In this document: positions 1 to 64,000 of the stretch, piece by piece | How positions within the stretch are numbered: position 1 is the first letter of the stretch | Layout: every line of letters starts with the position of its first letter | IMG/VR virus record: IMGVR_UViG_2718218304_000001 | Location: 50,160-114,159 of that record | DNA length: 64,000 nucleotides | Reading direction: 5' to 3' (one strand) | DNA from: a virus | Taxonomy: Duplodnaviria; Heunggongvirae; Uroviricota; Caudoviricetes | Notes under the pieces: generated by a model | What the model saw: only the letters and a program-made list of their open reading frames with translations | What the model was told of the DNA's origin: nothing | Databases searched by the model: none | Program-made: the position numbers and the translations under genes

Positions 1-87
1 ACACGACCGCTAAACAATTCGGCCAAAATTTGACGTAAAGAACGAGGACGTTTAGTTGCAGAAGTGAAATAGGTTTGACGTGCCATG
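1..87 (-). CDS. hypothetical protein, 5' end only (gene continues beyond window start)
   Basis: ATG at about 85-87 on minus strand with frame open to the window edge (MARQTYFTSATKRPRSL...); truncated, so absent from ORF track. Confidence 0.25.
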
Positions 88-234
88 TGGACTCCATCCA
101 GTGTCAGAAAGAGTTGCGGCTGGCGATCGCCAGCCGCCTTTCTCGTTCCATCCTGGAACTGTGTCTTACCGACACATTGTCATCCTGACGCTGATAAGAT
201 ACATGATTTAAAATGATAGGTAAACACTTACTTA

Positions 235-825
235 CTACTTGTTATAAACAAAACCAATATCTTTCTTGTGAGGCATATCTGCTGCTGAAAAAGCTGCGAT
301 CTTCGCGAGTCGATCACATATTTCATTTTCACGATGCCCGGCGTGACCTTTAACCCACTTCCAGCGAACATTATGTCGACTTGCGGCCTCATCCAGACGC
401 TTCCACAGATCAACATTCTTTACCGGTTTTTTGTCAGAAGTCATCCATCCATTGCGTTTCCACCATTTCATCCACTGTGTCATGCCGTTTTTCAGATACT
501 GGCTATCAGAGTACAAAATAACGTTGCATGGATATTTCAAACGCTCCAGCCCGATAAGTGCCCCCATCATCTCCATGCGGTTATTGGTGGTGCTATGAAA
601 ACCATCTGAGAACTCGCGTTCCTCACCACCATACTGGAGAACTATACCGTAACCGCCCGGGCCACCCGGATTTTTAAGGCAAGAGCCATCACTGAAGATT
701 TTCACGGTTTTAAGCTGGGGATTGAACTCTACGACAGGCGTTGTGGAATTGGTGCGGGGAGAATTTTTGTTTTTGTCATTTTTGCGAGTTTTTGCTTGCG
801 ATCGGGCTGGTGTCTTCGTCGTCAT
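235..825 (-). CDS. rnhA: ribonuclease HI
   Basis: Track ORF 235..879 (GTG start); internal ATG at 825 preceded by AGGAG. Protein has DGSC...NNRMEL...SDSQY...HAGH...NE..D motifs and close similarity to E. coli RNase HI as I recall it. Confidence 0.85.
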
Positions 826-1411
826 ATAAACTCCTGAATCAAGCGCCGCGCCGATTTTTTTTTCCTCGCGCGTGCGCACACGCGTGCGTGTTAATAATTA
901 TTAAAATAAACAAATTACTTCCCAGAACAGGTTTTTATAAACCTGAACTGAACGAACGAAGTGAGTGAAGTTCACCTCGAACGAAGTGAGAGGTTGTCTT
1001 TTCAGGTAATACTCTCCCAGGGAGGTGAGTACAAAATTTCCTCACCAACCTGGTCGTTTCATAACCTGAAAAGTTATGACCTAAGTCTACTGCCAGCTTA
1101 GGCTTGGGAAGTTATGGATGACAGCACCCCAGAACCGAGATCTTCCCACACTTTATGAAGGGGAGTACTGGATTCAACCTCTCGAAACACCCCAGACTCG
1201 ACAATCATAAAGTGACCCTTGTCTCTGCTCACTTTGGTTCCCCCTTCCCCAACCCCTAAACGGTGCCGGTTCTACGCTGGTAGTGAGCTTTTTTAAACCT
1301 GACGCCAGTGACGCTTACCCCCACCCATCAGGTCGAGCCTCCAGTCTACGACTGGAAACTATCAGATCTTAGCACTTACAATTCACTTTATGAATAGTTT
1401 GTACTTATCTA

Positions 1412-1642
1412 TCATTTCGATTGATTATTTTTTCGACCATGTAGTTGAACATTCAAGGCAAACACCTCGTTGATCAACTCACCTAAAAGCTGTTCAACAA
1501 GTTCGCGATGCTCCCCAAGATGCAAGCACTTAATTGCCCATTCGTACAAGTTGAAAGCCTGCTCACGATCTTTCATCATTTCACGAGCCTGGGCCAGAAA
1601 ATCGCTCTCTACGAGCGCAACGACATTAGTCGGGTATGACAT
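1412..1642 (-). CDS. hypothetical protein
   Basis: Track ORF 1412..1666; likely start at internal ATG (MSYPTNVV...) preceded by AAGGAAACC. Confidence 0.4.
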   Translation of the reverse strand: MSYPTNVVALVESDFLAQAREMMKDREQAFNLYEWAIKCLHLGEHRELVEQLLGELINEVFALNVQLHGRKNNQSK

Positions 1643-1744
1643 GTTGGTTTCCTTAAAGTGGTTCATAAAATCGATTTTAAAGCGTCTGGGAAGGGGTTCT
1701 AGTGGATTCTGTAGTGGTGTTCAGGTCTGGGAGTCTCTGATATA

Positions 1745-1810
1745 AAACAGCCTGCTTCCGTATATTAATAATTAATATGTAGTTATTTATATATACAGAA
1801 GCAGGCTAAT
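1745..1810. repeat. ~60-bp palindromic element, copy 1 (arms CCTGCTTCCGTATAT / ATATACAGAAGCAGG around an AT-rich loop)
   Basis: Read directly; the same arms, including the same single C/A mismatch, recur at about 54240-54300. Confidence 0.6.
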
Positions 1811-1828
1811 TACAGACGCCAGAACAAA

Positions 1829-2422
1829 CTAAGCAGCCTTCTTTGATTGTCTTTTTTTCCTGATCACATTCGCAGGATCATACCCTCCCAGACTTTTCAT
1901 GACGTCCAAAGGGATCTTGCTTATAGAGTGCCCAGCGTCCTGACAGAATCCTCGAAAAACAACGAGCATACTGCCACCTGGGTTGATGTTTACTTCTACC
2001 TGACCCAGATTTACGTCAGGCTCGACAAACGCTACGCGGCCACCAGACAGAATAATCGTCTCATTCGCACACTCTGTTGCACGCTCATACCACTTTGTAT
2101 CTAGGGATTGAGGAATTAGCATCACTGTTGTAACTCCGCGAGCCTGCTCACGTATAGCCGCATCAATCCAGGGGTAGATTTTGGAGTAGGGTGGATTGAG
2201 GAAGGCAATTGTACCTGGCTGTCCCCATTCAGATTTCAAAGCATCACGCTCAACGCCTATGAAATTAGGCAGCTTTGCATTGTCCTTGTTGCAGGCAACG
2301 TCAACATCAAATGTCACTCCAAGATAACGTTGAATGGCAGAAAACAGCCAGTCAGGTGTTCTCCAGAGGTCACGAAGAGAGTTGTCACGCTTTCGCTGTT
2401 TGATTTTTTCGGCTGCAATCAT
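1829..2422 (-). CDS. phage-type DNA N6-adenine methyltransferase (Dam-like)
   Basis: NPPY motif (FLNPPYS) and overall resemblance to phage Dam family MTases (T1 Dam-like); 197 aa. Confidence 0.65.
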   Translation of the reverse strand: MIAAEKIKQRKRDNSLRDLWRTPDWLFSAIQRYLGVTFDVDVACNKDNAKLPNFIGVERDALKSEWGQPGTIAFLNPPYSKIYPWIDAAIREQARGVTTVMLIPQSLDTKWYERATECANETIILSGGRVAFVEPDVNLGQVEVNINPGGSMLVVFRGFCQDAGHSISKIPLDVMKSLGGYDPANVIRKKRQSKKAA

Positions 2423-2488
2423 CTTCTTTCTCGATAGGTAAGTAAATACCTATTTTTGCATTTGATTTTATGTCTGGCAATCAAATAA

Positions 2489-2531
2489 AACGCGCCAGAA
2501 ATGCAAACGAGAAGCTCTCTGGCGCGTTTTT
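2489..2531. terminator. candidate bidirectional rho-independent terminator
   Basis: Inverted repeat CGCGCCAGA...TCTGGCGCG flanked by A-run upstream and T-run downstream, just beyond the stop of the 2606..3415 minus-strand gene. Confidence 0.4.
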
Positions 2532-2605
2532 GTGGTGCTGGGTATGTGATTGGCTTACCCAGTACTATAAAGCTCTCTATGGGCTTTATTTTAAGTAGGG
2601 GAACG

Positions 2606-3415
2606 TCATCCAATAGTGTACTCCGCGACAAACTTCTTAACGATCGGTGATTCTTCGTTCAATGTTAGATTTCCACCGTCTCTAACGGCAATTCCTGTCG
2701 CTGGAAATACAGCCATCATTTGCCCAGCCTGAGTTGACGCAGTGTTAAGCGGATACGGTTTTTCTGGATTGCTCATTAAAGCAATCTTAATACTATTACT
2801 TGTAGCCTTCTTTTCTGTGAGAAGGTGTCTCATGGAAATTACCGTGTAAACACTAATATCTGGACCTCCGCTAAACCAATTAAGAAGGTTTAATATCTTA
2901 TCCTTTGCTTTGACAGGCGCGTTATCGTAAGCGTCTAAGAAAATATCTTTTTCTAAGCCCGCTTTATTGAAAAACGAATCATCTTTATCACTTAAAGTAA
3001 AACGAGGACCTCTTGCAGTACGAGCTTTTTTATTTGTATTGCTATCATTTGACTGTTGAACTTTTAATTCATCATTAACCTCAACACACTCTTCAACCTC
3101 AATAAATCCCAATTGTTCTGGCTCGTTTTCGGCAGCTTCAACACTTTCAGCGTTAATTACGTTTATAGGCTCATGCGCTAACTCCAACTCATTTAAAGCA
3201 GAGCTGAAATCACCTGCTTTTTCTTCATTGAAAAGTTCTTCGGCAACATCATCAGAACTCATGGCTACGCCAGCATCTAGGCCGAGCAGCAGATCGTCAA
3301 TATCATCAGTATTTTCAACCTGTGCAGCTTTTTTTACTGGTTCATCAAGTGATTGCAACATGGCTGTCAGCTCGTCCAGATCATCATTTGTCATTACATT
3401 TTCAACCGAACTCAT
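2606..3415 (-). CDS. acidic hypothetical protein
   Basis: 269-aa ORF, strongly acidic (D/E-rich) central region; no motif recognised. Confidence 0.5.
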   Translation of the reverse strand: MSSVENVMTNDDLDELTAMLQSLDEPVKKAAQVENTDDIDDLLLGLDAGVAMSSDDVAEELFNEEKAGDFSSALNELELAHEPINVINAESVEAAENEPEQLGFIEVEECVEVNDELKVQQSNDSNTNKKARTARGPRFTLSDKDDSFFNKAGLEKDIFLDAYDNAPVKAKDKILNLLNWFSGGPDISVYTVISMRHLLTEKKATSNSIKIALMSNPEKPYPLNTASTQAGQMMAVFPATGIAVRDGGNLTLNEESPIVKKFVAEYTIG

Positions 3416-3573
3416 GTAAGTCTCCTTCTGTTTGGTTACATTTGCGTTTCGATGGCTGCATTTTGACTAAACCTATCAGGCGGAAAAGTATTAAATACAG
3501 GCAGAAAATGATTGAAAGGCGACTGTTCTTTAAAAAAAAGCCTACTTTAAACTTTTTAAAGTAGGCTTTTGTT

Positions 3574-4131
3574 TTACACAATTTCAGAGGGTAATTTAAA
3601 AAATCCGTACTTATTACGTGCCTTAAAGAAGCATTGCATCATTAAGTTTGTGTCATATAAGGCACTATGTGCTTTGGCATGATCGTATATAAAGCCAAGA
3701 GAGAAGGCCAACTCTTCAAGGCGGGGACGTTTACCGTCTTCTGTGGCCCACAATCCCGATAACATAGTATCTATAACAGGAACTTCTGGCAGTCTTACTC
3801 CATACCCTGAAAACTCGTGTCGAATAAATGGTATATCAAATGCTTCGCCGTTATGAGCAACCCACACACTACATGCCCCCATATAAGCGCCAATTTCGCT
3901 GGCATGATTTGACAACAAAGGTTCAGCTGCGAGCTGTTCCAATGAAATGCCATGAACGGCTTGAGCTTTCGGATCTATGTTTCTGCGAGGGTTAAAACGC
4001 ATCTCCAGACTATCAATATGTCTCTGTGTCTCCAGTTCATAGCGGGTAATTGCGATTTCAATAATTTTATGACCAGCAAGGAAATCCAGTCCCGTAGACT
4101 CGATATCGATGCCTGCAACAATCGTTGTCAT
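3574..4131 (-). CDS. DEDDh 3'-5' exonuclease (DnaQ/epsilon-like)
   Basis: Exo I motif GIDIESTGL, Exo II VAHNGEAFDIPF, Exo III HSALYDT. Confidence 0.8.
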   Translation of the reverse strand: MTTIVAGIDIESTGLDFLAGHKIIEIAITRYELETQRHIDSLEMRFNPRRNIDPKAQAVHGISLEQLAAEPLLSNHASEIGAYMGACSVWVAHNGEAFDIPFIRHEFSGYGVRLPEVPVIDTMLSGLWATEDGKRPRLEELAFSLGFIYDHAKAHSALYDTNLMMQCFFKARNKYGFFKLPSEIV

Positions 4132-4140
4132 CAGAACTCC

Positions 4141-4560
4141 TTACAACTTCTTAGCGCCCTTAAGTAGTGCGCTACGTACAAATTGAGCCGCTTTTTTCAA
4201 AGTTTCTTCACTGGTTTCACAGACAATCGGATCTTTCCACTTACCTGACACAGTGTTGAGAATATTGATTTGGTTGCTATCCAGACAAACAGAGATATAA
4301 AGCACTGTGCCACCAGCCAGCATCAAATGCATAGGAAACAGAGGCTTTTTACTGCCTTCACTGAACTGAGACATGGCGATGTTAATGGCTTCACCCACTT
4401 GTGTACCAACAAGCCCCTGCGCAGTTTCGAATATGGCACGAATAGCCAGACGAGCCTCTCGATCGCTCATAAGCGACCGGGAATGTTCGTCCGCTACACG
4501 AATCAAAGCCTCTGTTGTTTTCCGATCCAGTTCATCTTCAAGCAACATTTCACTAAACAT
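4141..4560 (-). CDS. hypothetical protein
   Basis: 139-aa ORF in operon context; no motif recognised. Confidence 0.45.
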   Translation of the reverse strand: MFSEMLLEDELDRKTTEALIRVADEHSRSLMSDREARLAIRAIFETAQGLVGTQVGEAINIAMSQFSEGSKKPLFPMHLMLAGGTVLYISVCLDSNQINILNTVSGKWKDPIVCETSEETLKKAAQFVRSALLKGAKKL

Positions 4561-4621
4561 TTTTTATCCTTAACCCATTTTGAGAGTTTTATTGTCGCAA
4601 TGTCGAAGAGGCGAACAATTT

Positions 4622-5266
4622 CTAATGAACGGTCACTCGGCCACAGAACCGGTTTTCTATCTTTTCTACAGCGTTATCTAGCATTCTCATCACTGATCTG
4701 GCTCTTGCTTCAACCGTGCGATATCGGTTGGAAACGACGAAGGTTTGCAGATCTCCCCTTTGCGGATGCAGGTGAATTTTTGTCAGTTCCCCGCACATCA
4801 ACGCATCAATACGAGCGACATACAGACGGTCTAATGATGCTCGTTGTGATCGCAAGTAATCTCGCTCTGAGAGAGCGACTCCCGGGCGTAAGCCAGCAAT
4901 GGCGTTAAAGTTTGAAATAGCAGTTTTGTGGCAAAACTTTTCGATATCGAGGGCTAACTCAATACACCGATCTTCATTTGTATGGCCGACCAAATCCAAC
5001 GTGTAGGCCATAACATCAGCAGGTGTGCGATCGATAACAAAGCCTTCAACACCACGCGTAAGTAGCTCTATATGCTTTGCTATTTCCATTTGAATCTGAA
5101 GCCGCTCATATAGAGGCATAGAATCACCTACTCGAACACCGAGGCGGCTCATCAAACTTCCGACACCAGCATCCACGTAAGGGATTCCGTAATGTTTGTC
5201 GATATATTTAGCCAGGGTTGTTTTCCCACTGCCCTGAGCACCAGTGATCCCAATCCGGTAATCCAT
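4622..5266 (-). CDS. P-loop kinase, putative deoxynucleoside monophosphate kinase
   Basis: Walker A GAQGSGKTT near N-terminus; sits with DHFR and ThyA; loose resemblance to phage dNMP kinases. Confidence 0.5.
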   Translation of the reverse strand: MDYRIGITGAQGSGKTTLAKYIDKHYGIPYVDAGVGSLMSRLGVRVGDSMPLYERLQIQMEIAKHIELLTRGVEGFVIDRTPADVMAYTLDLVGHTNEDRCIELALDIEKFCHKTAISNFNAIAGLRPGVALSERDYLRSQRASLDRLYVARIDALMCGELTKIHLHPQRGDLQTFVVSNRYRTVEARARSVMRMLDNAVEKIENRFCGRVTVH

Positions 5267-5742
5267 TACGACCTTCTGTATACGATCTGCGAAAAGCCAG
5301 GCTCTTCCTCGCTGGCTCGTTGGGTATAAGCTGTTTCAACAGGCACAAAGCCTAAGTTACGCATCATGCTTGCCGGGAAGAATGCATCGGCGTTTGGTAC
5401 ATCAACGCCGATGTGGGAGAGCCAAATCTCTTCAACATGCGGCATGAATAGCGAGTAAATTTGTTCCCCGCCAATCACCCACACAGGCTCTGGTAATCGC
5501 AACACATCATCCACACCAGCAAGGTAGAATCCATTTGGTACAAAGCCATGAGAGCGCGTCAAAACGAGGTTATGACGCTCTGGAAGAGGGCGTTTGAGAC
5601 TTTCCATCGTTTTACGTCCCATAACGACAGTGGCGTTTTTGGTGAGTCTCTTAAATAGCTTCAGATCGGTAGAACAACGCCAGGGGAGTTCATTCGCTAT
5701 GCCGATCTCATAGTTACGGCCAACAGCAGCGATCATCTTCAT
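5266..5742 (-). CDS. folA: dihydrofolate reductase
   Basis: DHFR-like N-terminus (IAAVGRNYEIG...LPW), VIGGEQIY motif; 158 aa. Confidence 0.85.
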   Translation of the reverse strand: MKMIAAVGRNYEIGIANELPWRCSTDLKLFKRLTKNATVVMGRKTMESLKRPLPERHNLVLTRSHGFVPNGFYLAGVDDVLRLPEPVWVIGGEQIYSLFMPHVEEIWLSHIGVDVPNADAFFPASMMRNLGFVPVETAYTQRASEEEPGFSQIVYRRS

Positions 5743-6152
5743 TTGCTCACCTCATAGATGACCGGTCGATGGTGAGAGTCGGCTAAAGCGGCACGGAGTC
5801 GAGGATCGTGCACCAGCGCAGCGATAAGCAGATCGCCTTTATGCTCCGCTAATGTGCGCTTAATATGCTTCTCATAACTGGTGCCATTCGGTACGAGATG
5901 AAGCCAGTCATAATCAACGCCAAAATCTTTCAGCCATCGTTTAGTTGGCGCTTCAAGAGTTTCAGAGCGGCTACTGATAAGCACCACTTCAGCCCCTGAG
6001 CGAGCAAAACCACGCAACATACGGCTGGTGGGGAAAATGAGTTCATCACCGGCAATGAGCTGGCCTGCATCCGCGTCAGATACTGATTTACGATGGCTGG
6101 CATTTGCCAGCACACCTTCAATTTCGCATAAGACATACATACCTCTTGCCAT
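5739..6152 (-). CDS. HAD-like fold protein with atypical motif I (putative nucleotidase)
   Basis: Track ORF 5739..6200 overlaps ThyA; ATG at 6152 (MARGMYVLCEIEGVL) sits 1 nt after the ThyA stop. CEIEGVL resembles a degenerate HAD DxDGVL motif. Function uncertain. Confidence 0.35.
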   Translation of the reverse strand: MARGMYVLCEIEGVLANASHRKSVSDADAGQLIAGDELIFPTSRMLRGFARSGAEVVLISSRSETLEAPTKRWLKDFGVDYDWLHLVPNGTSYEKHIKRTLAEHKGDLLIAALVHDPRLRAALADSHHRPVIYEVSK

Positions 6153-6153
6153 A

Positions 6154-7284
6154 TCACACCGCCACTGGAACCTTGATCCACGGTAGAGGGTCATAGCCAA
6201 GAATTAAAACCTCGTCCCATTTGAAATCATCCAACTCTGACCATTCATGAGGGAAAATAACGACCGGATCTGAATGCTCTGGAGCCTGTCGCTTCATTAG
6301 CTCACACACACCTTCCATGTGGTTGTTGTACAAATGCACGTCAAAGCCAAAATGCACAAATGCACCGGCCATGTGACCCGTAATCTTCGCGAGAAAATGA
6401 GTGAGAATGCCATAGCCAGCAATATTGAATGGCATACCAACAAAAGTGTCTACGCTACGCTGTACGAGGCAGGAGTTGAGGATGCGTTTGGGGATTCCAA
6501 GTTCATCCAGTTCAGCTTCAGTAACACTGCCGTCCATCTCCAGATCGTATAGCATCTTGGTGTAGATAGACTCGTAACCGAGGCGACTGTGTTGAAGACC
6601 AATGTCAGTTGCCATCGTTAAACGGGTTTCAAAATCCAGCTCACGACTCCACAAAGAGAAGACAAAGTGGCAAGGTGGCAGTTTCATATCCTCAAGCTCG
6701 CCTACGTTCCATGCGTTAAGCATGATGCGACGATCGGTAGGGTTCGTGCGCAGTGTATCGACAATACGCTGTAGCTGATCGATTTCACGGGACAGCACTA
6801 CGCGATCTTCACTGATACCCAGGTATCCCTCGACTTTGTACCCGCGTTCACGGAAAGTATCGATCTTGCTCAGATATTCACTATGGCTCACGATGCGGGT
6901 ATCTTCCCATCGACGCCACTGCTTACCGTAAACCGGCCCCAAATCGCCATTCTCATCGGCCCATGCATCCCAAATCTTAACGCCGTTATCCTTGAGAAAT
7001 TGGATGTTGCCCGTGCCTTTCAGATACCACTCAAGTTCGACAAGTAGTGGCTTAAGATTTACCGCCTTTCCAGAAATAAGCGGCACAGTCCCACCAGTAA
7101 GCATGTAGTAAGAGGGAACGTAGCAGGTGCTTAAAGTACCAGTGCCTGTGCGATCATCAGCCTGCACGCCGCTTTTAAGCACCGTCTCAATAACTTTTGC
7201 ATACGATGCGTTTGTTACCTGACCGTTCGTATGCTCACGATTCAAAAGGAGTGACACAAAAACCTCACAAAGATAAGTAACCAC
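6154..7284 (-). CDS. thyA: thymidylate synthase (ThyA type, extended)
   Basis: DRTGTGT, NAWN, LPPCH and DTFVGMPFNIA motifs; 376 aa, longer than bacterial ThyA; N-terminal start uncertain (ATG lies inside a palindromic motif). Confidence 0.85.
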   Translation of the reverse strand: MVTYLCEVFVSLLLNREHTNGQVTNASYAKVIETVLKSGVQADDRTGTGTLSTCYVPSYYMLTGGTVPLISGKAVNLKPLLVELEWYLKGTGNIQFLKDNGVKIWDAWADENGDLGPVYGKQWRRWEDTRIVSHSEYLSKIDTFRERGYKVEGYLGISEDRVVLSREIDQLQRIVDTLRTNPTDRRIMLNAWNVGELEDMKLPPCHFVFSLWSRELDFETRLTMATDIGLQHSRLGYESIYTKMLYDLEMDGSVTEAELDELGIPKRILNSCLVQRSVDTFVGMPFNIAGYGILTHFLAKITGHMAGAFVHFGFDVHLYNNHMEGVCELMKRQAPEHSDPVVIFPHEWSELDDFKWDEVLILGYDPLPWIKVPVAV

Positions 7285-7428
7285 TTATTCATTGCGTGAG
7301 TTTACATTTATTGAGAGAACAAGACCAGACAGATAAAAAAATGGTGGCCATAGGCCACCAAAAACGAATAGTTGTTTCAGAAATTTAACGCGCCAATGCA
7401 ATATACACAGATAGATAACTACCTACAA

Positions 7429-8298
7429 TTATTTTTTGAACATTCCGTACATTGCTGAGGCTTTAGCTTGCTCAACAAAGGAGGATAAATCGACATCACT
7501 ATAGGTTGGAGACTTCAGAATCTTTCCATCGGAAATTCGAAAACCGATCATCTTATCGGTGCCATCAGCATGGCGAAATCCCAGGTCAGAAGAGTCGTAT
7601 TTGCAGTTGGCCACAGCATGGCGACGCTCTTCGGCATCTGCAGGCCATAATTTTGTCATGTTGGACCGATGAATTTCGCCAACCAGCTCGACGACATTGA
7701 TACCGAGGAAATCAGCCAGTCGATAGGTCATCATGCACGCCACATAGATTTTGTTCATTACACGGCGCAGTTCCTGAATCAGTTCAGAATCCTTAACAGT
7801 CTTGTTCTCAAGTTTATCTGCCAGCTCTTCGAGCATATATGACGCCTCACGAGCTTCCTGAAATGGCATTGCCATATCATCGAAAACAGTGTTACCAGGC
7901 ACAAAAATTGTCTGCATAAAGCGATCAATGCTCTGTTCCTGCGTGTAATAGGTCATGCCGGTAGAAATACCACCTTTGATGGCGACCATCGTACCAACAC
8001 CAACGTATAAAAAGTCGGCCATTGCATCCAGCAGTTGCTCAATATCCCCATTCATTGCAGCTGGAATACCTTCCACTACAGCTTCTTCATGAATCAGGCT
8101 TGCACGGAGACGAAGCAGCTCTGGTGTCGGCATAACGCGTCTCGGATGCTGGAAGAGTTCATGAAACTGATCGACCATCTTGTAAATACTTTCAGTAGCT
8201 ACACCATGACCTTCATGCAACTCATATGGTTCTGGCTTAAATCCAATGAGACGATCGGTGGCAAGTTTCAGGTGGTCAGTCAGTTTGGTAAAGTTCAT
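7429..8298 (-). CDS. putative all-alpha NTP pyrophosphohydrolase (MazG-like)
   Basis: Two helical segments with E-rich motifs resembling MazG/HisE; sits with nucleotide-metabolism genes. Confidence 0.45.
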   Translation of the reverse strand: MNFTKLTDHLKLATDRLIGFKPEPYELHEGHGVATESIYKMVDQFHELFQHPRRVMPTPELLRLRASLIHEEAVVEGIPAAMNGDIEQLLDAMADFLYVGVGTMVAIKGGISTGMTYYTQEQSIDRFMQTIFVPGNTVFDDMAMPFQEAREASYMLEELADKLENKTVKDSELIQELRRVMNKIYVACMMTYRLADFLGINVVELVGEIHRSNMTKLWPADAEERRHAVANCKYDSSDLGFRHADGTDKMIGFRISDGKILKSPTYSDVDLSSFVEQAKASAMYGMFKK

Positions 8299-8375
8299 GC
8301 TAGTTTTGTTCCTTCTTAATTCTTGTGATCCATTGTGGCCCAGCGTTGCCAGGCCACATAATGCTTTGTATCGGT

Positions 8376-9518
8376 TTACAGGTCTGCAAACTGGCTTAGA
8401 GAAGCCTTATCCACGGTAGAATCGATCTGACCTACCAGATATGTGCTTTGCTCTGCCTCTTGTGGCGCAATTTGCAGTGTGTCGGTTAACAACCACTTGT
8501 TCATCCAGACCAGCGGATCAGTGGTAACTTCTGGAAATAAAGCCTTCAGGCCAAGACGATTCATAGCCAGATTGGTGCGGTATTTTACATAGGTTTTGAG
8601 AATATCCGCGTTTAAACCAATCATCGAACCGTCTTTGAAGAGATAGTCTGCCCAGTTCATTTCTTGTTCGGCGACTGATTTCATGGTGTCGTAAATGACG
8701 TTTTCTTCATCAGCAGCAATCTCTTTCCACAATAAACCTTCGCGACCGGTACGCATGAAGCGGATCATGCGTTCAGTTCCTTCGCAATGCAGAGCTTCAT
8801 CACGGGCAATAAAGCGCATAATTTTGGTGTTACCCTCAAGCAACTTCCGTTCACCAAAGGCAAACGTACATGCAAAACTTACGTAGAAACGGATCGCCTC
8901 AAGCGCATTAATGGACACCAACGTGCGGAAAAGCTGACGATGCAAAGGGTATGGCTCCCAGCCATATTCATTTACGTACAGACGCTCAAATTCCTTCTCA
9001 CCTAACGACTGGCGCTCGCAGGTCATCCCATAAAGCCTGTCATATTCAGCAGAGATACTGATCGCTCGGTTGATGATTTCTTCATCCGTAACAATACCGT
9101 CAAAAACAATGCTCGGATCGTCCACCATGCCACGAATAATGTGGGTGTAGCTGCGGCTATGGATAGTCTCAGAGAAAGACCACGTTTCAACCCACGTTTC
9201 CAGTTCAGGAATAGAGATAAGCGGCAGAAGCGTTGCATTTGGGCTACGTCCCTGAACTGAATCGAGTAACGTTTGATAACGGAGATTGCTCAGAAAAATG
9301 TGACGTTCGTGGTCCCGCAGCTTCGTGTTGAAGTCGATACGATCACTCGAAATATCAACTTCTTCCGGCCGCCAGAAGAAAGACAATTGACGTTCAATCA
9401 ACTTTTCAAAATCACGGTATTTTTGCTGATCGTAACGTGCCACGTTGACAGATTGTCCGAGGAACATAGGCTCTTTGGTTGCATCATTAGCACCCAAACG
9501 GAACGTTGAATATGACAT
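8376..9518 (-). CDS. nrdB: ribonucleotide reductase class Ia beta subunit
   Basis: 380 aa; diiron/tyrosyl-radical region and overall NrdB-like sequence; adjacent to nrdA. Confidence 0.9.
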
Positions 9519-9624
9519 GTGTTTTTCCTTTTTCTTTTTTAGTGCGTTTAAACAAGTTGTTATCTTATGTGTTTAAACAAGGCTTACAAATCAAAGAGAA
9601 GGTGGGGATATCCCCCACCATATG

Positions 9625-11940
9625 TCAGATTTTGCAGGCTCCGTCGCACTCATCTTCTGGCTCGACGGCTACAGCTTGCGTCAGTGGATTCTGCGGTTCG
9701 TCGTCATCACGCTTTCCTGCCCCATCTCTGGTGTTGTGGTAGTAAAGCGTTTTAACTCCCATCTTGTAGGCGAGAAGCAAATCTGACAGTAGCGTCATCA
9801 TTGGGACTTTATCGCCTTCAAAGCGAGAAGGGTCATAGTTGGTATTGGCTGAAATAGCCTGGTCAAAGAACTTCTGGATGATCGCCACCTTTGTCAGATA
9901 GCCGCGGTTGTCCGGCATATCCCACAGGTATTCATACTGTTCCTTCAGTTTTTCAAACTCAGGCACGACCATCTTAACGATGCCGTCCTTAGAAGATTTC
10001 ACCGACACCGGGCCACGAGGCGGTTCGATGCCGTTGGTGGAATTAGTGATCTGGCTGGAAGTCTCGCATGGCATTTGTGCCGTCAGTGTGGAGTTGCGAA
10101 GGCCGTATTTTGCAATACGTTCACGCAGTTCTTCCCACGGCATCTTTAACTCAAAGTTGGTTTCGCCACTTTCGTCTAATGAAGAACGGTAATGGTCGAT
10201 CGGCAACTGACCAATTGCGTACTTGGTCTGCTCAAACCAGTCACACTCACCTTTTGCTTCAGCAAGTCGGCAGCTGGCATCAAGAAGGTAATACTGGATA
10301 GCTTCGAACGTTTCATGCACCAGTTTATTGTCAGCGGTATCAGAATAACGAACGCCATTCTTTGCCAGGTAATAAGCAAAGTTGGTTACACCAATTCCCA
10401 AGCTACGACGAGCTTTGGCAGGCACTTCGGCTGCCTCCATCGGATAGTCTTGATAATCCAGTAACGAATCCAGTGCAGCAACGGCATAGAACGCCACCTC
10501 TTTAAGAGACTCCAGTGAACGGATGGCTCCGAGGTTAAAAGCGGATAAAGTGCATAGCGCGATCTCACCGTTCGGGTCGTCGGTAAATGCCAGTGGACGA
10601 GTGGGTAGAGTGATCTCCATGCACAGGTTTGACTGGCGAACAGGTGCAAGAGCAGGAATGAAAGCGCCATGCTCGTTAATATGATCGACGTTCGCAATAT
10701 AAATTCGGCCCGTGGACGCTCGTTCCTGCATCAGAGATGAGAACAGCTCAATGGCAGGTACTGACTTCTTGCGAATTGAATCATCGGCTTCGTATTTATG
10801 GTACAGCTTTTCAAACAGATCCTGGTCTGTGAAGAAGGCTTCGTACATATCAGGCACATCATGCGGGCTGAACAGAGTGATGTTCTCGCTTCTGACGAGT
10901 CGACGGTACATTAGACGGTTACTCATGACGCCGTAATCAAGATGGCGAACGCGGTTTTCATCAATACCACGGTTATTTTTCACCACCAGCAGACTTTCAA
11001 CTTCAAGATGCCAGATCGGGTAAAACGCTGTTGCTGCGCCACCACGAACACCACCTTGCGAGCAAGATTTAACAGCAGTCTGGAAATGCTTCAGGAATGG
11101 AATAACTCCGGTATGGGTGGCTTCACCATTGCGGATCTCACTGCCCAGCGCACGGATACGGCCAAAACCAATACCAATTCCAGCACGACGTGAAACGTAG
11201 TCGATAATTGCGGCTGAAGCTGCACTAATCCCTTTCAGACTATCGCCAGACTCAATCAGCACACAACTGGAGAACTGACGGGTTGGAGTACGGACGCCGG
11301 CCATGATTGGTGTGGGCAGAGACAGTTTGAACGTACTTGTAACGTCATAGAAACCTTTGACCATCTCCATACGTGTTTTGCCCGCGCAGTCGTCTTCCCA
11401 ATTCTGGAACAGACACATGCCCACCAGCATATAGATATGTTGCGGGCCTTCGTGAATCTCACCAGTAACACGGTTTTGAACGAGGTATTTGCTTTGCAAC
11501 TGCACCGTAGCTGCATAGCCAAAAAGATCGTCACGTTTCGGCTTAATGTAATTGCCGAGTTCTTCGATCTCTTCAAACGAATAATGTGTCAGCAAATCCT
11601 TGTCATAAACGCCCTTGTTAACGTTCTTGACAATGTGTTGGTAGAAGTTCGGATAGTCGTAACGACCGAAGGCATCTTTGCGGATTTTAAAAATGTTCAG
11701 GCGGGCAGCCACCTGTGAGTAATTTGGTGCTTCTGGTGAGATCAAATCAGCGGCAGATTTAACCAAAGCCTCATGCAACTGGCTGGTGGTAATCCCATCA
11801 AAAATGCTGGCCGCAGCTCCCATTGCTACAGCGGATGCGCTTACACCACGAATGCCTTCTACGCCATACATTACGACGCGGTTGTATTTTTCTTCGGATA
11901 ACGGCTCTGTTTGGCCGTTACGTTTTACGATGCTTATCAT
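9625..11940 (-). CDS. nrdA: ribonucleotide reductase class Ia alpha subunit
   Basis: 771 aa; N-terminal ATP-cone, FSSCVLIE active-site region, C-terminal CxxC tail; highly similar to E. coli NrdA as I recall it. Confidence 0.92.
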   Translation of the reverse strand: MISIVKRNGQTEPLSEEKYNRVVMYGVEGIRGVSASAVAMGAAASIFDGITTSQLHEALVKSAADLISPEAPNYSQVAARLNIFKIRKDAFGRYDYPNFYQHIVKNVNKGVYDKDLLTHYSFEEIEELGNYIKPKRDDLFGYAATVQLQSKYLVQNRVTGEIHEGPQHIYMLVGMCLFQNWEDDCAGKTRMEMVKGFYDVTSTFKLSLPTPIMAGVRTPTRQFSSCVLIESGDSLKGISAASAAIIDYVSRRAGIGIGFGRIRALGSEIRNGEATHTGVIPFLKHFQTAVKSCSQGGVRGGAATAFYPIWHLEVESLLVVKNNRGIDENRVRHLDYGVMSNRLMYRRLVRSENITLFSPHDVPDMYEAFFTDQDLFEKLYHKYEADDSIRKKSVPAIELFSSLMQERASTGRIYIANVDHINEHGAFIPALAPVRQSNLCMEITLPTRPLAFTDDPNGEIALCTLSAFNLGAIRSLESLKEVAFYAVAALDSLLDYQDYPMEAAEVPAKARRSLGIGVTNFAYYLAKNGVRYSDTADNKLVHETFEAIQYYLLDASCRLAEAKGECDWFEQTKYAIGQLPIDHYRSSLDESGETNFELKMPWEELRERIAKYGLRNSTLTAQMPCETSSQITNSTNGIEPPRGPVSVKSSKDGIVKMVVPEFEKLKEQYEYLWDMPDNRGYLTKVAIIQKFFDQAISANTNYDPSRFEGDKVPMMTLLSDLLLAYKMGVKTLYYHNTRDGAGKRDDDEPQNPLTQAVAVEPEDECDGACKI

Positions 11941-12013
11941 GTATCACCAAATAAAGAGGGCCACTAAATATAGTGGCCCATGTTAATAGATAAGTACTTA
12001 CCTATCAATGAAA

Positions 12014-12583
12014 TCAAATGAGAGACTTAAGAACATCGCGCACCTGGCGGAACTGATCTGTTTGCATACCGGTATGGATGGCAGCCACCGCATCAGCCAA
12101 ATGTTCGTTTTTGTTCACGAGAACATCCTGTCCAGATTGCTTACGACGCAGCCACGGTGCTTTAGGGTGTTTTTTCGTAGCCCACTGGATAATCTCTTCT
12201 TTCGATGTAGTAAGTTTATTGCCGACAAAATGCTTGATTTCGTTTGGAGTAACCTGGATCAATGGCTTATCCACACACGCAAGTACACCGATACAAATAC
12301 CGTAAGACGTCTGCGAACGAGAGTTTTGGCTCCCAACCGGTAGCTCACAAAAAACCATATTTGCCTTATCAATGATTGGCTTCGCAACACGCCATATTTC
12401 ACTGGCGCGGCGCAGATCGTCACTGTTCACACGAACGGTCTTTTTGTTACTCCCCGCTTTAGTCTCAACAAGAGTAAGGCCGTGAATCTCAAGTTCGTCC
12501 GTTTCAAGGTCTAAAGTGCCCACAGCAAGCCCAAAGTTGCTCATAGAGGGATCAACACCAACTACGCTGATTTTTTTACTCAT
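12014..12583 (-). CDS. RuvC-like Holliday junction resolvase (RNase H-fold)
   Basis: N-terminal VVGVDPSMSNFGLAV (catalytic Asp), typical of phage RuvC-like resolvases. Confidence 0.6.
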   Translation of the reverse strand: MSKKISVVGVDPSMSNFGLAVGTLDLETDELEIHGLTLVETKAGSNKKTVRVNSDDLRRASEIWRVAKPIIDKANMVFCELPVGSQNSRSQTSYGICIGVLACVDKPLIQVTPNEIKHFVGNKLTTSKEEIIQWATKKHPKAPWLRRKQSGQDVLVNKNEHLADAVAAIHTGMQTDQFRQVRDVLKSLI

Positions 12584-12592
12584 ATAGTCTCC

Positions 12593-13336
12593 TTACCATG
12601 TTCCCCATATAGGGTTTTCCAATAATCTCGCCTCCAACGAATTGGCTACTATTGCCGTTTGCAACGTTGGTTGGGGATAGTTTGCAAAGTCTGAATACTC
12701 ATTTTCCTGCGTGACACGTTTATCTACGGCATGTTTAACGCCACTTGCTATGAAATGACGCATGATGCCCAACAGCCTCCGACTGTCTGCACTATCGTTT
12801 GCTAAAACATGAGGGAGCTGAAGTTCGATTTCTACCATTTCTCCATACTTACCAACAAACTGTAGTTTGTCCGCACTGTACTTTTTATCCCTCCTTTGGA
12901 TAAGGAAACCAGTAAAAGCATCACCTGGCGATGCCAAACTATCCACCCGCTTATTGGCAAGTCGAATAAGGTTCGTGAAAGCCATACAGAGATGCGCATC
13001 CATTGCCCCAAAGAACCCTTCGCTATCAATGTTAAGATCTTCAGTTTCATGGGTTGCGATAAACCCAGGCCCGACGTTGGGGAGATATCCCCCCTCAACA
13101 AAAGGATTAATCAGGATCGGCGCAATACATCCAGGTGGTAGTGATTTCAAACTTTGCATCAATGGTGTCTCGGATATTAGACCAAGCAACGCGGCGAATT
13201 GCACTCCGTCAATATTGTTGCTGCCCCACAGAATACGTGGAGCCGCACCATTGGAGGTATGCCCATTGATCAGTTTTATCGACTGCATCACTGCAAATAC
13301 CTGCAAAAACTGCGAGCGGCTTAATTTAAACGACAT
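12593..13336 (-). CDS. hypothetical protein
   Basis: 247-aa ORF immediately downstream of the SbcC-like gene (4-nt overlap); no motif recognised. Confidence 0.45.
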   Translation of the reverse strand: MSFKLSRSQFLQVFAVMQSIKLINGHTSNGAAPRILWGSNNIDGVQFAALLGLISETPLMQSLKSLPPGCIAPILINPFVEGGYLPNVGPGFIATHETEDLNIDSEGFFGAMDAHLCMAFTNLIRLANKRVDSLASPGDAFTGFLIQRRDKKYSADKLQFVGKYGEMVEIELQLPHVLANDSADSRRLLGIMRHFIASGVKHAVDKRVTQENEYSDFANYPQPTLQTAIVANSLEARLLENPIWGTW

Positions 13337-15242
13337 AGCTGCGCCCCTCTTTAACTTCCAGCGTAATAGTTTCCCGGAACCACGACTTCATCTCTTTATG
13401 GGAGATAATCAGCACAGTACCTCGCTCGCGAGCTTTGGACTCCAGAATACCCATGAGGCGTTCAAGACCGGCTGTATCGAGTGCATCGTCAATTTCGTCG
13501 CCGATAAACAAATCGATGTTTTTACTCGCCCGGTTACTAACCAGATCCTGCAATGCCAAAGAACACGCAATGCGAACCTTCCGCTTCTCACCACCAGAGA
13601 GGGTTTGGAACGACTTACTTGAACCTTTCTTCTGCACACTAATGTTGAATTTGTCGCGATACTCACCTTTTTTAGTGACATCCATCGTCGACCACTCAGC
13701 AGTAATATTCCCGTCAGACAACGTATTGAGATACTCGGCAGTGCGTGTATTCAGGAAAGGCGTAACAGACGTCAAAATATGAGAACGCACCCCGGCAGGA
13801 GAGTAGACCTGACGAGCTTTTTCCAATAGCAACGTTTGTTCCTGAATAGCCTTCAACTCATCTTTTAAGGACTTGAAGGTAGACTTACTGGATACCAGGT
13901 TATCTTCGTGTCTGGCGATAAGAGCAATAAACGGATTAATCTCTTTTGATATACGATCGACCTCAGTACGAGCACGAGTCACAAGAGACTCAATAGCAAC
14001 AACCTCCTTCTCACGATGACGCAAAGATGAGAGTTGTTTCGTAAGCTCTTCAATCCGGGCAATGATAGCCGTTACATCAGGTGTCGTTTTAACAAGGGCA
14101 GACTCAATGCTTAACGCTTTCTCAAGATTCGTTTTGTGTTTAGCCATTGCCTCTGCAAGTGTCTTCGCCTGACCAATTTCCTGACGTGCTTGTTCAATGA
14201 AATTCTCCTTCACCGTTGATAGATCTTCTTCGCAGTAGGCTTTGCCACAAGTAGGGCATGGTGATCCCACTTTAGTACCAACCTCTTCTGCTTTGGTCTT
14301 AAAATTACGCGCGCGGTTCATTGCATCAGCCTGACTATTTTCTGTAGCTTTGATGCTTGCCCGAATATCAGTTATCGCACCACGAACTTTGAGCAACTTG
14401 GCGTCATGTTCTTCTTTTGAGGCTAACTTTTTGCGCTCACTTTCGATTGCCTTCTCGGTATCACGTATCTGTTCGGGAAGAGTGCGGATCTCAAGTTCAA
14501 CTTCCGTTAACTCAACTTCGGCACTGGCCAGCCCAGCCAGGGCATCGTCATAACGTTTAGAACGCTCTTGCTCCCATGATTCAGAGGAGGCTTTCGCTGA
14601 CTCAATTTCTGACTGTGTTGCCTCAATGGTCGAGATTGTCGACTCCAATTTGGTTTTAACCACATCCATACGTGCGGCAGCTGCATTAGCTCGCTCACGA
14701 GCAATAGCGTAGGCGCGTGTCAGTCTGTCAACGCCAGCGGCTTCTTCTACGATGGTTTTGAGGTTTTTGTCGGACATTCCAGGTAAATCTGGCATAGCTT
14801 CTTGGCTCGCATAGATGGAAGCCATGAAAACCTCTTTAGATGCACCGATCAGACGCTCGACGAACTCCTGCGTCAGCGCATCTTTGCCTTTCGTCATATC
14901 GCCATCTTCACCACGAACGATAAGACGATTTTTGAACTCTTTGTGTTTACGGTGACGAATGATTGCGTATCTCTTGCCTTCATCCTCGATGGTTACTGCA
15001 ACACGACAGTTCTTTTCATGGTCGGTAGACAACACATCGTCACCCTTCACACCATGAGCTGTTTCGCCATAAAGACACCACATCAGGCTATTCATTAGAG
15101 TTGACTTTCCAGAGCCATTACTTGATGCGGAACTATCATCACTATTAACACCCTGAATGAGCACTAAACCACGCTGATCTAACTCGACCTCCGCGCTGGC
15201 GATAGCCATAAAATTCTCAACCTGGAGCTTTAAAAACTTCAT
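13326..15242 (-). CDS. sbcC: SbcC/Rad50-like ATPase
   Basis: N-terminal Walker A GSGKST, long coiled-coil, central CPTCG zinc hook, C-terminal signature/Walker B region. Confidence 0.8.
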   Translation of the reverse strand: MKFLKLQVENFMAIASAEVELDQRGLVLIQGVNSDDSSASSNGSGKSTLMNSLMWCLYGETAHGVKGDDVLSTDHEKNCRVAVTIEDEGKRYAIIRHRKHKEFKNRLIVRGEDGDMTKGKDALTQEFVERLIGASKEVFMASIYASQEAMPDLPGMSDKNLKTIVEEAAGVDRLTRAYAIARERANAAAARMDVVKTKLESTISTIEATQSEIESAKASSESWEQERSKRYDDALAGLASAEVELTEVELEIRTLPEQIRDTEKAIESERKKLASKEEHDAKLLKVRGAITDIRASIKATENSQADAMNRARNFKTKAEEVGTKVGSPCPTCGKAYCEEDLSTVKENFIEQARQEIGQAKTLAEAMAKHKTNLEKALSIESALVKTTPDVTAIIARIEELTKQLSSLRHREKEVVAIESLVTRARTEVDRISKEINPFIALIARHEDNLVSSKSTFKSLKDELKAIQEQTLLLEKARQVYSPAGVRSHILTSVTPFLNTRTAEYLNTLSDGNITAEWSTMDVTKKGEYRDKFNISVQKKGSSKSFQTLSGGEKRKVRIACSLALQDLVSNRASKNIDLFIGDEIDDALDTAGLERLMGILESKARERGTVLIISHKEMKSWFRETITLEVKEGRSYVV

Positions 15243-15471
15243 ATAACACCTCTGATACCGTGTGTTAGCTTTTGGCCTTCTTTCAATCTGAACTCCGTAT
15301 GCGCCGGGAAGGATCTGCGCCTCAATACGCCTTTTCTTGTTAACCTTCCAAGATAAAACGCTACGGGATTTCCTTGTGGCGGGTAGGGCTTGTGAAACAT
15401 CACCGTCTGGCCTCGTTCAAGTCTTTTCATCGTGATGGCAAAGTCTCGAAAGCTCCCATAACGACTTTGCT

Positions 15472-16557
15472 TCACACAGCCTCCGAACTCTCCGCTTCGG
15501 TGAGGATTTCCTGACACAAAATATCCAATTTGCTCAGATCAAATCCGCCGTCAGTATCGTGGACAATCTTGCAATAAGCAGATACCGACTCTCCCAGGCT
15601 ATCGATTTTGCTGGTTTCAGTTGTGCTGGCTGTCCCTTCCATCATTGATGACTTACGGATGAAGTTGCACACGACACCTTTTGCACCCATTGTTTTGAGG
15701 ATGTTCTGGTACTTAATGCCTTCTTCATCGTTCTCAATTACGGCGCGGAAACGCACGTAGTTGCCGCGAATTTGGTCATCAGCAACATCATCTTCCAGGT
15801 TAATGAATTTAGGCGCACTGGTTTCGTAGTGACTGAAACTGCCGTCCGGGTTTACGATCATGTAGCCAGCCAGAGATCCAACATCTCCCCAATTTTGATG
15901 AGTCAGTGCACCGACACTGATAACTCCAGGAATGACCTCTTTGTGGTTGTGGTAATGCCCACTAAGCACGAGACGAAAGCCGATATCCTTTAACTCCTGC
16001 GCATCGATACCGACGTCAGGCATTGTTGGAATGGCTTTGTTAATGGATGTATGGATAACAACGTCATGATTATCACCTTCTACGCTCTTACGTAATGCTT
16101 TCAGATCGCTGATAAGCTCCGCATGATTGTTACGCCAGCTAATCAGGTGGACAGTCACATCACCAATTTTTATTGAGTGTGGGCGCTTGCCACATACGAT
16201 TACCACGCCGATAGAACTCAGCGATGCTGCTGCGTTGGCGCTATATACTGAATCGTTGGTTTCAAGATCGTGATTACCGGCCAGCATTACTACTGTCAGA
16301 TCAAGCTCGTTGATAATCCACTTGTACGTTTCAGTTACGTAATGCAAAACAGAAGGGGACACAGTTCCTCGGACGTGAAATGTATCACCGGCAACCAACA
16401 TGTACTTACAACCGGCCTTCTTCATGGCGATGGCTGCTTCTTTCGTTGCTTCCAACTGTATTTCAAGTCTGGAGTTAAGCCCCTCAGCGTTCGTCGTGGA
16501 GAACGCATCCCATTTGTGGTAGTGGCAGTCAGAAATGACGCCGTATGGCAAAGTCAT
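15472..16557 (-). CDS. sbcD: SbcD/Mre11-like nuclease
   Basis: Calcineurin-like phosphoesterase motifs (SDCHYH, GDTFH, GNHD); paired with the SbcC-like gene. Confidence 0.8.
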   Translation of the reverse strand: MTLPYGVISDCHYHKWDAFSTTNAEGLNSRLEIQLEATKEAAIAMKKAGCKYMLVAGDTFHVRGTVSPSVLHYVTETYKWIINELDLTVVMLAGNHDLETNDSVYSANAAASLSSIGVVIVCGKRPHSIKIGDVTVHLISWRNNHAELISDLKALRKSVEGDNHDVVIHTSINKAIPTMPDVGIDAQELKDIGFRLVLSGHYHNHKEVIPGVISVGALTHQNWGDVGSLAGYMIVNPDGSFSHYETSAPKFINLEDDVADDQIRGNYVRFRAVIENDEEGIKYQNILKTMGAKGVVCNFIRKSSMMEGTASTTETSKIDSLGESVSAYCKIVHDTDGGFDLSKLDILCQEILTEAESSEAV

Positions 16558-16811
16558 GTGTTTTTCCTTTGTGGTTATTTTGATACAAATTCTAAGAGCA
16601 ATGAGGAGGTAAACAACTATGCATAACGGTATGTTAGGAATGAAACGAGCGCCTTAATATACAAAATTTATAAGTAAGTATATACCTATTTATCGTGGCG
16701 CAACTTTGCTTGTCTGTATGACTAAAAATAAGACAGGATCACTGTAGAACGCTATGAGAGCTATTTTGAGGGGGCGTAGATTCTATCTACGCCAATATAC
16801 GATCTGGAGGG

Positions 16812-17456
16812 TTACAGCGCGTCAGTGGGCTTTTTACGCGCTGCGTTTATGCTTATGACGCCAGCTTTTGGACGTGGGTCAACAAGGTTAAGCTCTTCTT
16901 CACTGTGGTATTCGAGGTCGAACTCACGTTTTACATGTCTGATGTAGATTGCGGTGAGCAGGCTATCTTTGGTCAGAAAGTGTCCGTAGGATTTGCGGAT
17001 CACTTCTTCTACCTTCTCGATTTTCTCACCACCCATACAGAGATGATTAAACCGGCTGTGTTTCCGCAACATTTCGTCTACTGGGCCTGAGTAAACCTTG
17101 TCTACTTTCCCAAAACGGATGATTTTCCCTGTGTCTGCGGATACGAGGCAAATCAGCTTGTCTGGTGATAAACGATCTCGCCACGTCACACCTGAACGGA
17201 GTGTGTTGAAGTAGGGAGCATCCAATCCGATGATCGGTTTACGAAATGCGAGTAATGGAACGTACCTGATGCAACTGTTTAAATGAAAATTCACACCAGC
17301 CTTATCAAGTTTAATTCTGGTTTCGTAGATCGGGCACTTTGCCGCTATACCGCAGATGTCACAAAGCAACTTCTGCTTATTCAGGTTGGAATTTGATTCG
17401 ATAGTGTAGGAGCCGTCTTCAAGACGACGAACCCAGCGCGTGCGTTTTAGATCCAT
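16812..17456 (-). CDS. hypothetical protein (Cys-containing)
   Basis: 214-aa ORF with CDICG...C cluster; no confident family assignment. Confidence 0.45.
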   Translation of the reverse strand: MDLKRTRWVRRLEDGSYTIESNSNLNKQKLLCDICGIAAKCPIYETRIKLDKAGVNFHLNSCIRYVPLLAFRKPIIGLDAPYFNTLRSGVTWRDRLSPDKLICLVSADTGKIIRFGKVDKVYSGPVDEMLRKHSRFNHLCMGGEKIEKVEEVIRKSYGHFLTKDSLLTAIYIRHVKREFDLEYHSEEELNLVDPRPKAGVISINAARKKPTDAL

Positions 17457-17654
17457 ATGTCATTTTTCTGTGATTGTTAGCCGAGGCAACGATAACCCAC
17501 CAGGTGCGCCGAAGGTAGTAAATGCCTGTTTTAATTATTCACATATCCACAGGATAGATCCTAATAAAGAGATCCATAGATAGATCCTTGTATAGATCAA
17601 ATAAGATCCCCGATCGCTGTAAGCCGCGCCACGACTGGTCTGAAGCCATGTTCA

Positions 17655-17760
17655 TGTATGCTGTCAGCGGTAATTGATAGTCTGTCAGCGGTTCACCGTA
17701 TGCTGCCAACTGTTTTTGGTATTCTGTCAGCGGCAAATCAAGTATGCTGTCAGCGGTTGA
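17655..17760. repeat. iteron array (5 copies, ~21-bp phasing) upstream of repA; candidate origin
   Basis: Repeats of (G)TATGCTGTCAGCGGT and variants at about 17657, 17678, 17699, 17722, 17743. Confidence 0.8.
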
Positions 17761-17777
17761 ATGACAAAGGTGTCCAC

Positions 17778-18872
17778 ATGTCCACAAAAAATAAAAAAGG
17801 TAAAAATAACAAAGAAGTAGAAGATAATCTCGACAACTTTGAAGAAGGTTCCCTTGAATTGTACACAGGGGAACTTGTCCCTAATAGCAACAATACAGTC
17901 CAACCAATTGCGTTGATGCGGCTGGGATTGTTCGTGCCCACGCTCAAGGGGACAAAATACAGCAAGCGTAACAAGCCAAATGAGATCGATGCTTCAAAGG
18001 AGCTTGTCCAGCTCGAAGTAGCCCGTTCTGAAGGCTATTCCGATATCAAGATAACCGGTCCTCGTCTCGACATGGATCATGATTTCAAAACGTGGGTGGG
18101 CGTTGTGCGTTCGCTGGCAGAATACGGCGAACCTAATGGTCGTGTCGAGTTAAGCATCACGAAATTTGCGAAGTTTTGTGGCTATCCATCGTCACAGATC
18201 CGCAAAACACTCCGCGACCGGCTTACAAACAGTCTTTTGAAGATCATGCGTACAACTCTGTCTTTCCAGAGAACGTATGAAGAAAAGAACGTCGACGGCT
18301 CTAACAAGATCTCGCTTCTGATGGTGCACCTCATCAATAGCGTGGACTACAACGAGCAGAAAGATACGGTGGTGTTCTATGCAGAACCGAAGCTGGCCGA
18401 ACTATATCGCTTTGACCATAAGGTTCTTTTGCAGTTAAAGGTTATCAATAAGCTACCACGCAAAGAAACAGCACAGGCTCTGTACACCTTCATCGAAAGT
18501 CTTCCAACCAAGCCTGCGCCGGTATCGCTTGCTCGATTGCGTGCGCGACTCAATTTGAGTAGCAGGAATGTCAGCTCGCAGAATCAGACTATACGTAACG
18601 GCTTAAAAGCTCTCCAAGATTTGGGCTATCTCGAATACAGCGAGATTAAGCGTGGGCGGTCGATCTATATCCAGATTCACAGCCGCAATCCAAAACTTAA
18701 AGTCGCACCGCCAAAACCTGAAGACATCGAACCCAAAAAACCAGATGAGAAAGCCGGGGAAATTGATGCTAAACAGAACATTATCAACAAGATAACTGAA
18801 CTTTCGCAGAATTTGACGCCTGAAAATATCAAGATGATTGAGATCCTTTCCAATAGTCTCAAACTGCTTTGA
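17778..18872 (+). CDS. repA: plasmid-type replication initiator (RepA-like, iteron-binding)
   Basis: Track ORF 17658..18872 overlaps the iterons; ATG at 17778 (MSTKNKKGK...) is the likely start; gene is bracketed by iteron arrays as in P1-type replicons. Confidence 0.65.
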   Translation: MSTKNKKGKNNKEVEDNLDNFEEGSLELYTGELVPNSNNTVQPIALMRLGLFVPTLKGTKYSKRNKPNEIDASKELVQLEVARSEGYSDIKITGPRLDMDHDFKTWVGVVRSLAEYGEPNGRVELSITKFAKFCGYPSSQIRKTLRDRLTNSLLKIMRTTLSFQRTYEEKNVDGSNKISLLMVHLINSVDYNEQKDTVVFYAEPKLAELYRFDHKVLLQLKVINKLPRKETAQALYTFIESLPTKPAPVSLARLRARLNLSSRNVSSQNQTIRNGLKALQDLGYLEYSEIKRGRSIYIQIHSRNPKLKVAPPKPEDIEPKKPDEKAGEIDAKQNIINKITELSQNLTPENIKMIEILSNSLKLL

Positions 18873-19405
18873 TATGCTGTCAGCGGTGAAATGTATGCTA
18901 TCAGCGGCTATTTTTCTGAAAAGTATGCTGTGAACGGTTAAAGATATGCTACCAGCGGTATAGTGAGATGAACGTATGCTGTGGGCGGTAAATCATCTAT
19001 CACCACTCAATGCTCTTTTATACCTCCCCAGTGGTTACTAACCTCGAAGAGTGCATTCCATATAGGTTTGCGCTCACTAACATTCTATTCCCATTGCGCT
19101 GATTGCTTGTAGTGAAAGGCATTTATTGCCTGCTGCTCCCTGATAGAACGTATGCTGTCAGCGGTGTTTTATTGAGGAATTTTTGTTTGGATATGCTATC
19201 AGCGGTAATTAATGGTATATGTCAGACCTTCGTATGCTGCCAGCGGTAATTTTGTTCTGGTTATACCCATACCGGTACACATTATTCATGCAATGTCTTA
19301 AGTATGCTGTCAGCGGTAAAAAATCGAGTAAAGTATGCTGTGAGCGGTGAGATAGACTCTCGATATGCTATCAGCGGTAGTTGATTGTGTATGCTGTTAG
19401 CGGTG
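18872..19405. repeat. second iteron array (about 12 copies, irregular spacing) downstream of repA; candidate copy-control locus
   Basis: Same TATGCT(G/A)TCAGCGGT core at about 18874, 18895, 18923, 18944, 18974, 19150, 19192, 19232, 19302, 19332, 19364, 19388. Confidence 0.8.
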
Positions 19406-19451
19406 ACGACTATGAAATATGACTGCGGCACGTTCCGCAGTCAGTTTGCAT

Positions 19452-19664
19452 TTAGTGTATTTTCTTTAACAGACCCCAAAGTGTTCCGGCTTTTGTAGTC
19501 AGTTTTCCTGTTTCTGGATCGTACATACGCCATTCACGCCGCTGGTGGACGATATACCCATCTTCACGTTCCAGACGCTCAAGAATGCCAGACTGCTTGA
19601 AACCCTTAGCACGCCAGTATCCGCTTGTTTTCTCGATTTCCAGACCTGCCAGTGTTAATGCCAT
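19452..19664 (-). CDS. hypothetical small protein
   Basis: 70-aa ORF translationally coupled to the upstream gene. Confidence 0.4.
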   Translation of the reverse strand: MALTLAGLEIEKTSGYWRAKGFKQSGILERLEREDGYIVHQRREWRMYDPETGKLTTKAGTLWGLLKKIH

Positions 19665-19999
19665 TATCCAACCTCCTTGCAGTCATCGAAAAGGTAGCTT
19701 TGCTGAGAAGCGTGAACGCCATAGAAGCCCTTGTATTTGTTGTATACGAAGTGGTCTTCTCCGACGCCGGTTAATTTGCCATTACGGTTTGTGAGATATG
19801 GGGATGACAATACTCGATCGTCACGCACAACATAGAACTGGTCGCCGCTGTCTACGACCATCGCTCCATATGGTGCTTTTATGACGTCGGTAAGAGCGCC
19901 ATTCTTAACGTCGGCTACAGACATTTCACACTGATAAACAGTGGTGTCGGCCACAACGATCGAGGAAAGGAACAACAGAGCGAATGGGATGGCCTTCAT
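19664..19999 (-). CDS. secreted hypothetical protein (signal peptide)
   Basis: N-terminus MKAIPFALLFLSSIVVA looks like a Sec signal peptide. Confidence 0.5.
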   Translation of the reverse strand: MKAIPFALLFLSSIVVADTTVYQCEMSVADVKNGALTDVIKAPYGAMVVDSGDQFYVVRDDRVLSSPYLTNRNGKLTGVGEDHFVYNKYKGFYGVHASQQSYLFDDCKEVG

Positions 20000-20175
20000 G
20001 CTGCCACCTCTTTGATTACATCAAATGCTGAATTAAATACGAGCACGATAGCCAAAGCGTTTATGACTACGTCGTTCACCGGGGAAAAGACTTTACGAAT
20101 GACACCGGTGAAAATGCAGTCGATGACAAAAGCTATTGAAACGATGAGTAACAAGTATTCAATAAAAATCTTCAT
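19996..20175 (-). CDS. small hydrophobic membrane protein (59 aa)
   Basis: Hand-found ORF (MKIFIEYLLLIVSIAFVIDCIF...) below the 60-aa track cutoff; stop overlaps the next start (ATGA). Confidence 0.35.
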   Translation of the reverse strand: MKIFIEYLLLIVSIAFVIDCIFTGVIRKVFSPVNDVVINALAIVLVFNSAFDVIKEVAA

Positions 20176-20214
20176 GATAGGTAGATACTAACTTATATAA
20201 ATTTTACTATAAAC

Positions 20215-20490
20215 TCACTCAAAAGTGCTGATGCTTAAAATACGCTCAAGATGTGCGGCATCTTCATCACTGATTTGTTGAGTCTCTTCTACGTACCAAC
20301 AGTTGCCGTTATGCCAACAAACACCATCATCATCAACTATCACTGAAACAGCGTCATGACCTGTATATTCAACGAGAATACGCTGGATCAGCGCGTCAGT
20401 TTCTTCGTCGTTAAGGCCATCAGCTTTGACCATAAAAAGCGGAAACACGTCATAGACAGTGCTGGTAACGATTCGAACTAAAACTCTCAT
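20215..20490 (-). CDS. hypothetical protein
   Basis: 91-aa ORF with the conserved upstream AAAGGAAAAACACATG context. Confidence 0.45.
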   Translation of the reverse strand: MRVLVRIVTSTVYDVFPLFMVKADGLNDEETDALIQRILVEYTGHDAVSVIVDDDGVCWHNGNCWYVEETQQISDEDAAHLERILSISTFE

Positions 20491-20545
20491 GTGTTTTTCC
20501 TTTTGTGGTTAGTGTTTACTTATTTTGTTAGTTATGAATAGGCGA

Positions 20546-20971
20546 TCAATCTTCTTGTTTAGGGAAAAACTGTTCAATAACTCTGTCAACGGCTGTGTCT
20601 ATATGGAGTAGATGCCACACAACCATATCTTTGCTTCCCATGCCTTGTGTGAATATCACGTCATACTTACGCCATGCGCAGTGGAACCAATATGCTGAGT
20701 CATCAATTGGTAAATCCTCTCCCGCCTCTTTGAAGTATTTCAGCAGCATTGCCTGCTCTGCCGTTGGCGTTGGACCTATTTCCTGAGCGTACATACGGAT
20801 GAATCGCTGCCAGTCTGTCTCGTCGGGGGTTGGATCTGGTGGGGTCATTTCTGCGATAGCGTTTCGTAGCTGATGCGCCCAATCAGGTTCAGGAAAGCCT
20901 TTTGCTACTTCATCATCAATAACATCCAGAGCCACGTTTGCGGCATCGTAGAGTTTCTTAATAGCTGTCAT
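20546..20971 (-). CDS. hypothetical protein
   Basis: 141-aa ORF. Confidence 0.45.
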   Translation of the reverse strand: MTAIKKLYDAANVALDVIDDEVAKGFPEPDWAHQLRNAIAEMTPPDPTPDETDWQRFIRMYAQEIGPTPTAEQAMLLKYFKEAGEDLPIDDSAYWFHCAWRKYDVIFTQGMGSKDMVVWHLLHIDTAVDRVIEQFFPKQED

Positions 20972-21050
20972 GTTTTCTTATCCTTTTAAACAAATTGTTT
21001 TCTTAATAAGATAATTGCGATAAAAAAGGCGTCCTGTGGACGCCTTGTGT

Positions 21051-23390
21051 TTACTCTTCTACTGACTCGGTGGGGTTGTCTTTTGCTCTTCGGTCGTCGA
21101 TTGCCTGCAAAGCCGCAATGATTTCAGCCAGTGGCTTCTCCCGATACATCTCGACGATCTGCGATTTGGTGTATTTCTTGTCACCAATTTCAACTCGCCC
21201 GCTGGCGTTCTTTGGCAGGTATCCTTCTTCCAGCATGTACTCGACGAGCGATTCGATAACGTCGAGGCCACGAGTAGGATCGAAGTAGAATTTCCAGGTG
21301 CATTTGCCATACGGTGGTGCAACTTTGTTTTTGATGCATTCTGCGCCTACGTCCTGGCCGATCTTCTCTTTACCATCCTTCATCACCGATGCACCAAGAC
21401 GGATACGTACAGAAGCGTAGAACTTCGGTGAATCTCCACCTGGCGACGTAGTAGGGTCGCCAAACATTACACCGATTTTTGTGCGAACCTGATTCAAGAA
21501 GATGATGCAGGCGTTGTATTTGCGTGCCCACAAAGCCAGAGTAGGGAAGTTCGCACTCGTCGCACGAGCCAGTGCCGTATTGTCGTTCATGTTTAGCTGA
21601 TCTTTGTCTTTGGCAGTGCCTTCAGCCATCTTTTCGAACTTCTCGGCTTTGGAGTTCGGAACCATAGACGCAAGAGAGTCAGCCACGATACAGATAGGTG
21701 CTGATTCGGGGATAAGCTCTTCATCACGAACCAATTTAAGTATTGTGCCGATCAACTCTACAGAGTCTTCGAAGGTATCTGGCTGCTTGTATACCCACTG
21801 ACCGTCGTCTTCGTCGGCGTTCAGTCCGTTCGCTACCGCCAGACCAACGTCGAAACTGTTTTCGTGGTCAAGGAATACGGCCAGACCATCCTGTTTTTGT
21901 GCTGACACCATCGCAGCCGTCGCGAGGAATGTGTTGTGGCTGATAATCCCGTTAGACCAGAAAGAGTGTGTTTCCGGCATCGCTACGTCGAACGTTGGTG
22001 CTTCACCTTCCTCAATAGCCACGACTTCGTCGTAGAACAAGTTAGAGTCAATTACCGCTGCCAGTTGTGCAAACAGATGCTCGTTAAAACGATTCTTTCT
22101 GCCAATGAAGGAGACATAGATTTCTCGCAGTTTGTCTATTCCGACACGATCGCCGCGGCCAATAACGTGATCTACCAGAACGTAGTCTTTACGAGAGGTC
22201 TTGGTGAGTGACTCGTAGAGTGATTTCACTAAGCCGCTGATGTGCGGAACGTAGCCTAAATAAGTGCGGTCAAAACTAATGTCCCGTTTGGTTGCCACTG
22301 CTAAACGAGCCGGAGACTCGAACCCAATCGTTGACAGGAAAAGGTCGTAGTTAGAGCCACTGAATGACAGCCGGTAATATATGTTTTTATAACCTGCGAC
22401 GTGTTTTTCAGAGATAGTTGACGTAATCCCCAGATTCAGGAGCATGAGGCGAATTTGCTGTAGCAGCAGCCCACTCGCGCTCACAACCTCAATGCAGCGA
22501 CCATCATTGACGTGGCATTCCAGCTCAAAGTAGCCGCGAAGGAATGCAATTTGAGCCTCGCTATTGGCGCGACGCACACTCAACGGAACCTGCTTGCCAG
22601 CAGCTTTCTCATACTCCAGACCATATTCTTTAAAAAGCAGCGAACGCACCTCTTTGCTAAACAGCACATGGTCTTCCGAGCCGTTATGTTTTCTCGTAAC
22701 TGGCATCTTGTCTGATACCAGCGAAATGAGGCGGTAGTACTCATCCTTGATGAAAGGATCTGTGTTAGAAAAATTCACTGAATTTTCAGAGGCCACGTAT
22801 CCGTCAGCAATTAAATAGCCCATCAGTTTTGCGATATTGGCATCCAGGTGCTGATCGCCGAATTGATGTGTGCCAACCATTGAAGGAATCGTGTCGCCTA
22901 CACTGATTTTTTCAGCATGTCGCCAGACGACATTACCTAAGTCGTCAACCACACGGATTGGGTGACGGAACGTAGCCTCGATATAACCGCCTGATGCCAG
23001 CTTAATACGCTTGAATTTGCGACGGTTGTTCCATGTCAGGTGTGAGGTCTTCTCTATCACGCCATTTTCATTGATGAGTCCAACGTTATGCTCTACATCG
23101 CGAGTAGTGCATGTCGCTTTGTACCCTTCAATCTCAAACAACTCTTTCACTGTTACCATTCCACGCTCCGTCAGCAGCATGGTGTCTGCGGTAACACATT
23201 TCCCCGCGCTTGGTGGCCCGAATACTTCTACGATACGACCACATGGGAAACCGCCATCGTAACGACCGGAAATAGCTTTGTTTAACGGAGGAAAGCCTGT
23301 GTCAATCCAATGAGTTACTTTCTGAATTTCGTCGTTGCTACCGATTTTCTTTTTCAGAGCAAGTGCCAGTGCGGATTTTCCTTTTGCCAT
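21051..23390 (-). CDS. UvsX/RecA-like recombinase interrupted by an intein
   Basis: Exteins (about 64 + 293 aa) give a RecA-fold recombinase: P-loop GPPSAGK|T, AVFLDHENS, CIVADSLA. Inserted 422-aa segment begins with Cys and ends His-Asn followed by Thr. Confidence 0.75.
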   Translation of the reverse strand: MAKGKSALALALKKKIGSNDEIQKVTHWIDTGFPPLNKAISGRYDGGFPCGRIVEVFGPPSAGKCVTADTMLLTERGMVTVKELFEIEGYKATCTTRDVEHNVGLINENGVIEKTSHLTWNNRRKFKRIKLASGGYIEATFRHPIRVVDDLGNVVWRHAEKISVGDTIPSMVGTHQFGDQHLDANIAKLMGYLIADGYVASENSVNFSNTDPFIKDEYYRLISLVSDKMPVTRKHNGSEDHVLFSKEVRSLLFKEYGLEYEKAAGKQVPLSVRRANSEAQIAFLRGYFELECHVNDGRCIEVVSASGLLLQQIRLMLLNLGITSTISEKHVAGYKNIYYRLSFSGSNYDLFLSTIGFESPARLAVATKRDISFDRTYLGYVPHISGLVKSLYESLTKTSRKDYVLVDHVIGRGDRVGIDKLREIYVSFIGRKNRFNEHLFAQLAAVIDSNLFYDEVVAIEEGEAPTFDVAMPETHSFWSNGIISHNTFLATAAMVSAQKQDGLAVFLDHENSFDVGLAVANGLNADEDDGQWVYKQPDTFEDSVELIGTILKLVRDEELIPESAPICIVADSLASMVPNSKAEKFEKMAEGTAKDKDQLNMNDNTALARATSANFPTLALWARKYNACIIFLNQVRTKIGVMFGDPTTSPGGDSPKFYASVRIRLGASVMKDGKEKIGQDVGAECIKNKVAPPYGKCTWKFYFDPTRGLDVIESLVEYMLEEGYLPKNASGRVEIGDKKYTKSQIVEMYREKPLAEIIAALQAIDDRRAKDNPTESVEE
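21933..23198 (-). other. intein with LAGLIDADG homing-endonuclease domain inside the recombinase P-loop
   Basis: Cys1 after GPPSAGK; two LAGLIDADG-like motifs (LMGYLIADGYV, FLRGYFELECHV); C-terminal ...SHN then Thr(+1). Confidence 0.65.
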
Positions 23391-23392
23391 GA

Positions 23393-23665
23393 TCAGGCTC
23401 CTTTTGTTTCGTTGATTCGTTTTAAAGCGGCGGATTCGTCGAATACAATCGCATCGTGATTAAGGAGTCTGGATACACGAGCGAGGATTTTTACGACCTG
23501 CTCGCTGACTAATCCAAACTCGCGATCTGTCGCTTTCATTCCGGCAGCGCCTAGAATTGACGGCAGTGCGATGACAGCGTACTCACCGTGATAAAAGACA
23601 ATCTCTTTTGCCAGTTGGGTGGGGGTGGTTGTAGCGCCATTAATAATCGATTTAAGCATTAGCAA
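23393..23665 (-). CDS. hypothetical protein
   Basis: 90-aa ORF between the FEN and recombinase genes. Confidence 0.4.
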   Translation of the reverse strand: MLMLKSIINGATTTPTQLAKEIVFYHGEYAVIALPSILGAAGMKATDREFGLVSEQVVKILARVSRLLNHDAIVFDESAALKRINETKGA

Positions 23666-24654
23666 TACCTTTCGAATGGAAGAACAAACACTTCAAGGTC
23701 TTCAAGGAACGAACGGAAATTCAGCTCGTAGCACAGTTGCTCGAATGCTTTCACGTCACGATTGCCTTTGATTGTTTCGATTTCGGTAGGCGGAAACTTC
23801 GTCTCAATCAGGTTCATTAGCGTGATGTTTCTCTTGAACGCTTCGAGCATTCGACAGCCTGTTTTCTCGTTGAAGGCATTCTTCGCTAGTTTGTTGAAGG
23901 CGGTCTTATGGCGTCCTTTGTCAACCACGATTGAGCCGTCGTTGATGCCGCGTACCATCGTTGCGACACTTCCCCATTCATGCAGCAGCTCTTTCGCACC
24001 GCCAGCACCAATGCCACCAACACCGCTAATGTTGTCCGATTTATCGCCTTGTAATGCTTTTGCTTCCAAAAATGCGCGAGGAGTAGCGAATCCTGTCAGC
24101 TCCGCAAATTGCTCAAAATTAACCTGCTTGTTTTTGGCGTCTTCGCGCAGGCTTACCCAGCTTACGTTTTCGCGAACTAACTGAAGCCAGTCGCTATCGC
24201 CTGTTAACAGATAGATGTGTTCAACGGTTGGCTGCGGTGCCATGCGGGATACCAGCAGCCCGGCCAGATCATCCGCTTCTGCATCTTTTGCAATGAGTTG
24301 GGTAACTCCAAGCGCGGTCATCATTTTGAGGATGTATGGCTTCTGGATAGCAAAGCCTTCCTTCATCTTTTTCATATCAGGATCGTCGTCGCGATTTGCC
24401 TTGTAGTCCGGGTAAAAGTCGCGACGCTTGTCACTAAATCCATCCCAAAGAATCATAGGTCGGGCATGGAGGATGGAGGCATAACGACGGACGTTCTTAA
24501 CAAAGCCGAAAGCAGCCTGTACTTCCATTTCGCCGTTGTGCAATTTGTCAGATTGTTGGTGGTAATAACCCAGGCTATTGCCATCTACGAAGAGATAATT
24601 CACCGGTACATTCCTTCCAAAAAGTAAGGCGTCCGTAGACGCCTTACTGGTCAC
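23659..24654 (-). CDS. 5'-3' exonuclease / flap endonuclease (FEN family)
   Basis: Acidic metal-binding motifs (VDGNSL, AEADDL, TGDSD) and H3TH motif GDKSDNISGVGGIG. Confidence 0.8.
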   Translation of the reverse strand: MTSKASTDALLFGRNVPVNYLFVDGNSLGYYHQQSDKLHNGEMEVQAAFGFVKNVRRYASILHARPMILWDGFSDKRRDFYPDYKANRDDDPDMKKMKEGFAIQKPYILKMMTALGVTQLIAKDAEADDLAGLLVSRMAPQPTVEHIYLLTGDSDWLQLVRENVSWVSLREDAKNKQVNFEQFAELTGFATPRAFLEAKALQGDKSDNISGVGGIGAGGAKELLHEWGSVATMVRGINDGSIVVDKGRHKTAFNKLAKNAFNEKTGCRMLEAFKRNITLMNLIETKFPPTEIETIKGNRDVKAFEQLCYELNFRSFLEDLEVFVLPFERYC

Positions 24655-24663
24655 GTAATGGGA

Positions 24664-25692
24664 TTACAGAGAGTCCAGCTCTCTCAGTAGGTCATCCAGA
24701 CCTTCATCTTCCGTCGCAGATGCGGTTGCTACAGATGTCGCTGCGACTGCTTCAGACTCTTTGACTGATACGGCAACGGCAGCGGAACTTGCCTCTGGTT
24801 TAAATTCAGTTTCAACGGCACGGAGGATTTCTTCATCAACCAGACTGGTTGGTTCAGAAGCCGGTGTGTGCGCGGTTGCTACAGCCGTCGCTCCTTCTGT
24901 ATGACCAGTGACAGAGCCAAATCCAGGTAGTGCCGCAGCCGATGTTTTCGCGGTTGAGGAAATTGCTGGTGCAGATGCTGCGGCAGTTGGTGCAGCGATG
25001 CCAATCAGACGACCCATAGTGCGAACTGTCGACAGAAGACGAGTTTCATCAGCCTGATTTGCGTATGCGATCAGATCATGCTGGGTGTTCCAGAATTTAT
25101 CTTCGATATCGCCTTTGTAGACTTTACGCTTAGGCGAGACGTCATATTTGGTATCGCGACCAGAGCCAGTACGTTTAATCAGGAATGCGTAGCCTTCCTC
25201 TTTGCTCAGTGGATTGCCGATATCATCAGCGATGTCTTCGGTGATTGCTTTGCAGATATCATCGAATACAGTAGACGGCAGCTCGATTAACTGGCATTTC
25301 TCAGCATCTGCGAAATCCTCACGAGCAGAAAGAATGCCGTTGACCAGGTAGCGAGGAGTGGCACGCATTTGACCGATGCGTTCTTCCATTGCTTTGTTAC
25401 CCTTGTGACGAGCGCGACCTTCCATCACCATTTCGCATAGCTGACAAGCGCGACCATGAGTATGTTGCTCACAAATATAAGCGATGGTTGCTTCTTTACC
25501 TTCCTCGTTCTGATACTTAACGTAGTGCATACCGAAAGTCTGGAAGAACTTACCGTTTGGGTCGTCCTTATTCGGGAAGATACGGATATAGTTGACGCCA
25601 TCTTTTAAGCGAGTCAGATCAACGTTGTTACCACGTTTGGCGGCAATGTCTTCACGAGTTTTGTTAAGCAAATCAAGTAATGTCTTAGACAT
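24664..25692 (-). CDS. ssDNA-binding protein (T4 gp32-like)
   Basis: Zn-binding His/Cys cluster CEQHTHGRACQLC in an OB-fold-sized N-domain, Ala/Ser-rich linker and acidic C-terminal tail; recombinase/FEN neighbourhood. Confidence 0.55.
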   Translation of the reverse strand: MSKTLLDLLNKTREDIAAKRGNNVDLTRLKDGVNYIRIFPNKDDPNGKFFQTFGMHYVKYQNEEGKEATIAYICEQHTHGRACQLCEMVMEGRARHKGNKAMEERIGQMRATPRYLVNGILSAREDFADAEKCQLIELPSTVFDDICKAITEDIADDIGNPLSKEEGYAFLIKRTGSGRDTKYDVSPKRKVYKGDIEDKFWNTQHDLIAYANQADETRLLSTVRTMGRLIGIAAPTAAASAPAISSTAKTSAAALPGFGSVTGHTEGATAVATAHTPASEPTSLVDEEILRAVETEFKPEASSAAVAVSVKESEAVAATSVATASATEDEGLDDLLRELDSL

Positions 25693-25809
25693 GTGTTTCT
25701 CCTTGTTGTGATTTGGCCGATGGCGCTATGCGCGTTGGGCTTTCGTTCATTCGTGGCTCTTTCGAGCTGTTAAATGATAGATCAGCACTTACTTATTATC
25801 TATCAAAAA

Positions 25810-26241
25810 TCAACGGGGAGTAATAAAGCGTTCAGAGCCTAATCGCTCTAATTCAACGATGGCCATCTTTGACGCCTGAACGATCATGTCTCTGCGATGC
25901 GAAAAGGCGGCGACAGCATGTTTGTATATGTCTGCGATGTGCCGTGCTTCATCCAACTTCTGCCGTTTAGACAGATACTGTGGGTTTGTTTTAACCTTAG
26001 CGTCCAGTACAGACTCGTTGAACTTAATGCCGTTCATACTCAAGTTCTTACGCTCTGTGTCGTATAGCTTTGCTTCAACAGCTTCAAGGTTAAGTTTTGC
26101 CTCTGCGACATCTCGATCTGCCTGCGCTAGTTTTGACCCATACTCCATTAAAAGCCGTGGCTGTTTACGCCATACTTCCTCAAGGTTGTCGCGGTCGAAC
26201 TCCAGATCGGCCATGATTTTAGAAAAAATATCAGTGTTCAC
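25810..26241 (-). CDS. hypothetical protein (possible recombination mediator by position only)
   Basis: 143-aa helical ORF heading the SSB-FEN-recombinase gene string; size and position reminiscent of UvsY, no motif evidence. Confidence 0.4.
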   Translation of the reverse strand: MNTDIFSKIMADLEFDRDNLEEVWRKQPRLLMEYGSKLAQADRDVAEAKLNLEAVEAKLYDTERKNLSMNGIKFNESVLDAKVKTNPQYLSKRQKLDEARHIADIYKHAVAAFSHRRDMIVQASKMAIVELERLGSERFITPR

Positions 26242-26449
26242 TCTAATAGGTTCCTACTTATAAAATCTGTATCAATTATATCAAACAGAGAACGGGTTTA
26301 TGGCGTCATGTCAACTTTGTTCAGGGGAAAATATTGAGATCACCGAAGATAATTAGTTGTCTTATTTTGGTAAGCTGTGCTGACCATCTTTAGGTCACAT
26401 ACATGAGATGGATGGGGGTGTGGCATGAACGGATGAAATTCAGTCGCCG

Positions 26450-26478
26450 TTGACAGATGTCAACACTGTGAATAGAAT
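26450..26478 (+). promoter_or_regulatory. sigma70-type promoter with palindromic operator over -35
   Basis: TTGACA - 17 bp - TAGAAT, then GGAGG and ATG at 26496; -35 lies inside palindrome TTGACAgaTGTCAA. Confidence 0.55.
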
Positions 26479-26495
26479 ACTATTATCGGAGGCGA

Positions 26496-26720
26496 ATGAA
26501 GCAACATCCGAATAAGCATATTCAAGCAGCCATTGACTATGCATTAAGTAAAGGCTGGATCTGGGTAGCAGCTGGTGGTGCTGCACATTGTTTTTGCAGA
26601 CTGCGATGCGGTAATCCAGAAGGTGAACACAAAACTCACCAAATGAGCGTATGGTCGACTCCGGGTAATCCCGAAAACCATGCCAAACAGATCAAACGAA
26701 TGGTTGATCGTTGTAAATGA
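26496..26720 (+). CDS. small Cys-rich protein, possibly HicA-like fold
   Basis: 74 aa; weak pattern similarity to HicA/YcfA (KGW...GGAAH...), four Cys; assignment tentative. Confidence 0.35.
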   Translation: MKQHPNKHIQAAIDYALSKGWIWVAAGGAAHCFCRLRCGNPEGEHKTHQMSVWSTPGNPENHAKQIKRMVDRCK

Positions 26721-26780
26721 TTTCAAGGCGGCATTAGCCGCCTTTTGCAGAAACTGTCCAACTATCTTCAAAGGAAAACT

Positions 26781-27344
26781 ATGGCGCTTTATAACTTCAC
26801 TCTGACGCTCTCAGGCGTATCGTATGAGACGGAAGGACTGGAAGACGCGCTGTACCAAAACGGCTGTGACGATGCGCTAATTTGCGCATATGGAAACTCC
26901 GTCTATGTAGAATTTGACCGCGAAGCACAATCACTTGATGCAGCTATCGCATCTGCGGTCGACAATATTGAATCAGCCGGTATCGGTGCAATTGTTGAAT
27001 CCGTCGACTCGGCTCTTGTGGGCTTAAGCGATATCGCGGAACTGACAGACCTGTCTCGCCAGGCAGTGGCGTTGCTCAAAGACGGTAAGCGCGGAAGCGG
27101 CGACTTCCCTTGCCCTGTACAACGCATAAAAGGCCAGTCTCCTCTCTGGGATTGGGCTGATGTGGCTGAATGGCTCATGAATAACGGACGACTTAAAGAG
27201 GGCGATCAAATTGTCCAAAATGCCCGAACTTTGAGTAAATGGAATCTGGCGCTTCGAAACAGCGTCTCGAAAGATTTCAACGAAATAGAGCAAATTGCGG
27301 AGAAACTGATTAAACGCCGCAAAGATATTGCGAAATGCGCATAA
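26781..27344 (+). CDS. HTH-containing protein (possible antitoxin/regulator partner)
   Basis: Track ORF 26745..27344; ATG at 26781 follows AAAGGA. Predicted helix-turn-helix around LSDIAELTDLSRQAVALL. Confidence 0.45.
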   Translation: MALYNFTLTLSGVSYETEGLEDALYQNGCDDALICAYGNSVYVEFDREAQSLDAAIASAVDNIESAGIGAIVESVDSALVGLSDIAELTDLSRQAVALLKDGKRGSGDFPCPVQRIKGQSPLWDWADVAEWLMNNGRLKEGDQIVQNARTLSKWNLALRNSVSKDFNEIEQIAEKLIKRRKDIAKCA

Positions 27345-27673
27345 TGATGCCCGCCAATTGGCGGGCATCTGTTCTCTGTAAAGGTGTCTGGCATCGTCTG
27401 GTTCGTTAACGTTTACTAAACCAATGGTGACAAAAATTAGTTATCTTTGAAAAATAAAGGTTGCATGAAAAGAAGGGGTATGCGTTAATAGCATCGTTGG
27501 TTTGCAAGACAGACCTTATGTAAGCAGTTTTAGTAAAGCAGTCTCAGTTCAGTGTTATCTTCTGATTTCCCTTCTTCGTGAGTCTCCTCCTTAAGTGCCT
27601 AAGTAAGTCCCAATCTATACAGATCAAATTCTCGCCGCACTATGTGGCTCACAAAATTAAGAAGGTAATATCT

Positions 27674-27889
27674 ATGTCTAATAAAATGACTGGTTTAGTA
27701 AAATGGTTTAACTCTGATAAAGGCTTTGGCTTTATTTCTCCTGCTGATGGCAGTAAAGATGTTTTTGTACATTTTTCGGCAATTCAGAGTAATAATTTCC
27801 GCACTTTGGAAGAAGGCCAGCAGGTCGAATTCTCTATCGAGAATGGGGCTAAAGGCCCAGCAGCAGCAAATGTCGTTGCTCTAAGCTGA
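27674..27889 (+). CDS. cold-shock protein (CspA family)
   Basis: [23 protein letters not shown]...[12 protein letters not shown]1/RNP2 motifs of the CspA family; ~71 aa; long 5' leader upstream. Confidence 0.85.
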
Positions 27890-28168
27890 TTCAACGCTGA
27901 TGATCCTCATTTCTACAATAACGAAGACGGTGTAAGCCTGAGTGGATAGATTTGTAGGATTGTACAAGTTGAATAAATTAGCATGGTAAGGCCATGCTAA
28001 TTAAATCGACACAACGGCCAGTTTATTCCATAAAAGTGAATTGCCCATTGTGGCGAAATGCGGGGTTGCCGCATGAATAGTCAAAGGCAGAAGCTAACTG
28101 CCGGCATGGCAAAACAAAGTGCGTAAGAGGAGTGACTTCCTCAACAAGCGCCATAATTCTTTATAAAC

Positions 28169-28195
28169 CCGCCAACAGGCGGGTTTTCTTTATTA
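28169..28195. terminator. rho-independent terminator hairpin (CCCGCC-AACA-GGCGGG + T-run)
   Basis: Read directly; located between the csp and dnaE 3' ends. Confidence 0.5.
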
Positions 28196-38797: not shown

Positions 38798-38874
38798 TGG
38801 TGCCGGTTAACGGGATCGAACCGCTGACATCCTGCTTACAAGGCAGACGCTCTACCAACTGAGCTAAACCGGCA
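38798..38874 (-). tRNA. tRNA-Thr (anticodon TGT)
   Basis: Hand-folded: acceptor GCCGGTT/AACCGGC, D-arm GCTC-AGTTGGTA-GAGC, anticodon loop CTTGTAA, T-loop TTCGATC, CCA. Confidence 0.8.
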
Positions 38875-38877
38875 ATT

Positions 38878-38964
38878 TGGTGGGGAGTGATGGAGTCGAA
38901 CCACCCGAGTCGCAATGACAGTAGATTTACAGTCTACCCCGCTGCCCCTACGGACTAACTCCCC
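38878..38964 (-). tRNA. tRNA-Tyr (anticodon GTA), long variable arm
   Basis: Hand-folded: acceptor GGGGAGT/ACTCCCC, anticodon arm GTAGA-CTGTAAA-TCTAC, T-loop TTCGACT, CCA; D-arm pairing less clear. Confidence 0.7.
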
Positions 38965-38969
38965 TAAAT

Positions 38970-39044
38970 TGGCGATGGTGGGTGGATTCGAACCACCGAC
39001 CAGTTGGTTAACAGCCAACTGCTCTACCGCTGAGCTACACCATC
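38970..39044 (-). tRNA. tRNA-Asn (anticodon GTT)
   Basis: Hand-folded: acceptor GATGGTG/CACCATC, D-arm GCTC-AGCGGTA-GAGC, anticodon arm GTTGG-CTGTTAA-CCAAC, T-arm GGTGG-TTCGAAT-CCACC, CCA. Confidence 0.85.
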
Positions 39045-39822
39045 AATTCAGCACTGCCAGTATTTATTACTCAACAGTGCCAATCGCGACGGTTTAGTTT
39101 CTGCCAGGAAACGCACCGCTACTTGCACTTTTCGTTAGTGCCAGACGCTTTCGACTTCGCTCAATAGTAGAAGGCAAAATCTTTAAGTAGATGATGTTTC
39201 TGAGGACAGCACCTACTTTGTAATTTATACAATGTGATGTATGGAATCATTTGTTGTGAAAACAGGCACCAATGGCAACAGTGGTTAAACCTACACAACA
39301 ATCCTGTCTTCACAACGTTGAGGCCACTACTCCGATTGAATGTTTGCCCAACATGTTACATATCAACGCTCGCCGGTATCTCTGTGAATAGAACCTTAGA
39401 ATTGATAAAAATGTAATGGCCTCAACGTTGTGTGCTGGCTAACCATACCAGCCGGGCTACGTCGCCGCTTTTTAACCCAGTATAAACGACATAATTGAAC
39501 AAAATGACGTAACAGGATGGGCGGTCAGTGGCTAAGAATCCGGGAGTCATATGGAGTTGAAAATATACCAACCGCCCATTCTGTTACTTCATCGGAGGGA
39601 ACATGAATGTTCCCTCCTGCGTTCTGCAATCACACTCGCTCAGTGTGTCCCATTTCGGTAACGAGGCTGGAAACTGACCTCGCTGGTGTTTGGCTTATTA
39701 GGCTACTGCCAGATAGACTTCTTCGTTTGCACTTGTATTTAAGTTCAAACAGTCGCGTCTCAACGAAAACAAAGTCATCTTATACATAAAAGATAAGTAA
39801 GTAAATACTTATCACCATGTTT

Positions 39823-40113
39823 TTATTCGGTTGTGACTTTTTTGATCAAGGCCACTCTACGACTAGGTGTTCTTGTGATGGTGGCAGTGAATCGTTTCGC
39901 TTGGATAGTAATGGTTTCGTTCTCCTTAAGTTGCCCGTAGCGAGTTTCCACCAGGGTGCCAAGACGCCACAGACCATCATCGATACGTTTATGACTGGCA
40001 AATTTAATCAGCAGCAGTTTTACGACTAACTGACCTACGTAAAAGGCGAATGCGACTCCGGCCGCTAAGAAATAGGTGGCCAACCACCAGTCCCAAGAAG
40101 TTAAATTGCTCAT
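39823..40113 (-). CDS. membrane protein, hypothetical
   Basis: 96 aa with N-terminal hydrophobic helix (WWLATYFLAAGVAFAFYV). Confidence 0.45.
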   Translation of the reverse strand: MSNLTSWDWWLATYFLAAGVAFAFYVGQLVVKLLLIKFASHKRIDDGLWRLGTLVETRYGQLKENETITIQAKRFTATITRTPSRRVALIKKVTTE

Positions 40114-40258
40114 TTTCTAACCTTTGTTTCATGAACTACCCGATACACACGCTTTCCGATGCACAGTGTTTTGGTTTTAAGTTCCTGCTTAATTAAATCA
40201 CGACAGATGCCGAAGCCGATAAGGAAGCCACCCATAAAAGCTAATGAGATGTATGGAA

Positions 40259-40474
40259 TCATTTTAACGCTCCTGATTCTACTAATTGCTGTAGCAATAC
40301 TTTCCCTTTATCAGTTAACTGGTAGTTGGCCGAACACCACGTTTCAGAAACGTTTGCAACCAACCCTAACCGCTCTAACTTAGCTCGCGTTTTAGGCTTC
40401 CAGTACTCAGGGAACTCCGGCCACTTACTTATTTCATGAAGCGTTTCTTTCTCCCGTTTACTTAATACGATCAT
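40259..40474 (-). CDS. hypothetical small protein
   Basis: 71-aa ORF overlapping the ligase stop. Confidence 0.4.
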   Translation of the reverse strand: MIVLSKREKETLHEISKWPEFPEYWKPKTRAKLERLGLVANVSETWCSANYQLTDKGKVLLQQLVESGALK

Positions 40475-41793
40475 TCTTTATCTCCGATTCGATCTTCGGT
40501 ATCGCGTAAGCAACGCGGCCATTTCAGTCGTGGGTGGCGTAAGCTGCCATCCGGCGTTTTCTCGTGACAATGAACCTCGACAATACGACCACGGTACTTC
40601 TCTTTGTTGTTCCAGATCTCGTCCAGATATTTATGCTTAATGCCGCTCGCACGAACAATCACACCGTTTTCAAGGCGAATAACAATTTTTCCAAGCGTGT
40701 TGGCAAAACCAGAGTCCGGGTCGCCAGGCTCAAAGTCGATAATTTCACCATCTTCTGAATCTTCGTCTTTTAACTTCCACCAGCTGCGGGTACGTTTAAA
40801 CTCGTAAACAGAGTTCGGATCTTTGCCCATCTCCCCTTCTTCGTTATCGTCCAGGCGTTTCATGAAGCGTTCGATGAAGTCTTCGTGGCTATGGATGATG
40901 TAGAACGGATGAAGGTGGATATCTTGCGCATAATCTTCCACGCAAGTGTTGCGGAACAACGCCACCAGCATAGCCAGGCGCTCTTTCAGCTTCATACCGG
41001 TCTTCAGGTACTCTTTGCTTTTTGCTTGAGCACGCCACTCCGGTAAGAAGAAATCGAAAATGTGGTAAACGGCACCAATGGCTTTCACGTTCTTCTTACG
41101 AAGCGCCGACACTGACTGGTTGAATGTACCTGCAGTGCCCTCTCCATCGAAGAAGATGTGATTGAAGCCGGAGAGTCTGCCCCGCTCCAGCATGGCTGGT
41201 TTAAGGTGATCGAGTGACGTAATCGGATTGCCGGTGCGCGTCAGGAAATTGACCTCACCCTCGTCCACGATGACTTCGCAGATAACCCGGAGACCATCGA
41301 GTTTGAGACTGCCGATCATTGGCCACTTGGCCTTTGGATTTGGTTTAAATGGGTATTTGTCGCCTTTCTCCTTGTACGGAGACGCCAGCTGTACCTCAAA
41401 CTTCGGAATTGGGTTTTTGAACACCTTGTTGCACAGGCTGATGCCGACACCGGCTTTCGGATCTTTCAGCAGGAAGCGACGAAACACGTCCTGCCCGTCA
41501 GCGCACATCGAGGCAACGAGTGATTCGACAGCAGCAATAGCGATGTTCCCGGTCAGTTCGCGCGCTGCCAGCTTCTCCAGCAGATCTACTACCTTCTGGT
41601 CGCTGGGTACGGAAGTATCGAGTGGCTCGGCCACTTTGTACTTCTTCACACCGAATCGAATGAATGGATTGAGCATTAGCGAGACCATGCTCTGTTCAAA
41701 TTCATCCAGATTGGCCAGCGCCTCTTTCTTGGCGTTGGTTCCCATCGTTTTAATAGCATCCAGCTTGTGCTTTAGGGCGATCAGTTTTTCCAT
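40471..41793 (-). CDS. ATP-dependent DNA ligase
   Basis: Adenylation motif I SLKLDGLRV (KxDG) and downstream nucleotidyltransferase/OB-domain pattern; 440 aa. Confidence 0.8.
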   Translation of the reverse strand: MEKLIALKHKLDAIKTMGTNAKKEALANLDEFEQSMVSLMLNPFIRFGVKKYKVAEPLDTSVPSDQKVVDLLEKLAARELTGNIAIAAVESLVASMCADGQDVFRRFLLKDPKAGVGISLCNKVFKNPIPKFEVQLASPYKEKGDKYPFKPNPKAKWPMIGSLKLDGLRVICEVIVDEGEVNFLTRTGNPITSLDHLKPAMLERGRLSGFNHIFFDGEGTAGTFNQSVSALRKKNVKAIGAVYHIFDFFLPEWRAQAKSKEYLKTGMKLKERLAMLVALFRNTCVEDYAQDIHLHPFYIIHSHEDFIERFMKRLDDNEEGEMGKDPNSVYEFKRTRSWWKLKDEDSEDGEIIDFEPGDPDSGFANTLGKIVIRLENGVIVRASGIKHKYLDEIWNNKEKYRGRIVEVHCHEKTPDGSLRHPRLKWPRCLRDTEDRIGDKE

Positions 41794-41827
41794 TAGTGTT
41801 TAACCTCCATCGGTCGCTCGGGAGTTT

Positions 41828-42303
41828 TCATGTGTTTTCTTTGGTTGCTTCTTCAATGAGTGCCGCGTACACGTCAGTGATCGACGCCAGTGAATCGGTG
41901 GGCTTGGTTTCGGATTTAGCAGGTTCTGTTTTCTTCGTGCGATGAATAAGACTGTCAATTGTCGCGGAGTTTCGCTTCCGGGGGGCGTTCTGGCATGGTC
42001 GTTTTGCTCTTCCACTTCTTTGATAAGTGAAGACATATCGATGAAGTAGAGCTGTTCGCCTTTGCGGATCTCTTCGACCATCATTTTCAGTGCCTGACAT
42101 TTACCAGCAGCAATAGCCGCAGCACAGGACTGGAACGATGTAGCCGGGAGACGTTTTTCTTTATAGGCGAGGATCGTGTGTTGGCAGACTGTATAGCTGC
42201 AATGAGCCTCATGGCCGTTGAGCTTCACTTCCGGGCAGCGCAGCGAATAACCGTTGTTTCCGGAGATAGACGGGATTTTCGACAAATCTGTTCTTGTGGA
42301 CAT
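41828..42303 (-). pseudogene. Cys-rich hypothetical gene split between two frames at a C6 homopolymer (frameshift, sequencing error or slippage)
   Basis: Track ORFs 41800..42303 and 41828..42100 overlap in different frames. The N-terminal half is protein-like only in the first frame and the C-terminal half only in the second; the switch coincides with CCCCCC at about 41980-41985. Confidence 0.4.
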
Positions 42304-42383
42304 GCTTCTAACCGTAATCTTGTACTTACTTATTAATCGCAGTTTAAAGAAGCCCCACGAGGGGCTAAATGTTTTATCGAGGC

Positions 42384-43196
42384 TTACCAGGTCGCCCAGC
42401 CAGTCATTTTGTCCTGAGCAGCTTCGAACCGGTATGGGTCCAGTAAATCGTTGGCATGGTGGACGGCGTAGGATTTGGCTTCTTGTTTAATCATGGGTAA
42501 TTCGTTGGCCAGACGAGCCACTTGCCCTGCAAAACTGGCGAGTACTCCGTCACATGCCTGACCCGCGTCGACAATGATGCGCACCAGGTCTAAGTCGCTG
42601 CGGCACATATCGCAGATAATGCCGTATTCCACCTCACGAATGCGCTCAACGGCTTTTTTGATATCGCCACTGACCACCAATTCCAGCAAACCAGGTGGAG
42701 TTGTCAGATCTGTTACGCGCTCGGTAACTTCAGACTGTTCGACAATACTCAGGAACGCCGCGATGGACGGGTCATCCGCCACACCAGCTCTGACTTTGAG
42801 CGTGCGAAGAGTTGCGTCGACAATATCCTCAAACCGTTCACCTTCATCGCACACAGTCTGATTGGTGTAGACAGTCTGATTAGTGTAGACAATGCGACCG
42901 TCGTACCATGCACCGGTACTCACTTCGACCGTTGCGTCTTTCATCTCGCGAGAGAACGCCACAAGTGCCGCGCGTTTCTGCTTAACACCTGGCAACTCCG
43001 GGGACTCTCCAAAACGAACCCAGACCTGCATGTATTTCGAGCCTTCCGAAAGAGGTGCGGCGCTCACGGACGTGGCGATATGCTCCAGCGCAGTTTGGAT
43101 CGCCTCGTCGATAATCTTCTGGCGCTCTTCTGTATCAATTTCTACGCCGGATTTGTCGATGATGTCGCAGACTAACTTCTGAAATTCTTCTTTCAT
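42384..43196 (-). CDS. hypothetical protein
   Basis: 270-aa ORF; internal tandem repeat IVYTNQTV YTNQTV. Confidence 0.5.
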   Translation of the reverse strand: MKEEFQKLVCDIIDKSGVEIDTEERQKIIDEAIQTALEHIATSVSAAPLSEGSKYMQVWVRFGESPELPGVKQKRAALVAFSREMKDATVEVSTGAWYDGRIVYTNQTVYTNQTVCDEGERFEDIVDATLRTLKVRAGVADDPSIAAFLSIVEQSEVTERVTDLTTPPGLLELVVSGDIKKAVERIREVEYGIICDMCRSDLDLVRIIVDAGQACDGVLASFAGQVARLANELPMIKQEAKSYAVHHANDLLDPYRFEAAQDKMTGWATW

Positions 43197-43259
43197 AGCA
43201 ACTCCTGACTAACAGATGAAAGTATTCTTTCAGAAAAATAAGTAAGTATCTACTTATTA

Positions 43260-43737
43260 TATCGGGCGCAATAGTCTGCTATACGAAGAAGCCAGGCGTA
43301 AAAACCACTCGGATGCACATCCAGCACCCGACAAAGCAGTCGGACAGGCCAGCAATGGGTGTTGTCACGGATAAAGGCGTACCTCAGTCGGACAGCTTTG
43401 CGAAGTACGCCGCGCTTTTTTTAATATGTCCCGTTCGTCGGTAACCCGCTTCAGCTCTTTCTGGAGACGGCGGATCTCGGCCTGAGCATCTGACTGTTCT
43501 TTATTAGTGGAAGAATCCGGACCGTACTTCTTTATCCAGGAGTAAAGGCTGTGGGTGGTGATATCGAGACGTGTTGCAACGCTGGCAACAGAATAACCGC
43601 GATCAACAACCTGTTTGACTGCTTCAATTTTTAAACTCTTCGGGATAACGCTTACCGCTCATGGGCACCTCTCTTTAAGTCATCTTAAATGACTCTGAGG
43701 TGTCTATTAAACCTGTGGCGATTCAATACACTAAATC
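43260..43737 (-). mobile_element. IS3-family insertion sequence remnant (left end + orfA + first ~30 codons of orfB; 3' part missing)
   Basis: orfA-like frame (MSGKRYPEEFK...ILKKAAAYFAKLSD) and orfB N-terminus (...CRVLDVHPSGFYAWL...) on the minus strand, ending abruptly at the backbone palindromic motif. Confidence 0.65.
43384..43662 (-). pseudogene. IS3-family transposase orfA, frameshifted
   Basis: ATG at about 43662; an A5 run after codon 12 gives a premature stop, while removing one A restores a ~92-aa OrfA-like HTH protein. Confidence 0.6.
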
Positions 43738-43883
43738 AATAAGTTGGTAGCATTACCGATGAATTTGACAATTTAAACTAAAAAATAAACTACGAAGTAA
43801 TTTTAATGTTATGTTTCCATATACATGGTATACTGTCCCCATGAATATCCAGACAGTTGGTTACAGCGCCTGCTGGGCAAAAA

Positions 43884-44856
43884 AACCATGGAAAACGAGC
43901 TGCTGAAAGAAGCCGTTGAATATGGCCGACAAAAAAAGTGGATAGCGCACGTGCCCTTGTTGCCGGAGGATGGTGAATGAGCCTTGTCAGTCGTTGCCTC
44001 CGGGTCTCACGTGCGCAACTGCATGCCATGGCCCGTCGGTCGAAGGGCTGGCAGGATCGTCGGTGCAAGCGCAAGCCTGATGATACTGAAGCGCTGGCTC
44101 GTATCCATACCGTTATCGACGATCTGCCCACCTATGGTTATCGTCGTGTATGGGTACTGCTGCGCAGACAATCAGAAACTGACGACATGGCGGTGATCAA
44201 TGCCAAACGCGTATACCGCATCATGCGTCAGAATGCGCTGCTGCTTGAGCGTAAACCGGCAATACCGCCCTCGAAGCGGGCGCATAGAGGGAAAGTGGCC
44301 GTTGGAGAAAGTAACCAGCGGTGGTGCTCCGACGGCTTCGGGTTCAGCTGTGATAACGGTGAAAAACTGCGGATCACGTTCGCGCTGGACTGTTGCGAGC
44401 GCGAGGCACTTCACTGGGCAGCAAGTACCGGTGGATATGACAGTGAAACCGTGCAGGACGTCATGCTGGGTGCAGTAGAGCGTCGCTTCGGTAACAGGCT
44501 GCCGACATCCCCCGTTGAGTGGCTGACAGACAACGGTTCAGCCTACCGTTCTCATCAGACGCGTCAGTTCGCCAGAATGGTAGGACTGGAGCCAAAACAT
44601 ACGGCGGTACGTAGTCCAGAAAGCAACGGAATGGCGGAGAGCTTCGTGAAAACGATGAAGCGCGACTACATCAGTATCATGCCAAAACCTGACGGGTTAA
44701 CAGCGGCAAAGAACCTTGCGGAGGCCTTCGAACATTACAACGAATGGCATCCGCACAGTGCACTGGGATATCGTTCTCCACGGGAATATCTGCGGCGGCG
44801 AACCAGTAATGGGTTAAGCGATAAAAAGTGTCTGGAAATATAGGGGCCAATCCACA
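43884..44856 (+). mobile_element. IS2-like element, 5'-truncated (last ~30 codons of orfA, complete orfB, right inverted repeat)
   Basis: orfA C-terminus [39 protein letters not shown] matches my recollection of IS2 InsC; right end ...TATAGGGGCCAATCCA. Confidence 0.8.
43977..44843 (+). CDS. insD: IS2-like transposase OrfB (InsD-like, DDE integrase core)
   Basis: 288 aa, highly similar to IS2 InsD as I recall it (..YGYRRVW..LRRQ..; DDE/RNase H-fold core). Confidence 0.85.
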
Positions 44857-44984
44857 TGGAAATGTTTTTGATTAAAATAAAAAATATTCTTTTATATTGC
44901 TCTATCATTTTTATTTTTAGTAATTTATTAGCAAGAGATTGCGATCTCTTTTTTAGTTAAAGCAAATTAGTTAAGGATTAGTCT

Positions 44985-45536
44985 ATGAAACGTTCAATTA
45001 TTGCGGCTACTGTATTAGCATCTCTTTTTATGAGCGCAGGATCATTTGCAGCAGAAGGGAGTACAGAGGGTCAGTTAACTATTAACGGTAAAGTCACAGA
45101 GACTACATGTCAGTTCCTGAGCGGTAGTGAGAATACAACAATTTCGATGAGCGAAATTGGTCGTGATCAATTTGAAAATGTAGAAGTTGGCTCCCCCGTT
45201 ACCACTTATTCAAATACAACATCTTTACCACTAAAAGTTAAATGTCCCGGAGAAAAAAAACCAAGAATTACCTTCTCCAGCACCCAATTTGAAGGAACGG
45301 GTTCAAATGTTACTCGCAATACTGGTGATGCTAGCGGTGTCGGTTTCGCTGTTTTTTTGGGGAAAGGTACTGATTCTAGCAAGCGGATTTCTGGTAATAG
45401 TCCTATTGAGTTAACATCAGCTACTAATAATGGTGAATATGAGTTGCATTTTACGGCGCAATACGCAAAAGCAGCTGATGATGTGAGTACTGGCGAAGTT
45501 AGTTCTGCGATAACAATGACCGTTGTAACAGATTAA
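44985..45536 (+). CDS. fimbrial major subunit (chaperone-usher pilin)
   Basis: Signal peptide MKRSIIAATVLASLFMSAGSFA; conserved Cys pair (TCQF...KVKCPG); ~160-aa mature pilin-like protein. Confidence 0.8.
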   Translation: MKRSIIAATVLASLFMSAGSFAAEGSTEGQLTINGKVTETTCQFLSGSENTTISMSEIGRDQFENVEVGSPVTTYSNTTSLPLKVKCPGEKKPRITFSSTQFEGTGSNVTRNTGDASGVGFAVFLGKGTDSSKRISGNSPIELTSATNNGEYELHFTAQYAKAADDVSTGEVSSAITMTVVTD

Positions 45537-45591
45537 CATGATGTTTATCGGCGGCTTCGGTCGCCGATTTTCAATCGCAAGGATTGTTATC

Positions 45592-46272
45592 ATGAAAAAA
45601 TTAATAGCCTTCTTACTAACCGTAACGGTCCCATCTGCGTGGGGCGGTGTCTATATTTACGGCACTCGCGTTATTTATCCGGAACAGAAAAAAGAGATTG
45701 CAGTTCAGTTAATGAATGAAGGTGAGCGTAGTGCTCTTGTTCAGTCGTGGATTGATGATGGCGATGCCAGCCTTCCTCCGGAAAAGATTAGTGTACCTTT
45801 TGTGCTGACTCCACCGGTAGTTCATGTTAGTAAGGGTGAAGGACAGCAACTGAAAATTAAACAACTGGCGAACACTCTACCTAAAGATCGCGAAAGTCTG
45901 TTCTTCCTTAATGTACTGGATATTCCACCTAATAGTGAGAAATACGAAGGCAAGAATCTGATTAAATTCGCGATGCAAAATCGTATCAAATTTATTTATC
46001 GCCCAAAAGGTATAACAAGAGTCGATAAAGAGAGTTTTTCCCGGATTAATATCAGACCCGTTGATAGAGGCATTAACATAAAAAATAATTCAGCGAACTG
46101 GATAACCATTCCTGAATTAACCGGGAATGCGAAAATTAATAAGGAGACACTACTGCTGGCACCCTGGTCAGATCAGACTGTCAAAACGACATCCGTTGTT
46201 AACTATTACAATGTTACTCTGATTGATGATCATGGAAACTATTTGAGTGAAAAAATAAAAACTGCTAAATAG
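45592..46272 (+). CDS. periplasmic fimbrial chaperone (PapD/FimC-like)
   Basis: Track ORF 45538..46272; ATG at 45592 with AAGGA SD and signal peptide MKKLIAFLLTVTVPSAWG; PapD-like motifs (IYPE, LVQSWID, NRIKFIYRP). Confidence 0.85.
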   Translation: MKKLIAFLLTVTVPSAWGGVYIYGTRVIYPEQKKEIAVQLMNEGERSALVQSWIDDGDASLPPEKISVPFVLTPPVVHVSKGEGQQLKIKQLANTLPKDRESLFFLNVLDIPPNSEKYEGKNLIKFAMQNRIKFIYRPKGITRVDKESFSRINIRPVDRGINIKNNSANWITIPELTGNAKINKETLLLAPWSDQTVKTTSVVNYYNVTLIDDHGNYLSEKIKTAK

Positions 46273-46289
46273 ATTAGCAGGGATTGGTT

Positions 46290-48776
46290 ATGTCAAAGTT
46301 TAATTCTATTACACTGGCTATTCTGTCAGTATTAGCGACTTCGCATACATGGGCTAAGGGTGAAACGTTTAATACCAATTTTATGATTGGTGGTTTAAAT
46401 GGGGAGAAAATTTCTAACTACCATATTGATAGTGATAAGCCGATGCCGGGTATCTACGCTATGGATGTTTATCTGAATAATCAATGGCGTGGCCACTATG
46501 ATATTGATATTAAAGATGACCCTAATGCAACATGTTTATCCATGGAGCAATTAAAGCAAATTGGGATCCTCACTGAAGGAATTAGTATCGATAAAGGCGT
46601 AGAATGTGTACCACTTCGGGATGCTGTCCAGGGAGGCAGCGTCGACTATGATATTGGGCATTTTAACCTAAAATTAAGCGTGCCCCAAGCCTATGTTCTG
46701 AAATATGAACATGGCTATATTCCGCCTGAAGCATGGGATCGCGGGATTAACGCATTATATACATCTTATTATGCCAGTCAGTATTACAGTGATTATAAAA
46801 ACGGCGGAGATGATAAAAGTAGCTATCTAAATCTGAACAGTGGGTTAAATCTCCTGGGCTGGCAGCTGCATTCAAATGCCAATTATACGAAAAGCGACGA
46901 AAACAGCGGTAAATGGAAGAGTAACACGCTATATCTGGAACGTGGAATTCCACAAATTCTCGGCACGTTTCGCGCAGGTGAAATGTATACTGGTTCTGAT
47001 GTTTTTGACTCCGTGCGTTTTCGCGGCGTGCGCCTTTGGCGCGATATGCAGATGTTACCGAACTCTAAACAGAATTTTACTCCTGTGGTACGCGGCGTTG
47101 CCCAGAGTAACGCACTCGTCACCATAGAACAAAATGGTTTTGTGGTTTACCAGAAAGAAGTACCGCCAGGCCCATTCGCCATTGATGATTTGCAACTTTC
47201 TAATGGTGGGGCAGATTTGGAAGTTATCGTCAAAGAAGCTGATGGTTCAACGTCGTACTATCGGGTGCCTTATTCATCGGTGCCAAATATGTTGCAACCT
47301 GGCGTTTCTAAATATGAATTTTCAGCCGGACGTAGTCATATTGAAGGAGCCAGCAATCAATCTGATTTTATCCAGGGAAGCTATAAGCATGGTTTCAACA
47401 ATTTGCTGACAGGTTATGGCGGCACGCTGTTATCTGATAATTACTCATCGTTTGTTCTTGGAACAGGATGGAATACACCGATTGGTGCTATATCGGTTGA
47501 TTTTACCCATTCATACAGCAAGCAAGACAACGGTGATGTGTTTAACGGTCAAAGTTATCAGATTGCCTGGAATAAATATCTCTCTCAGAGCGGAACACAA
47601 TTTTCTCTGGCGGCCTGGCGTTATTCCTCTCGGGGTTATCGTACTTTTAACGATCATGTATGGGCAAATAACAAAAATAGATACAATCGAGAAGACAACT
47701 CAGGCTATGACATTGCCAACTACTACCAGTATGATTTTGGTCGCAAGAATAGCTTTTCTTTAAATATCAACCAGTCATTACCGGAAAATTGGGGGTATCT
47801 GGCGATCAGCGGTCAATGGCGAGATTACTGGGAACGTAGCGGGACAGGGAAAAATTACCAACTAAGCTATACGAACTCATGGGAACGTCTAAGTTATACC
47901 TTGTCGGTTAGCCAGACATACGATGAGGATAACAGCGAAGACAGACGCATTAACTTATTTTTCTCAATCCCCTTCTCGTGGCGTGATAATATCACCGAAA
48001 AACGACGAGATTTATTTATCTCTAACTCGACCACATTTGATAAAGACGGCTACCAGTCAAATACTACCAGCCTCAGTGGTGTAGCTGGGAACCGTGATCA
48101 GTTCAGCTACGGGGCTAACTTTAGCCATCAACAACAGGACAGCGAAGCAACAGCAGGTGGAAATCTGATTTGGCGTGCGCCAGTGGCTACCATTGGTGGC
48201 AGCTATAGCCAGTCGAAAAAATATCAACAGATAAGTGGTAATATTCAAGGTGGTTTAGTCGCGTGGTCAGACGGGATAGCACTGGCTCCCAGACTTTCAG
48301 ATACATTTACCATCGTCCATGCTCCGGGGCTGGATGGGGCTGCGGTACAGGGGTATCGTTACCTGAGCACGGATAGCCGAGGTTACGCTATTTATGACAG
48401 CCTGACGCCGTATCGTAAAAACACGTTGATGCTGGATACTTCTGACAGTCAAAGCGATGTGGCACTACTGGGCAACCGTAAAAGCACCGCTCCTTATCGT
48501 GGGGCCGTTGTGATGACGCAGTTTGATACTGACAAACGTAAACCCTGGTATTTCCTTGCTCAGCGCCCGGATGGTTCTCCATTATCGTTCGGTTATGAAG
48601 TTGAAGATGAAAGCGGTAAGAATGTGGGCTTGGTAGGACAGGGAAGTCGGATATTTATTCGCACTGATGATGTTCCCGCATCGATTCGCGTCTCGGTTAA
48701 TAAACAGCAGGAAAAATTCTGTACTATTACCTTTGATAACGTTATTGATGAGAATAAAGTTTATATTTGTCGTTAA
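46290..48776 (+). CDS. outer-membrane fimbrial usher (FimD/PapC-like)
   Basis: ~830 aa, signal peptide, usher-like sequence throughout, C-terminal Cys pair; track start 46284 is TTG, ATG at 46290. Confidence 0.85.
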   Translation: MSKFNSITLAILSVLATSHTWAKGETFNTNFMIGGLNGEKISNYHIDSDKPMPGIYAMDVYLNNQWRGHYDIDIKDDPNATCLSMEQLKQIGILTEGISIDKGVECVPLRDAVQGGSVDYDIGHFNLKLSVPQAYVLKYEHGYIPPEAWDRGINALYTSYYASQYYSDYKNGGDDKSSYLNLNSGLNLLGWQLHSNANYTKSDENSGKWKSNTLYLERGIPQILGTFRAGEMYTGSDVFDSVRFRGVRLWRDMQMLPNSKQNFTPVVRGVAQSNALVTIEQNGFVVYQKEVPPGPFAIDDLQLSNGGADLEVIVKEADGSTSYYRVPYSSVPNMLQPGVSKYEFSAGRSHIEGASNQSDFIQGSYKHGFNNLLTGYGGTLLSDNYSSFVLGTGWNTPIGAISVDFTHSYSKQDNGDVFNGQSYQIAWNKYLSQSGTQFSLAAWRYSSRGYRTFNDHVWANNKNRYNREDNSGYDIANYYQYDFGRKNSFSLNINQSLPENWGYLAISGQWRDYWERSGTGKNYQLSYTNSWERLSYTLSVSQTYDEDNSEDRRINLFFSIPFSWRDNITEKRRDLFISNSTTFDKDGYQSNTTSLSGVAGNRDQFSYGANFSHQQQDSEATAGGNLIWRAPVATIGGSYSQSKKYQQISGNIQGGLVAWSDGIALAPRLSDTFTIVHAPGLDGAAVQGYRYLSTDSRGYAIYDSLTPYRKNTLMLDTSDSQSDVALLGNRKSTAPYRGAVVMTQFDTDKRKPWYFLAQRPDGSPLSFGYEVEDESGKNVGLVGQGSRIFIRTDDVPASIRVSVNKQQEKFCTITFDNVIDENKVYICR

Positions 48777-48787
48777 AGGATTTGTTT

Positions 48788-64000: not shown

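Follow-up and report, generated by a model that had tools for sequence, protein, structure and literature searches.

Among the systems closest to the element described here, the RNase III sites of phage T7 (R0.3 to R18.5) have no U-tracts after them and do not terminate transcription. The phage-plasmid N15 carries dispersed, sopC-like centromeres, which are perfect palindromes of about 16 bp bound by SopB. The promoter-early stem-loop (PeSL) cassettes of T4-type phages, reportedly described by Arbiol, Comeau and Krisch in 2010, are said to be numerous and to lie at nearly every variable ORF. The stems of E. coli terminators are known to average 7 to 8 bp, and in TerR, a terminator of the Bacillus plasmid pLS20, a stem of more than 14 bp leads to resistance to processive antitermination independently of its sequence (PMC10325885).

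Similar to the Rho-independent terminators of Enterobacteria, two of the three copies of our element (c1 and c2) have a hairpin with a GC-rich base and then a U-tract, located at a stop codon or operon end and on one strand. However, the SSU5-type stem is about 24 bp long, well above the E. coli average, and has an AU-rich upper half; one SSU5-type sequence occurs at three sites across genera, the third copy (c3) lacks a U-tract, and inverted motifs flank the hairpins. With TerR the element shares a stem longer than 14 bp, a GC-rich base, an AT-rich middle, the position at a unit end and the residence in a mobile element with long co-directional operons, but the hosts belong to different phyla, the sequences are unrelated, and TerR occupies a single site whereas the SSU5-type hairpin forms a conserved multi-copy family. 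TerR resists antitermination; for the SSU5-type hairpin such resistance is conjectural, and no antitermination system was identified in SSU5-like elements. Taken together, c1 and c2 probably belong to a three-copy family of long-stem, factor-independent terminators at the module borders of SSU5-like phage-plasmids.

The window, by which we mean the whole stretch of 64,000 nt that was analysed, is, judged by its sequence, an E. coli SSU5-like phage-plasmid. It is 98 to 99% identical to the E. coli phage-plasmids CMS-2020a (CP053388.1), Cyrano (OV696614.1, the same as pLF82) and PhiR41_1, and about 77% identical to Salmonella phage SSU5 and its Klebsiella relatives. Almost all genes of these records point the same way, on the strand equivalent to the minus strand of the window, which is called the sense strand below. 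The two copies in the window and the genes around them are as follows.

1751..1805, minus strand: copy c1, core of the 55-bp palindrome; the stem gains 2 bp to 1749-1807
54239..54293, minus strand: copy c2, core of the 55-bp palindrome
1829..2422, minus strand: gene for a Dam-type adenine methyltransferase; c1 would terminate its transcript
53397..54131, minus strand: 244-aa ORF, first gene of the helicase/primase operon that c2 is proposed to insulate
54405..55172, plus strand: GIY-YIG (LEM-3-like) gene; it fills the hypervariable slot that lies upstream of c2 in the sense direction
55190-55218, plus strand: the GIY-YIG gene's own terminator, from the hairpin-plus-T-tract scan

c1 lies 23 nt past the Dam stop codon, and the next minus-strand ORF, which is small and conserved, has its ATG at 1639-1641. 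c2 sits between the minus-strand 244-aa ORF, which has no Pfam match and heads an operon with a DnaB-like helicase and a primase, and the plus-strand ORF at 54405..55172, which matches the LEM-3-like GIY-YIG domain with an E value of 5.5e-7. In relatives, c2 comes after the last gene of the parA operon or of the accessory slot; in the window it faces the convergent GIY-YIG gene. The distance between c2 and parA is about 0.9 kb, with a variable gene slot between them, and both c1 and c3 are distant from parA.

On the plus strand of the window, c1 consists of CCTGCTTCCGTATAT, 25 nt and ATATACAGAAGCAGG, and c2 has the same 15-nt arms around a different but related AT-rich centre; read in gene sense on the minus strand, the element is CCUGCUUCUGUAUAU...AUAUACGGAAGCAGG. 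A repeat finder recovered the two copies from the window as a two-copy direct family of 56 nt with 82% identity, and c2 is 100% identical over 141 nt to CP053388.1. Within the 64 kb, a search for the arm at 0 or 1 mismatch recovers nothing but the four arms of c1 and c2; allowing up to 3 mismatches gave 5 matches against 1.34 expected, the fifth of which (at 2143) is noise. The whole 55 bp is a near-perfect palindrome, because the 25-nt "loop" is itself mostly self-complementary. In sense RNA it forms an uninterrupted 18-bp lower stem with a G+C-rich base (CCUGCUUC/GGAAGCAGG), a small A-rich internal loop, an upper stem of 5 to 7 bp and an apical loop of 3 to 5 nt, giving a hairpin of roughly 24 bp in total (18 + 6) whose upper half is AU-rich. 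The minus-strand RNA folds at -29.6 kcal/mol for c1 (z = -6.7) and at -30.2 kcal/mol for c2 (z = -8.0), the antisense folds are weaker (-27.0 and -23.7 kcal/mol, respectively), and none of 200 shuffles folded as stably as the sense-strand hairpins. Neither site was matched when the whole window was searched against Rfam 15 at the gathering threshold.

The initial annotation had reported two distant intergenic copies of a palindrome, one after a Dam-like gene stop and the other between a helicase operon and a GIY-YIG gene, with the same C opposite A on the plus strand and a shared TGGTGT-containing flank. The coordinates and gene contexts given above agree with it, the C-opposite-A position is indeed common to both copies, and the flanks of both share the stretch as GTGGTGT. 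Its AT-rich loop of about 23 bp is correct as to the AT-rich centre but not as to an unpaired loop, given the self-complementarity of the 25 nt. It had also read the shared mismatch as a mark of copying, which does not hold: the odd arm position is a U.G wobble on the sense strand and a C.A mismatch on the other strand, and this position (position 9) is polymorphic among the elements, with C-G, U.G, U-A and C.A all occurring.

Both hairpins are followed by a T-tract, which is found on the sense strand only and, after c1, reads (C)UGUUUUAU.

1740..1750, minus strand: T-tract of c1, sense CUGUUUUAUAU, directly 3' of the hairpin
54229..54238, minus strand: T-tract of c2, sense UCUUUUAAAA

The tract is a property of the orthologues too. 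Those of c1 have on average 4.4 T in the 8 nt past the hairpin, usually with a run of 4 to 5, while those of c2 have 5.3 T in 8 nt, and a run of 4 to 6 is present in 35 of 40 unique sequences. Size excepted, c1 and c2 show the features of intrinsic terminators (GC-rich stem base, 3' U-tract and sense orientation at a unit end); their dimensions lie outside the usual range of a stem of about 5 to 14 bp and a loop of 3 to 8 nt. A scan for hairpins plus T-tracts placed c1 and c2 among the strongest candidates in the window. The internal loop kept a simple promoter/terminator scanner from calling either hairpin, and the scanner reported no sigma-70 promoter adjoining c2. At ten divergent c1 loci, which belong to one clade and where Dam is only 69 to 72% identical, the left arm is missing and the right arm survives as a remnant; immediately after this remnant stands a canonical terminator, AGAGATTCAGGCAC-TTAC-GTGCCTTAATCTCT followed by GTTTTT, which looks like a functional replacement of the long hairpin.

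Expression across c2 could be followed in Cyrano (pLF82), for which per-gene RNA-seq values of ten samples have been published on a log2(fpkm+5) scale whose floor is 2.32 (S1 Table of PMC9928086). The values were 5.2 to 10.1 for parA, 6.3 to 10.8 for CYRAN_29 and 5.7 to 10.4 for CYRAN_30, and across c2 they were only 2.3 to 4.2 for CYRAN_31 (PMC9928086). CYRAN_31 is the orthologue of the 244-aa ORF and lies 193 nt beyond CYRAN_30, so the RNA drops at c2 by roughly 50-fold or more, as a gene-level value and for a Cyrano c2 whose loop differs from that of the window. We infer that this drop reflects termination at the hairpin and that c1 behaves like c2. Because the data are per gene, termination at c2 is inseparable in them from processing and decay, and because Cyrano Dam RNA is at the floor, they are uninformative for c1.

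Scanning the whole genomes of Cyrano, SSU5 and Klebsiella pJN2-26 revealed exactly three copies in each, all in the same orientation: c1 after Dam, c2 before the operon of the 244-aa ORF, helicase and primase, and c3, located beyond the window, in the gap that separates terS from a small DNA-binding-domain gene. A pattern scan of IMG/VR, which needed an arm match, returned 119 elements, and 118 of them lie in c1, c2 or c3 contexts according to their flanks. When the loci were re-collected through the flanking proteins (the 244-aa protein, Dam and TerS), with no requirement for the arms, the palindrome was present at 78/78 c2, 73/73 c3 and 68/78 c1 usable loci. The element is kept in SSU5-like elements of E. 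coli, Salmonella, Klebsiella, Kluyvera, Buttiauxella and Yersinia, and a scan of GTDB with one genome per species matched only SSU5-like contigs of Kluyvera, Buttiauxella and Yersinia pestis and two metagenome bins. No description of the element was found in the literature that we searched. The family is most likely a variant of the ordinary terminator that is unusually long and unusually conserved.

The three sites differ in their surroundings. Upstream of c2 the flank is hypervariable, with 22 sequence clusters among 78 loci, whereas downstream there are only 6 clusters. The c2 palindrome forms the edge of the conserved block; at c1 and c3 the flanks are conserved on both sides. The linear SSU5 record opens within c3, and independent assemblies end inside c2 or just before c1. 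Such ends are explained more simply by repeats at which assemblies break than by physical DNA ends.

Within the SSU5 group, 96% of the arm cells are paired; of the 10 arm pairs, 4 show no variation and just 3 have changed on both sides. Since the arms hardly vary here, the covariation count is nearly uninformative, and their near-invariance exceeds the sequence conservation that a hairpin by itself would call for. Among 73 unique elements, G.U cells, which are compatible with pairing in the sense RNA, number 52 against 16 A.C cells; the bias is strong at c2 (35 vs 2) and absent at c1 (8 vs 11). In distant relatives, by contrast, compensatory changes appear. They are found in the c1 arms of the Xenorhabdus type (GCCTTGCTCCCATA/TATGGGAGCAAGGC) and of Morganella (GCCGTGTTCCCATA/TATCGGAGCACGGC), and in the Raoultella-type c2 arms (CCTGCTCCCCAT/ATGGGAAGCAGG) three consecutive pairs have changed on both sides. 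The c2 of Morganella is a short hairpin rebuilt from the same arm sequence (ATGGGAGCA, 12 nt, TGCTCCCAT) and followed by TTCTTTC. These changes show that the hairpin is what long-distance conservation keeps. Arm-pattern scans for further copies in the Xenorhabdus-type genome returned only c1 or unrelated matches, and a BLAST search of the Xenorhabdus-type c1 locus against plasmid and phage collections gave no complete record; the further copies of this genome were reached through protein look-ups.

All three copies were available in 19 genomes. In two of these c2 and c3 are identical, and in a third the c1 centre is of the c2/c3 type while its flanks are still of the c1 type, evidently the result of a short gene-conversion tract. 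Additionally, paralogues share the arms of their own lineage, namely c1 and c2 in Morganella and c1 and c3 in the Xenorhabdus type. Therefore, concerted evolution is real in this family, and it can explain the identical arms without a factor that reads their sequence, although such a factor would still be compatible with it. The initial annotation had set a copied element against independent terminators. The first half of that statement stands, since the copies are those of one element, occupy three syntenic sites and exchange sequence, but the opposition itself fails because of the terminator geometry of c1 and c2, the RNA drop in Cyrano and the canonical replacement at c1.

If c1 and c2 are terminators, they would act on minus-strand transcripts of the window: RNA polymerase would transcribe the long hairpin with its GC-rich base, meet the U-tract and release the RNA. 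c1 would thereby end the Dam transcription unit, and c2 would keep transcription that arrives from the parA/accessory region out of the replication operon (244-aa ORF, DnaB-like helicase and primase). The conserved 90 to 110 nt or so past each hairpin would carry the promoter of the next unit, which would make each junction a terminator-promoter cassette. The likeness of the copies would be due to their shared ancestry, to purifying selection that acts on the stem and to gene conversion from time to time. It seems that the long stem serves as a strong insulator, and by analogy with pLS20 TerR it may resist processive antitermination. As the stem is longer than that of TerR and lies at the borders of long co-directional operons, strong and possibly antitermination-proof insulation is the most economical reading.

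Clinical Enterobacterales commonly carry SSU5-like phage-plasmids (pHCM2, pLF82/Cyrano, pECOH89 and many Klebsiella, Salmonella and Yersinia elements), whose regulation has hardly been studied. Because their roughly 120 genes are nearly all co-directional, parA, the toxin-antitoxin pairs and other genes of the plasmid state need insulation from the replication and late genes, and a shared, very strong border terminator would be a concrete and testable account of how this is achieved. The hypervariable slot upstream of c2 would then be where accessory cargo inserts without disturbing the insulation. The element also provides a landmark for annotating and typing SSU5-like elements, and it is a frequent breakpoint of short-read assemblies. 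If the long stem does confer resistance to antitermination, it would extend a mechanism for which a Bacillus plasmid has been the sole demonstrated case.

The third copy sets bounds on the terminator reading. c3 is the best conserved copy, with a mean between-genome edit distance of 3.7 against 6.8 for c1 and 7.4 for c2, and the most stable one (mean -25 kcal/mol). It never has a T-tract, containing 2.9 T in 8 nt with runs of at most 3, and so lacks the U-tract that marks an intrinsic terminator; termination therefore cannot be the sole constraint on the family. About 75 nt past c3 there is a small canonical terminator directly before terS. Moreover, the hairpins of most lineages stand between inverted motifs, with GTCTGGGAG on the upstream and CTCCCAGAC on the downstream side; a plain terminator has no need of them. 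At c1 of the window they are placed as follows.

1684..1733, minus strand: 3' flank of c1 with two YYCCCAGAC copies; on the plus strand GTCTGGGAG at 1725-1733 and GTCTGGGAA at 1684-1692
1813..1825, minus strand: 5' flank of c1 with a degenerate inverted copy of the motif, sense GUUCUGGCGUCUG, between the Dam stop and the hairpin

Downstream of c1 the CTCCCAGAC motif occurs in 2 to 4 direct copies about 20 nt apart. In Cyrano, 6 of the 10 CCCAGAC copies are no more than 300 nt away from the three sites; those upstream are reversed and those downstream forward. The upstream flanks of c2 are otherwise unalignable, but most retain TCTGG at a distance of about 20 nt from the hairpin. Xenorhabdus and Morganella have CCGCAGTG/CACTGCGG in place of the motif at c1 and c3.

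Such an arrangement would also fit a double-stranded DNA or cruciform site, formed by the palindrome and the inverted motifs and recognized by an element-encoded protein, with termination at c1 and c2 being secondary; we consider this unlikely. The candidates for such a site are an operator, a dispersed centromere like that of N15, a pac or terminase-binding site (c3 lies just upstream of terS), and, for the T4-like recombination-dependent replication genes of the element (SbcCD-like, UvsW, UvsY and RecA-like), a lytic origin or a site of programmed breakage. A DNA site would account for the conservation of c3 without a T-tract, for the nearly invariant arms of the SSU5 group and for the concentration of the flank motif near the palindromes. 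It would also account for arms and motif that vary by lineage and are common to paralogous sites, as would be the case in co-evolution with a binding protein, and the AT-rich centre would favour cruciform extrusion. However, the orientation of the T-tracts, the G.U bias of c2 and the canonical replacement of c1 point to a strand-specific role at the RNA level, and the converted centre of c1 shows that gene conversion alone can keep the copies alike. No candidate binding protein was identified, and TerL is of the Terminase_6N/Terminase_3 type.

The linear SSU5 record that opens inside c3 might likewise speak for a DNA site, but assemblies also break in or near c1 and c2 and Cyrano is a re-annotated plasmid, so that this record boundary is weak evidence. 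A cos or pac site at c3, which could be read from the SSU5 and Cyrano records opening there, was set aside as unsupported on the same grounds and because the PhiR41_1 record is a circular one opened at a gene start.

The N15 sites resemble the SSU5-type hairpins in that few copies of one inverted repeat are spread around a phage-plasmid genome, some of them in regulatory regions. In contrast to the N15 sites, the SSU5-type arms are 25 nt apart, the T-tracts are strand-specific, and another palindrome, AAACAANTTGTTT, is located at the parA promoter region. With 5 matches against 0.57 expected, AAACAANTTGTTT is the better candidate for an operator or centromere. A centromere role of the hairpins is unlikely given the great distance of c1 and c3 from parA, T-tracts that read on one strand, and this separate palindrome of the parA promoter region.

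A wider proposal is that the three hairpins with their flanking motifs act as coordinated "gates" read by a dedicated element-encoded factor, which may be an RNA- or DNA-binding protein or a nuclease. The module borders would then be opened, shut or cut together at the switch from the plasmid to the lytic state, and c3 would be an ancestral non-terminator, for example a pac or replication-initiation site. We regard this proposal as speculative and unlikely.

The hairpins could instead be signals for RNA processing or stability, in which the duplex in read-through transcripts is cut by RNase III, separating the mRNAs of the modules and leaving protective 3' hairpins. The duplex of about 24 bp is long enough for this enzyme and has a conserved A-rich internal loop, and the outer helix extends the structure further. 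When the folds are extended, the outer motifs pair with each other, and the terminator comes to lie within a larger hairpin, about 115 nt long, at -40 to -43 kcal/mol (z about -7). For c1 of the window, the 5' and 3' flanks pair in the minimum-energy fold of 1715-1830 (minus strand) at -40.3 kcal/mol; the outer helix GUCUGGGAG/CUCCCAGAC is found in the minimum-energy folds of the E. coli, SSU5 and Klebsiella c1, and Xenorhabdus and Morganella have another outer inverted repeat. Processing would need no T-tract at c3, and the gene-level RNA drop fits processing and decay equally. The SSU5-type hairpins are also similar to the T7 sites in being several related long hairpins with an internal loop between co-directional genes, but those sites lack U-tracts, and cleavage of the SSU5-type hairpin by RNase III is hypothetical. 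Processing leaves unexplained the conserved T-tract of c1 and c2 and the canonical replacement of c1, and as RNase III has little sequence specificity, the invariant arms are left unexplained as well. As the role of the family, processing by RNase III is accordingly quite unlikely. It is compatible with the terminator model, and the two could act jointly.

It is highly improbable that the element is a small mobile or recombination cassette that shuffles neighbouring genes, in the manner of MITE/REP-like sequences or the T4-type promoter-stem-loop cassettes. The hypervariable upstream side of c2, with the palindrome at the edge of the conserved block, would agree with such a cassette, as would the exchange of sequence between copies and the inverted outer motifs, which resemble terminal repeats. 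The PeSL cassettes, too, are repeated units of a stem-loop and a promoter at gene borders, and c2 does border a hypervariable slot. However, the SSU5-type element has only three fixed copies, two of whose three borders are not variable; exactly three syntenic copies were found in each genome examined, nearly all IMG/VR matches (118/119) lie in those contexts, the GTDB matches are on SSU5-like contigs only, and no target-site duplications were seen. REP and MITE sequences occur in many copies at variable positions, and what we found are three fixed sites that are near-universal at orthologous loci.

That the two sites are independent hairpins alike by chance has a practically negligible probability, since nothing beyond the low-complexity, AT-rich centre speaks for it, the 15-nt arms are identical at both sites and recur at a third in relatives, chance matches expected in the window number 1.34 even at 3 mismatches, and the same sequence at orthologous sites across genera refutes it. 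loxP-like recombination sites and telomere-resolution sites were rejected on anatomy, given the 25-nt spacer, the three directly oriented copies and the circular replicon.

The region between c2 and the operon that follows it is conserved and has further short motifs.

54135..54228, minus strand: conserved spacer and promoter region from c2 to the 244-aa ORF

This spacer holds GACACCACCAGAAC (54215-54228), CCCTTCCGTTTCCACTTCCAAAAA and CCACCAGTCGC, and a palindromic motif, GATAAGTAAGTAACTACCTA, is located at 54135-54154, just before the ribosome-binding site of the 244-aa ORF. The last downstream copy of the flank motif stands at -35 distance from TATGAA at c1, before the next ORF, or from TATGAT at c2, and part of the motif array may belong to the next promoter. 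Ordinary short terminators were also detected at other junctions of the window by the hairpin-plus-T-tract scan, for example at 2488-2529 (minus strand) upstream of Dam and, on the plus strand, at the end of the GIY-YIG gene (55190-55218).

The c3 region, where the third copy of the 55-bp palindrome stands before terS, has one element order in both related phage-plasmids, Cyrano (from ~8320 of sequence L005 to 135 of L003) and SSU5 (at the L008/L006 junction). The order runs from the stop of a small DNA-binding-domain gene through GGTCTGGGAG, the palindrome without a T-tract and CCCAGACC, and continues with a pair of AAACAAGTTG boxes and then a small GC hairpin, GAGCGC..GCGCTC, which precedes TGTGTGTTTT and the terS ribosome-binding site. 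Because a promoter-proximal terminator sits directly before terS, this arrangement suggests that the late genes are controlled by antitermination. In distant relatives, the element seems to be rearranged, either with the right arm first and the left arm after the spacer, or into a pair of decayed copies in tandem; such loci are the Raoultella-type c3 (L453 1280-1440) and the Morganella c2, the copy ahead of the helicase/primase operon (L451 2330-2400). The palindromes are also recurrent assembly breakpoints in SSU5-like elements, as independent metagenome or isolate contigs terminate within c2 or 35-40 nt ahead of c1, the copy after Dam (L248 and L253 at their starts, L304 and L339 at their ends).

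The other features of the window are as follows.

Features of the window beyond the 55-bp palindrome
54405-55218, GIY-YIG (LEM-3-like) gene with its own terminator, direction opposed to the rest of the genome
55190-55218, terminator of the GIY-YIG gene
216, 2434, 11986, 16670, 20177, 39793, 43238, 54135 (plus-strand starts), ATARGTAnnTAnnTACYTAT sites, by motif count
9550, 20988, 35339, 53356, 56288, AAACAANTTGTTT, by motif count
9516, 16553, 20488, 25688, 31697, 33113, 51899, repeated CATGTGTTTTTCCTTTT, by repeat finder
17650-17760 and 18868-19411, two arrays of the iteron-like repeat GTATGCTGTCAGCGGTAA, by repeat finder
27496-27914, plus strand, cspA thermoregulator, full-length Rfam match (185.7 bits)
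38801-39044, minus strand, three tandem tRNA genes, by Rfam scan

The GIY-YIG gene occupies a hypervariable cargo slot with the parA operon on one side and c2 on the other, and 23 of 78 related contigs (~30%) have this upstream context too.

Two further palindromic motifs are enriched in the window. ATARGTAnnTAnnTACYTAT gave 10 matches against 0.06 expected, which amount to 8 sites with two overlapping pairs, and usually lies directly 5' of minus-strand gene starts, such as those of Dam and the 244-aa/helicase operon; the SSU5-like element may have a regulon for which this motif acts as operator or promoter element. The palindrome AAACAANTTGTTT matched 5 times against 0.57 expected, with one copy in the parA promoter region and another separating the 244-aa ORF from the helicase gene, and it occurs twice more in the c3-terS interval of Cyrano (L003 ~60-110). 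It may serve the ParA partner as operator or centromere, or else be a site for a regulator of late genes. CATGTGTTTTTCCTTTT read on the minus strand is the translation-start context AAAAGGAAAAACACATG, common to seven gene starts.

At least 16 copies of GTATGCTGTCAGCGGTAA were found over both arrays by the repeat finder, and the ~1.1 kb gap between the arrays corresponds to the position of the RepA gene in Cyrano; arrays and gap together presumably form the plasmid replication origin with its copy-control iterons. The cspA match points to a gene for a cold-shock protein together with its long 5' UTR, encoded on the other strand from most genes, and the Cyrano counterparts of the three tRNA genes are annotated as tRNA-Asn, tRNA-Thr and tRNA-Ser.

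Follow-up and report, generated by a model that had tools for sequence, protein, structure and literature searches.

The window analysed here, a stretch of 64,000 nucleotides of phage DNA, is dotted with copies of a short palindrome, which raises the question of what these copies do and which factor reads them. The original prediction described an imperfect palindrome of ~20 bp at 12 or more intergenic sites, mostly 10–50 nt upstream of minus-strand start codons. It offered two readings, an operator for a dimeric regulator, comparable to the dispersed C1 operators of P1, or a phage-specific promoter element.

By megablast, the window belongs to an SSU5-type phage-plasmid (SSU5/pHCM2 type). Sequence identity of the window is 98% with Escherichia phage Cyrano (OV696614, the plasmid prophage pLF82) and ~77% with both Salmonella phage SSU5 and phage-plasmids of Klebsiella. 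Positions 1–64000 run antiparallel to Cyrano, from ~79885 down to 22501, with a divergent RepA region and one insertion specific to the window, and almost every gene is encoded on the minus strand. Yersinia pestis pMT1 has the same backbone (TerL 96% identity), and more remote relatives are present in PLSDB (TerL 53–60% identity). SSU5-type phage-plasmids are frequent in clinical E. coli, Klebsiella, Enterobacter and Salmonella and include pHCM2 of S. Typhi; another member, pECOH89, carries CTX-M-15.

The copy at 2434–2453 reads ATAGGTAAGTAAATACCTAT, as first stated. Alignment of the listed sites reveals a core, TARGTANNTACYTA, which is a constant unit TARGTA-NN-TACYTA inside RR...YY flanks. 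The formula given originally is to be refined accordingly: the constant unit is this core, with arms that follow a 4-bp period (TAAG-TAAG-TA). Because the arms repeat with this period, matches are often paired 4 bp apart. The central NN carries no information in the weight matrix and is the least conserved part of the motif. In its fullest forms, the motif extends to the perfect 20-mer ATAGGTAAGT.ACTTACCTAT and to TAAGTAAGTA-NN-TACTTACTTA. Some sites have an additional half-site, which can lie on either side of the core with respect to transcription. A separate "P-type" operator, GTAAG-NN-CTTAC, was considered and dropped, as it is the same site in another register.

The motif is far more frequent in the window than expected. 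The exact core occurs 8 times against 0.01 expected, which rises to 16 against 0.27 with up to one mismatch and to 31 against 4.9 with up to two. Likewise, TAAGTAAGTA with up to one mismatch is found in 18 copies, where 2.9 are expected. A symmetric 22-bp weight matrix (PWM) scores 31 segments at 10 bits or more, compared with 1.9 in shuffled sequences. Enrichment beyond base composition, intergenic placement of all strong sites and the conservation described below together show that the dispersed palindrome, at 12 or more intergenic places, is real.

All 14 coordinates listed at the outset hold the motif or a degenerate copy of it. The copy at 42318–42338 falls below 10 bits, and its status as a site is unsupported. 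The copy reported in the loop of the 54240–54300 hairpin is present but weak (11.9 bits), as is the one at 1390–1415 (11.9 bits). Five further sites, at 1772–1793, 7408–7429, 20505–20526, 26243–26264 and 35831–35852, were absent from that list. Altogether the window contains ~16 motif sites, of ~27 in a whole genome. The placement 10–50 nt ahead of minus-strand start codons applies to about half of them: the distance to the next such codon is at most 50 nt in 9 of the 18 cases measured and ranges overall from 2 to 154 nt. Many sites are in fact nearer to the upstream stop codon than to the next start.

How the sites (which we call motif A and to which no strand is assigned) are positioned relative to promoters was assessed from three-way alignments of Cyrano, SSU5 and the Klebsiella plasmid pJN2-26, with promoters predicted from sequence. 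Three arrangements emerge. In the first, a -10-like box is followed by the palindrome at ~+5 to +25 and then by the ribosome-binding site. This is the case at Dam, g31 and ParB in all three genomes. The Dam methylase site (2435..2456; PWM 26.2 bits), which has orthologous sites in the other genomes, lies 16 nt upstream of the start codon and overlaps, from ~-7, a predicted TG-extended promoter TTGCCA-17-AAAAAT. The promoter-like match runs from 2480 to 2452 on the minus strand, and in the consensus scan it ends on the first base of the site. The g31 site (54132..54153; 25.3 bits) lies 13 nt upstream of the start of g31, in the helicase-primase block; a conserved -10 (TATGAT/TATCAT) precedes it. 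The ThyX site (7270..7291), 16 nt upstream of the start codon, follows the same arrangement with a -10-like TAAACT box in Cyrano and SSU5 only; the box is unmatched in pJN2-26.

In the second arrangement, the core is followed by a conserved TG-extended -10, with a gap of 12–15 nt at CobS, SbcD, Ead, g34, g83 and the tRNA leader. Here, the site in the CobT/CobS gap (33175..33196; 23.4 bits) is followed, 13 nt past the core, by a conserved TATATT, and the site upstream of SbcD (16671..16692; 26.5 bits) by a conserved TG-extended -10 at ~13 nt. The site after g39, where the non-coding stretch toward the tRNA cluster begins (39794..39815; 24.4 bits), is followed by TG-TATAAG at 13 nt, and the site 46 nt upstream of the g34 start (43239..43260; 26.3 bits) by a conserved TG-TAAGAAT. 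Other gaps occur at the site upstream of the holin gene and at the one after MazG. The former (58880..58901; 22.2 bits) has a gap of 21 nt, shares bases with the stop codon of the preceding ORF and has a conserved TGATATAAA 18 nt downstream of its core. The latter (7408..7429; 18.1 bits) directly follows the MazG stop codon, with a conserved TATATT 6 nt on.

In the third arrangement, no promoter is visible, and the site contains a stop codon or precedes a terminator-like hairpin, as at TerL/portal, MCP, tailM/L and NrdA. The site in the RuvC/NrdA gap (11987..12008; 26.3 bits), whose orthologous gap was compared, is followed by a terminator-like hairpin at 11979–11958; it also occupies the spacer of a predicted promoter, TTGATA-17-TAACAT. 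Further promoter-less copies touch stop codons at tailJ/fiber and RNaseH/g83. The latter (213..234; 23.2 bits) is kept in Cyrano, SSU5 and pJN2-26, and the g83 start is 130 nt away. At least as many sites overlap conserved, predicted -10/-35-like elements, namely at Dam, NrdA, SbcD, CobS, g31, holin and others. The remaining sites of the window are found 2 nt from the g60 start (20174..20195; 22.0 bits), 18 nt upstream of the g59 start (20505..20526; a weaker copy of 16.5 bits with an orthologue in Cyrano), 32 nt upstream of the UvsY start (26243..26264; 18.2 bits) and in the UvsY/SSB gap (25778..25799). The last is degenerate (14.8 bits) but real, with TAAGTAAGTACTGATCTA kept in the orthologous gap of three genomes. 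Overall, the core can precede the -10 by up to 21 nt or follow it by up to ~17 nt. A scan for sigma-70 consensus promoters showed no enrichment over shuffled sequences, so that single promoter calls carry little weight. This mixed geometry fits repression by occlusion and roadblock, and not an activator site or a promoter element.

The motif and the positions of its sites are conserved between phage-plasmids from different host genera. The complete Cyrano genome has 27 matrix sites, 26 of which lie in the 13% of the sequence that is non-coding. Six are located in the late structural operon (TerL/portal, MCP, Tc1/tail, tailM/L, tailJ/fibre and fibre/holin), and many lie 0–30 nt past the upstream stop codon or contain it. 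With the same consensus, 27 sites are found in SSU5, 28 in Klebsiella pJN2-26 and 26 in NZ_CP055187.1, a more distant Klebsiella plasmid (portal 72% identity). Direct alignment of Cyrano, SSU5 and pJN2-26 places the sites at the same junctions, with the palindrome kept and the flanks diverged.

Whether the symmetry serves DNA or RNA was assessed on 102 sites from four genomes. An intergenic mRNA hairpin for processing, stability or translational control would suit the many copies that lie in 5′ leaders near the ribosome-binding site or just past stop codons. The palindrome can indeed fold, as the predicted 30-mer hairpins have a mean z-score of -2.3 against shuffles. Their mean stability, however, is a mere -4.6 kcal/mol. 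Symmetric position pairs are complementary in 571 of 816 cases, and the mismatched ones on the sense strand comprise 88 G.U against 99 A.C (p=0.46), which amounts to no strand bias. In addition, the would-be loop is the least conserved part, what is kept is the sequence and not pairing through compensatory change, and an Rfam search found no family at any site. A role in RNA is thus very unlikely. Given the lack of G.U/A.C asymmetry, the weak hairpins, the unconserved loop and the half-site on either side, the symmetry belongs to double-stranded DNA, which fits a dimeric protein. The second of the original readings, a phage-specific promoter element for an RNA polymerase that is modified or phage-directed, draws on the sites that mark the starts of units jumping in macrophages (g12, g34, g56 and g60) and on one Acinetobacter relative that encodes a sigma factor of the sigma-70 family. 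This sigma factor has no homologue in the enteric elements, which removes it as a candidate reader. A palindrome without fixed orientation, 2–154 nt from the start codon and on either side of the -10, hardly behaves as a promoter element, and some copies lack a promoter altogether or lie immediately upstream of terminators (MCP, tailM/L and NrdA). We consider this reading equally improbable.

More distant relatives indicate where the reader is encoded. In a de novo enumeration of palindromes, the Cyrano motif was recovered as the positive control. The Acinetobacter baumannii element acin1 carries a different dispersed palindrome, TAGTAAGC.GCTTACTA (TAGTAAGCGCTTACTA). Of its 36 matches at up to 4 mismatches, 30 are intergenic, at comparable junctions. 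In acin2, likewise an A. baumannii element, there are 24 copies of AGTCAGT-NN-TGACTGA, of which 22 are intergenic. Judged from these sequences, dispersed lineage-specific palindromes are an ancient trait of this phage-plasmid superfamily. Since two elements of one host species carry different motifs, we infer that the motif is read by a factor encoded by the element and not by the host. The same observation argues against host factors, among which the RcsAB box, the UvrY/GacA box, the SlmA site and the NarL heptamers were considered and set aside. The acin2 motif, TCAGT-N4-ACTGA, shares the architecture of the enteric TAAGT-N4-ACTTA (T[A/C]AGT-N4-ACT[T/G]A), whereas the spacing differs in acin1. 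Across ~44 backbone proteins, including both ParB-like proteins and TerS, acin1 and acin2 are mutual nearest relatives. The repressor of acin2, on the other hand, scores 83 bits to its enteric counterpart and 63 bits to that of acin1. Motif and repressor are both enteric-like in acin2 and may thus co-vary, in a comparison that covers two Acinetobacter elements and in which the putative recognition helix of g123, another candidate regulator, shows a similar pattern.

This repressor is encoded at 35882..36268 on the plus strand, adjoining the integrase gene. It is an Xre-type helix-turn-helix (HTH) protein homologous to CYRAN_45 and the proposed binder of motif A. It matches PHROG 8, "transcriptional regulator" (1e-11), and, below threshold, Pfam HTH_19 (18.9 bits against a cutoff of 30.2); a PDB sequence search found no relative with a solved structure. 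Homologues of CYRAN_45, always beside the integrase, are present in 959 plasmids, including pHCM2 and pMT1, and their host distribution mirrors that of TerL. E. coli, S. Typhi and Y. pestis share the HTH segment GYKNANNLSLIKSGKIPLP, the putative recognition helix, without any change, and Klebsiella has it nearly unchanged. Overall, the enteric alleles compared are 48–66% identical, and alleles with the unchanged segment only 65%. In both Acinetobacter lineages the segment differs.

The predicted repressor promoter, P_rep (35808..35850, plus strand), consists of a -35 TTTACA (35808–35813), a 16-nt spacer and a -10 TAATAT (35830–35835). At its ~+1 lies a degenerate motif A palindrome, GGTAAGCACTTACC (35837–35850; matrix segment 35831–35852, PWM 13.2–17.4). 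Among E. coli, S. Typhi pHCM2, Y. pestis pMT1 and Klebsiella, no part of the switch region is better conserved than this block. In the four lineages, the palindrome GGTAAG-YA-CTTACC represents the same 20-mer in degenerate form; 16 of 20 positions match in Klebsiella and 14 of 20 in E. coli, where the copy is weak (13 bits). NZ_CP055187.1 has two tandem motif copies, 31 bp apart, beside the repressor gene. We propose that the P_rep palindrome is an autoregulatory operator. SSU5 lacks the integrase-repressor module, yet has 27 good sites. As SSU5 is described as virulent (PMC5427195), its sites are best explained as relics from before the repressor was recently lost. An earlier decision to set CYRAN_45 aside for its absence from SSU5 was reversed on account of that description and of the gene's presence in the 959 plasmids.

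Published transcriptomes of Cyrano lysogens (PMC9928086, supplementary table) provide a view of expression. In the lysogen, nearly all lytic genes are at background, g37, g123 and ParB-119/120 are silent, and CYRAN_45, annotated as "putative repressor", and g117 are at ~10 times background (PMC9928086). In macrophage samples, where SOS is induced, the repressor mRNA rises ~10-fold together with the site-proximal genes g12, g56 and g60-62 (PMC9928086 data). Of all Cyrano genes, g60-62 are the most strongly induced (log2 2.3 to 8.6). In macrophages, genes directly past a site jump and the neighbours ahead of the site do not, so that levels go from log2 5.9 in g11 to 8.4 in g12, from 4.05 in g55 to 7.65 in g56 and from 4.95 in g59 to 8.6 in g60. 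Site-bearing junctions go both ways, with a drop from ~log2 10 in g30 to ~4 in g31. This pattern fits one factor controlling P_rep and the dispersed sites, as a correlation that is confounded by terminators and by intergenic position in general.

We therefore lean toward a model in which the palindromes are operators of the element's own dimeric repressor, most likely the HTH protein encoded at 35882–36268, and hold this to be somewhat better than an even chance. Its expression in the lysogen, its constant HTH segment, the motif at P_rep, its spread among plasmids and the likeness of acin2 single out this repressor as the probable binder. In the plasmid (lysogenic) state, the repressor would occupy the ~16 sites of the window, or ~27 per genome, and silence ~25 gene blocks. 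Where a site lies over a sigma-70 promoter (in the -35/spacer region, or at ~-7 to +25), bound repressor would block RNA polymerase. The promoter-less copies on or beside stop codons in long operons would probably act as roadblocks or as extra anchoring sites, and the weaker copy at +1 of P_rep would bring about negative autoregulation. An operator for a dimeric regulator, as suggested originally, is supported by the DNA-level symmetry, the half-sites on two sides, the variable distance to the -10, the copy at the repressor promoter and the change between lineages. That a protein binds the motif, that this protein is the HTH repressor and that its binding represses transcription is what we infer. 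The model has its difficulties, since a rigid dimer should not accommodate the 4-bp register variants of the site, and since the recognition helix of g123 shows the same acin2-like-enteric pattern, which speaks against an exclusive co-variation. Further points against it are the weakness of the P_rep copy in E. coli, the assumption of a recent loss that SSU5 demands, the expression jumps in both directions at site-bearing junctions and the sigma-70 scan at the level of shuffled sequences.

The strongest rival is another regulator of the element that acts in the lytic cycle, such as the 88-aa winged-helix protein CYRAN_123 (g123), which is encoded outside the window, just upstream of TerS. It could be a timing repressor or an activator of -35-less promoters. 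Between enteric elements with the motif, the protein keeps 78–89% identity, its putative recognition helix in acin2 is nearer to the enteric form than to that of acin1, and a motif copy lies ahead of its operon, 22 nt upstream of ParB-119. At six promoters a TG-extended -10 follows the core by ~12–15 nt and a good -35 is absent, and g123 mRNA is up in the same macrophage samples as the site-proximal genes. Against this, in the lysogen the site-bearing promoters are silent and g123 does not exceed background; moreover, sites downstream of the -10 (Dam, ThyX, g31 and ParB) or without a promoter cannot be activator sites. Its sole Pfam match is below threshold, and the whole protein follows the backbone (61.6 bits between acin1 and acin2, 48.5 bits between Cyrano and acin2). 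We regard it as an unlikely alternative to the HTH repressor. Least probable of all are loading or silencing sites for ParB-like proteins, or targets of a host DNA-binding protein. The element does encode two proteins with a ParB_N domain, the first of them behind the site just mentioned, and KorB of RK2, a member of the ParB family, has twelve dispersed palindromic OB operators, some far from promoters. In the lysogen, the ParB-like proteins of the present element are silent, and their variation does not track the motif; they follow the backbone phylogeny (56% identity between acin1 and acin2, 36–38% to Cyrano). TerS and the ParB-like proteins were rejected as binders on phylogeny and expression. 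Two more candidates were discarded. The putative ribbon-helix-helix protein g117 is expressed in the lysogen, but among elements with the motif its putative DNA-reading strand varies, and a tblastn search of NZ_CP055187.1 found no homologue. The other, g37, is silent in the lysogen, and 5 of the 12 records of SSU5-like phages lack it. Searches of Pfam and PHROGs assigned no function to g37, g117 or g123.

Extending the preferred model of HTH repressor operators, we tentatively envisage, as a possibility that we rate rather below even, that the whole SSU5/pHCM2/pMT1/pKpn/Acinetobacter superfamily might be run by a two-code silencing system. Its first code would be the ~27 repressor operators, some of them stop-fused roadblocks in late operons, and its second another palindrome, AAACAA-N-TTGTTT, at ~+1 of a separate class of promoters. 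The recognition helix would be frozen by its ~27 sites while the rest of the repressor drifts. New immunity types might then arise when every site undergoes a symmetric change of one base and the repressor allele is exchanged along with it, as in acin2 TCAGT-N4-ACTGA versus enteric TAAGT-N4-ACTTA.

The literature searched contains no description of this motif or of operators in SSU5, pHCM2 or phage-plasmids, and no account of plasmid-state silencing or of the lytic switch in SSU5-type elements; full-text matches to the motif string are unrelated. The Cyrano paper makes no mention of either an operator or a motif, and a preprint on phage-plasmid heteroresistance concerns an unrelated family. 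What the present analysis yields is a map of candidate operators, a named candidate repressor and the motif variants of several lineages. With these, immunity groups, induction and superinfection exclusion of the SSU5 family become testable, and a starting point for reporter and engineering work is available.

By analogy, the motif most likely represents a previously undescribed set within the known logic of dispersed repressor operators, as exemplified by P1 C1 and the stoperators. In Cluster A mycobacteriophages, the stoperators (bound by L5 gp71) comprise 20–30 repressor sites across the genome, including the structural operons, and most lie outside promoters (PMC6550527). Heteroimmune lineages differ in the stoperator consensus, which varies along with the repressor (PMC6550527). 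The SSU5-type motif resembles them with its 26–28 sites per genome, its several promoter-less copies at gene junctions and its lineage-specific versions. Stoperators, however, are 13–14 bp long, without dyad symmetry, bound non-cooperatively and oriented with transcription (PMC6550527). In contrast, the SSU5-type motif is a dyad-symmetric 14–20-mer without orientation bias, and the repressors are unrelated as far as tested.

The comparison with P1 drawn at the outset holds for the logic and not for the family. In P1, a plasmid prophage is silenced by one repressor at many operators spread over a ~100-kb genome. The SSU5-type elements likewise combine many scattered sites and a proposed single repressor with a plasmid prophage. 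The C1 operators, however, are asymmetric 17-mers (ATTGCTCTAATAAATTT) with a sequence unrelated to that of motif A, and the repressor proposed here is a small Xre-type HTH protein. The SOS repressor LexA recognises a box with the consensus CTGT-N8-ACAG, and the site sequences contain no CTG...CAG arms. Closer in symmetry are the CIRs of the Streptomyces phage phiC31, ~17-bp dyad-symmetric repeats that are bound by the repressor at many intergenic loci and concentrated near early promoters. Like motif A, they are dyad-symmetric intergenic repeats of a temperate phage. They differ in phage group, host and motif, and, unlike them, motif A extends into the late structural operon with the six sites of Cyrano.

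A second dispersed palindrome, (ATAAGA)AAACAA-N-TTGTTT, occurs independently of the main motif, the ~20-bp palindrome with the core TARGTA-NN-TACYTA proposed as a repressor operator. Across the whole Cyrano genome it has 18 sites at ≤1 mismatch, as against 0.45 in shuffled sequence, and within the window it lies at 9550-9562, 20988-21000, 35339-35351, 53356-53368 and 56288-56300. The sites are placed in intergenic gaps that lack the main motif (those of TerS, ParA, the helicase, CobT, NrdB and several small genes in a row). Because a -10-like element, gATAATtA, stands ~10 nt upstream and an ATG follows 11-40 nt downstream, this second palindrome resembles an operator serving a distinct class of promoters.

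At one main-motif site (window 20173-20195), the g60 ORF begins only 2 nt past the site, leaving no space for a Shine-Dalgarno sequence. Despite this, no Cyrano genes are induced more strongly in macrophages than g60-62, whose expression there rises from 2.3 to 8.6 (log2).

Several main-motif sites have a hairpin directly downstream. Past the NrdA site, a terminator-like hairpin (window 11958-11979, minus strand) separates the predicted promoter from the start codon. A further hairpin follows the main-motif site at the Tc1/tail junction (L002:9040-9065; Cyrano, SSU5 and Klebsiella), and its stem varies in sequence while pairing is kept in the three genomes. A long hairpin, CCTGCTTCYGTATATAT...ATATACRGAAGCAGG, is present in two copies (window ~1750-1810 and ~54235-54300), one in the gap between Dam and g80 and the other upstream of g31, and each carries, within its AT-rich loop, a weak match to the main motif. 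Upstream of g31, at the position of the second copy, Cyrano expression falls ~60-fold.

The replication initiator (window 17658-18872, plus strand), which carries a Rep3_N domain, is only ~50% identical to Cyrano RepA, whereas the flanking DNA is 98% identical, which points to a swapped replicon module. The stretch at 27496-27914 of the window (plus strand) matches the cspA thermoregulator RNA family at full length (RF01766, 186 bits), which implies that the phage-plasmid carries a cold-shock protein gene together with its regulatory leader.

Cargo missing from Cyrano occupies 43977-50590 of the window. A transposase of the IS3 family lies at 43977-44843. The chaperone-usher fimbrial operon at 44985-49807 encodes a subunit, a PapD chaperone, an usher and a further fimbrial protein, and a member of the Fic/Doc family is encoded at 50213-50590. 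The transposase and fimbrial ORFs matched no defence model in PADLOC; for the Fic/Doc ORF, PADLOC gave weak matches to candidate systems (PDC-M59B, 1.3e-07).

Outside the window, the distantly related Acinetobacter plasmid NZ_CP082891.1 encodes a sigma-70-family sigma factor between a CobS-like gene and dnaE (L010:17898-18563), a homologue of which is absent from the enteric elements. Cyrano CYRAN_114 (L003:20381-20902), also outside the window, is a full-length match to FljA, the phase-1 flagellin repressor family (Pfam Flag1_repress, 1e-80). It may offer the element a route to affect host flagellin expression, and the protein is kept in SSU5 and the Klebsiella elements.

Follow-up and report, generated by a model that had tools for sequence, protein, structure and literature searches.

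Dispersed operators of a global regulator are a known type of control on plasmids and temperate phages. Omega of the Inc18 plasmid pSM19035 and ParG of TP228 are ribbon-helix-helix adaptors of type Ib partition that bind arrays of 4–10 repeats, and omega controls several promoters, including those for copy number, partition and toxin-antitoxin functions. KorB of the IncP plasmid RK2 is a ParB-family helix-turn-helix partition protein as well as a global co-regulator of replication, partition and other functions. In the case of P1 C1 and mycobacteriophage L5, one repressor silences many operons through asymmetric sites that are bound by a monomer. Control at the level of mRNA has been attributed to members of the FljA family, which prevent translation of the fliC mRNA according to work cited in PMC2652032 (Bonifield and Hughes, 2003, and also Yamamoto and Kutsukake, 2006).

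Here, we analyzed a 64,000-nucleotide stretch of viral DNA (hereafter, the window) together with related elements, and found that the palindrome AAACAA-N-TTGTTT is the core of a promoter/leader unit of ∼40 bp that is present in ∼20 copies per SSU5-like phage-plasmid. This arrangement resembles omega and ParG in that the gene behind a small ParA encodes another small protein, whose N-terminal tail is basic and flexible, and a site is located at the par promoter; in addition, the inverted pair of 7-bp units of omega is close to the AAACAA-N-TTGTTT geometry. However, a single 13-bp palindrome per locus takes the place of 4–10 short repeats, ∼20 promoters including those of phage early and packaging genes carry it, and the adaptor fold is putative. 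As with KorB and KorA, a 13-bp palindrome (6-N-6) occurs at many promoters (about a dozen in RK2, where some copies lie near −39), whereas, in contrast with KorB, the two ParB_N proteins found in relatives have no apparent link to parA or the motif, and most copies would be located at ∼+13, 3′ of the −10 hexamer. With the P1 C1 operators and the L5 stoperators the motif shares many dispersed short sites, short intergenic gaps and mostly one orientation, but its dyad is perfect and an immunity repressor of SSU5-like elements is available only at the candidate level. Finally, as in the FljA/fliC system, the element encodes a PF03614 protein and the motif directly precedes the Shine-Dalgarno sequence in a predicted leader; the part of the fliC leader that is given as a primer sequence in PMC5056187 likewise contains a small A/U-rich dyad (AUCAA...UUGAU) immediately 5′ of AAGGA. 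On the other hand, the similarity between the two is not significant, some copies of the motif are distant from a ribosome-binding site or upstream of the promoter, and there are ∼20 targets versus one. The overall type of system is thus known, whereas the literature searched contained neither the sequence of this motif nor a description of the motif or the regulon, and nothing relevant was found there on the regulation of SSU5 or pHCM2.

Identity of the element

In a sequence search, the 5.1-kb segment from dnaB to parA showed 92% identity to Escherichia phage CMS-2020a, ∼90% to Salmonella phage SSU5 and ∼81% to Klebsiella phage-plasmids, and the first 24 kb of the window were 98–99% identical to many E. 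coli plasmids. Because of these segment identities, the window was considered to be part of an SSU5-like phage-plasmid. Such elements are very common in Enterobacteriaceae: 740 plasmids in PLSDB matched the 5.1-kb segment, and 256 of 5,426 complete E. coli genomes matched the 24-kb segment. Most genes in the window are located on the minus strand.

Several other features of the window were recorded. A full-length match (185.7 bits) to the cspA thermoregulator RNA (RF01766) was found at 27496–27914 (+), and the element therefore carries a cold-shock-type gene plus its leader. A 779-aa open reading frame at 21051–23390 (−) is annotated as a LAGLIDADG homing endonuclease in one relative and as RecA in Cyrano, an SSU5-like element; the recombinase of SSU5 at the same position has 359 aa only, and the open reading frame resembles a recombinase gene interrupted by an intein or a homing endonuclease. 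Three tRNA genes are clustered at 38801–39044 (−).

Palindrome copies in the window

Four palindromic strings and a partial copy near 35341 had been listed in the initial annotation, and all of them could be recovered in place: TTTAAACAAGTTGTTATC (9547–9564), TTAAACAAATTGTTTTC (20986–21002), TTAAACAATTTGTTTTC (53354–53370) and GAAACAACTTGTTTTC (56287–56302). The exact pattern AAACAANTTGTT gave seven matches in the window, which correspond to four sites (three of them readable on both strands) centred at 9556, 20994, 53362 and 56294. Only 0.09 matches would be expected from dinucleotide shuffles, and seven were reached in none of 100 shuffles. Similarly, a weight matrix detected four sites of at least 20 bits, compared with 0.0 expected. 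Together with a degenerate copy centred at 35345, these make five sites, all of which are intergenic. The distances from centre to ATG measured at all five genes, each on the minus strand, were 23–42 nt.

Copy 1 (9550–9562, −; AAGATAACAACTTGTTTAA in gene orientation, 26.6 bits) is centred 38 nt 5′ of the ATG of nrdB (8376–9518) and has one imperfect arm (TTGTTA). It is located 45 nt 3′ of an intrinsic terminator (9601–9619, −) that follows nrdA and directly precedes the copy. An extra half-site, GTTTAAACAAG, is present at 9571–9581 (−), 25 bp from an identical string at 9546–9556; the same spacing separates the tandem copies found before the small-terminase-like gene (terS) and before Klebsiella nrdB. 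Copy 2 (20988–21000, −; AAGAAAACAATTTGTTTAA in gene orientation, 30.3 bits) is a perfect palindrome centred 23 nt 5′ of the ATG of a DUF7238 gene (20546–20971), and it also lies directly behind an intrinsic terminator (21026–21046, −), at a distance of 32 nt. Copy 3 (53356–53368, −; TAGAAAACAAATTGTTTAA), again a perfect palindrome, is centred 26 nt 5′ of the ATG of a dnaB-like gene (51996–53336) and is the most conserved block of the dnaB-upstream intergenic region among 32 distinct relatives. Copy 4 (56288–56300, −; AAGAAAACAAGTTGTTTCA), the third perfect palindrome, has its centre 42 nt 5′ of the ATG of parA (55584–56252), and a possible TATAAG −10 hexamer overlapping it could be recognized by eye from the sequence. 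The degenerate copy (35339–35351, −; AAACAAATTATTT) has one mismatch and is centred 26 nt 5′ of the ATG of a cobT-like gene (33211–35319); unlike this copy, the sites upstream of the cobT-like gene in SSU5 and in the Klebsiella phage pJN2-26 are intact. The proposal that the motif lies upstream of replication and partition genes therefore does not extend to copy 2, whose gene, DUF7238, belongs to neither class.

The promoter contexts of the window copies were weaker than those of the early-region copies. A simple consensus scan detected no canonical sigma-70 promoter in the right place at the four copies, and none of the window copies has a TG extension. Since two of the copies come directly after terminators, a clear promoter context could be seen only outside the window.

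Conservation of the motif in related elements

Three complete relatives were scanned, namely SSU5 (Salmonella), the E. coli plasmid NZ_CP027358 and the Klebsiella phage pJN2-26. The weight matrix was trained on SSU5 and the E. coli plasmid, so that pJN2-26 and the window served as independent tests. Each of these relatives contained 19–21 copies, compared with ∼1 expected (sites of at least 13 bits: 21 in SSU5 and 19 each in NZ_CP027358 and pJN2-26). At the stricter threshold of at least 20 bits, there were 14–20 sites per genome of ∼105 kb, whereas ∼0.03 would be expected. The exact string AACAANTTGTT alone occurs 13 times in SSU5.

When the 64 sites that reached 13 bits were compared by hand with the annotations, 62 proved to be intergenic, while ∼90% of the sequence is coding; thus, the motif does not occur at similar density inside coding regions. 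Orthologous promoters carrying sites include those of terS (two tandem copies), parA, dnaB, the cobT-like gene and nrdB, as well as those of a TerB-like gene, a DUF4942 gene, an HD-domain gene and a dozen small early genes. Orthologous sites were also identified in elements of Buttiauxella, Kluyvera and Yersinia pestis, and the palindrome is preserved at orthologous promoters despite diverged flanks in Salmonella, E. coli, Klebsiella, Kluyvera, Buttiauxella and Y. pestis. Loss of the sites from orthologous promoters, which had been named as an observation that would speak against a regulon, was not seen in the elements of these six genera. Over-representation, intergenic location, conservation and geometry are direct observations, and the first three of them support well, at the sequence level, the earlier suggestion of a second regulon. 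The accompanying restriction to replication and partition genes could not be maintained, as most of the copies belong to the early-gene cluster, beyond the window, and terS is preceded by two.

A distant SSU5-like plasmid from Moellerella (NZ_CP093251), whose ParA is 50% identical, lacked the palindrome regulon, with three weak matches versus 2.7 expected. Its early leaders retain CATAAT-N9-AAGAAAAACAA, that is, a −10 hexamer and the left arm, without the right arm. The retention of the hexamer and left arm indicates that part of the motif, and part of its asymmetry, belong to a leader feature older than the palindrome.

Two further observations were made in these elements. Upstream of parA in the Moellerella plasmid (segment L105, 15347–15480), two direct repeats of AAATAACAAGGC are located 20 bp apart, with AAGAAAACAAT farther 5′; AACAA boxes therefore persist at this par promoter in a different arrangement. 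In addition, a fragment of an SSU5-like element was found in the E. coli chromosome CP125919 (segment L104, 9400–11950), in which the motif is present in decaying form (10.8–22.7 bits) together with a FljA-like gene at 52% identity.

Structure of the repeated unit

The palindrome forms the core of an asymmetric unit that extends beyond it, (TGn)GATAAT-N9-AAGAAAACAA-N-TTGTTTAA-GGAG-ATG, a typical example of which reads TGnGATAAT-aACaCCAAy-AAGAAAACAAnTTGTTTAA-GGAG-N5-ATG. We aligned 83 unique gene-proximal copies with the dyad centre as position 0. Positions −9 to −1 read AGAAAACAA and positions +1 to +6 read TTGTTT, each position being conserved in 82–100% of the copies. Both 6-bp arms are near-invariant, including C(−3) and G(+3), and the base at the dyad centre is free. 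On the 3′ side, +7 and +8 are mostly A and are followed by GG or GGAG. On the 5′ side, AAT occupies −22 to −20, with T at −20 in 96% of the copies. An xAxxxT hexamer, typically GATAAT or TATTAT, ends in register at −21 to −19 in 45 of the 83 copies, and TG is present one base 5′ of the hexamer in 34. The distance between this −10-like hexamer and the site is constant, as would be expected of an operator placed downstream of a sigma-70 promoter of the extended −10 type. Given a start ∼7 nt past the hexamer, the dyad centre would lie at about +13 of the predicted transcript. By comparison, the distance from the centre to the start codon varied between 13 and 44 nt (median 21 nt), and the terS copies are 47 and 72 nt away. 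As the spacing to the hexamer is fixed and that to the start codon is variable, the function of the unit appears to be tied to the promoter rather than to the ribosome-binding site.

Additional copies occur in two regular arrangements. At several promoters, a second copy in inverted orientation is located exactly 51 bp upstream, where it often abuts the terminator of the preceding gene; such pairs were found in SSU5 (88325/88376 and 93668/93719), the E. coli plasmid (20502/20451) and pJN2-26 (24765/24816 and 28545/28596). Tandem copies, at the 25-bp spacing mentioned above, precede terS and Klebsiella nrdB. The flanks of the palindrome are asymmetric (AAGA on the left and AAGG on the right) and have a single orientation relative to the gene. 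Among paralogous copies, conservation extends beyond the palindrome alone to the whole unit of ∼40 bp. Upstream of dnaB, two variants exist, which differ just 5′ of the motif.

The terS leader (SSU5 segment L001, 40–133; pJN2-26 segment L087, 38600–38682) contains, 3′ of its two copies 25 bp apart, a GC-rich hairpin followed by a T-rich tract (GAGCGCAAGGATGCGCTC TGAGTGTTTT). This terminator-like structure separates the first packaging gene from the proposed operator and may act as an attenuator. Some inverted cassettes read directly into terminator hairpins (AGAAAACAAnTTGTTTAAGGCCAC...GTGGCC), as in SSU5 (segment L002, 35590–35660 and 37610–37650) and pJN2-26 (segment L087, 21760–21800), and these terminator-abutting cassettes preserve AAT at −22 to −20 on their own strand. 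An inverted cassette together with its hairpin could give very short motif-plus-hairpin transcripts.

DNA or RNA recognition

With moderate confidence, we favor a DNA operator as the role of the palindrome: a repressor encoded by the element would bind it at about +13 and, at some promoters, also at about −38. The best copies would have TGnGATAAT, an extended −10 sigma-70 promoter, 9 nt ahead of AAGAAAACAA-N-TTGTTTAA, with the ribosome-binding site coming next. The regulator would bind the sites as a dimer and stop either initiation or promoter clearance, and a single switch might thereby act on the early genes, the nucleotide and DNA-replication genes nrdB, dnaB and cobT-like, the parA operon and the packaging operon. 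Transcription starts, binding, repression and the identity of the binder are what we infer here from sequence. Near-invariant arms around a free centre are typical of duplex sites recognized by a dimer. The hexamer register, the weakness of the hairpin, the uncompensated changes in the arms and the copies at about −38 all favor DNA recognition coupled to the promoter. As RNA, the palindrome would form a hairpin of only −0.7 kcal/mol (z > 0), no better than shuffled sequences, and the leaders are less structured than shuffled sequence. No Rfam match was obtained at any of the copies. In degenerate copies, compensatory changes between the arms were not seen, and the changes affected single arms only. 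It should be noted that the oriented asymmetric flanks would not be explained by a symmetric dimer alone and, together with the abutment to the Shine-Dalgarno sequence in most copies, argue against a purely symmetric operator.

These flanks would fit single-strand recognition, and the best-surviving alternative, which we nevertheless consider unlikely, is an RNA operator in which the motif in the 5′ leader would be bound by a FljA-like protein that blocks translation and destabilizes the mRNA, in the manner of Salmonella FljA at the fliC leader. Most copies are located in the predicted leader and abut the Shine-Dalgarno sequence (TTGTTTAAGGAG). All SSU5-like elements examined encode a PF03614 protein, among them elements from the non-flagellate hosts Klebsiella and Y. 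pestis; its retention in such hosts suggests a target on the element itself. In the E. coli plasmid NZ_CP027358 the gene (segment L084, 11669–12193; E = 1.5e-84) corresponds to a position outside the window. The structural model of the protein (pLDDT 83) contains two Sm-like modules, each with a helix and five strands, and its top PDB matches were all Hfq; two tandem Hfq-like Sm domains are thus predicted. No mention of a link between FljA and Hfq or Sm proteins was found in the literature searched. In Moellerella, where the palindrome is absent, the FljA-like protein has diverged to 24.6% identity only.

Against an RNA operator, the fixed spacing is to the −10 hexamer and not to the start codon, and the motifs of parA, nrdB and terS are 38–72 nt from the ATG, beyond the footprint of a ribosome. 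The inverted copies at about −38 fall outside the transcript of the promoter concerned. Single-strand recognition would not need an exact palindrome, and the hairpin is unstable. The helicase/fljA-like operon itself has in its promoter region a TAAGTA-type dyad (NZ_CP027358 segment L084, 9270–9290) instead of the AAACAA palindrome, and in an LF82 lysogen of Cyrano the fljA-like gene was weakly expressed, at ∼2x background (PMC9928086). The best matrix score in the fliC leader was −2.2 bits, which is not significant (p = 0.17 versus shuffles). The fliC leader has CAAGTTGT and CCAATAA in common with the unit; at this p value, we treat the likeness as a lead only. A broader version, to which we give slightly less credence than to the RNA operator itself, is that the FljA-like tandem-Hfq protein acts on the common mRNA leader and post-transcriptionally represses ∼20 operons for early functions, replication, partition and packaging, with Salmonella FljA, the repressor of flagellar phase variation, as a domesticated phage-plasmid regulator and the fliC target as a mimic of the phage leader. 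If so, inverted cassettes ending in terminator hairpins might supply short decoy RNAs.

Candidate regulators

Among the proteins that could bind the proposed DNA operator, a ParG-like protein is the leading candidate. The first gene behind copy 4 is parA (55584–56252, −), which encodes a small partition ATPase of 222 aa (phrog_164, ParA-like). It is followed, with a one-base overlap, by a gene for a protein of 119 aa (55225–55584, −). A small ParA without an N-terminal DNA-binding domain next to a small adaptor gene is the layout of type Ib partition loci. The 119-aa protein has a basic disordered N-terminal tail (MGDLAKR...PQGRPTRGK), a putative β-strand (IKSRTMSLEDE) and two helices (TRSDVIRAAI), and the putative DNA-reading strand is invariant among homologues that are only ∼50% identical overall. 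On these grounds it looks ParG-like, with a putative ribbon-helix-helix fold. Pfam gave no match for this protein, its monomer model (pLDDT 64) contained helices only, and neither a PDB sequence search nor Foldseek supported a ribbon-helix-helix; hhalign against ParG and CopG sequences was uninformative. If the ParG-like protein were the binder, it would be partition adaptor, autoregulator and global repressor together, as omega or KorB, and the reuse elsewhere of a par autoregulatory site, which the initial annotation had offered as the alternative to a second regulon, is a live candidate on the present sequence evidence. In the LF82 lysogen of Cyrano, the ParG-like gene was expressed at 9x background, with dnaB and primase near background (PMC9928086). 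Transcripts of the parA operon are detectable in the lysogen, so any repression there would be incomplete. Moellerella keeps a homologue of the 119-aa protein with a near-identical strand (IKSRTVSMEDE), yet it is without the palindrome regulon.

Another candidate is an Xre-type helix-turn-helix regulator (35882–36268, +) that adjoins the integrase and corresponds to the 'putative repressor' CYRAN_45 of Cyrano. No copy of the motif is present in the intergenic region of this regulator (35631–35881), and SSU5 lacks this gene, yet has 21 copies. SSU5 may be a recent deletion derivative; the candidate is weakened by both observations. Two ParB_N proteins are present in relatives, far from parA and outside the window. 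We also examined whether motif and regulators vary together: the motif was unchanged even at 53% identity of the FljA-like protein and at ∼50% identity of the ParG-like protein, which gave no signal of co-variation. Moellerella, the sole motif-free relative, differs in every candidate regulator, so this comparison does not discriminate among them.

The same layout allows a reading in which expression is secondary, namely that the palindromes form a dispersed centromere, serving as loading sites for ParA and the ParG-like protein in the way of chromosomal parS or the OB sites of RK2. A copy is present at the parA promoter, ∼20 copies are distributed over the element, and a small ParA with a small basic-tailed adaptor corresponds to type Ib. 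A repeat search of 55100–56700 revealed no iterated array near parA, the single palindrome being the only one upstream of this gene; since ParG- and omega-type proteins usually have repeat arrays as their sites, this result counts against the ParG-like protein as binder of the proposed operator. However, loading sites would leave unexplained the fixed −10 spacing and the placement before start codons, the copies are clustered in the early-gene region and not evenly spread, and the adaptor fold and its DNA target are only putative. We regard a dispersed centromere as improbable.

Of similarly low probability, in our estimation, is an explanation without any regulator, in which the unit is a cassette of a strong early promoter and an A-rich unstructured leader that was multiplied by recombination, and the palindrome is a by-product or a recombination boundary. 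This would fit the conservation of the entire ∼40-bp unit among paralogous copies, the low structure of the leaders, the two dnaB-upstream variants that differ just before the motif and the hexamer and left arm retained in Moellerella without the right arm. It would not explain the near-invariant C(−3) and G(+3) and the arms around a free centre, the regular spacing of inverted copies (51 bp) and of tandem copies (25 bp), or the copies at parA, dnaB and nrdB, which are not early genes and have different promoter contexts. A site for a host factor such as IHF is very improbable: the motif is unchanged among elements of several enterobacterial genera and its core resembles the IHF consensus (WATCAANNNNTTR), but by inspection it deviates at two conserved positions and was judged a poor fit, IHF sites are asymmetric whereas the palindrome is perfect, no other host regulator is known to use such a site, and the motif is absent from the Moellerella relative despite the common backbone.

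Significance and a second palindrome

No account of how SSU5-like elements change from being maintained as plasmids to growing lytically was found in the literature searched. One operator common to ∼20 promoters would provide an experimental handle on this switch and define its set of target genes, and the 13-bp palindrome is a possible probe for a regulator pull-down and lends itself to an easy test by mutation. Were the partition adaptor the binder, segregation would be linked to the silencing of lytic genes; with the FljA-like protein as binder, the system would also bear on the origin of flagellar phase-variation control.

In addition to AAACAA-N-TTGTTT, a palindrome of the form TAAGTA-NN-TACTTA is located in intergenic regions of the window at 33179–33192, 39798–39811 and 43243–43256, and also near 11991–12000 and 58888–58897. 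The TAAGTA hexamer occurs 47 times versus 23 expected. SSU5, pJN2-26 and the E. coli plasmid contain this palindrome as well, some of it within the structural-gene cluster, and it probably represents a separate regulon.

What the first reader, a model, noticed from the sequence alone, without database searches (positions are those of the whole stretch)
16560..16580. Shared translation-initiation context AAAGGAAAAACAC-ATG on many minus-strand genes
The same SD-spacer-start string (plus-strand CATGTGTTTTTCCTTT) precedes sbcD-like (16557), the 91-aa gene (20490), nrdB (9518), SSB (25692), the AAA+ gene (33115), primase (51935) and, with small changes, dnaE and the helicase. Probably just a strong shared ribosome-binding context, but the conserved CACATG may also be an RNA-level signal.
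Basis: seen in the sequence. Interest (0 to 1): 0.2.

Follow-up and report, generated by a model that had tools for sequence, protein, structure and literature searches.

The report
Shared translation-start motif of phage-plasmid genes
Eight replication and nucleotide-metabolism genes of this SSU5/Cyrano-like phage-plasmid start with nearly the same short, unstructured, A/C-rich ribosome-binding leader ending in ACAC-ATG; this clade-specific "start-associated sequence" is really conserved, most likely tunes translation initiation, and is modestly interesting rather than a new kind of element.

Summary
AAAGGAAAAACACATG occurs 3 times exactly and 4 times with 1-2 mismatches, all on the minus strand and all at ORF starts (0.09 expected). 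The helicase has a variant one base shorter. The window is an SSU5/Cyrano-like phage-plasmid.

The full consensus is (AACCAC)AAAGGAAAAACAC-ATG(A): an AAGGA Shine-Dalgarno box, a 7-nt A/C-only spacer and ATG. At sbcD and the 91-aa gene it makes up nearly all of a ~25-nt leader behind a conserved sigma70-type promoter.

Across more than 80 related elements the SD and spacer length vary, but ACAC just before ATG is as conserved as non-synonymous codon positions. Different genes carry it in different lineages. It is absent from the late genes, from 70 sampled E. coli genes and from relatives with at most 57% SbcD identity.

I found no Rfam family, stable structure, antisense partner or RegA homologue.

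Best reading: a clade-specific, unstructured translation-initiation context for lytic-cycle genes that cannot be translationally coupled. It resembles the start-associated sequences of Cluster K mycobacteriophages. The reason for CAC is unresolved, and a trans-acting factor is not excluded.

Interest is low to moderate.

The parts
16555..16576 (-). sbcD-like gene: AACCACAAAGGAAAAACAC + ATG (start-associated motif, exact 16-mer)
   Evidence: block conserved in 14 representative relatives
16558..16582 (-). Inferred whole sbcD leader (~25 nt, CAAAATAACCACAAAGGAAAAACAC). It contains only A and C apart from the GG of the SD and one T.
   Evidence: Inferred from the promoter position. The transcription start site has not been measured.
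16589..16616 (-). sigma70-type promoter of sbcD: -35 TTGTTT (16611-16616), 16-nt spacer, -10 TAGAAT (16589-16594)
   Evidence: TTG of the -35 and T, A, A, T of the -10 are invariant in 14 diverged relatives, while the flanks vary.
20488..20509 (-). 91-aa gene: ACCACAAAAGGAAAAACAC + ATG (exact 16-mer). Its promoter has the same geometry as at sbcD: TTGATC at 20544-20549 and CAAAAT at 20522-20527.
9516..9537 (-). nrdB: AAAGAAAAAGGAAAAACAC + ATG (exact 16-mer). It lies downstream of a terminator hairpin (9601-9619) and an AACAAnTTGTTT palindrome (within repeat copy 9540-9567).
25690..25711 (-). gp32-like SSB: TCACAACAAGGAGAAACAC + ATG (2 mismatches)
31697..31718 (-). dnaE: ACCATAAAGGTAAAAACAC + ATG (2 mismatches). 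It lies inside the 3' end of an upstream 69-aa ORF (31674-31883).
33113..33134 (-). CobS-like AAA+ gene: GAGAACAAAGGAAAAACGC + ATG (1 mismatch; the SSU5 orthologue has CAC)
51906..51927 (-). Primase region: ACCACAAAAGAAAAAACAC + ATG, with no GG in the SD position. This ATG opens a 22-codon stretch fused in frame to primase here. In SSU5 the same ATG opens a separate 23-codon ORF that stops 3 nt before the annotated primase ATG.
53334..53355 (-). DnaB-like helicase: AAGCACCAAAGGAAAGCAC + ATG (spacer one base shorter). It lies directly downstream of the palindrome AAAACAAATTGTTT (within repeat copy 53346-53373).
41793..41850 (-). Weak extra copy, ACCAAAGAAAACAC + ATG (ATG at 41831). It opens a 12-codon mini-ORF (MKTPERPMEVKH) whose TAA overlaps the ligase ATG (TAATG). 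The mini-ORF is also present in SSU5.

Best explanation
The string is a clade-specific translation-initiation region, a 'start-associated sequence', used by lytic-cycle DNA-metabolism genes of SSU5/Cyrano-type phage-plasmids. These genes follow an intergenic gap and so cannot be translationally coupled to an upstream gene. The mRNA presents an AAGGA Shine-Dalgarno box (5 bp with the 16S 3' end) 7 nt before AUG. The leader around it is made almost only of A and C. Such a leader cannot pair with itself, contains no alternative start codon, and has the oligo-A spacer that favours initiation in E. coli. At sbcD and the 91-aa gene this leader is nearly the whole 5' UTR (~25 nt) behind a sigma70-type promoter. 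Elsewhere it sits downstream of other promoter/operator types or inside operons, so it acts at the translation or mRNA level, not as part of one promoter. Shown: the motif, its restriction to gene starts, its conservation and the weak local structure. Inferred: the transcription start, efficient 30S binding as the selected property, and the role of CAC. CAC may break the A-run and avoid U and G, but that does not explain why CAC rather than another A/C triplet.
For: All motif copies end in the ATG of an ORF on the gene strand. AAGGA plus a 7-nt spacer falls in the 5-9 nt optimum, and oligo-A at -7..-4 was the most favourable spacer in E. coli (PMC7264876). All 13 CAC-ATG genes of Cyrano have an upstream gap of at least 43 nt. 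Their -40..+40 regions fold more weakly than those of other genes (median -8.7 vs -13.65 kcal/mol, p = 0.0017). In most of the eight window sites the SD-to-AUG stretch is unpaired in the MFE fold, and no site is more stable than shuffles (z from -1.5 to +1.4). Diversity at -4..-1 (0.04-0.13) is far below third codon positions (0.28-0.47) and below upstream DNA (0.17-0.27) in four gene families. The SD varies (AAGGA, AAGGAG, AGGG, GGAAG, AAGA), as do spacer length and position -5, while ACAC-ATG stays. The set of genes carrying it differs between lineages. RecA, SbcC, NrdA, Band7 and MazG have it in L197, L212 or L213 but not here; NrdB has it here but not in L213. The motif sits behind different promoter types and also inside operons.
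Against: CAC at -3..-1 is not a host-wide preference: 0 of 70 sampled K-12 genes, including ribosomal-protein genes. C was measured as unfavourable in E. coli spacers, although only at -7..-4 (PMC7264876). Relatives with the same synteny in other Enterobacterales (Klebsiella, Morganella; SbcD 56-57% identical) lack the motif, so it is not simply the optimum for such hosts. The phage's own late genes lack it. Identity over 22-26 nt between unrelated genes exceeds what ribosome binding needs. Two copies have no GG at all (primase, ligase mini-ORF). No expression or ribosome-profiling data were available.
Confidence: 0.55

Rival explanations
1. The motif is a translational operator. A clade-specific trans-acting factor (an RNA-binding protein or a small RNA) recognises the (A)nCAC-AUG leaders and co-regulates a post-transcriptional regulon of replication, recombination and nucleotide-metabolism genes, as T4 RegA does for T4 early genes.
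For: ACAC is conserved although it cannot pair with 16S rRNA. The motif is specific to a clade: present where SbcD identity is at least 60%, absent at 57% or below. It is absent from the host sample and from late genes. The replication module is T4-like (gp32, UvsY, UvsW, gp46/47-like). Cyrano and SSU5 encode a full-length FljA-family protein (Pfam Flag1_repress, E = 1e-80), and FljA is a known translational repressor of fliC mRNA (PMC2652032).
Against: No RegA-family match appeared among the 25 Pfam families listed, out of 42 matched, for 60 non-structural Cyrano proteins. The E. coli fliC leader shows no ACAC-AUG, so FljA-like most plausibly targets host flagellin. No antisense partner exists in the window other than the sites' own opposite strands. 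There is no Rfam hit. Position -5, the SD and spacer length vary freely, and CAC/TAC/CAT polymorphisms occur among near-identical genomes. No coordinated change of the tail across genes of one lineage was seen.
Confidence: 0.17
2. The similarity is mainly historical. Short promoter-leader cassettes were duplicated or homogenised by recombination between dispersed copies (concerted evolution). They are kept only because any working RBS is under purifying selection, and CAC has no special role.
For: Near-identity over 22-30 nt, including AACCAC upstream of the SD, between sbcD, the 91-aa gene and primase (D7/D9). sbcD and the 91-aa gene have identical promoter geometry, with the -10 ending at -32 and related -35 regions (TTGnTCGCCT). 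In other lineages the leader of the 91-aa gene is different (CTTACCAACAAGGAG...), so its likeness to the sbcD leader is specific to this lineage. The element encodes its own recombination system.
Against: In the most diverged lineages the rest of the leader has been replaced but AACACATG persists (sbcD in L197/L201). The tail appears on different orthologues in different lineages, with different SDs and spacer lengths. That is hard to obtain by copying a cassette. At the 91-aa gene -16..-5 evolves at a near-neutral rate (pi 0.25) while -4..-1 stays at 0.036.
Confidence: 0.15
3. The motif is an RNA-processing signal. ACACAUG holds two overlapping ACA triplets at the start codon. An ACA-specific endoribonuclease of MazF type (host or plasmid toxin) would cut there, either inactivating these mRNAs or turning them into leaderless mRNAs.
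For: ACA lies at -4..-2 and at -2..+1 in every full copy. The element carries several toxin-antitoxin modules (HicAB, RelE/ParE, KacT in Cyrano). That MazF cuts at ACA is from my own knowledge, not tested here.
Against: No MazF-family gene was seen in the element. ACA is a common trinucleotide in any A/C-rich leader. The CGC (cobS), TAC and CAT variants destroy one or both ACA sites. The leaderless-mRNA model is itself disputed (own knowledge).
Confidence: 0.04
4. The motif is a DNA-level signal, such as a promoter element, an operator or a methylation site, that happens to abut start codons.
For: At sbcD and the 91-aa gene the motif lies in the initial transcribed region of a promoter. Several copies form ACATGT (nrdB, SSB).
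Against: The motif is strictly strand-specific and fixed at distance 0 from ATG, whatever the promoter type or distance. It also occurs inside operons and inside an upstream ORF (dnaE, primase). It contains the SD. The element's clear DNA-level motifs are separate palindromes (D3 and D8).
Confidence: 0.04
5. The resemblance is chance or generic Shine-Dalgarno similarity.
For: A-rich low-complexity strings recur easily. The exact 16-mer occurs singly in many unrelated viral contigs.
Against: 7 matches against 0.09 expected. CAC-ATG enrichment at starts has p = 9e-11. The motif is conserved across more than 80 relatives.
Confidence: 0.01

Closest known systems
Start-associated sequences (SAS) of Cluster K mycobacteriophages (Pope et al. 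2011, PMC3203893)
   Same: A short asymmetric repeat in one orientation only, within a few nt of the start codons of 11-19 genes. It is nearly always paired with ATG and restricted to the non-structural half of the genome. It contains an SD core plus conserved positions that cannot pair with 16S rRNA. It is carried by different gene families in different subclusters. About half the copies are preceded by inverted repeats thought to bind a DNA-binding protein. Its function is still unknown.
   Different: The sequence is unrelated (GGGATAGGAGCCC vs AAAGGAAAAACAC). Here the motif abuts the ATG directly, and the most conserved part is the 3' tail ACAC rather than the flanks of the SD. The SD itself is variable. 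The host is an enterobacterium and the element is a phage-plasmid.
A-rich spacer / unstructured-leader rule for E. coli translation initiation (Komarova et al. 2020, PMC7264876)
   Same: SD 5-9 nt from AUG, oligo-A in the spacer and low local structure all fit the motif.
   Different: That work found cytidines unfavourable (tested at -7..-4). It gives no reason for a conserved CAC at -3..-1, and host genes sampled here do not use it.
T4 RegA translational-repressor regulon (own knowledge)
   Same: A set of early DNA-metabolism genes of a phage with a gp32/UvsY/UvsW-type replication module that share a sequence spanning the start codon.
   Different: No RegA-family match appeared among the Pfam families listed for the scanned Cyrano proteins. 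The RegA consensus is A/U-rich (AAAAUUGUUAUGUAA), not A/C-rich. No binding evidence exists here.
FljA, translational repressor of fliC mRNA (PMC2652032; bioRxiv 10.1101/2025.10.27.684867)
   Same: An RNA-binding translational repressor whose family is encoded by Cyrano and SSU5.
   Different: Its known target leader (fliC) lacks the motif. The gene lies outside this window. No link to the motif was shown.

Membership tests
Shine-Dalgarno-type bacterial translation-initiation region | A purine-rich box complementary to the 16S rRNA 3' end | tested here: met
   AAGGA (or AAGGAG, AAGGT) is present in 7 of 8 window sites. The primase copy has AAAGAAAA with no GG.
Shine-Dalgarno-type bacterial translation-initiation region | SD 5-9 nt upstream of a start codon that opens a real ORF | tested here: met
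   The spacer is 7 nt (6 at the helicase). All eight ATGs open ORFs: seven genes of 91-1168 aa, orthologous to annotated genes of Cyrano and SSU5, and one reading frame that runs into primase.
Shine-Dalgarno-type bacterial translation-initiation region | An accessible (weakly structured) initiation region | tested here: met
   Median MFE -8.7 vs -13.65 kcal/mol for other genes, p = 0.0017. No site folds better than shuffles. The accessibility difference alone is only a trend (p = 0.07).
Start-associated sequence (as defined for Cluster K mycobacteriophages) | An asymmetric repeat, in one orientation, immediately upstream of start codons | tested here: met
   All 7 matches are on the gene strand and end in ATG. 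The only antisense occurrences are the sites themselves.
Start-associated sequence (as defined for Cluster K mycobacteriophages) | Restricted to non-structural genes | tested here: met
   In Cyrano all 13 CAC-ATG starts lie between 31 and 86 kb. None lies among the 25 virion and lysis genes at 0-28 kb.
Start-associated sequence (as defined for Cluster K mycobacteriophages) | Conserved positions that cannot be explained by 16S pairing | tested here: met
   ACAC at -4..-1 has pi 0.04-0.13, against 0.28-0.47 at third codon positions. The SD itself varies.
Start-associated sequence (as defined for Cluster K mycobacteriophages) | Sequence GGGATAGGAGCCC / homology to the Cluster K repeat | tested here: not met
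   The sequence is different, so this is an analogue and not a member of that repeat family.
Start-associated sequence (as defined for Cluster K mycobacteriophages) | Rare in the host genome | tested here: inconclusive
   0 of 70 sampled K-12 gene starts have CAC at -3..-1. The whole host genome was not scanned.
Start-associated sequence (as defined for Cluster K mycobacteriophages) | A subset preceded by inverted repeats (extended SAS) | tested here: inconclusive
   The palindrome AAAACAAnTTGTTT lies directly upstream of the nrdB and helicase copies, and of the TciA and hyp87 copies in Cyrano. It also occurs without the motif, at hyp58 and parA.
T4 RegA-type translational operator set | A RegA-family repressor encoded by the element | tested here: not met
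   No RegA-family match appeared among the 25 families listed, out of 42 matched, for 60 non-structural Cyrano proteins at E <= 0.01. The annotated functional genes were not rescanned.
T4 RegA-type translational operator set | Specific binding of the repressor to the shared leader | not testable with these tools
   Needs gel shift or CLIP.
Known structured cis-regulatory RNA (Rfam) | A match to a curated covariance model at the sites | tested here: not met
   The only hits in the window are cspA (27496-27914) and tRNAs.
MazF-type ACA cleavage sites that generate leaderless mRNA | ACA at or just upstream of AUG | tested here: met
   ACACAUG has ACA at -4..-2 and -2..+1. This is a weak criterion in an A/C-rich leader.
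MazF-type ACA cleavage sites that generate leaderless mRNA | Cleavage there in vivo | not testable with these tools
   Needs 5'-end mapping.

The most novel reading that the evidence does not exclude
The (A)nCAC-AUG leaders are operators of a clade-specific post-transcriptional regulon. A factor encoded by SSU5/Cyrano-type phage-plasmids, or a host factor they exploit, reads ACAC-AUG. Candidates are an RNA-binding protein such as the FljA-like or ASCH-domain protein, a small RNA, or an ACA-specific RNase. The factor would switch the translation of replication, recombination and dNTP-synthesis genes on or off together, for instance to keep them silent in the plasmid state or to favour them after induction.
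Probability: 0.15. Interest if true: 0.6.

Novelty: new member of a known kind. Interest (0 to 1): 0.27.

Why it matters
The motif has three practical uses and raises one open question.

It is a start-codon marker for annotating this widespread family of enterobacterial phage-plasmids. It places the start of the primase reading frame at 51908 rather than at the TTG at 51935, and it points to short leader ORFs in front of primase and ligase.

It delimits a sub-clade, because it is present only where SbcD identity is about 60% or more.

It defines a co-marked set of lytic genes (SSB, DnaE, helicase, primase region, SbcD, NrdB, a CobS-like ATPase and small proteins) whose shared leader could be tested as one unit.

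The open question is that the selected nucleotides, ACAC before AUG, are not those expected from E. coli initiation rules. The same puzzle remains unsolved for mycobacteriophage start-associated sequences, and E. coli is a more tractable host in which to address it.

Tried and rejected
- **Exact 16-mer scan of IMG/VR.** This was uninformative apart from the SSU5-like contigs.
- **sigma70 consensus scan.** It found no promoter in front of the motif genes because the -35 boxes match only 3 of 6. The promoter was recovered from the conservation pattern instead.
- **Antisense or sRNA partner.** A duplex scan of both strands of the window found only the sites' own opposite strands.
- **Structured RNA.** No Rfam hit at the sites and no fold more stable than shuffles.
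- **RegA-like repressor.** No RegA-family match among the Pfam families listed for 60 Cyrano proteins. The FljA-family protein found instead has a known target, the fliC leader, that lacks the motif.
- **Upstream ORF ending in ATGA.** In the -2 frame, AAC ACA TGA has no start codon within the sbcD leader (read from the sequence), so this was rejected. Genuine short ORFs exist only at the primase and ligase copies.
- **Host-wide optimum.** Rejected on the K-12 sample and on Klebsiella and Morganella relatives that lack the motif.
- **Literature.** No paper in the library contains the motif string in a relevant context or describes it for SSU5, pHCM2 or Cyrano.

Full report
**What the window is.** Megablast of window 9000-21000 finds Escherichia phage Cyrano (OV696614, 98% identity over 85%) and Salmonella phage SSU5 (77%). 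The window is therefore about 64 kb of an SSU5-type phage-plasmid, lying in reverse orientation to those records. Most of its genes are on the minus strand. Cyrano and SSU5 were fetched with their annotation as references.

**Checking the observation.**
- AAAGGAAAAACACATG is found 7 times with at most 2 mismatches. All copies are on the minus strand, against 0.09 expected; no shuffle reached 7.
- Exact copies end in the ATGs of nrdB (9518), the sbcD-like gene (16557) and a 91-aa gene (20490).
- Near copies end in the ATGs of the gp32-like SSB (25692), dnaE (31699), a CobS-like AAA+ gene (33115) and an ATG at 51908.
- The helicase (53336) has the same string with a spacer one base shorter.
- The repeat finder recovers the same families without prior knowledge. 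It shows that the similarity extends further 5': AACCACAAA(A)GGAAAAACACATGA at sbcD, the 91-aa gene and primase, with 27 of 30 positions identical between the last two (D5/D7/D9).
- Of 16 CACATG on the minus strand, 8 are gene starts and one opens a mini-ORF. None of the 10 on the plus strand is a convincing start.
- In the fully annotated relative Cyrano, CAC is the commonest triplet at -3..-1 (13 of 108 ATG starts). The enrichment over all other ATGs is 16-fold (p = 9e-11). All 13 lie in the non-structural region at 31-86 kb and none in the 25 virion and lysis genes.

**Anatomy.**
- The motif is AAGGA (5 bp to the 16S 3' end), then the 7-nt spacer AAAACAC, then ATG, usually followed by A.
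- Alignment of 14 diverged sbcD upstream regions shows a sigma70-type promoter. Its TTG (-35) and T, A, A, T (-10, TAGAAT) are invariant while the surrounding bases vary. In the window the -35 is at 16611-16616 and the -10 at 16589-16594.
- The inferred start is about 7 nt downstream of the -10. The whole leader is then about 25 nt, CAAAAUAACCACAAAGGAAAAACAC. It consists of A and C apart from the two G of the SD and one U.
- The 91-aa gene has the same geometry, with its -10 also ending at -32.
- Other copies sit behind different arrangements. nrdB and the helicase follow a -10-like hexamer and the palindrome AAAACAAnTTGTTT. cobS follows a GATAAGTAAC...TTAC palindrome. dnaE lies inside the end of an upstream ORF. 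The primase copy follows a hairpin after the helicase gene.
- The motif is therefore not a piece of one promoter type. It is tied to the start codon.

**Comparative evidence.**
- Eighty loci centred on SbcD relatives (77-100% identical) were fetched with 10-kb flanks, and orthologous upstream regions were extracted.
- In four families (sbcD, nrdB, the 91-aa gene, SSB), nucleotide diversity at -4..-1 is 0.04-0.13. That is comparable to codon positions 1+2 (0.03-0.23). Third codon positions have 0.28-0.47 and DNA further upstream 0.17-0.27.
- At the 91-aa gene, -16..-5 has diverged at a near-neutral rate (0.25) while -4..-1 stays at 0.036.
- What varies: the SD (AAGGA, AAGGAG, AAGGAGG, AGGG, GGAAG), the number of A's, and position -5 (A, G or T).
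- What stays: (A/G)CAC-ATG, with occasional TAC or CAT transitions even among near-identical genomes.
- The most diverged sbcD lineage has a different leader but still ends in GGAAGAACACATG.
- The set of genes carrying the tail changes between lineages. RecA, SbcC and NrdA have it in L197. RecA, Band7, NrdA and others have it in L212 (SbcD 69%). MazG and NrdA have it in L213 (60%), where NrdB lacks it.
- Syntenic relatives with SbcD 57%, 56%, 43% and 37% identical (Morganella, Klebsiella, a metagenomic contig, Burkholderia) do not have the signature.
- A sample of 70 annotated E. coli K-12 genes, including about 30 ribosomal-protein genes, has CAC at -3..-1 zero times (13/108 vs 0/70, p = 0.002).

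**What the motif is not.**
- No Rfam family matches at the sites.
- None of the eight sites folds better than shuffled controls, and the SD-to-AUG stretch is mostly unpaired.
- No sequence elsewhere in the window is complementary to the motif.
- No RegA-family match appeared among the Pfam families listed for 60 non-structural Cyrano proteins.
- The only translational-repressor family found is a full-length FljA homologue (CYRAN_114, E = 1e-80; 78% identical in SSU5). It lies outside the window, and its known target, the fliC leader, does not contain the motif (PMC2652032).
- No paper in the library mentions the motif. The Cyrano paper reports only which genes are expressed in the lysogen. The motif genes are not among them, which is consistent with lytic-cycle genes.

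**Interpretation.**
- The best-supported reading is a clade-specific translation-initiation context for genes that must recruit ribosomes de novo. All 13 Cyrano CAC-ATG genes follow a gap of at least 43 nt, and their initiation regions are less structured than those of other genes.
- The AAGGA box, the 7-nt spacing and the oligo-A at -8..-4 agree with measured E. coli preferences.
- An A/C-only leader cannot self-pair and cannot create upstream start codons. This is inference.
- The specific choice of CAC is not explained. C was unfavourable where tested, host genes do not use CAC, the phage's late genes do not use it, and sister clades in related hosts do not use it.
- That leaves room for a trans-acting reader (about 0.17), for concerted evolution of leader cassettes (about 0.15) and, less likely, for an ACA-directed RNase.
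- The closest described phenomenon is the start-associated sequence of Cluster K mycobacteriophages. It has the same genomic logic but an unrelated sequence, and its function is also unresolved.

**Two side results on gene starts.**
- The motif ATG at 51908 opens MSLYGIQIPRLIKILPAKNRGKN, fused in frame to primase. In SSU5 the same ATG opens a separate 23-codon ORF that stops 3 nt before the annotated primase ATG. In Cyrano the primase is annotated from the internal GTG. This copy therefore probably drives a leader ORF or an N-terminal extension, not the conserved primase start itself.
- A weaker copy (ACCAAAGAAAACACATG, ATG at 41831) opens a 12-codon ORF whose stop overlaps the ligase ATG. It is also present in SSU5.
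- Both of these copies lack GG. This suggests that the A-rich + CAC tail can mark a start without a canonical SD.

**Verdict.** The feature is a new example of a known, poorly understood kind (a start-associated sequence), with low to moderate interest.

**Limits.** Gene calls in the window are ORF-based and mapped onto Cyrano and SSU5 annotation. Transcription starts are inferred. The host baseline is a 70-gene sample. No expression data were available.

Noticed in passing
window 9540-9567, 20978-21005, 53346-53373, 56278-56305 (minus-strand genes nrdB, hyp58, helicase, parA): The palindrome (AAGA)AAACAAnTTGTTT(AA) lies directly after a -10-like hexamer (TAAGAT, TAGTAT, TATAAG), that is, at the predicted transcription start. 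About 10 copies lie upstream of genes in Cyrano and SSU5. It is a candidate operator of a dispersed repressor regulon (D8).
   Followed up: partly
window 2433-2453, 11985-12005, 16669-16689, 33230-33250, 39792-39812, 43237-43257, 58882-58902: There is a second dispersed palindrome, GATAGGTAAGTAnnTACCTATC, in 7 copies. At nrdA it fills the spacer between TTGATA (-35) and TAACAT (-10). This suggests a second class of repressible promoters (D3).
   Followed up: partly
window 11958-11979 (minus), 10-17 nt upstream of the nrdA ATG (11940): The hairpin GGGCCACTATATTTAGTGGCCC followed by T's lies just in front of the nrdA start. Relatives keep the stem through paired changes (GGGCCAC/GTGGCCC, AGGCCAC/GTGGCCT, AAGCCAC/GTGGCTT). 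It could be a terminator or attenuator, or a protein-binding hairpin, in the nrdA leader.
   Followed up: no
window 17656-17764 and 18872-19411, flanking the plus-strand repA ORF 17658-18872: There are 14 or more iteron-like repeats, GTATGCTGTCAGCGGTAA, on both sides of the RepA (Rep3-type) gene. This is the plasmid replication origin (D1/D2/D6/D16).
   Followed up: no
window 27496-27914 (+): A full-length match to the cspA thermoregulator (RF01766, 185.7 bits) covers a CspA-like ORF at 27578-27889. Cyrano has HicAB in this neighbourhood instead.
   Followed up: no
window 43977-50590 (+): A cargo island lies on the opposite strand between the ligase and primase regions. It holds an IS3-type transposase (rve), a chaperone-usher fimbrial operon (fimbrial subunit, PapD chaperone, PapC usher, second fimbrial/adhesin protein) and a Fic/Doc protein. 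There are no PADLOC defence hits except weak ones for Fic. The island is absent from Cyrano at this place.
   Followed up: partly
window 38391-39044 (-): A cluster of four tRNA genes (Ser-tga, Thr-tgt, Tyr-gta, Asn-gtt). Cyrano is annotated with three (Asn, Thr, Ser).
   Followed up: no
window 1751-1806 and 54239-54294: Two copies (82% identical) of a 56-nt element with inverted termini, CCTGCTTCCGTATAT...ATATATACAGAAGCAGG, around an AT-rich core, lie 52 kb apart. Its function is unknown (D10).
   Followed up: no
L003:780-1301 (-) (Cyrano CYRAN_114) and L005:46900-47415 (-) (SSU5_121); outside the window: Both phage-plasmids encode a full-length FljA-family protein (phase-1 flagellin translational repressor; Pfam E = 1e-80) with a weak Hfq-like stretch. 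Both are annotated only as a transcriptional regulator or repressor. It may silence host flagellin.
   Followed up: partly
window 51842-51908 (-) and 41793-41831 (-): Short leader ORFs precede two replication genes. A 22-codon stretch is fused to primase here but forms a separate 23-codon ORF in SSU5. A 12-codon ORF has a stop that overlaps the ligase ATG. Public annotations of the primase start differ between Cyrano (internal GTG) and SSU5 (downstream ATG).
   Followed up: partly
window 16639-16689 (minus strand, about 100-130 nt upstream of sbcD): A second conserved block lies upstream of the sbcD promoter: TTACTTATA(A/T)ATTTTGT(C)ATA(A/T)T, an extended -10-like TGnCATAAT next to a half-site of the GGTAAGTA palindrome. 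It suggests tandem promoters (D13/D18).
   Followed up: no

Follow-up and report, generated by a model that had tools for sequence, protein, structure and literature searches.

An iteron-type replicon related to those of phage P1 and RepFIB in an SSU5-family phage-plasmid of Escherichia coli

The locus studied here lies in a 64-kb window (the whole stretch of DNA that was analyzed) and comprises an intact repA gene between two sets of direct repeats. An origin-like module lies on its left and a hairpin on its right. Its features, by position in the window, are as follows.

17535..17551, + strand: two tandem DnaA-box-like 9-mers, TTATTCACA and ATATCCACA (putative boxes at 17535 and 17543), left edge of the origin
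17553..17615, + strand: GATC (Dam-site) heptamer cluster, six GATC sites (17557-17615), four as AGATCC
17616..17655, + strand: GC-rich spacer GCCGCGCCACGACTGG, separating the GATC cluster from the iterons
17656..17761, + strand: five origin iterons, incC-like, core R-TATGCTGTCAGCGGT, spacing 21/21/21/23
17767..17786, + strand: Shine-Dalgarno AAGGTG and two overlapping DnaA-box-like 9-mers, GTGTCCACA and ATGTCCACA, across the repA start codon
17778..18872 (stop included), + strand: repA, iteron-binding replication initiator by homology, 364 aa, intact ORF between the arrays
18872..18993, + strand: five proximal control iterons, spacing 21/30/21/30, the first at the stop codon of repA
19027..19084, + strand: bipartite non-iteron element, CCCAGTGGTTACTAACCTC (block A), ~20 nt, GTTTGCGCTCACTAACATT (block B)
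19150..19408, + strand: seven distal control iterons, spacing 41/41/70/31/30/26
19420..19443, no strand: 9-bp GC-rich hairpin TGACTGCGG/CCGCAGTCA, resembling a terminator on either strand and marking the right end of the replicon cassette

The pattern TATGCTGTCAGCGGT, with at most three mismatches allowed, has 20 matches in the window compared with 1.68 ± 1.27 expected, a count that none of 100 shuffles reached. Seventeen of the 20 fall within 17657-19404, every one on the + strand, and the remaining three (10324, 23178, and 38820) have three mismatches each, which is chance level. The iteron is R-TATGCTGTCAGCGGT, with an informative core of 16 bp (R plus 15) that is followed by an A/T-rich tail. 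The upstream copies start at 17657, 17678, 17699, 17720, and 17743, and their spacing of 21, 21, 21, and 23 bears out the original prediction of five iterons at ~21-bp phasing upstream of repA. About twelve irregularly spaced downstream copies had also been predicted and exactly 12 were found, which brings the total to 17 versus ~1.7 chance matches. These start at 18873, 18894, 18924, 18945, 18975, 19151, 19192, 19233, 19303, 19334, 19364, and 19390 (spacing 21, 30, 21, 30, 176, 41, 41, 70, 31, 30, 26); they do not form the single array that had been described, but two blocks of five and seven copies separated by a 176-bp non-iteron segment. The downstream iterons show modest helical phasing (R = 0.68 at 10.3 bp, equalled by 132 of 5000 random placements), which we left out as evidence because it is marginal and depends on the assumed period.

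The DNA to the left of the iterons is homologous to the P1 origin. Positions 17524-17638 align with the annotated P1 oriR at 77% identity over 118 nt (E 3e-16), and the correspondence also holds in a multiple alignment. An IncFIB plasmid carries this left origin module at 83% identity. The 9-mers TTATTCACA and ATATCCACA each have one mismatch to TTATCCACA, form the sole adjacent same-strand DnaA-box pair in the window, and align with two annotated DnaA boxes of P1 oriR; single DnaA boxes show no enrichment across the window (17 vs 15 expected), and it is from position and homology that we regard the pair as putative DnaA boxes. The GATC cluster is the densest in the window (6 sites per 80 bp vs a background of 0.4 per 100 bp), has its four same-strand AGATCC copies inside 54 bp, and aligns to five annotated Dam sites of P1 oriR; we presume that it is the methylation-dependent opening region. 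The adjoining GC-rich spacer is kept in P1 and in relatives from Klebsiella and Salmonella; IncFIB and SSU5 retain part of it. The original prediction had placed the replicon at 17640-19410, limits that do contain the iterons and repA; its left limit needs revision, given that the unit begins ~105 bp further left with the DnaA boxes (17535) and the GATC sites (17553-17615). At the start of repA, GTGTCCACA and ATGTCCACA differ from the DnaA box by two mismatches each and are weak candidates for additional boxes; relatives have GTATCCACA at this place, and P1 has the DnaA-box-like TATCCACA between its last iteron and repA. Scanning the iteron array (17656-17778) for matches of at least 9/12 to the sigma-70 consensus found none. 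The positional equivalent of P1 PrepA, TTGGTA-N18-AAGTAT, scores 7/12, which is weak evidence in either direction given that the annotated P1 promoter itself scores 8/12.

The best start codon of repA is the ATG at 17778, 5 nt downstream of the Shine-Dalgarno sequence AAGGTG; the longer ORF given by PGAP, from 17658, begins within iteron 1. RepA residues 118-239 match the Pfam domain Rep3_N (PF01051, WH1; 37.5 bits vs a cutoff of 22.4, E 3.9e-9), and the protein matches PHROG 775 (E 5e-133); NCBIfam gave no match for RepA or the neighboring genes. The homology search that had been proposed as a check found P1/P7 RepA at 43.5% identity over residues 32-309 (tblastn, E 2e-64), with invariant blocks such as TVQPxALMRLGxFVP and RLDMDxDFKxW. 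In all, 477 homologs were found that are mostly named RepB/RepFIB initiators, many of them at ~50% identity. PF01051 is present in all 120 of the homologs listed. Identity is 47.9% to SSU5 RepA and 85-87% to RepA of the Klebsiella pKPHS1 type. Truncation or inactivity of RepA in relatives had been named as an outcome that would speak against the replicon; instead, RepA is full length in relatives, and substitutions in core residues 32-309 relative to Klebsiella (pN 0.05, pS 0.82, with synonymous sites saturated) indicate that it is under strong purifying selection. A phmmer search of PDB chain sequences returned no match at E ≤ 1, so the fold was tested by way of an AlphaFold2 model (mean pLDDT 71, core ~80-92). 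Its best PDB matches in Foldseek were RctB domains 2-3 (E 4e-8), RepE (7e-5), the MSBI1.176 WH1 domain, and pi (1.5e-2); TM-scores are moderate (0.26-0.40 on the query), and we therefore take the predicted tandem winged-helix (WH1-WH2) architecture as a match at the level of fold only.

The resemblance to P1 on which the original prediction relied reflects homology, as seen in RepA, in oriR, and in the shared array positions. In the P1 replicon (oriR/incC, repA, incA; IncY), as here, tandem DnaA boxes, GATC heptamers, and a GC spacer are followed by five direct origin iterons just upstream of repA (spacing 21, 21, 21, and 22 in P1). The control array begins at the repA stop in both, 18873 being the base after the TGA and P1 copy 9 lying at the last base of repA, and the P1-type host element is also a plasmid prophage. 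The two replicons differ in iteron sequence (TATGCTGTCAGCGGT here vs GATGTGTGCTGGAGGGAAA in P1), so different incompatibility specificities are expected and the window replicon is a relative of the P1 replicon, not a member of IncY. They also differ in the control array, which has 12 iterons here, all direct, and nine in P1 (three direct and six inverted); in the 176-bp gap, whose conserved non-iteron element is absent from the P1 locus; in the longer N-terminal leader of the window RepA and its ~55-aa C-terminal tail, which is missing from P1 RepA; and in the parAB-parS operon, which lies downstream of incA in P1 and has no counterpart beside the window control array.

Measured by RepA identity (~50% vs 43.5%) and by iteron layout, RepFIB (IncF: F, P307, pO157) is as close a relative as P1. 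Its initiators share the C-terminal tail, its rep gene likewise lies between upstream origin and downstream control iterons, and, as noted above, the left origin module extends to an IncFIB plasmid. In RepFIB, the upstream iterons B, C, D, D', and D'' make up the origin set of five, and the control block E-K lies downstream, with incompatibility attributed to presumed handcuffing (PMC11983097). The window replicon differs in having its 12 downstream copies in two blocks, in residing on a phage-plasmid where RepFIB resides on conjugative plasmids, and in starting repA with an ordinary ATG, whereas FIB uses CTG (PMC11983097). More distant likenesses are to mini-F ori2/RepE/incC, R6K pi, and Vibrio cholerae RctB, which have in common with it the predicted tandem winged-helix fold and the principle of pairing origin iterons with a distinct control array; these initiators belong to other protein subfamilies with other iterons and have no phmmer-detectable similarity to RepA.

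Within the phage-plasmids, the Klebsiella pKPHS1-type replicons ("IncpKPHS1", e.g., pJN2-26) have the same iteron consensus, the same upstream positions (21/21/21/23), and the same flanking backbone genes, and probably share an incompatibility group with the window replicon. They differ in having 8-9 downstream iterons, an 87-bp gap, and a block A that follows the array instead of lying within it. The published description of this type gives just four iterons downstream of repA, and a RepA without a known domain (PMC6735626). SSU5, pHCM2, and pLF82 (phage Cyrano) carry their replicon at the same backbone site, flanked by the same genes, with the same DnaA-box/GATC module and the same non-iteron element; their iteron, AACCACTGTAGAGAGTA, is unrelated and has no copy in the window replicon, and in SSU5 the origin module is duplicated and the downstream iterons occur in both orientations. 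SSU5 backbone homology stops at 17616 and resumes at 19454, which shows that the iteron-repA-iteron cassette differs within a common backbone. Because their iterons differ, we predict that replicons of the pECOH89/Klebsiella type and the SSU5/pLF82 type are compatible. Iteron sequence shifts track RepA divergence more generally: a 61%-identical RepA is accompanied by TATTCTGTAGGCGGT and a 54%-identical one by an unrelated repeat.

No par operon lies beside the replicon, and the genes downstream are small and converging; the flanking small genes matched nothing in Pfam and only families of unknown function in PHROGs. Rfam at gathering scores gave nothing in the 17.5-19.5-kb region; elsewhere in the window it identifies one cspA thermoregulator and three tRNAs. 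Genes relevant to plasmid maintenance are found outside the replicon, as follows.

55228..56252, - strand: candidate partition genes, ~36 kb from the replicon
55584-56252 (with stop), - strand: ParA-like Walker ATPase, 222 aa (Pfam MipZ, AAA_31, CbiA, and ParA, E 7e-14 to 5e-7)
55228-55578, - strand: partner of the ParA-like ATPase, 117 aa, no Pfam match
56571..57366, + strand: TacA-like antitoxin and GNAT toxin-like acetyltransferase (Pfam TacA1 E 6e-26, GNAT families E 5e-8)

The ParA-like gene is the only one in the window, and the TacA/TacT pair is, judging by its domains, an addiction module adjoining the par genes. The element also encodes its own Dam-family methyltransferase, at 1829-2422.

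Of 5426 complete E. coli genomes, 118 carry the replicon; they contain it at 183 places, every one of them plasmid-borne and none chromosomal. Together with the ParA-like pair and TacA/TacT, this exclusive occurrence of near-identical DNA on plasmids agrees with the earlier proposal that the phage genome is maintained as a plasmid. Replicon-bearing records are 100-115-kb plasmids, circular in four of four with topology checked, and the replicon is the only typed one of the 108.5-kb and 63.8-kb plasmids examined. PlasmidFinder labels it IncFIB(H89-PhagePlasmid), a label that appears in 25 papers and that we take to refer to pECOH89, and MOB-suite labels it rep_cluster_488, the type also assigned to the 100%-identical plasmid NZ_CP126951.1. 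SSU5-family phage-plasmids of the pECOH89 type match the window; p09EL50 (NC_018651.1) is 98.7% identical to the 2.1-kb replicon region, and its RepA is reported to be identical to pECOH89 RepA (PMC3999498). The infectious phage PhiR41_1 is 98.9% identical across the replicon region. The literature searched contained no experimental work on the window replicon; a 2026 preprint that describes RepA-linked copy-number mutants in a phage-plasmid was set aside, its replicon being of the unrelated CopA/IncFII type.

We conclude with high confidence that 17535-19443 is a plasmid-mode replicon of the P1/RepFIB iteron kind, belonging to an SSU5-family siphovirus phage-plasmid of the pECOH89 type. Directly supporting this reading are the repeats, the homology and fold of RepA, and the homology of the origin DNA to P1 oriR, to which are added selection on the iteron cores and on RepA and the exclusively extrachromosomal occurrence. 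We likewise regard repA and its flanking putative binding repeats as the replication unit through which this E. coli phage is maintained as a plasmid, probably at low copy number.

By analogy with P1 and RepFIB, we envision a mechanism in which RepA monomers would bind the five in-phase origin iterons (17656-17761) and, acting jointly with host DnaA bound to the flanking boxes, would open the neighboring GATC-rich segment. As in P1, this segment would probably be active solely when fully Dam-methylated and sequestered when hemimethylated. The host replisome would then be loaded, so that the replicon, by homology, would fire as an origin and replicate autonomously. RepA is expected to repress its own synthesis because the origin iterons overlap the presumed repA promoter region. 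The twelve downstream iterons may titrate RepA in the manner of P1 incA or the RepFIB E-K iterons and may pair with the origin iterons via RepA ("handcuffing"), both in cis and between sister copies; titration and handcuffing would keep copy number low and determine incompatibility. In FIB replicons, the upstream iterons are part of the origin and the downstream block alone displaces the plasmid, consistent with handcuffing (PMC11983097). The ParA-like partition pair and the TacAT addiction module would complete stable inheritance.

The element also encodes a DnaB-like helicase, a primase, DnaE, ligase, RNase H, and RecA; the first three count against the host-replisome step of the mechanism proposed above. 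These genes likewise lend some support to a different reading, in which the RepA/iteron unit is mainly or also a lytic (vegetative) origin where RepA recruits the element's own helicase, primase, and polymerase; the replicon is located among DNA-metabolism genes, and a separate lytic origin was not identified in this analysis. We nevertheless consider a lytic role unlikely. The characterized homologs, P1 RepA and RepFIB, are all copy-controlled plasmid initiators, and a 12-iteron negative-control array fits strict copy limitation, not runaway lytic replication. Moreover, E. albertii plasmids of 62-64 kb keep the replicon in its 5 + 12 layout and have no other typed replicon, with no head or tail genes annotated in the 50 kb of the one record examined, and on a Rosenbergiella contig the same replicon type adjoins a type Ia parAB pair, with no phage genes called in the 6.2-kb stretch examined.

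The plasmid-replicon reading assigns a regulatory role to the downstream repeats, and we have considered whether these could instead lack such a role, as a degenerating copy of the origin iterons or a weak second origin. The same five upstream positions are kept in the Klebsiella, E. albertii, and Salmonella relatives, where the proximal control block is also present; distal iterons differ in number or arrangement (4-5 in Klebsiella, seven with other spacing in Salmonella), and the iteron count in relatives, a check proposed at the outset, gives five upstream in these relatives and 12, 9, 9, and 8 downstream. This variation and the irregular spacing speak for such a reading, as does PhiR41_1, which is infectious with three fewer distal copies owing to an 87-bp iteron-to-iteron deletion. 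Against it, the downstream cores have 0-2 mismatches to the consensus while the DNA between them diverges; in the origin iterons, cores are 91% identical to those of Klebsiella and spacers 57% identical. The array begins at the stop codon, a position shared with P1 incA and RepFIB, and the 12-copy layout is length-invariant among the ~40 matches listed at 98-100% identity. A DnaA-box/GATC module is absent beside the downstream array. On balance, we judge a repeat set devoid of regulatory function to be highly improbable. That the repeats flanking repA are the attL and attR of an integrating element, as the GenBank record of Klebsiella phage pJN2-26 labels a 20-bp repeat on either side of its rep gene, can be dismissed almost entirely, given that these two 20-mers belong to an iteron family with 13 copies in the phage and that the replicon is found on no chromosome among the 5426 complete E. 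coli genomes and on plasmids that are circular in all four with topology checked.

Returning to the plasmid replicon, the 176-bp gap between its control blocks contains a conserved non-iteron element, CCCAGTG-n3-ACTAACCT, ~20 nt, TAGGTT-G-n4-ACTAACA-TT. In Salmonella its blocks match at 19/19 and 18/19 positions while the remaining gap has diverged; in Klebsiella block A matches at 17/19 and is placed after the last iteron; and in SSU5 both blocks are present in inverted orientation despite the different iterons. The element was found solely in SSU5-family phage-plasmids (135 plasmid records), and pECOH89 (NC_023916.1) matches it at 97.5%. It has no conserved single-strand fold, the folds obtained being weak (z-scores -2.1 to +0.4). 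Two other candidate identities were rejected. The gap does not hold relic SSU5-type iterons, none being found at up to four mismatches, and the part shared with SSU5 is the non-iteron element itself; resemblance to what we take to be the Tus Ter core (GTGGTTACTAA vs GTTGTAACTAA, 9/11) has both mismatches in the core, and the orientation is not conserved. It is conceivable, though unlikely, that 19027-19084 is a functional cis-acting site kept across SSU5-family replicons with different iterons, in either orientation and at varying positions. If so, it could, for example, bind a phage or host protein that modulates handcuffing, linking plasmid-mode copy control to the lysis-lysogeny state, and would be an extra regulatory layer undescribed for P1 or RepFIB replicons.

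The replicon, clearly related to those of phage P1 and IncFIB, is real and ordinary; it leaves the understanding of iteron replicons unchanged, and its practical value is modest. The origin, the iterons, and the true start of repA now have exact coordinates, where public records lack or mislabel them, and the 12-iteron block is predicted to be usable as a cassette for curing through incompatibility, an approach demonstrated for FIB replicons. For the biology of the family, the replicon explains the plasmid persistence of a widespread SSU5-family phage-plasmid found in ~2% of complete E. coli genomes, members of which, such as pECOH89, carry blaCTX-M-15.

We find that the phage-plasmid carries an iteron replicon in which repA lies between two arrays of repeats, and both the observation and its interpretation as a P1-type replicon in the original prediction hold, on repeat counts and on RepA and oriR homology. 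The iteron consensus TATGCTGTCAGCGGT, allowing up to three mismatches, has 20 matches in the 64-kb window compared with 1.68 ± 1.27 in shuffled sequences, none of which (0/100) attained 20. Seventeen of the 20 fall within 17657–19404, every one on the + strand; the five upstream copies at ~21-bp phasing and about twelve irregularly placed downstream copies originally described prove exact. A column-by-column count confines the informative iteron core to 16 bp (R plus 15 positions), followed by an A/T-rich tail. The downstream control array is broken by a 176-bp gap, and the origin reaches left of the predicted segment, with three features in 17535–17655.

Features of the replicon
17535–17655, left end: two adjoining DnaA-box-like 9-mers, TTATTCACA and ATATCCACA
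17557–17615: six GATC sites, four as AGATCC, the densest GATC cluster in the window
Within 17535–17655: GC-rich spacer GCCGCGCCACGACTGG
Starts 17657, 17678, 17699, 17720, 17743, + strand: five upstream iterons, spacing 21, 21, 21, 23
Starts 18873, 18894, 18924, 18945, 18975, 19151, 19192, 19233, 19303, 19334, 19364, 19390, + strand: twelve downstream iterons (consensus search)
19027, inside the 176-bp gap: block A, CCCAGTGGTTACTAACCTC
19066, inside the 176-bp gap: block B, GTTTGCGCTCACTAACATT

The segment 17524–17638 is 77% identical to the annotated P1 oriR over 118 nt (local BLAST, E = 3e-16), and the matching positions in the annotated P1 record are the DnaA binding site and Dam methylation sites 1–5. 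This left module also aligns in Klebsiella, Salmonella, SSU5, and IncFIB replicons. The GATC region of P1 oriR is Dam-dependent, and the presence in the element of a predicted phage-type Dam-family N6-adenine methyltransferase (1829–2422, − strand; Pfam PF05869, E = 3e-38) is notable given the similar GATC cluster here. SSU5 (L004 1780–1999, 2155–2400) has two tandem DnaA-box/GATC modules and iterons upstream of repA, and in the second of these modules most GATC sites are gone.

The open reading frame between the arrays can be read from the ATG at 17658 (the PGAP start) to give 404 aa; this codon falls within iteron 1, and the additional 40 residues (MLSAV...) are translated iterons. The true start is likely the ATG at 17778 (364 aa), given the AAGGTG 5 nt ahead of it, its annotation as the start in phage PhiR41_1, and the equivalent position at which P1, SSU5, and RepFIB RepA begin. 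Both PGAP and RefSeq begin repA at 17658 (17658–17777; proteins P0001, P0002, P0009, P0025), and one protein cluster with the iteron-1 start has 667 member sequences. RepA matches Pfam Rep3_N (37.5 bits; cutoff 22.4) and PHROG 775 (E = 5e-133). By tblastn against phage genomes it is 43.5% identical to P1 and P7 RepA (residues 32–309, E = 2e-64), 47.9% to SSU5/Cyrano RepA, and 85–87% to Klebsiella phage-plasmid RepA, and a large protein database holds 477 homologues, the named ones being RepB-family or RepFIB initiators. Searching with phmmer identified no solved structure similar in sequence. The best PDB matches of an AlphaFold2 model based on 33 homologues (mean pLDDT 71, core 80–92) are iteron initiators, namely RctB domains 2–3 (E = 4e-8) and RepE of mini-F (E = 7e-5), followed by the MSBI1.176 WH1 domain and pi of R6K. 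PHROGs (775) and several RefSeq phage records name the family "replication helicase"; we reject this label for RepA (17778–18872), a winged-helix iteron-binding initiator in which a helicase domain was not detected. Judged against its Klebsiella orthologue, the RepA core is under strong purifying selection (pN 0.05; synonymous sites saturated, pS 0.82). Constraint extends to the C-terminal tail of 55 residues that RepFIB proteins share (omega about 0.08) but not to the first 31 residues (omega about 0.7).

Based on the RepA match, the oriR alignment, and the occurrence of the same module in relatives, the resemblance to P1 is one of homology, at the protein level (43.5%) and the DNA level (77%). 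P1 has five RepA-binding iterons after its Dam sites (spacing 21, 21, 21, 22), then repA, then nine incA iterons, of which the first overlaps the repA end. However, the P1 iteron sequence differs, so this replicon is not IncY; the nine P1 control iterons are three direct and six inverted, whereas all twelve here are direct; P1 RepA lacks the C-terminal tail; and, unlike in P1, a par operon is absent next to the replicon and a gap interrupts the control array. Like P1 incA, the SSU5 downstream array contains iterons of both orientations.

Between the E. coli and Klebsiella upstream arrays, iteron cores are 91% identical and spacers 57%, although neutral sites in repA are saturated. The iteron sequence tracks RepA divergence: it is TATTCTGTAGGCGGT in a relative whose RepA is 61% identical, an unrelated repeat in a relative at 54%, and AACCACTGTAGAGAGTA in SSU5 at 48%. 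Core conservation and co-divergence with RepA are consistent with the pattern expected of a protein and its binding sites. The attR/attL annotation in Klebsiella phage pJN2-26 (MZ779062.1; L005 2378–2397, 3648–3667) is an error, since both 20-bp features are RepA iteron copies, two of 13 in the record.

Blocks A and B form a bipartite element (window 19027–19084; Salmonella relative L011 3873–3930; pJN2-26, L005 3930–3948; SSU5, L004 3643–3700, − strand) that is almost invariant in Salmonella, where the remainder of the gap has diverged. In Klebsiella, block A is placed after the last iteron, and in SSU5 both blocks are present in inverted orientation despite the different iteron; the element is common to replicons with different iterons, and its position and orientation relative to them vary. 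It is found only in SSU5-family phage-plasmids (135 records), and no conserved single-strand fold was detected in it. This element may be a protein-binding site or may simply be a leftover of the backbone that has stayed conserved as iterons were inserted around it.

We consider it very probable that this replicon is of the P1/RepFIB type and supports the plasmid state by the RepA/DnaA/handcuffing model. RepA monomers would bind the five in-phase origin iterons, and these monomers and DnaA bound to the flanking boxes would jointly open the GATC-rich region, presumably in a DnaA- and Dam-dependent manner; RepA bound to these iterons would also repress its own promoter, and the downstream iterons would titrate RepA and handcuff the origin. 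Copy number is predicted to be low. For FIB replicons, the upstream block has been assigned to the origin, and the downstream block by itself displaces the plasmid (PMC11983097). A consensus scan made no repA promoter call; the positional equivalent of P1 PrepA matches 7/12 consensus positions versus 8/12 for the P1 promoter itself. The element has its own replisome genes, which would suit a lytic origin; however, the architecture is copy-limiting and the replicon is kept in 62–64-kb E. albertii plasmids, so we regard a lytic-origin role for the RepA/iteron unit as improbable, although it is possible as an addition to the plasmid role. That the downstream iterons are a functionless duplication is highly unlikely, given that their cores are conserved while the spacers diverged.

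The plasmid replicon recurs in relatives with varying numbers of control iterons.

Iterons in relatives (upstream + downstream)
E. albertii 63.8-kb plasmid: 5 + 12, identical spacing
Salmonella relative (RepA 93% identical): 5 + 12, 174-bp gap at the same place
Phage PhiR41_1: 5 + 9, after an 87-bp iteron-to-iteron deletion
Klebsiella relatives: 5 + 8 and 5 + 9, 87-bp gap

Nearly all of the E. coli matches listed are exactly of query length, which argues that 5 + 12 is the usual state among them. Both ends of the PhiR41_1 deletion lie within iterons, with three control iterons lost (L001 4061–4090 versus window 19303–19404), and this natural variant in an infectious phage would be useful for copy-number tests. 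E. albertii p2014C-4015-1 (63.8 kb) and six similar 62–64-kb records are IS-ridden plasmids. The former has no head or tail genes annotated within the 50 kb examined of this one record, retains the identical 5 + 12 replicon, ParA-like genes, TacAT, and DNA-replication genes, and is apparently a defective phage-plasmid that is now maintained as an ordinary plasmid. A 115-kb Rosenbergiella collisarenosi contig encodes a RepA 78% identical to that of the window, with window-like iterons, adjoining a divergently transcribed type Ia parA–parB pair; no phage genes were called within the 6.2-kb stretch examined. Thus, the same replicon type also exists with adjacent partition genes. Further maintenance genes in the window are that of the Dam-family methyltransferase and a ParA-like pair that directly adjoins a toxin–antitoxin pair (55228–57366), ~36 kb from the replicon.

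55228–56252, − strand: ParA-like small Walker ATPase and 117-aa partner without a Pfam match
56571–57366: TacA/GNAT toxin–antitoxin pair

The window also encodes a RecA homologue split by an intein that itself bears a LAGLIDADG homing-endonuclease domain (21051–23390, − strand; Pfam RecA, Intein_splicing, LAGLIDADG_3), which RefSeq calls in its entirety "LAGLIDADG family homing endonuclease." Rfam identifies a full-length cspA thermoregulator 5′-UTR (186 bits), about where a matching plasmid record annotates a cspG cold-shock gene, and three tRNA genes (together at 27496–27914, + strand, and 38801–39044, − strand).

The 2.1-kb replicon region matches E. coli plasmid pEND_Eco 14033-3 (108.5 kb), whose sole typed replicon is rep_cluster_488, at 100% identity; it is 98.9% identical in the infectious Escherichia phage PhiR41_1 and 98–99% identical to about 120 further plasmids of 100–115 kb. 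One of these plasmids is p09EL50, and its RepA has been reported to be identical to that of pECOH89 (PMC3999498). The matching plasmids are SSU5/pHCM2-family phage-plasmids (PMC7969092; PMC8085198), and a matching record contains head, tail, portal, and terminase genes and a large DNA-metabolism block. Among 5426 complete E. coli genomes the replicon is present in 118, with all 183 places on plasmids and none on a chromosome. The label IncFIB(H89-PhagePlasmid), which we take to refer to pECOH89, is in routine use (25 papers). Typing catalogues already list this replicon type, and hundreds of records carry a RepA annotation. None of the database records compared annotates the origin or iterons, and the only publication describing the Klebsiella sister group counts four iterons downstream and assigns RepA no known domain (PMC6735626); the detailed anatomy is therefore new as a description. 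Biologically, the replicon adds one more member to the P1/RepFIB family.

Flanking genes show 78–84% backbone homology to SSU5, which breaks off where the GATC cluster ends (17616) and restarts at 19454, just right of a 9-bp GC-rich hairpin (19420–19443). Between these points SSU5 aligns in repA patches only and the iterons are unalignable. Otherwise similar phage-plasmids thus share the origin host-factor (DnaA-box/GATC) module but have different specificity modules (iterons–repA–iterons). Based on these differing specificity modules, we predict that phage-plasmids of the pECOH89/Klebsiella type would be compatible with those of the SSU5/pLF82 type.

Follow-up and report, generated by a model that had tools for sequence, protein, structure and literature searches.

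What is the function of a small two-gene operon that lies on the plus strand among the minus-strand replication and recombination genes of a phage-plasmid? This question arose from an earlier note on the 64,000-nucleotide stretch of DNA analyzed here (the window), which described a Cys-rich protein followed by a helix-turn-helix protein and proposed a toxin-antitoxin or small regulatory or defence module. At 99.7% identity, the window matches Escherichia phage Cyrano (OV696614), a phage-plasmid of the SSU5 type known in E. coli LF82 as plasmid pLF82. The Cyrano phage-plasmid is present at ~5.5 copies per cell (PMC9928086). Around the operon are genes for a UvsY-like protein, a gp32-like SSB, an exonuclease and DnaE (28193-31699). 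The UvsY-like gene (25810-26241, minus strand, 143 aa) is annotated as 'UvsY recombination mediator' in Cyrano, and its product had no Pfam match at E<=0.01. Of the two genes of the operon, the Cyrano record names the first (hereafter A) 'HicA toxin protein' (CYRAN_51) and the second (B) 'putative antitoxin HicB' (CYRAN_50); the RefSeq names are 'hypothetical protein' for A and 'helix-turn-helix / AlpA family transcriptional regulator' for B. What is already known of the pair is that one record labels it tentatively as HicAB and that the PADLOC collection gives it a candidate number; it belongs to a family without a curated entry or a described mechanism. New here are the comparative evidence for an operator, a minimal partner domain, and candidate catalytic and metal-binding residues.

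We began from the layout of the operon. Gene A (26496-26720, plus strand) encodes a 74-aa protein with four Cys and six His, as the description of a Cys-rich protein had it, and is preceded by a Shine-Dalgarno sequence GGAGG (26488-26492, plus strand) that can be read directly and is kept in enterobacterial loci. Gene B (26781-27344, plus strand) follows after a gap of 60 nt and is itself followed by an intrinsic terminator (27346-27369, plus strand) with a 10-bp stem, including 8 GC pairs, and then TGTTCTCTGT. Upstream of A, the near-consensus sigma-70 promoter TTGACA-17-TAGAAT was found where it had been placed (26450-26478, plus strand; -35 at 26450-26455 and -10 at 26473-26478), with 11 of 12 positions matching the consensus. 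When both strands of the 64 kb window were scanned, this was the one site reaching at least 11/12; about 0.73 such sites are expected per window by chance, so that the promoter score by itself is not significant. Also present is the palindrome over the -35, which proved longer than first described. It is a perfect, strand-neutral palindrome at 26449-26464, with arms GTTGAC and GTCAAC around AGAT (GTTGACAGATGTCAAC), that covers the -35 hexamer together with 9 nt at the start of the promoter spacer and is predicted to be an operator. The sequence can be parsed either as 6-nt arms around a 4-nt spacer or as 7+7 separated by 2 nt, and its exact pattern occurs once in the window. An Rfam search of the leader and of the A-B spacer returned no known RNA.

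We then asked what kind of protein A is. It had no meaningful match in Pfam or NCBIfam, and the HicA family PF07927 gave none even at E<=1; among 127 diverse relatives of A, likewise, there was no PF07927 match. Weak matches to RuBisCO_small, CagE and mycosin models were dismissed as noise. Searching the PDB sequences with profiles of both the A and the B family found no relatives, and tuber lectin matches at E ~0.04 were dismissed as chance. Protein A falls in phrog_5923, a family of unknown function. An exhaustive profile search (E<=1e-3) gave 698 clusters at 50% identity, the best 150 of these 698 being all strong, and a scan of 185,579 species genomes detected relatives in 303 of them, from several phyla, including Enterobacterales, Pasteurellaceae, Neisseria, Acinetobacter and Idiomarina as well as Balneolales, Chitinophagales, Planctomycetota and Verrucomicrobiota. 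Identity of A across phyla is 49-75%, which is unusually high for a toxin and would count against a toxin reading of A.

Structure prediction was more informative. The model of A has the dsRBD-like alpha1-beta1-beta2-beta3-alpha2 fold that characterizes HicA, and its four best structural matches are HicA toxins; the HicA-like features suspected earlier are thus visible in the predicted fold, while no HicA sequence model matches the protein. HicA is a ribosome-independent mRNA interferase toxin with a catalytic His in a GSH motif at the start of beta-2. Aligning 127 A sequences to 50 true HicA sequences with hhalign gave a probability of 18.9% (P 0.0012) over 25 columns only, and the A profile against four PDB HicA sequences gave 1.8%; on this comparison the 18.9% link is suggestive and falls short of establishing membership. 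The weak alignment sets the GW....G.x.H motif of the A family on GW....GSH of HicA, with H31 on the catalytic His. This residue, at the beta-2 start, is found in 121 of the 127 sequences, although the alignment to HicA is weak and H31 could be a metal ligand instead of a catalytic residue.

The conserved residues of A fall into two sets. In the column statistics of the 127 sequences, C38 and C73 are each kept in 125, and Cys occupies position 48 in 106 sequences and His in 17, an exchange that makes this position look like a metal ligand. C38, position 48 and C73 lie on the flanks of a beta-2/beta-3 insertion that is absent from HicA, and they probably form a clip holding a metal ion. The second set comprises H4, K7, H31, T55, P56 and H62, and an HPNK motif at the N-terminus is invariant; as judged from conservation, H4, K7, H31 and H62 may be the active site. 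We therefore describe A as a putative toxin of the HicA fold (alpha-beta-beta-beta-alpha) with a probable Cys/His metal site. The comparison defines, besides the 16-bp predicted operator, candidate catalytic residues (H4, K7, H31 and H62) and candidate metal ligands (C38, H48 and C73).

The partner described earlier as a helix-turn-helix protein of 188 aa does carry such a domain, although its length is 187 aa, the former figure having included the stop codon. Protein B had no meaningful Pfam or NCBIfam match, the AlpA and HTH_17 models included, and matched phrog_2620 ('excisionase and transcriptional regulator') at 2e-105. Its AF2 model (pLDDT 88.7) has three parts, all encoded on the plus strand. 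Residues 1-78 (26781-27014) form a ferredoxin-like beta-alpha-beta-beta-alpha-beta domain, the part that is always paired with A and that may bind and neutralize it; residues ~79-135 (27015-27185) form an AlpA/excisionase-type winged helix-turn-helix, predicted to bind the operator; and residues 143-187, which with the stop codon occupy 27207-27344, form two long C-terminal helices (H143-162 and H166-186) that are a possible dimerization element. In the model itself, the first domain spans residues 1-75 and the winged helix residues ~82-134. The fold predictions that had been suggested for both proteins thus led to HicA toxins as the best matches of A and to an AlpA/excisionase-type winged helix in B. 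Neither by sequence nor by fold did B show a partial RNase H-like N-domain or a match to a HicB model, and the 'HicB' label of the Cyrano record is not supported. In one locus, of Mannheimia indoligenes, the A-B pair is followed ~2 kb further downstream by a second, divergent B-like ORF (8394-8735 of L042) that shares 39% identity with B residues 37-152. According to the models, then, the pair combines a HicA-fold putative toxin bearing a metal clip with a putative antitoxin that is not HicB.

To see how the pair is kept, we compared 82 loci with A relatives. In 82/82 loci, which range from Enterobacterales to Planctomycetota and Bacteroidota, A is followed after 0-258 nt by a gene for the B N-domain; 77 of these pairings were found by tblastn, at distances of 3-258 nt, and five are divergent ORFs whose N-domain pattern was recognized by eye in the translations. 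Two small, adjacent and co-oriented genes are thus inherited as a pair, as in type II toxin-antitoxin systems. The partner consists of no more than the N-domain, 83-92 aa in length and lacking a DNA-binding domain, in Planctomycetota, Verrucomicrobiota and some Cardiobacteriaceae. These short partners identify A plus the B N-domain as the conserved core, a pattern which, judged from the comparison, would be expected of a toxin and its neutralizing domain, and they make the N-domain alone the natural minimal partner of A.

The two genes also differ in how they decay. A is disrupted or truncated in 4 of the 82 loci, and the ORF of the B N-domain reads through in all 77 translated loci. Three of the four are Providencia loci, with a stop at W53 of A in L017 and frameshifts in A in L059 and L068; in the fourth, a Cardiobacteriaceae MAG (L045), A ends early, at 61 aa. 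The A gene lies at ~6001-6220 of each of these four loci. B is intact in each case, and the reverse decay, in which B is lost and A intact, was seen in no locus. Such losses of A first are few in number yet would be typical of toxin-antitoxin pairs, in which a patchy distribution on mobile elements goes together with decay of the toxin and retention of the antitoxin, as is the case here.

We next examined the palindrome across the same 82 loci, counting as an operator any GTTGAC-N4-GTCAAC with at most two mismatches in 12. The operator precedes the A start by 39-75 nt in 59 of the 65 loci whose B has the HTH (wHTH) domain, and in 0 of the 17 whose B has no DNA-binding domain. In these 59 loci, which belong to several bacterial orders and phyla, a -10 element TAnnnT is conserved with the palindrome at a spacing of 16-18 nt, and the conservation of both upstream of A homologues shows that the motif is beyond chance. 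The arms are nearly invariant and the 4-nt spacer varies freely. Symmetric variants exist, GTTTAC..GTAAAC in Pasteurellaceae, Neisseria, Moraxellaceae and Balneolales and GTAGAC..GTCTAC in one locus, and these symmetric changes in two arms would fit recognition by a symmetric dimer. The palindrome is retained in Bacteroidota loci, in a phylum whose promoter consensus differs from the sigma-70 type, so that its conservation is not a mere by-product of the -35 hexamer. The operator-like role proposed for the palindrome is in this way supported by its conservation across phyla, seen only where B has a DNA-binding domain.

The operator is also confined to the cassette. All 50 sites with at most one mismatch in the 80 genome loci L003-L082 (~0.9 Mb) stand at A's own promoter, and the 64 kb window and the examined Cyrano stretches contain one such site each, again at the A promoter. 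A role of B as a global regulator was rejected, since sites only at the cassette's own promoter leave no regulon; the comparison points instead to B as an autoregulator. An antitoxin-type DNA-binding domain with a predicted operator over its own promoter is the arrangement of type II toxin-antitoxin systems, recognized here by comparison. In Yersinia pestis NCTC5923 (a 108 kb contig; ~5954-5969 of L012) the right operator arm is degenerate (GTTGACACGCGCTCAC, 3 mismatches) and A and B are intact; this cassette, apparently on a pMT1-type plasmid, might be derepressed owing to the degenerate arm. In an Alteromonadaceae MAG (~5926-5965 of L024), two tandem operator copies, GTTGACGTTTGTCAAC and GTTGACAGACGTCAAC, stand upstream of A instead of one.

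A further element lies between the genes. The A-B spacer holds a GC hairpin (26725-26746, plus strand; AAGGCGGC-ATTA-GCCGCCTT, then TT), a possible partial terminator or RNA-stabilizing element. A hairpin occupies the equivalent place in most Enterobacterales loci, where the stem sequences differ, the pairing is kept and a T-run follows in some; it is absent in clades in which A and B abut or overlap. Besides the window, the loci in which such a hairpin was noted are L001-L017, L023, L024, L031, L034, L035, L037, L040, L048 and L050. It has been previously reported that in RNA-seq of the Cyrano lysogen A reaches 30x and B 14x the prophage background, both being among the 'morons' (PMC9928086). 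Together, the hairpin and these values suggest partial termination or differential RNA stability favouring A. A transcript ratio of this kind seems awkward for a simple model with antitoxin in excess, and to that extent it counts against the toxin-antitoxin reading.

The distribution of the cassette appears cargo-like. SSU5 and many plasmids related to it have A-B in one shared syntenic slot. In PLSDB, 311 plasmids carry the cassette (112 from Escherichia, 82 from Enterobacter and 63 from Yersinia, Y. pestis pMT1-type plasmids included); they are mostly non-mobilizable and, among those listed, ~100-120 kb in size. Among 5,426 complete E. coli genomes, 108 have it, in every case on a plasmid. 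Elsewhere it stands alone between housekeeping genes (Providencia and Mannheimia), adjoins a Phd/YoeB pair in a P2/HP1-like prophage (Histophilus), or adjoins a RelE-family/HTH pair in a P4-like integrative island (Prodigiosinella). Cyrano itself also has KacT-type and RelE/ParE-type modules (PMC9928086 and this analysis). The GC content of the cassette (47.9%, compared with 46.6% for the window) is not atypical and gives no sign of recent acquisition.

The surroundings of the pair vary as well. At 27496-27914 (plus strand) the window contains a complete cspA-type thermoregulator 5'UTR (RF01766, 185.7 bits) and a 71-aa cold-shock-domain gene (ATG at ~27674, stop at 27889; Pfam CSD 1.4e-33), an interval that the Cyrano record leaves without annotation between CYRAN_50 and CYRAN_49. 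Its GC content is 38.8% against 46.6% for the window, and related phage-plasmids hold a different, 214-aa gene there, so that this slot, which closely follows the terminator of A-B, seems to be a variable site for cargo. In four SSU5-like plasmids of Enterobacter and E. coli (L083-L086), RecA contains an intein bearing a LAGLIDADG endonuclease, and DnaE is split in two ORFs by an HNH/NUMOD4 homing-endonuclease gene, the window DnaE being a single ORF of 1168 aa; the RecA/DnaE region genes of L083 lie at 4548-6890 and 12053-16305.

Taken together, these results make it rather probable that A and B form an autorepressed, two-gene, type II toxin-antitoxin-like cassette on an SSU5-type phage-plasmid. 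The cassette would be a 'moron' expressed in lysogeny, that is, a cargo unit equipped with a promoter and a terminator of its own, in which the strong sigma-70 promoter would transcribe A and then B. A would most likely be a growth-arresting RNase with a HicA-like fold and a metal-holding Cys/His clip, and the ferredoxin-like N-domain of B would bind and neutralize it. Through its AlpA-type winged helix, a B dimer on GTTGAC-N4-GTCAAC would block the -35, so that contact with sigma-70 would be lost and the operon repressed. If synthesis of B, presumably the unstable partner, were to stop, as upon plasmid loss or phage-induced shut-off, A would be freed, and the outcome would be plasmid addiction and/or abortive-infection defence. 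As a toxin-antitoxin or defence module, the cassette would help to explain the persistence of low-copy phage-plasmids, and it would represent a new antitoxin architecture for HicA-fold toxins. Many SSU5-type low-copy phage-plasmids carry resistance genes. A wider proposal is tentative, and we hold it to be doubtful as a whole: A and the B N-domain might constitute a previously undescribed toxin-antitoxin or defence family that spans phyla, in which a ferredoxin-like antitoxin domain that has no relation to HicB restrains a metal-clipped RNase derived from HicA, and which serves SSU5-type phage-plasmids (Y. pestis pMT1 and E. coli pLF82 among them) both for addiction and as a barrier of the superinfection or abortive-infection kind, with the hairpin setting a toxin-rich transcript ratio.

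Among the alternatives, the one that survives best is a dedicated abortive-infection anti-phage system with no role in plasmid maintenance, in which infection would release or activate A. This possibility arises from PADLOC, where the adjacent genes A and B match the models PDC-M06A (PDLC04383, 1.2e-19) and PDC-M06B (PDLC04388, 1.3e-32), respectively; the same two families thus occur in the same order in candidate system PDC-M06 (Payne et al., bioRxiv 10.1101/2024.01.29.577857), in agreement with the toxin-antitoxin or small regulatory or defence layout noticed earlier. The cassettes on which PDC-M06 is based were embedded in BREX, DISARM or type I RM systems, and its supplement entry reads 'Assign as candidate PDC-M06', with 497 RefSeq occurrences (10.1101/2024.01.29.577857). 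Expression of the cassette in the lysogen, and its presence in the cargo regions of the P2/HP1-like prophage and the P4-like island, would also suit defence. However, PDC-M06 is one of 145 bioinformatic candidates in that study (10.1101/2024.01.29.577857), described by guilt-by-embedding only and without a fold, operator, mechanism or phenotype, and literature searches by that name gave nothing beyond the supplement of the preprint. In contrast to the embedded cassettes, the copy studied here is borne by a phage-plasmid, and none of the loci inspected lies inside a BREX, DISARM or RM operon. A fixed syntenic slot on low-copy phage-plasmids suits addiction equally. We regard a purely defensive role as unlikely; it overlaps with the toxin-antitoxin-like cassette and differs from it mainly in the selective benefit.

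A second alternative is that the pair is regulatory and non-toxic, with B an autoregulated transcription factor and A a small metal-binding co-repressor or anti-repressor that causes no growth arrest. B is clearly of a DNA-binding type and its predicted operator is conserved, the many conserved Cys and His of A are what a structural metal site typically shows, the conservation of A is unusually high for a toxin, and HicA sequence models do not match A. Against these points stand the 17 loci whose N-domain-only partner has neither a DNA-binding domain nor an operator, the restriction of the operator to the cassette's own promoter, which leaves no regulon, the four loci in which A has decayed and B is kept, and the toxins that are the best structural matches of A. 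On balance, a pair of this kind is improbable. That the genes form a canonical HicA/HicB system, as the Cyrano annotation has it, is very improbable in spite of the HicA fold, the toxin-first order and the His at the beta-2 start, given that no HicA model matches A and that B is not HicB.

Returning to the toxin-antitoxin-like cassette, we compared it with the known systems that it resembles. The family assignment, called uncertain from the start, remains so, with an A that no HicA sequence model matches and a B that is not HicB. The HicAB comparison set comprised HicA of Pfam PF07927, for example from E. coli (6hpb), B. pseudomallei (6g26) and S. pneumoniae (5yrz). Unlike these toxins, A has no HicA HMM match and has an extra invariant HPNK motif at its N-terminus, an insertion of 8-10 residues between beta-2 and beta-3 that bears Cys/His ligands, and a C-terminal Cys, which together make a probable metal clip. 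The N-domain of HicB is a partial RNase H fold, whereas that of B is ferredoxin-like, and the DNA-binding domain of B is of the AlpA/excisionase type and not RHH or Xre. As is proposed here for A-B, in MqsRA the toxin comes first, one partner has a zinc site, and the C-terminal HTH of the antitoxin binds a promoter palindrome; however, the zinc site of MqsRA is in the antitoxin, its toxin is RelE-like, and neither sequence nor fold links it to A-B. In its predicted fold, the winged helix of B resembles AlpA/Xis-type and MerR-like winged-helix regulators (for example the GIsul2 excisionase, 8c3t). B differs from them in that it also contains a ferredoxin-like domain and a helical tail, its partner is always A and not an integrase, and it is predicted to act on a palindromic operator at the promoter of the cassette in place of att-site repeats.

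Follow-up and report, generated by a model that had tools for sequence, protein, structure and literature searches.

Two overlapping minus-strand reading frames at 41800..42303 and 41828..42100 of the window (the whole stretch of DNA that was analysed, 64,000 nucleotides in length) belong to one gene, and its split is very probably explained by an inherited one-base deletion in a homopolymer. The coding strand of the window carries six C residues (C6) at the point where the frame changes, and the closest intact relatives carry seven (C7). The shorter run is a deletion and the derived state, it falls into a single cluster of sequences, and it is present in many independent assemblies. Nothing in the sequence marks the feature as a recoding site, it is no demonstrated contingency locus, and it does not stem from an error in this particular assembly.

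The window originates from a phage-plasmid of E. coli that belongs to the SSU5 type, a group named in PMC7969092. Plasmids in 46 complete genomes of E. coli match the region at 99-100% identity; in these genomes it is always found on a plasmid and never on the chromosome.

Layout of the disrupted gene

The longer reading frame (frame A, 41800..42303) starts with ATG at 42303, ends with TAA at 41802-41800 and encodes 167 aa. The shorter one (frame B, 41828..42100; 90 aa) ends with TGA at 41830-41828 and is in the -1 frame relative to frame A. The coding-strand CCCCCC occupies exactly positions 41985-41980 and is the sole plus-strand G run of at least six in the window. The codons at the run are ACG CCC CCC GGA in frame A (Thr106 Pro107 Pro108 Gly109) and GCC CCC CGG AAG CGA in the -1 frame. 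Homology assigns residues 1-108 to frame A as its native part, and residues 109-158, encoded by 50 codons ahead of the TGA, to frame B. Base 41980 is common to Pro108, where the native part of frame A ends, and to Arg109 (CGG), where that of frame B begins. The features of the locus are as follows.

41828..42303, minus strand: the whole disrupted gene, orthologue of SSU5_043 and of phrog_5055; 476 nt (with C7 it would be 477 nt, 158 aa).
41980..42303, minus strand: native frame A part, codons 1-108, with the folded N-terminal domain (C23, C40, C60, C69, E78), as indicated by the alignments and the AlphaFold2 model.
41980..41985, minus strand: C6 homopolymer, site of the one-base deletion; the closest intact relatives have C7.
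41828..41980, minus strand: native frame B part, codons 109-158 and TGA, with the basic linker (RKRN...) and the C-terminal helix motif ITDVYAALIEEATKENT, as indicated by the alignments, the helix being taken from the model.
41800..41979, minus strand: out-of-frame tail of frame A, 59 codons and TAA, which crosses the native stop and the ligase Shine-Dalgarno sequence.
41804..41808, minus strand: ligase Shine-Dalgarno sequence GGAGG, read from the sequence, now within the extended frame A reading frame.
40471..41793, minus strand: ATP-dependent DNA ligase of 440 aa, conserved as the next gene downstream (PF01068, E 1.1e-11; phrog_114, E 8e-124).
42384..43196, minus strand: conserved 270-aa hypothetical gene (phrog_4248, PHROGs match), the upstream neighbour.

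In the window copy the frame B part (41828..41980) is uncoupled from the N-terminal domain. Its stop is separated from the ligase ATG (41793) by 34 nt, and the frame A tail stops 6 nt before the same ATG. The earlier note on this DNA had described two frames with a switch at the C6 run at about 41980-41985, and its coordinates and description are all correct. Its estimate of about 100 N-terminal codons in frame A and about 55 C-terminal codons in frame B comes close to the 108 and 50 codons obtained by homology. Translation of the 90-aa frame alone from the ATG at 42100 was also considered and rejected: its first 40 codons overlap the conserved frame A domain out of frame and have no homologues.

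Orthologues and gene order

With one C added, the window protein has 158 aa and matches phrog_5055 from end to end (residues 1-158 of 158 against positions 1-154 of 155 of the profile, E 1.7e-91). Judged by this E-value, the full-length match of the repaired protein is far beyond chance, and by homology the window copy is a disrupted member of the family. The frame A product as it stands (P0010) matches only over its own first two thirds; it covers 68% of the repaired query, and its tail has no homology in the relatives. The C-terminal motif ITDVYAALIEE is not part of a single uninterrupted reading frame in the window, where it sits in the -1 frame past C6.

The orthologue in Salmonella phage SSU5 is SSU5_043 (AFL46970.1), a single 477-nt reading frame located between a hypothetical gene and a "putative DNA ligase". 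Orthologues on E. coli plasmids include WP_185081212.1 (pYLPI6a) and WP_176386592.1 (pTB212). The window DNA is 93% identical to that of SSU5 over 1.3 kb, and the gene occupies the same slot between the 270-aa gene and the ligase. In contrast to the window copy, which is 476 nt long and split, SSU5_043 and the plasmid orthologues are one 477-nt reading frame; in the case of pYLPI6a the indel is the sole difference from the window gene.

The split gene belongs to the replication module. The gene order in an insertion-free relative is DnaB-like helicase, primase, 270-aa gene, orthologue of the split gene and ligase. The window copy keeps its immediate neighbours, with the phrog_4248 gene upstream and the ATP-dependent ligase downstream (expected in the family at about 35-40 nt). 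Among 80 related IMG/VR loci, which were retrieved using a 21-sequence alignment, the 270-aa gene is found upstream in all 80 and a ligase match downstream in 78. The distance from the stop to the ligase is nearly the same as in the window in 76 of these 78 loci, in agreement with the earlier remark that frame B ends with normal spacing before the ligase.

Protein architecture and the predicted product of the C6 allele

An exhaustive profile search resulted in 196 hits at E <= 0.001, and 101 relatives were aligned. The family consists of three parts: a conserved N-terminal domain (1-101), a variable basic linker with a widely conserved start R/K-K-R, and the C-terminal motif ITDVYAALIEEATKENT. 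Residues C23, C40, C60, C69 and E78 are invariant in the 101 sequences, and frame A of the window has all five. Their pattern suggests that the N-terminal domain may be metal-binding or otherwise cysteine-dependent. In the AlphaFold2 model, based on the alignment of 101 relatives, the 10-residue blocks covering residues 11-100 have mean pLDDT of 91-97 and form a beta-hairpin and then four helices; confidence in the linker is low, and the C-terminal helix is located at 144-155. Neither the repaired protein nor the 101 relatives have a match in Pfam, a profile search of PDB sequences gave no match at E <= 1, and the matches in PHROGs are only to families of unassigned function.

The frameshift at residue 108/109 is located directly past the folded domain. 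Translation of the C6 allele would give residues 1-108, i.e. the whole folded four-cysteine domain, followed by 59 unrelated residues up to the TAA, and the predicted product would have these residues in place of the basic linker and the conserved C-terminal helix, which are lost. The function of the protein would probably be lost or altered, and the gene may be dispensable for plasmid maintenance. One may also speculate that the new stop of the shifted frame could alter translational coupling of the ligase. A more elaborate proposal would regard C6 as a selected separation-of-function variant. Such a variant would keep the four-cysteine domain and shed a C-terminal partner-binding helix, its stop 6 nt before the ligase ATG would couple ligase translation, and occasional slippage or reversion at the tract could turn it into a switch tuning lytic replication. 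We consider this proposal highly improbable; if it were true, it might help explain the spread of the allele on resistance-carrying plasmids in Asia.

Origin and shortening of the C run

In the alignment the site reads C6 in the window, pYY76-1-1 and pYPE3-114k, C7 in pTB212, and CTTACCC in SSU5, which differs from the window in having no homopolymer at the site. The 25 fetched loci show the same succession of states: CTTACCC in SSU5, CTCCCCC in 4 records, CCCCCCC in 12 distinct ones and CCCCCC in 7 distinct ones. In the 80 IMG/VR loci C7 occurs once and CTCCCCC eight times, the rest being CT[T/A/C]ACCC or unrelated (with shorter C runs or none). The protein is encoded in one frame in all 80 of these loci and in 30 of the 35 closely related plasmids of complete E. 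coli genomes.

Comparison with orthologues had been named beforehand as a check by the earlier note, which offered a frameshift mutation, an assembly error or translational slippage as explanations. The relatives show one uninterrupted reading frame, whether with C7, with CTCCCCC or with no homopolymer, and the C6 sequences form a tight cluster beside an intact C7 relative. The frameshift mutation is thus borne out, while the assembly error is disfavoured and programmed slippage is not supported, as discussed below together with the respective evidence.

The run was probably built in this sub-lineage by two point substitutions, which would have led from CT[T/A/C]ACCC via CTCCCCC to CCCCCCC. 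One C was then lost from C7, most likely via strand slippage during DNA replication, and the resulting C6 allele was passed down in a plasmid clade now present in China, Laos, Vietnam and Thailand. G:C homopolymers of at least six are rare in the 64-kb window (3 seen vs ~16 expected from composition), so the ancestral C7 would be the longest G:C run in 64 kb; it is a plausible hot spot of slippage. A:T runs of at least six are common in the window (64 were counted).

Distribution of the C6 allele

The frequency of the two run lengths was estimated with a 66-nt probe. PLSDB contains 6 exact C6 matches vs 32 close relatives with a run one base longer, and the complete E. coli genomes contain 5 vs 30; C6 is the minority allele. 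Seven complete plasmids carry C6; their sources were samples of cow, pig, pork, human and air origin collected in China, Laos, Vietnam and Thailand. In a collection of 15 billion proteins, the exact 167-aa shifted product is found on 92 contigs (146 index blocks), and the exact repaired 158-aa protein on 183 contigs. All C6 records, of which 17 distinct ones were read, share one identical 476-nt gene sequence, which means that the allele is young. Relaxed selection is not demonstrated by these sequences: the C6 carriers have no substitutions in the gene, and the allele is too young for decay. Its wide spread could mean that C6 is tolerated or even favoured, and not simply broken.

These records bear directly on the question of whether the true sequence is C7, with one C dropped by homopolymer miscalling. 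Errors in homopolymers give exactly such splits, and long-read finishing was probably used for some of the complete plasmids. Moreover, the Logan contig ERR13326640 carries CTCCCC in the C5 background together with several further broken genes (DnaB, the ligase and the 270-aa gene) and has the look of noisy reads. However, the identical C6 gene is present in the 17 distinct records, which come from different laboratories and countries. CCCCCC, flanked by undamaged 270-aa and 440-aa genes, is seen at each of ten places that were examined: in one SPAdes-style contig from ENA, in five draft assemblies of WGS type, in two from Logan and in two complete plasmids. The 92 contigs with the shifted product argue in the same direction, and C6 goes together with the flanking SNPs in a single cluster, a pattern not expected of random error. 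The allele is confined neither to one assembly nor to error-rich contigs. The assembly error suggested earlier is disfavoured on these grounds, and miscalling of a true C7 appears extremely unlikely. The CTCCCC of ERR13326640 (locus L026) was also considered as a second independent frameshift allele and was judged to be read noise, DnaB, the 270-aa gene and the ligase being split there as well.

A neighbour-joining tree was built from the region of the site, using 2,188 ungapped columns and leaving out that of the indel; the tree is midpoint-rooted and carries no support values. All 18 of 18 C6 sequences fall into one tight cluster and are at most 7 differences apart. The sole non-C6 member of this cluster is the C7 plasmid pYLPI6a, which is 1-5 differences away from the C6 sequences. 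The remaining C7 sequences are placed just outside the cluster, and those with CTCCCCC farther out. This arrangement speaks for a single origin of C6.

The C6 carriers have two downstream backgrounds, which are near-identical upstream and densely different from the 3' third of the ligase onward (the recombination breakpoint is placed at 40471-40900 of the window, i.e. the ligase 3' third, and downstream). The downstream genes of the two groups differ too, with a 216-nt reading frame in one vs 177- and 213-nt reading frames in the other. Recombination after one deletion is the simplest account of these backgrounds and is favoured over two independent deletions because the flanks are otherwise near-identical.

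The same tree can be confronted with the view that the C tract is a reversible contingency switch, in which C6 and C7 would interconvert often and so toggle the C-terminal part of the protein. Both tract lengths do occur among near-identical plasmids, and the C7 plasmid pYLPI6a, being 1 difference away from C6 sequences, could be a revertant and not an ancestor. The poly-C/G contingency loci of Neisseria, Haemophilus and Campylobacter resemble the present case in that a coding G:C run changes by one unit and shifts the frame. The tracts of contingency loci are typically at least 8 long, whereas the tract discussed here is short (6-7); it is also located late in the gene, two thirds into it, and is absent from most of the family. 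Furthermore, only two lengths (C6 and C7) were found, and the 18 C6 sequences lie in one cluster and are not scattered. Repeated length changes scattered among close relatives are not seen; the window shows one inferred change, clonally inherited. A reversible switch is therefore very unlikely, and the inherited deletion remains the preferred explanation. A culture of a C6 carrier may nevertheless contain both tract lengths.

Expression across the C run

Synthesis of the full-length protein from the C6 allele could in principle proceed by -1 ribosomal frameshifting on CCC CCC or by RNA polymerase slippage. A -1 shift on C6 would exactly restore the native frame. A peptidyl-tRNA(Pro) that sits on CCC can slip back by one base and pair with CCC again, and CGG, the next codon of the -1 frame at the run, is a rare Arg codon in E. 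coli; both points speak for recoding. However, the slippery heptamer X XXY YYZ was not found in the 0 frame at C6, where frame A would offer G CCC CCC instead. A stimulatory element (a downstream hairpin or pseudoknot, or an upstream Shine-Dalgarno-like sequence) was not found near C6 either: a 96-nt segment that spans the run and extends downstream of it has -11 kcal/mol vs a shuffle mean of -10.9 (z = -0.03), and GGAGG is absent upstream of the run. The known cases of bacterial transcriptional slippage involve long A or T runs, which counts against slippage of the polymerase here. The two-frame layout is found in one young clade only and is not conserved among the relatives, given the single frame in the 80 IMG/VR loci and in 30 of the 35 close E. 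coli plasmids.

Programmed -1 sites of phages and IS elements, such as those of the tail-assembly chaperone G/GT, dnaX and IS3 orfAB, are similar to the window in having overlapping frames in -1 relation and a run of identical bases. They differ from it in that the window has no canonical heptamer, stimulatory structure or conserved arrangement; moreover, both products of true recoding sites are conserved across relatives, unlike in the window. Taken as a programmed feature, the translational slippage offered by the earlier note finds no support in the same three observations (heptamer, structure and conservation of the layout), and synthesis of the full-length protein by either route is hardly to be expected. 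A low rate of accidental -1 slippage may still occur at the proline codons or the C run of a gene that carries the inherited deletion. A promoter scan of 3.1 kb gave only one promoter-like site, below the shuffle mean.

Annotation and significance

The lesion is already known. The identical sequence is called "hypothetical protein; frameshifted" by the PGAP pipeline of NCBI in the three RefSeq plasmids CP040928, CP041451 and CP182176, and the corresponding pseudogenes FH040_RS23760 (pYY76-1-1, CP040928), FNP78_RS23835 (pYPE3-114k, CP041451) and ACNHKP_RS25800 (pCUPF07B, CP182176) contain the same 476-nt C6 allele. At the gene itself there is no difference between them and the window; the downstream backgrounds vary among the carriers. 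This is a real but ordinary homopolymer lesion of the pseudogene type, and the frames 41800..42303 and 41828..42100 call for annotation as a single frameshifted gene, not as two proteins. Its import beyond annotation hygiene is little. It is a tidy case in which substitutions create a homopolymer and slippage, as proposed above, collapses it, and the C6 allele can be used as a lineage marker of one clade of SSU5-type phage-plasmids.

Other features of the phage-plasmid background

Several other features of the region were observed. At 43977-49807 of the window an IS3-family transposase remnant and a yehD-type chaperone-usher fimbrial operon lie inside the replication module, where they part the primase (50724-51935, minus strand) from the 270-aa gene. 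A G+C-rich hairpin (AGCCCC-TCGT-GGGGCT on the minus strand) is found at 42351-42366, in the 80 nt that separate the 270-aa gene from the split gene; in a scan it has a terminator-like score on the plus strand only. An 82-bp tandem duplication in plasmid pTAir-3 (CP063951; locus L007), at ~5630-5720, takes in the end of the intergenic region together with the initial ~60 bases of the gene; it may be genuine or may stem from assembly. A cluster of four tRNA genes (Ser-TGA, Thr-TGT, Tyr-GTA and Asn-GTT) is located at 38391-39044 of the window (minus strand), and the annotation of the related plasmid pCUPF07B lists tRNAs for Asn, Thr and Ser only.

What the first reader, a model, noticed from the sequence alone, without database searches (positions are those of the whole stretch)
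43260..44856. Nested IS remnants: 3'-truncated IS3-family element with frameshifted orfA, abutting a 5'-truncated IS2-like element
On the minus strand an IS3-family left end, an orfA with an extra A in an A-run, and only ~30 codons of orfB end abruptly at the backbone motif near 43258. About 150 bp away a plus-strand IS2-like element lacks its first ~360 bp but keeps a complete InsD-like orfB and right end. Two decayed IS copies at one locus mark an insertion hotspot and the boundary of acquired cargo.
Basis: partly seen in the sequence, partly recalled or inferred. Interest (0 to 1): 0.5.

Follow-up and report, generated by a model that had tools for sequence, protein, structure and literature searches.

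The report
Dead insertion sequences edging a cargo island
The flagged stretch is ordinary debris of three dead insertion sequences at the left edge of a 7.4-kb fimbrial and toxin-antitoxin island, which sits in a variable slot of an SSU5-type phage-plasmid; public annotation already marks the two larger pieces as transposase pseudogenes.

Summary

(1) 43288-43725 (-) is the first 438 bp of a 1,229-bp IS3-family element, called "ISX" here. The extra A is present but absent from three sampled relatives. A 1-bp loss beside the slippery run is shared by all four.

(2) 43726-43757 is a missed 32-bp IS1 left-end tip.

(3) The IS2-like element (ISEc36-like, 43829-44854, +) is not 5'-truncated. It keeps its left inverted repeat and an intact 5-bp target duplication (CATGG). 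It carries a 304-bp internal deletion that removes the orfA start.

(4) The last 51 bp of ISX lie 7 kb away (50674-50724, same strand). The two ISX pieces therefore bracket a yehD-like fimbrial operon and a phd/doc module. Their outer ends face inward. Their broken inner ends join the backbone at 10-bp and 11-bp microhomologies, which points to illegitimate recombination rather than transposition.

The slot between the SSU5_042 homologue and the primase gene holds six different contents in relatives. This supports the "hotspot / cargo boundary" reading. The arrangement is shared by 21 public plasmids, and RefSeq already calls both pieces pseudogenes. Interest is low.

The parts
42384..43196 (-). 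Backbone gene (270 aa, no Pfam hit). It is the homologue of SSU5_042 and forms the left wall of the variable slot.
   Evidence: ORF list; annotated as hypothetical in relatives; SSU5 synteny; no Pfam family.
43237..43258 (+). Palindromic backbone motif AATAAGTAAGTATCTACTTATT, 41 bp upstream of the backbone gene start.
   Evidence: 9 matches (up to 3 mismatches), all on the + strand, against 0.26 expected by chance. Conserved in L005 and SSU5.
43259..43297 (.). Lineage-specific backbone tail, shared with L004, L007 and L008 but not with L005 or SSU5.
   Evidence: Backbone identity to L004 and L008 runs to 43297; identity to L005 stops at 43257.
43288..43297 (.). Left junction: 10-bp microhomology GAAGCCAGGC, common to the backbone and ISX positions 429-438.
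   Evidence: Three-way comparison of L004, window and ISX.
43288..43725 (-). 5' fragment (positions 1-438) of a 1,229-bp IS3-family element ('ISX'). It holds the left IR, a doubly frameshifted orfA (43384-43662) and the first ~40 codons of the orfB frame.
   Evidence: 97.0% to the full copy in L002 with 2 indels. Frame analysis. Frame-corrected OrfA hits HTH_Tnp_1 at 9e-20.
43726..43757 (-). IS1 left-end tip (IS1 positions 1-32, outer end at 43757), cut off by the ISX left end.
   Evidence: 29/32 identical to the IS1A/IS1B left IR in L006 and L008. The same IS1::ISX joint is in L007. The joint occurs only in the 21 plasmids plus pYLPI6a.
43758..43828 (+). Native DNA from upstream of the yehD-like fimbrial operon; it continues at 44860-44984.
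   Evidence: Collinear with the unoccupied chromosomal site in E. coli FG92-1 (L009): 92.8% and 93.3% on the two sides.
43824..43828 (.). Left copy of the 5-bp target-site duplication CATGG.
   Evidence: Read directly from the sequence. L009 has a single CATAG at this position.
43829..44854 (+). Internally deleted ISEc36-like element (IS3 family, IS2 group), 1,026 bp. It comprises the left IR (43829-61), a deletion joint with GT overlap (43860-61), the orfA tail with its A7G run (43931-38), orfB (43977-44843) and the right IR ending at 44854.
   Evidence: Element positions 1-33 at 87.9% and 336-1330 at 98.9% to the L002 copy. PGAP names the L003 copy ISEc36. Relatives carry a near-canonical left IR. 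Pfam rve, rve_3 and HTH_21.
44855..44859 (.). Right copy of the target-site duplication CATGG.
   Evidence: Present in L012; four of its bases are missing in L010 and L011, which carry a divergent IS2-like 3' patch.
44985..49870 (+). Cargo: a four-gene yehD-like chaperone-usher fimbrial operon.
   Evidence: ORFs; annotation in CP142569.1; ~86% identical operons at other sites in other plasmids.
49955..50671 (+). Cargo: a phd/doc toxin-antitoxin pair plus the start of a pdcA-like gene, about 91% identical to 90-130-kb plasmids.
   Evidence: annotations Phd/YefM, death-on-curing, PdcA.
50674..50724 (-). 3' tip of ISX (positions 1179-1229, right IR with outer end at 50674 facing the cargo).
   Evidence: 98.0% to the full copy. 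Sequence shown. The pdcA'::ISX joint occurs only in the same 21 plasmids.
50714..50724 (.). Right junction: 11-bp microhomology TAATACTGGTT, common to ISX and to the backbone just after the primase stop codon (50724-26).
   Evidence: Three-way comparison; primase annotation.

Best explanation
The flagged stretch is the left edge of a 7.4-kb mosaic cargo island (about 43288-50724). The island sits in the variable slot between the SSU5_042 homologue and the primase gene of an SSU5-group phage-plasmid.

Order on the + strand:
1. backbone
2. ISX positions 438->1
3. a 32-bp IS1 tip
4. fimbrial-operon upstream DNA, carrying an internally deleted ISEc36-like element with both ends and its CATGG duplication
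5. the yehD-like fimbrial operon
6. a phd/doc/pdcA' module
7. ISX positions 1229->1179
8. backbone

Shown:
- The two ISX pieces are non-overlapping parts of the same IS type, on the same strand.
- Their true ends (IRL and IRR) face the cargo. Their internal breakpoints are fused to the backbone through 10-bp and 11-bp microhomologies.
- About 2.2 kb of an L008-like slot content has been replaced.

Inferred:
- A donor segment bounded by ISX sequence was captured by short-homology illegitimate recombination, not by transposition. The donor was either two direct ISX copies flanking the cargo, or the equivalent circle of one ISX plus cargo opened inside the IS.
- The ISEc36-like element inserted earlier by normal transposition into the fimbrial promoter region. 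It then lost 304 bp, including the orfA start and its DNA-binding domain.

No intact transposase remains, so none of the three IS pieces can transpose on its own. The island is inherited vertically in one plasmid sub-lineage.
For: - ISX fragments and coordinates.
- Permuted order and inward-facing ends.
- Microhomologies of 10 and 11 bp at the two junctions, shown against the L004 backbone and full ISX.
- Backbone without the island (L005, 41-bp spacer) and other slot contents (SSU5 ORF 041; L008 hypothetical gene + IS1B + TPR gene; L004, a deletion of L008; L007 IS5 + sulfatase genes).
- ISEc36-like left IR, deletion joint and CATGG duplication. Relatives have a 32/33 canonical left IR. Unoccupied chromosomal target.
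- IS1 tip.
- phd/doc module.
- Same arrangement in 21 plasmids at 98-100% identity.
- Deletion joint single-copy and plasmid-only in 24 of 5,426 E. coli genomes.
- PGAP pseudogene calls.
Against: - The order of events is not resolved. pYLPI6a (L007) shares the left junction and the IS1 tip but has other cargo and a different right junction. The two junctions may therefore have arisen at different times, or cargo was later swapped by homologous recombination.
- No donor with intact IS1::ISX or pdcA::ISX joints was found in PLSDB.
- A transposition-first history followed by two deletions gives the same end product.
- Two relatives (L010, L011) lack 4 bp of the right CATGG copy and carry a divergent IS2-like 3' end. 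The duplication is therefore not universal in the lineage.
Confidence: 0.7

Rival explanations
1. Composite-transposon entry. An ISX-cargo-ISX unit transposed into the slot. Two later, independent deletions then removed the outer part of each ISX copy together with the adjacent backbone.
For: Two same-strand ISX pieces bracket the cargo. Full ISX copies are common and apparently active in Enterobacteriaceae: 184 of 5,426 E. coli genomes carry a copy covering at least 80% of the element. The site is rich in IS.
Against: No outer ISX end and no target duplication survive. The history needs two separate deletions, each starting inside an ISX copy and each landing on a 10-11-bp match in the backbone. 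The ISX pieces have different flanks (IS1 tip versus pdcA'), so they were not one insertion.
Confidence: 0.2
2. A 3'-truncated IS3-family copy and a 5'-truncated IS2-like copy decayed independently side by side, after repeated insertion at a backbone hotspot.
For: Both are pseudogenes, and the slot is variable.
Against: The IS2-like element keeps its left IR and its target duplication, and it sits in imported fimbrial DNA rather than in backbone. The IS3-family element's missing end is 7 kb away. An IS1 tip lies between the two elements.
Confidence: 0.07
3. The cargo was inserted into a single resident ISX copy, so the two pieces are the halves of a split IS (true nesting).
For: Two pieces of one IS type lie on the same strand.
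Against: A split minus-strand IS would read 1229->p, cargo, p->1 on the + strand. The observed order is the reverse (438->1, cargo, 1229->1179), and the IS ends, not its interior, touch the cargo.
Confidence: 0.02
4. Assembly artefact or chimera.
For: The extra A lies in a homopolymer and is absent from the three sampled relatives. That single base could be a sequencing error.
Against: The whole arrangement, including both junctions, recurs in 21 independently sequenced plasmids from several countries and hosts.
Confidence: 0.01

Closest known systems
ISEc36 (IS3 family, IS2 group), as named by PGAP on pNUITM-VR1_2
   Same: 95-99% nucleotide identity over element positions 336-1330. IS2-type ends (TAGACTGG... 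/ ...CCAATCCA), a 5-bp target duplication, an A7G slippery run and a DDE (rve) orfB.
   Different: 304 bp (positions 34-337) are deleted, removing the orfA start and HTH region. In this window the left IR carries four mismatches to the L002 copy. An ATA->ATG change gives orfB its own start codon. The copy is single and shows no sign of mobilisation.
Unnamed 1,229-bp IS3-family element ('ISX'). Copies about 93% identical are labelled ISEhe3 in Shigella phage SfIV.
   Same: TG...CA inverted repeats, orfA with HTH_Tnp_1, an A7G slippery site and an overlapping orfB frame. 97-98% identity to full copies.
   Different: Only positions 1-438 and 1179-1229 remain, 7 kb apart. orfA has +1 and -1 indels. 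The catalytic domain is absent. The ISfinder name could not be checked.
IS1 (IS1A/IS1B)
   Same: 29/32 identity to the left terminal inverted repeat.
   Different: Only 32 bp remain, and there is no transposase.
Cargo acquisition by SSU5-group phage-plasmids via IS and transposons, as described in the phage-plasmid literature
   Same: The backbone is 94% identical to phage SSU5. Accessory genes flanked by IS debris sit in a variable region. Surveys of these elements report gain of accessory genes through IS, transposons and integrons (bioRxiv 10.1101/2025.09.12.675607; PMC8085198).
   Different: The cargo here is a fimbrial operon plus phd/doc rather than resistance genes. The backbone joints are microhomology joints inside an IS, not IS ends.

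Membership tests
IS3 family (ISX fragment, 43288-43725 and 50674-50724) | Terminal inverted repeats of the 5'-TG...CA-3' type | tested here: met
   TGAATCGCCAC... at 43725 and ...GTGGCGATTCA (read as its complement) at 50674. These match both ends of the full copies in L002 and L003.
IS3 family (ISX fragment, 43288-43725 and 50674-50724) | orfA with an HTH domain, followed by an A6G/A7G -1 frameshift site and an overlapping orfB | tested here: met
   HTH_Tnp_1 at 9e-20 on the frame-corrected OrfA. The A7G run and the orfB frame are present. The reading frame is broken by two indels.
IS3 family (ISX fragment, 43288-43725 and 50674-50724) | DDE (rve) catalytic domain and a complete element with a 3-bp target duplication | tested here: not met
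   Positions 439-1178 are absent. The flanks TAT and TAA differ. The full L002 copy has an AAC/AAC duplication. This is a remnant, not a functional member.
IS3 family, IS2 group / ISEc36 (43829-44854) | High nucleotide identity to an element annotated as ISEc36 | tested here: met
   98.9% to the L002 copy and about 95.5% to the PGAP-named ISEc36 in L003. Not checked against ISfinder itself.
IS3 family, IS2 group / ISEc36 (43829-44854) | Both terminal repeats and a 5-bp target-site duplication | tested here: met
   Left IR at 43829-61 (29/33 here, 32/33 in L010). Right IR ends at 44854. CATGG lies on both sides. An unoccupied site exists in L009.
IS3 family, IS2 group / ISEc36 (43829-44854) | Intact orfA-orfB able to give the OrfAB transposase | tested here: not met
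   The orfA start and HTH are deleted (304 bp). Only the last ~38 orfA codons remain. orfB is open with rve domains. PGAP flags it as a pseudogene.
IS1 family (43726-43757) | IS1 terminal inverted repeat | tested here: met
   GGTAATGCTACCAACTTATTGATTTAGTGTAT against GGTGATGCTGCCAACTTACTGATTTAGTGTAT in L006 and L008, 29/32. Nothing else of IS1 is present.
Composite transposon / IS-bounded translocatable unit (43288-50724) | Two IS copies with intact outer ends, and a target duplication in the recipient | tested here: not met
   The outer parts of both ISX copies are missing. The backbone joints are internal to the IS, at 10-bp and 11-bp microhomologies.
Non-autonomous (MITE-like) IS derivative, for the deleted ISEc36-like element | The same deleted form present at several different loci | tested here: not met
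   The deletion joint is found once per genome, only on plasmids of this lineage, in 24 of 5,426 E. coli genomes.
SSU5-group phage-plasmid (context) | Collinear backbone with phage SSU5 around the slot | tested here: met
   93.7% identity and 100% coverage of the ligase-to-helicase segment against JQ965645. Only this segment was tested.

The most novel reading that the evidence does not exclude
The intergenic slot between the SSU5_042 homologue and the primase gene may be a dedicated cargo-exchange site of SSU5-group phage-plasmids. Foreign DNA would be captured there by short-homology (10-11 bp) recombination, possibly by the element's own replication or recombination functions, rather than by transposition. 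IS sequences would merely supply the ends. As a by-product, the ISEc36-like right end 130 bp upstream of yehD could alter expression of an otherwise silent fimbrial operon.
Probability: 0.12. Interest if true: 0.4.

Novelty: already known. Interest (0 to 1): 0.18.

Why it matters
The practical value is in annotation and history.
- It fixes the true limits of a fimbrial + phd/doc island on a widespread E. coli phage-plasmid lineage found in livestock, food and humans.
- It shows the island is stuck in place, with no working transposase.
- It documents one slot of the SSU5 backbone that has accepted at least six different contents.
- The microhomology joints are a small, clean example of cargo capture without transposition.

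None of this changes what is known about IS elements or phage-plasmids.

Tried and rejected
- MAFFT alignment of the window against full ISEc36 did not place the left IR. It was recognised by eye and then confirmed by blastn and in relatives.
- Split-IS ("nested") model for ISX: rejected because the fragment order is reversed.
- MITE-like trans-mobilised derivative: rejected, because the deletion joint is single-locus.
- Outward hybrid promoter at the ISEc36-like right end: one 9/12 match at 44851-44878, but the number of promoter-like hits in the region (2) is no higher than in shuffles (mean 2.5). This is kept only as speculation.
- Search for donors with intact IS1::ISX or pdcA::ISX joints in PLSDB: none outside this lineage and pYLPI6a.
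- Naming ISX: PGAP gives only "IS3 family transposase". The ISEhe3 label comes from a 93% match in phage SfIV and a literature term search. ISfinder was not available.
- The pYLPI6a right boundary (…CCGTGGCGATTCA|CAATGTG…) may be a 13-bp ISX right-end tip or an IS903-internal sequence. This was not resolved and is not used in the argument.
- The first Python attempts could not see L002 and L003, because several loci share one file.

Full report
**Context.** The window around the finding is 98-100% identical to 21 E. coli or Enterobacter plasmids of 106-218 kb. Its best match over the flagged stretch is pA320_p0 (CP142569.1). The neighbouring genes are dnaE, a cobT-like gene, ligase, primase and a DnaB-like helicase. 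The ligase-to-helicase segment of an island-free relative, pNT1F34-108k, is 93.7% identical to Salmonella phage SSU5 over its whole length. The replicon is therefore an SSU5/pHCM2-group phage-plasmid.

**The IS3-family fragment.** I aligned the minus strand of 43230-43800 with two full copies of an IS3-family element, from Klebsiella pKqu-1 (L002) and Raoultella pNUITM-VR1_2 (L003). The alignment shows a 1,229-bp element, which I call ISX, with ends TGAATCGCCAC...GTGGCGATTCA.
- The window holds ISX positions 1-438 at 43725-43288, at 97.0% identity with two indels.
It stops orfA at codon 13.
- The other is a 1-bp loss directly after the A7G slippery run (43415-22). It returns translation to the original frame.
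- The frame-corrected OrfA is a clear HTH_Tnp_1 protein.
- In three relatives sampled across the identity range (L010, L011, L012) the extra A is absent and the 1-bp loss is present. The extra A is thus a recent mutation or a homopolymer error. The element was already dead without it.
- PGAP annotates this piece as a frameshifted transposase lacking its C-terminus.

**The IS2-like element.** The plus-strand element is 98.9% identical to positions 336-1330 of the ISEc36-type copy in L002. PGAP names the L003 copy ISEc36. That is wrong.
- Window 43829-43861, TATACTGTCCCCATGAATATCCAGACAGTTGGT, is the element's left inverted repeat, 29/33 against TAGACTGGCCCCCTGAATCTCCAGACAGTTGGT.
- In relative L010 the same position reads TAGACTGGCCCCATGAATCTCC..., 32/33.
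- The 5 bp outside the two ends are both CATGG (43824-28 and 44855-59). This is the duplication size seen for the full L002 copy, which has CAGAC on both sides.
- The element is therefore 1,026 bp long, with both ends and a 304-bp internal deletion joined across a 2-bp GT overlap.
- The deletion removes the orfA start and its DNA-binding part.
- orfB (43977-44843) stays open and has rve, rve_3 and HTH_21 domains. Without the OrfA portion no OrfAB transposase can be made.
- The deletion joint occurs once per genome, only on plasmids, in 24 of 5,426 complete E. coli genomes. There is no sign that the deleted form has moved.

**What lies between and around the two elements.**
- The 32 bp next to the ISX left end (43726-43757) are an IS1 left terminal repeat, 29/32 to IS1A/IS1B.
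- From 43758 onward the DNA is native sequence from upstream of a yehD-like fimbrial operon. An E. coli chromosome (FG92-1, L009) carries the same upstream region uninterrupted, with a single CATAG where the window has CATGG-IS-CATGG.
- The ISEc36-like element therefore inserted into the fimbrial locus itself. It is part of the cargo, not an insertion into the phage-plasmid backbone.

**The other end of ISX and the island limits.**
- A blastn of full ISX against the whole window finds a second piece: positions 1179-1229 at 50724-50674, on the same strand.
- Its outer (right IR) end at 50674 faces left, toward the cargo. The left IR at 43725 faces right.
- Between them lie the fimbrial operon (44985 to about 49870) and a phd/doc/pdcA' module (49955-50671). 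That module is about 91% identical to 90-130-kb plasmids in which the adjacent gene is called PdcA. PdcA is a phage P1 gene name; this last point rests on my own knowledge.
- The order 438->1, cargo, 1229->1179 is the reverse of what a split IS would give. It is what results when two direct ISX copies flank the cargo and each loses its far side, or equivalently when a circle of one ISX plus cargo is opened inside the IS.

**The junctions with the backbone.**
- The closest backbones lacking the island are pE16EC1016-4 (L004) and an E. fergusonii plasmid (L008). Against them, backbone identity runs to 43297 on the left and resumes at 50714 on the right.
- ISX identity covers 43288-43725 and 50674-50724.
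- The overlaps are GAAGCCAGGC (10 bp) on the left and TAATACTGGTT (11 bp) on the right. The right overlap lies just after the primase stop codon.
- Neither joint is at an IS end. Overlaps of this length are far beyond chance. I therefore infer short-homology illegitimate recombination rather than transposition.
- The island replaces about 2.2 kb that L008 carries in the slot (a hypothetical gene, IS1B and a TPR gene). L004 is a deletion derivative of L008.

**The slot is variable.** Relatives show six different contents at this site:

| Relative | Content of the slot |
|---|---|
| pNT1F34-108k and many Enterobacter, Salmonella, Citrobacter and Kluyvera plasmids | a 41-bp spacer |
| phage SSU5 | one + strand ORF (SSU5_041) |
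| L008 | hypothetical gene + IS1B + TPR gene |
| L004 | remnant of the L008 content |
| pYLPI6a (L007) | IS5 + sulfatase + sulfatase maturase |
| this window | fimbrial operon + phd/doc island |

- pYLPI6a shares the window's left junction, the ISX fragment and the IS1 tip exactly, up to 43757. It then diverges and has a different right joint.
- The left junction is therefore older than, or independent of, the present cargo. The order of events cannot be fully reconstructed.
- No donor carrying intact IS1::ISX or pdcA::ISX joints was found in PLSDB.

**Comparison with what is known.** All three IS types are known families, and the two larger remnants are already flagged as pseudogenes in RefSeq. 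Surveys of phage-plasmids report that SSU5-group elements gain accessory genes through IS, transposons and integrons (bioRxiv 10.1101/2025.09.12.675607; PMC8085198). The finding is an ordinary cargo boundary. The points added here are:
- the correct anatomy of the ISEc36-like element
- the IS1 tip
- the distant ISX tip that defines the island
- the two microhomology joints

**Verdict.** Novelty is nil at the level of kind, and interest is low (0.18).

Noticed in passing
window 43237-43258; also 215, 2433, 7272, 16669, 39792, 54251 (+ strand): A palindromic AT-rich motif (consensus about GATAAGTAAGTAnnTACTTATC) occurs 9 times, all on the + strand, against 0.26 expected by chance. Several copies lie 11-120 bp upstream of minus-strand ORF starts. 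It may be a backbone promoter or operator element. The left limit of the variable slot in SSU5 and L005 lies 12-13 bp beyond it.
   Followed up: partly
window 48846-49367: The 5' part of the last fimbrial gene (the putative tip adhesin) is highly divergent between the window and CP142569.1: about 240 differences in 520 bp, while the rest of the island is more than 99% identical. It also has no match in pYLMB53a. This looks like an allelic swap of a receptor-binding domain.
   Followed up: partly
window 49955-50671: A phd/doc/pdcA' module about 91% identical to plasmids that carry P1-type gene names sits on an SSU5-group backbone. That suggests exchange between two phage-plasmid families. ISX inserted 2 bp beyond the end of this homology.
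   Followed up: partly
L010 and L011, aligned to window 44726-44878: Two relatives carry a divergent, IS2-like version of the last ~130 bp of the ISEc36-like element plus altered flanking bases. They also lack CATG of the right target-duplication copy. This suggests a later gene-conversion patch from another IS2-group copy.
   Followed up: partly
window 43825-43980 (+): The internal deletion puts the orfA tail in frame with an ATG inside the left CATGG duplication. The result is a 51-codon chimeric ORF that still contains the A7G slippery run. In principle a truncated OrfAB-like protein without the HTH could be produced.
   Followed up: no
window 43931-43937 and 43628-43632: Homopolymer length differs among relatives at the ISEc36-like slippery A-run (7 A here and in L011, 6 in L010 and L012) and at the ISX orfA T-run. 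These may be real slippage mutations or sequencing errors.
   Followed up: no
L007 (pYLPI6a) 8890-8925: The right boundary of the sulfatase cargo reads ...ATCAACCGTGGCGATTCA|CAATGTGTATG. Either a 13-bp ISX right-end tip abuts the backbone 12 bp left of the window's joint, or this is an IS903-internal sequence. It was not resolved.
   Followed up: no
L006 (pYLMB53a) 1831-10341: Another SSU5-group plasmid carries an ~86% identical fimbrial operon at a different site, next to repA. It is flanked by IS1A, an intact IS2-group element (81% to ISEc36) and a 193-bp ISX right-end fragment. The same three IS types accompany this operon elsewhere.
   Followed up: partly
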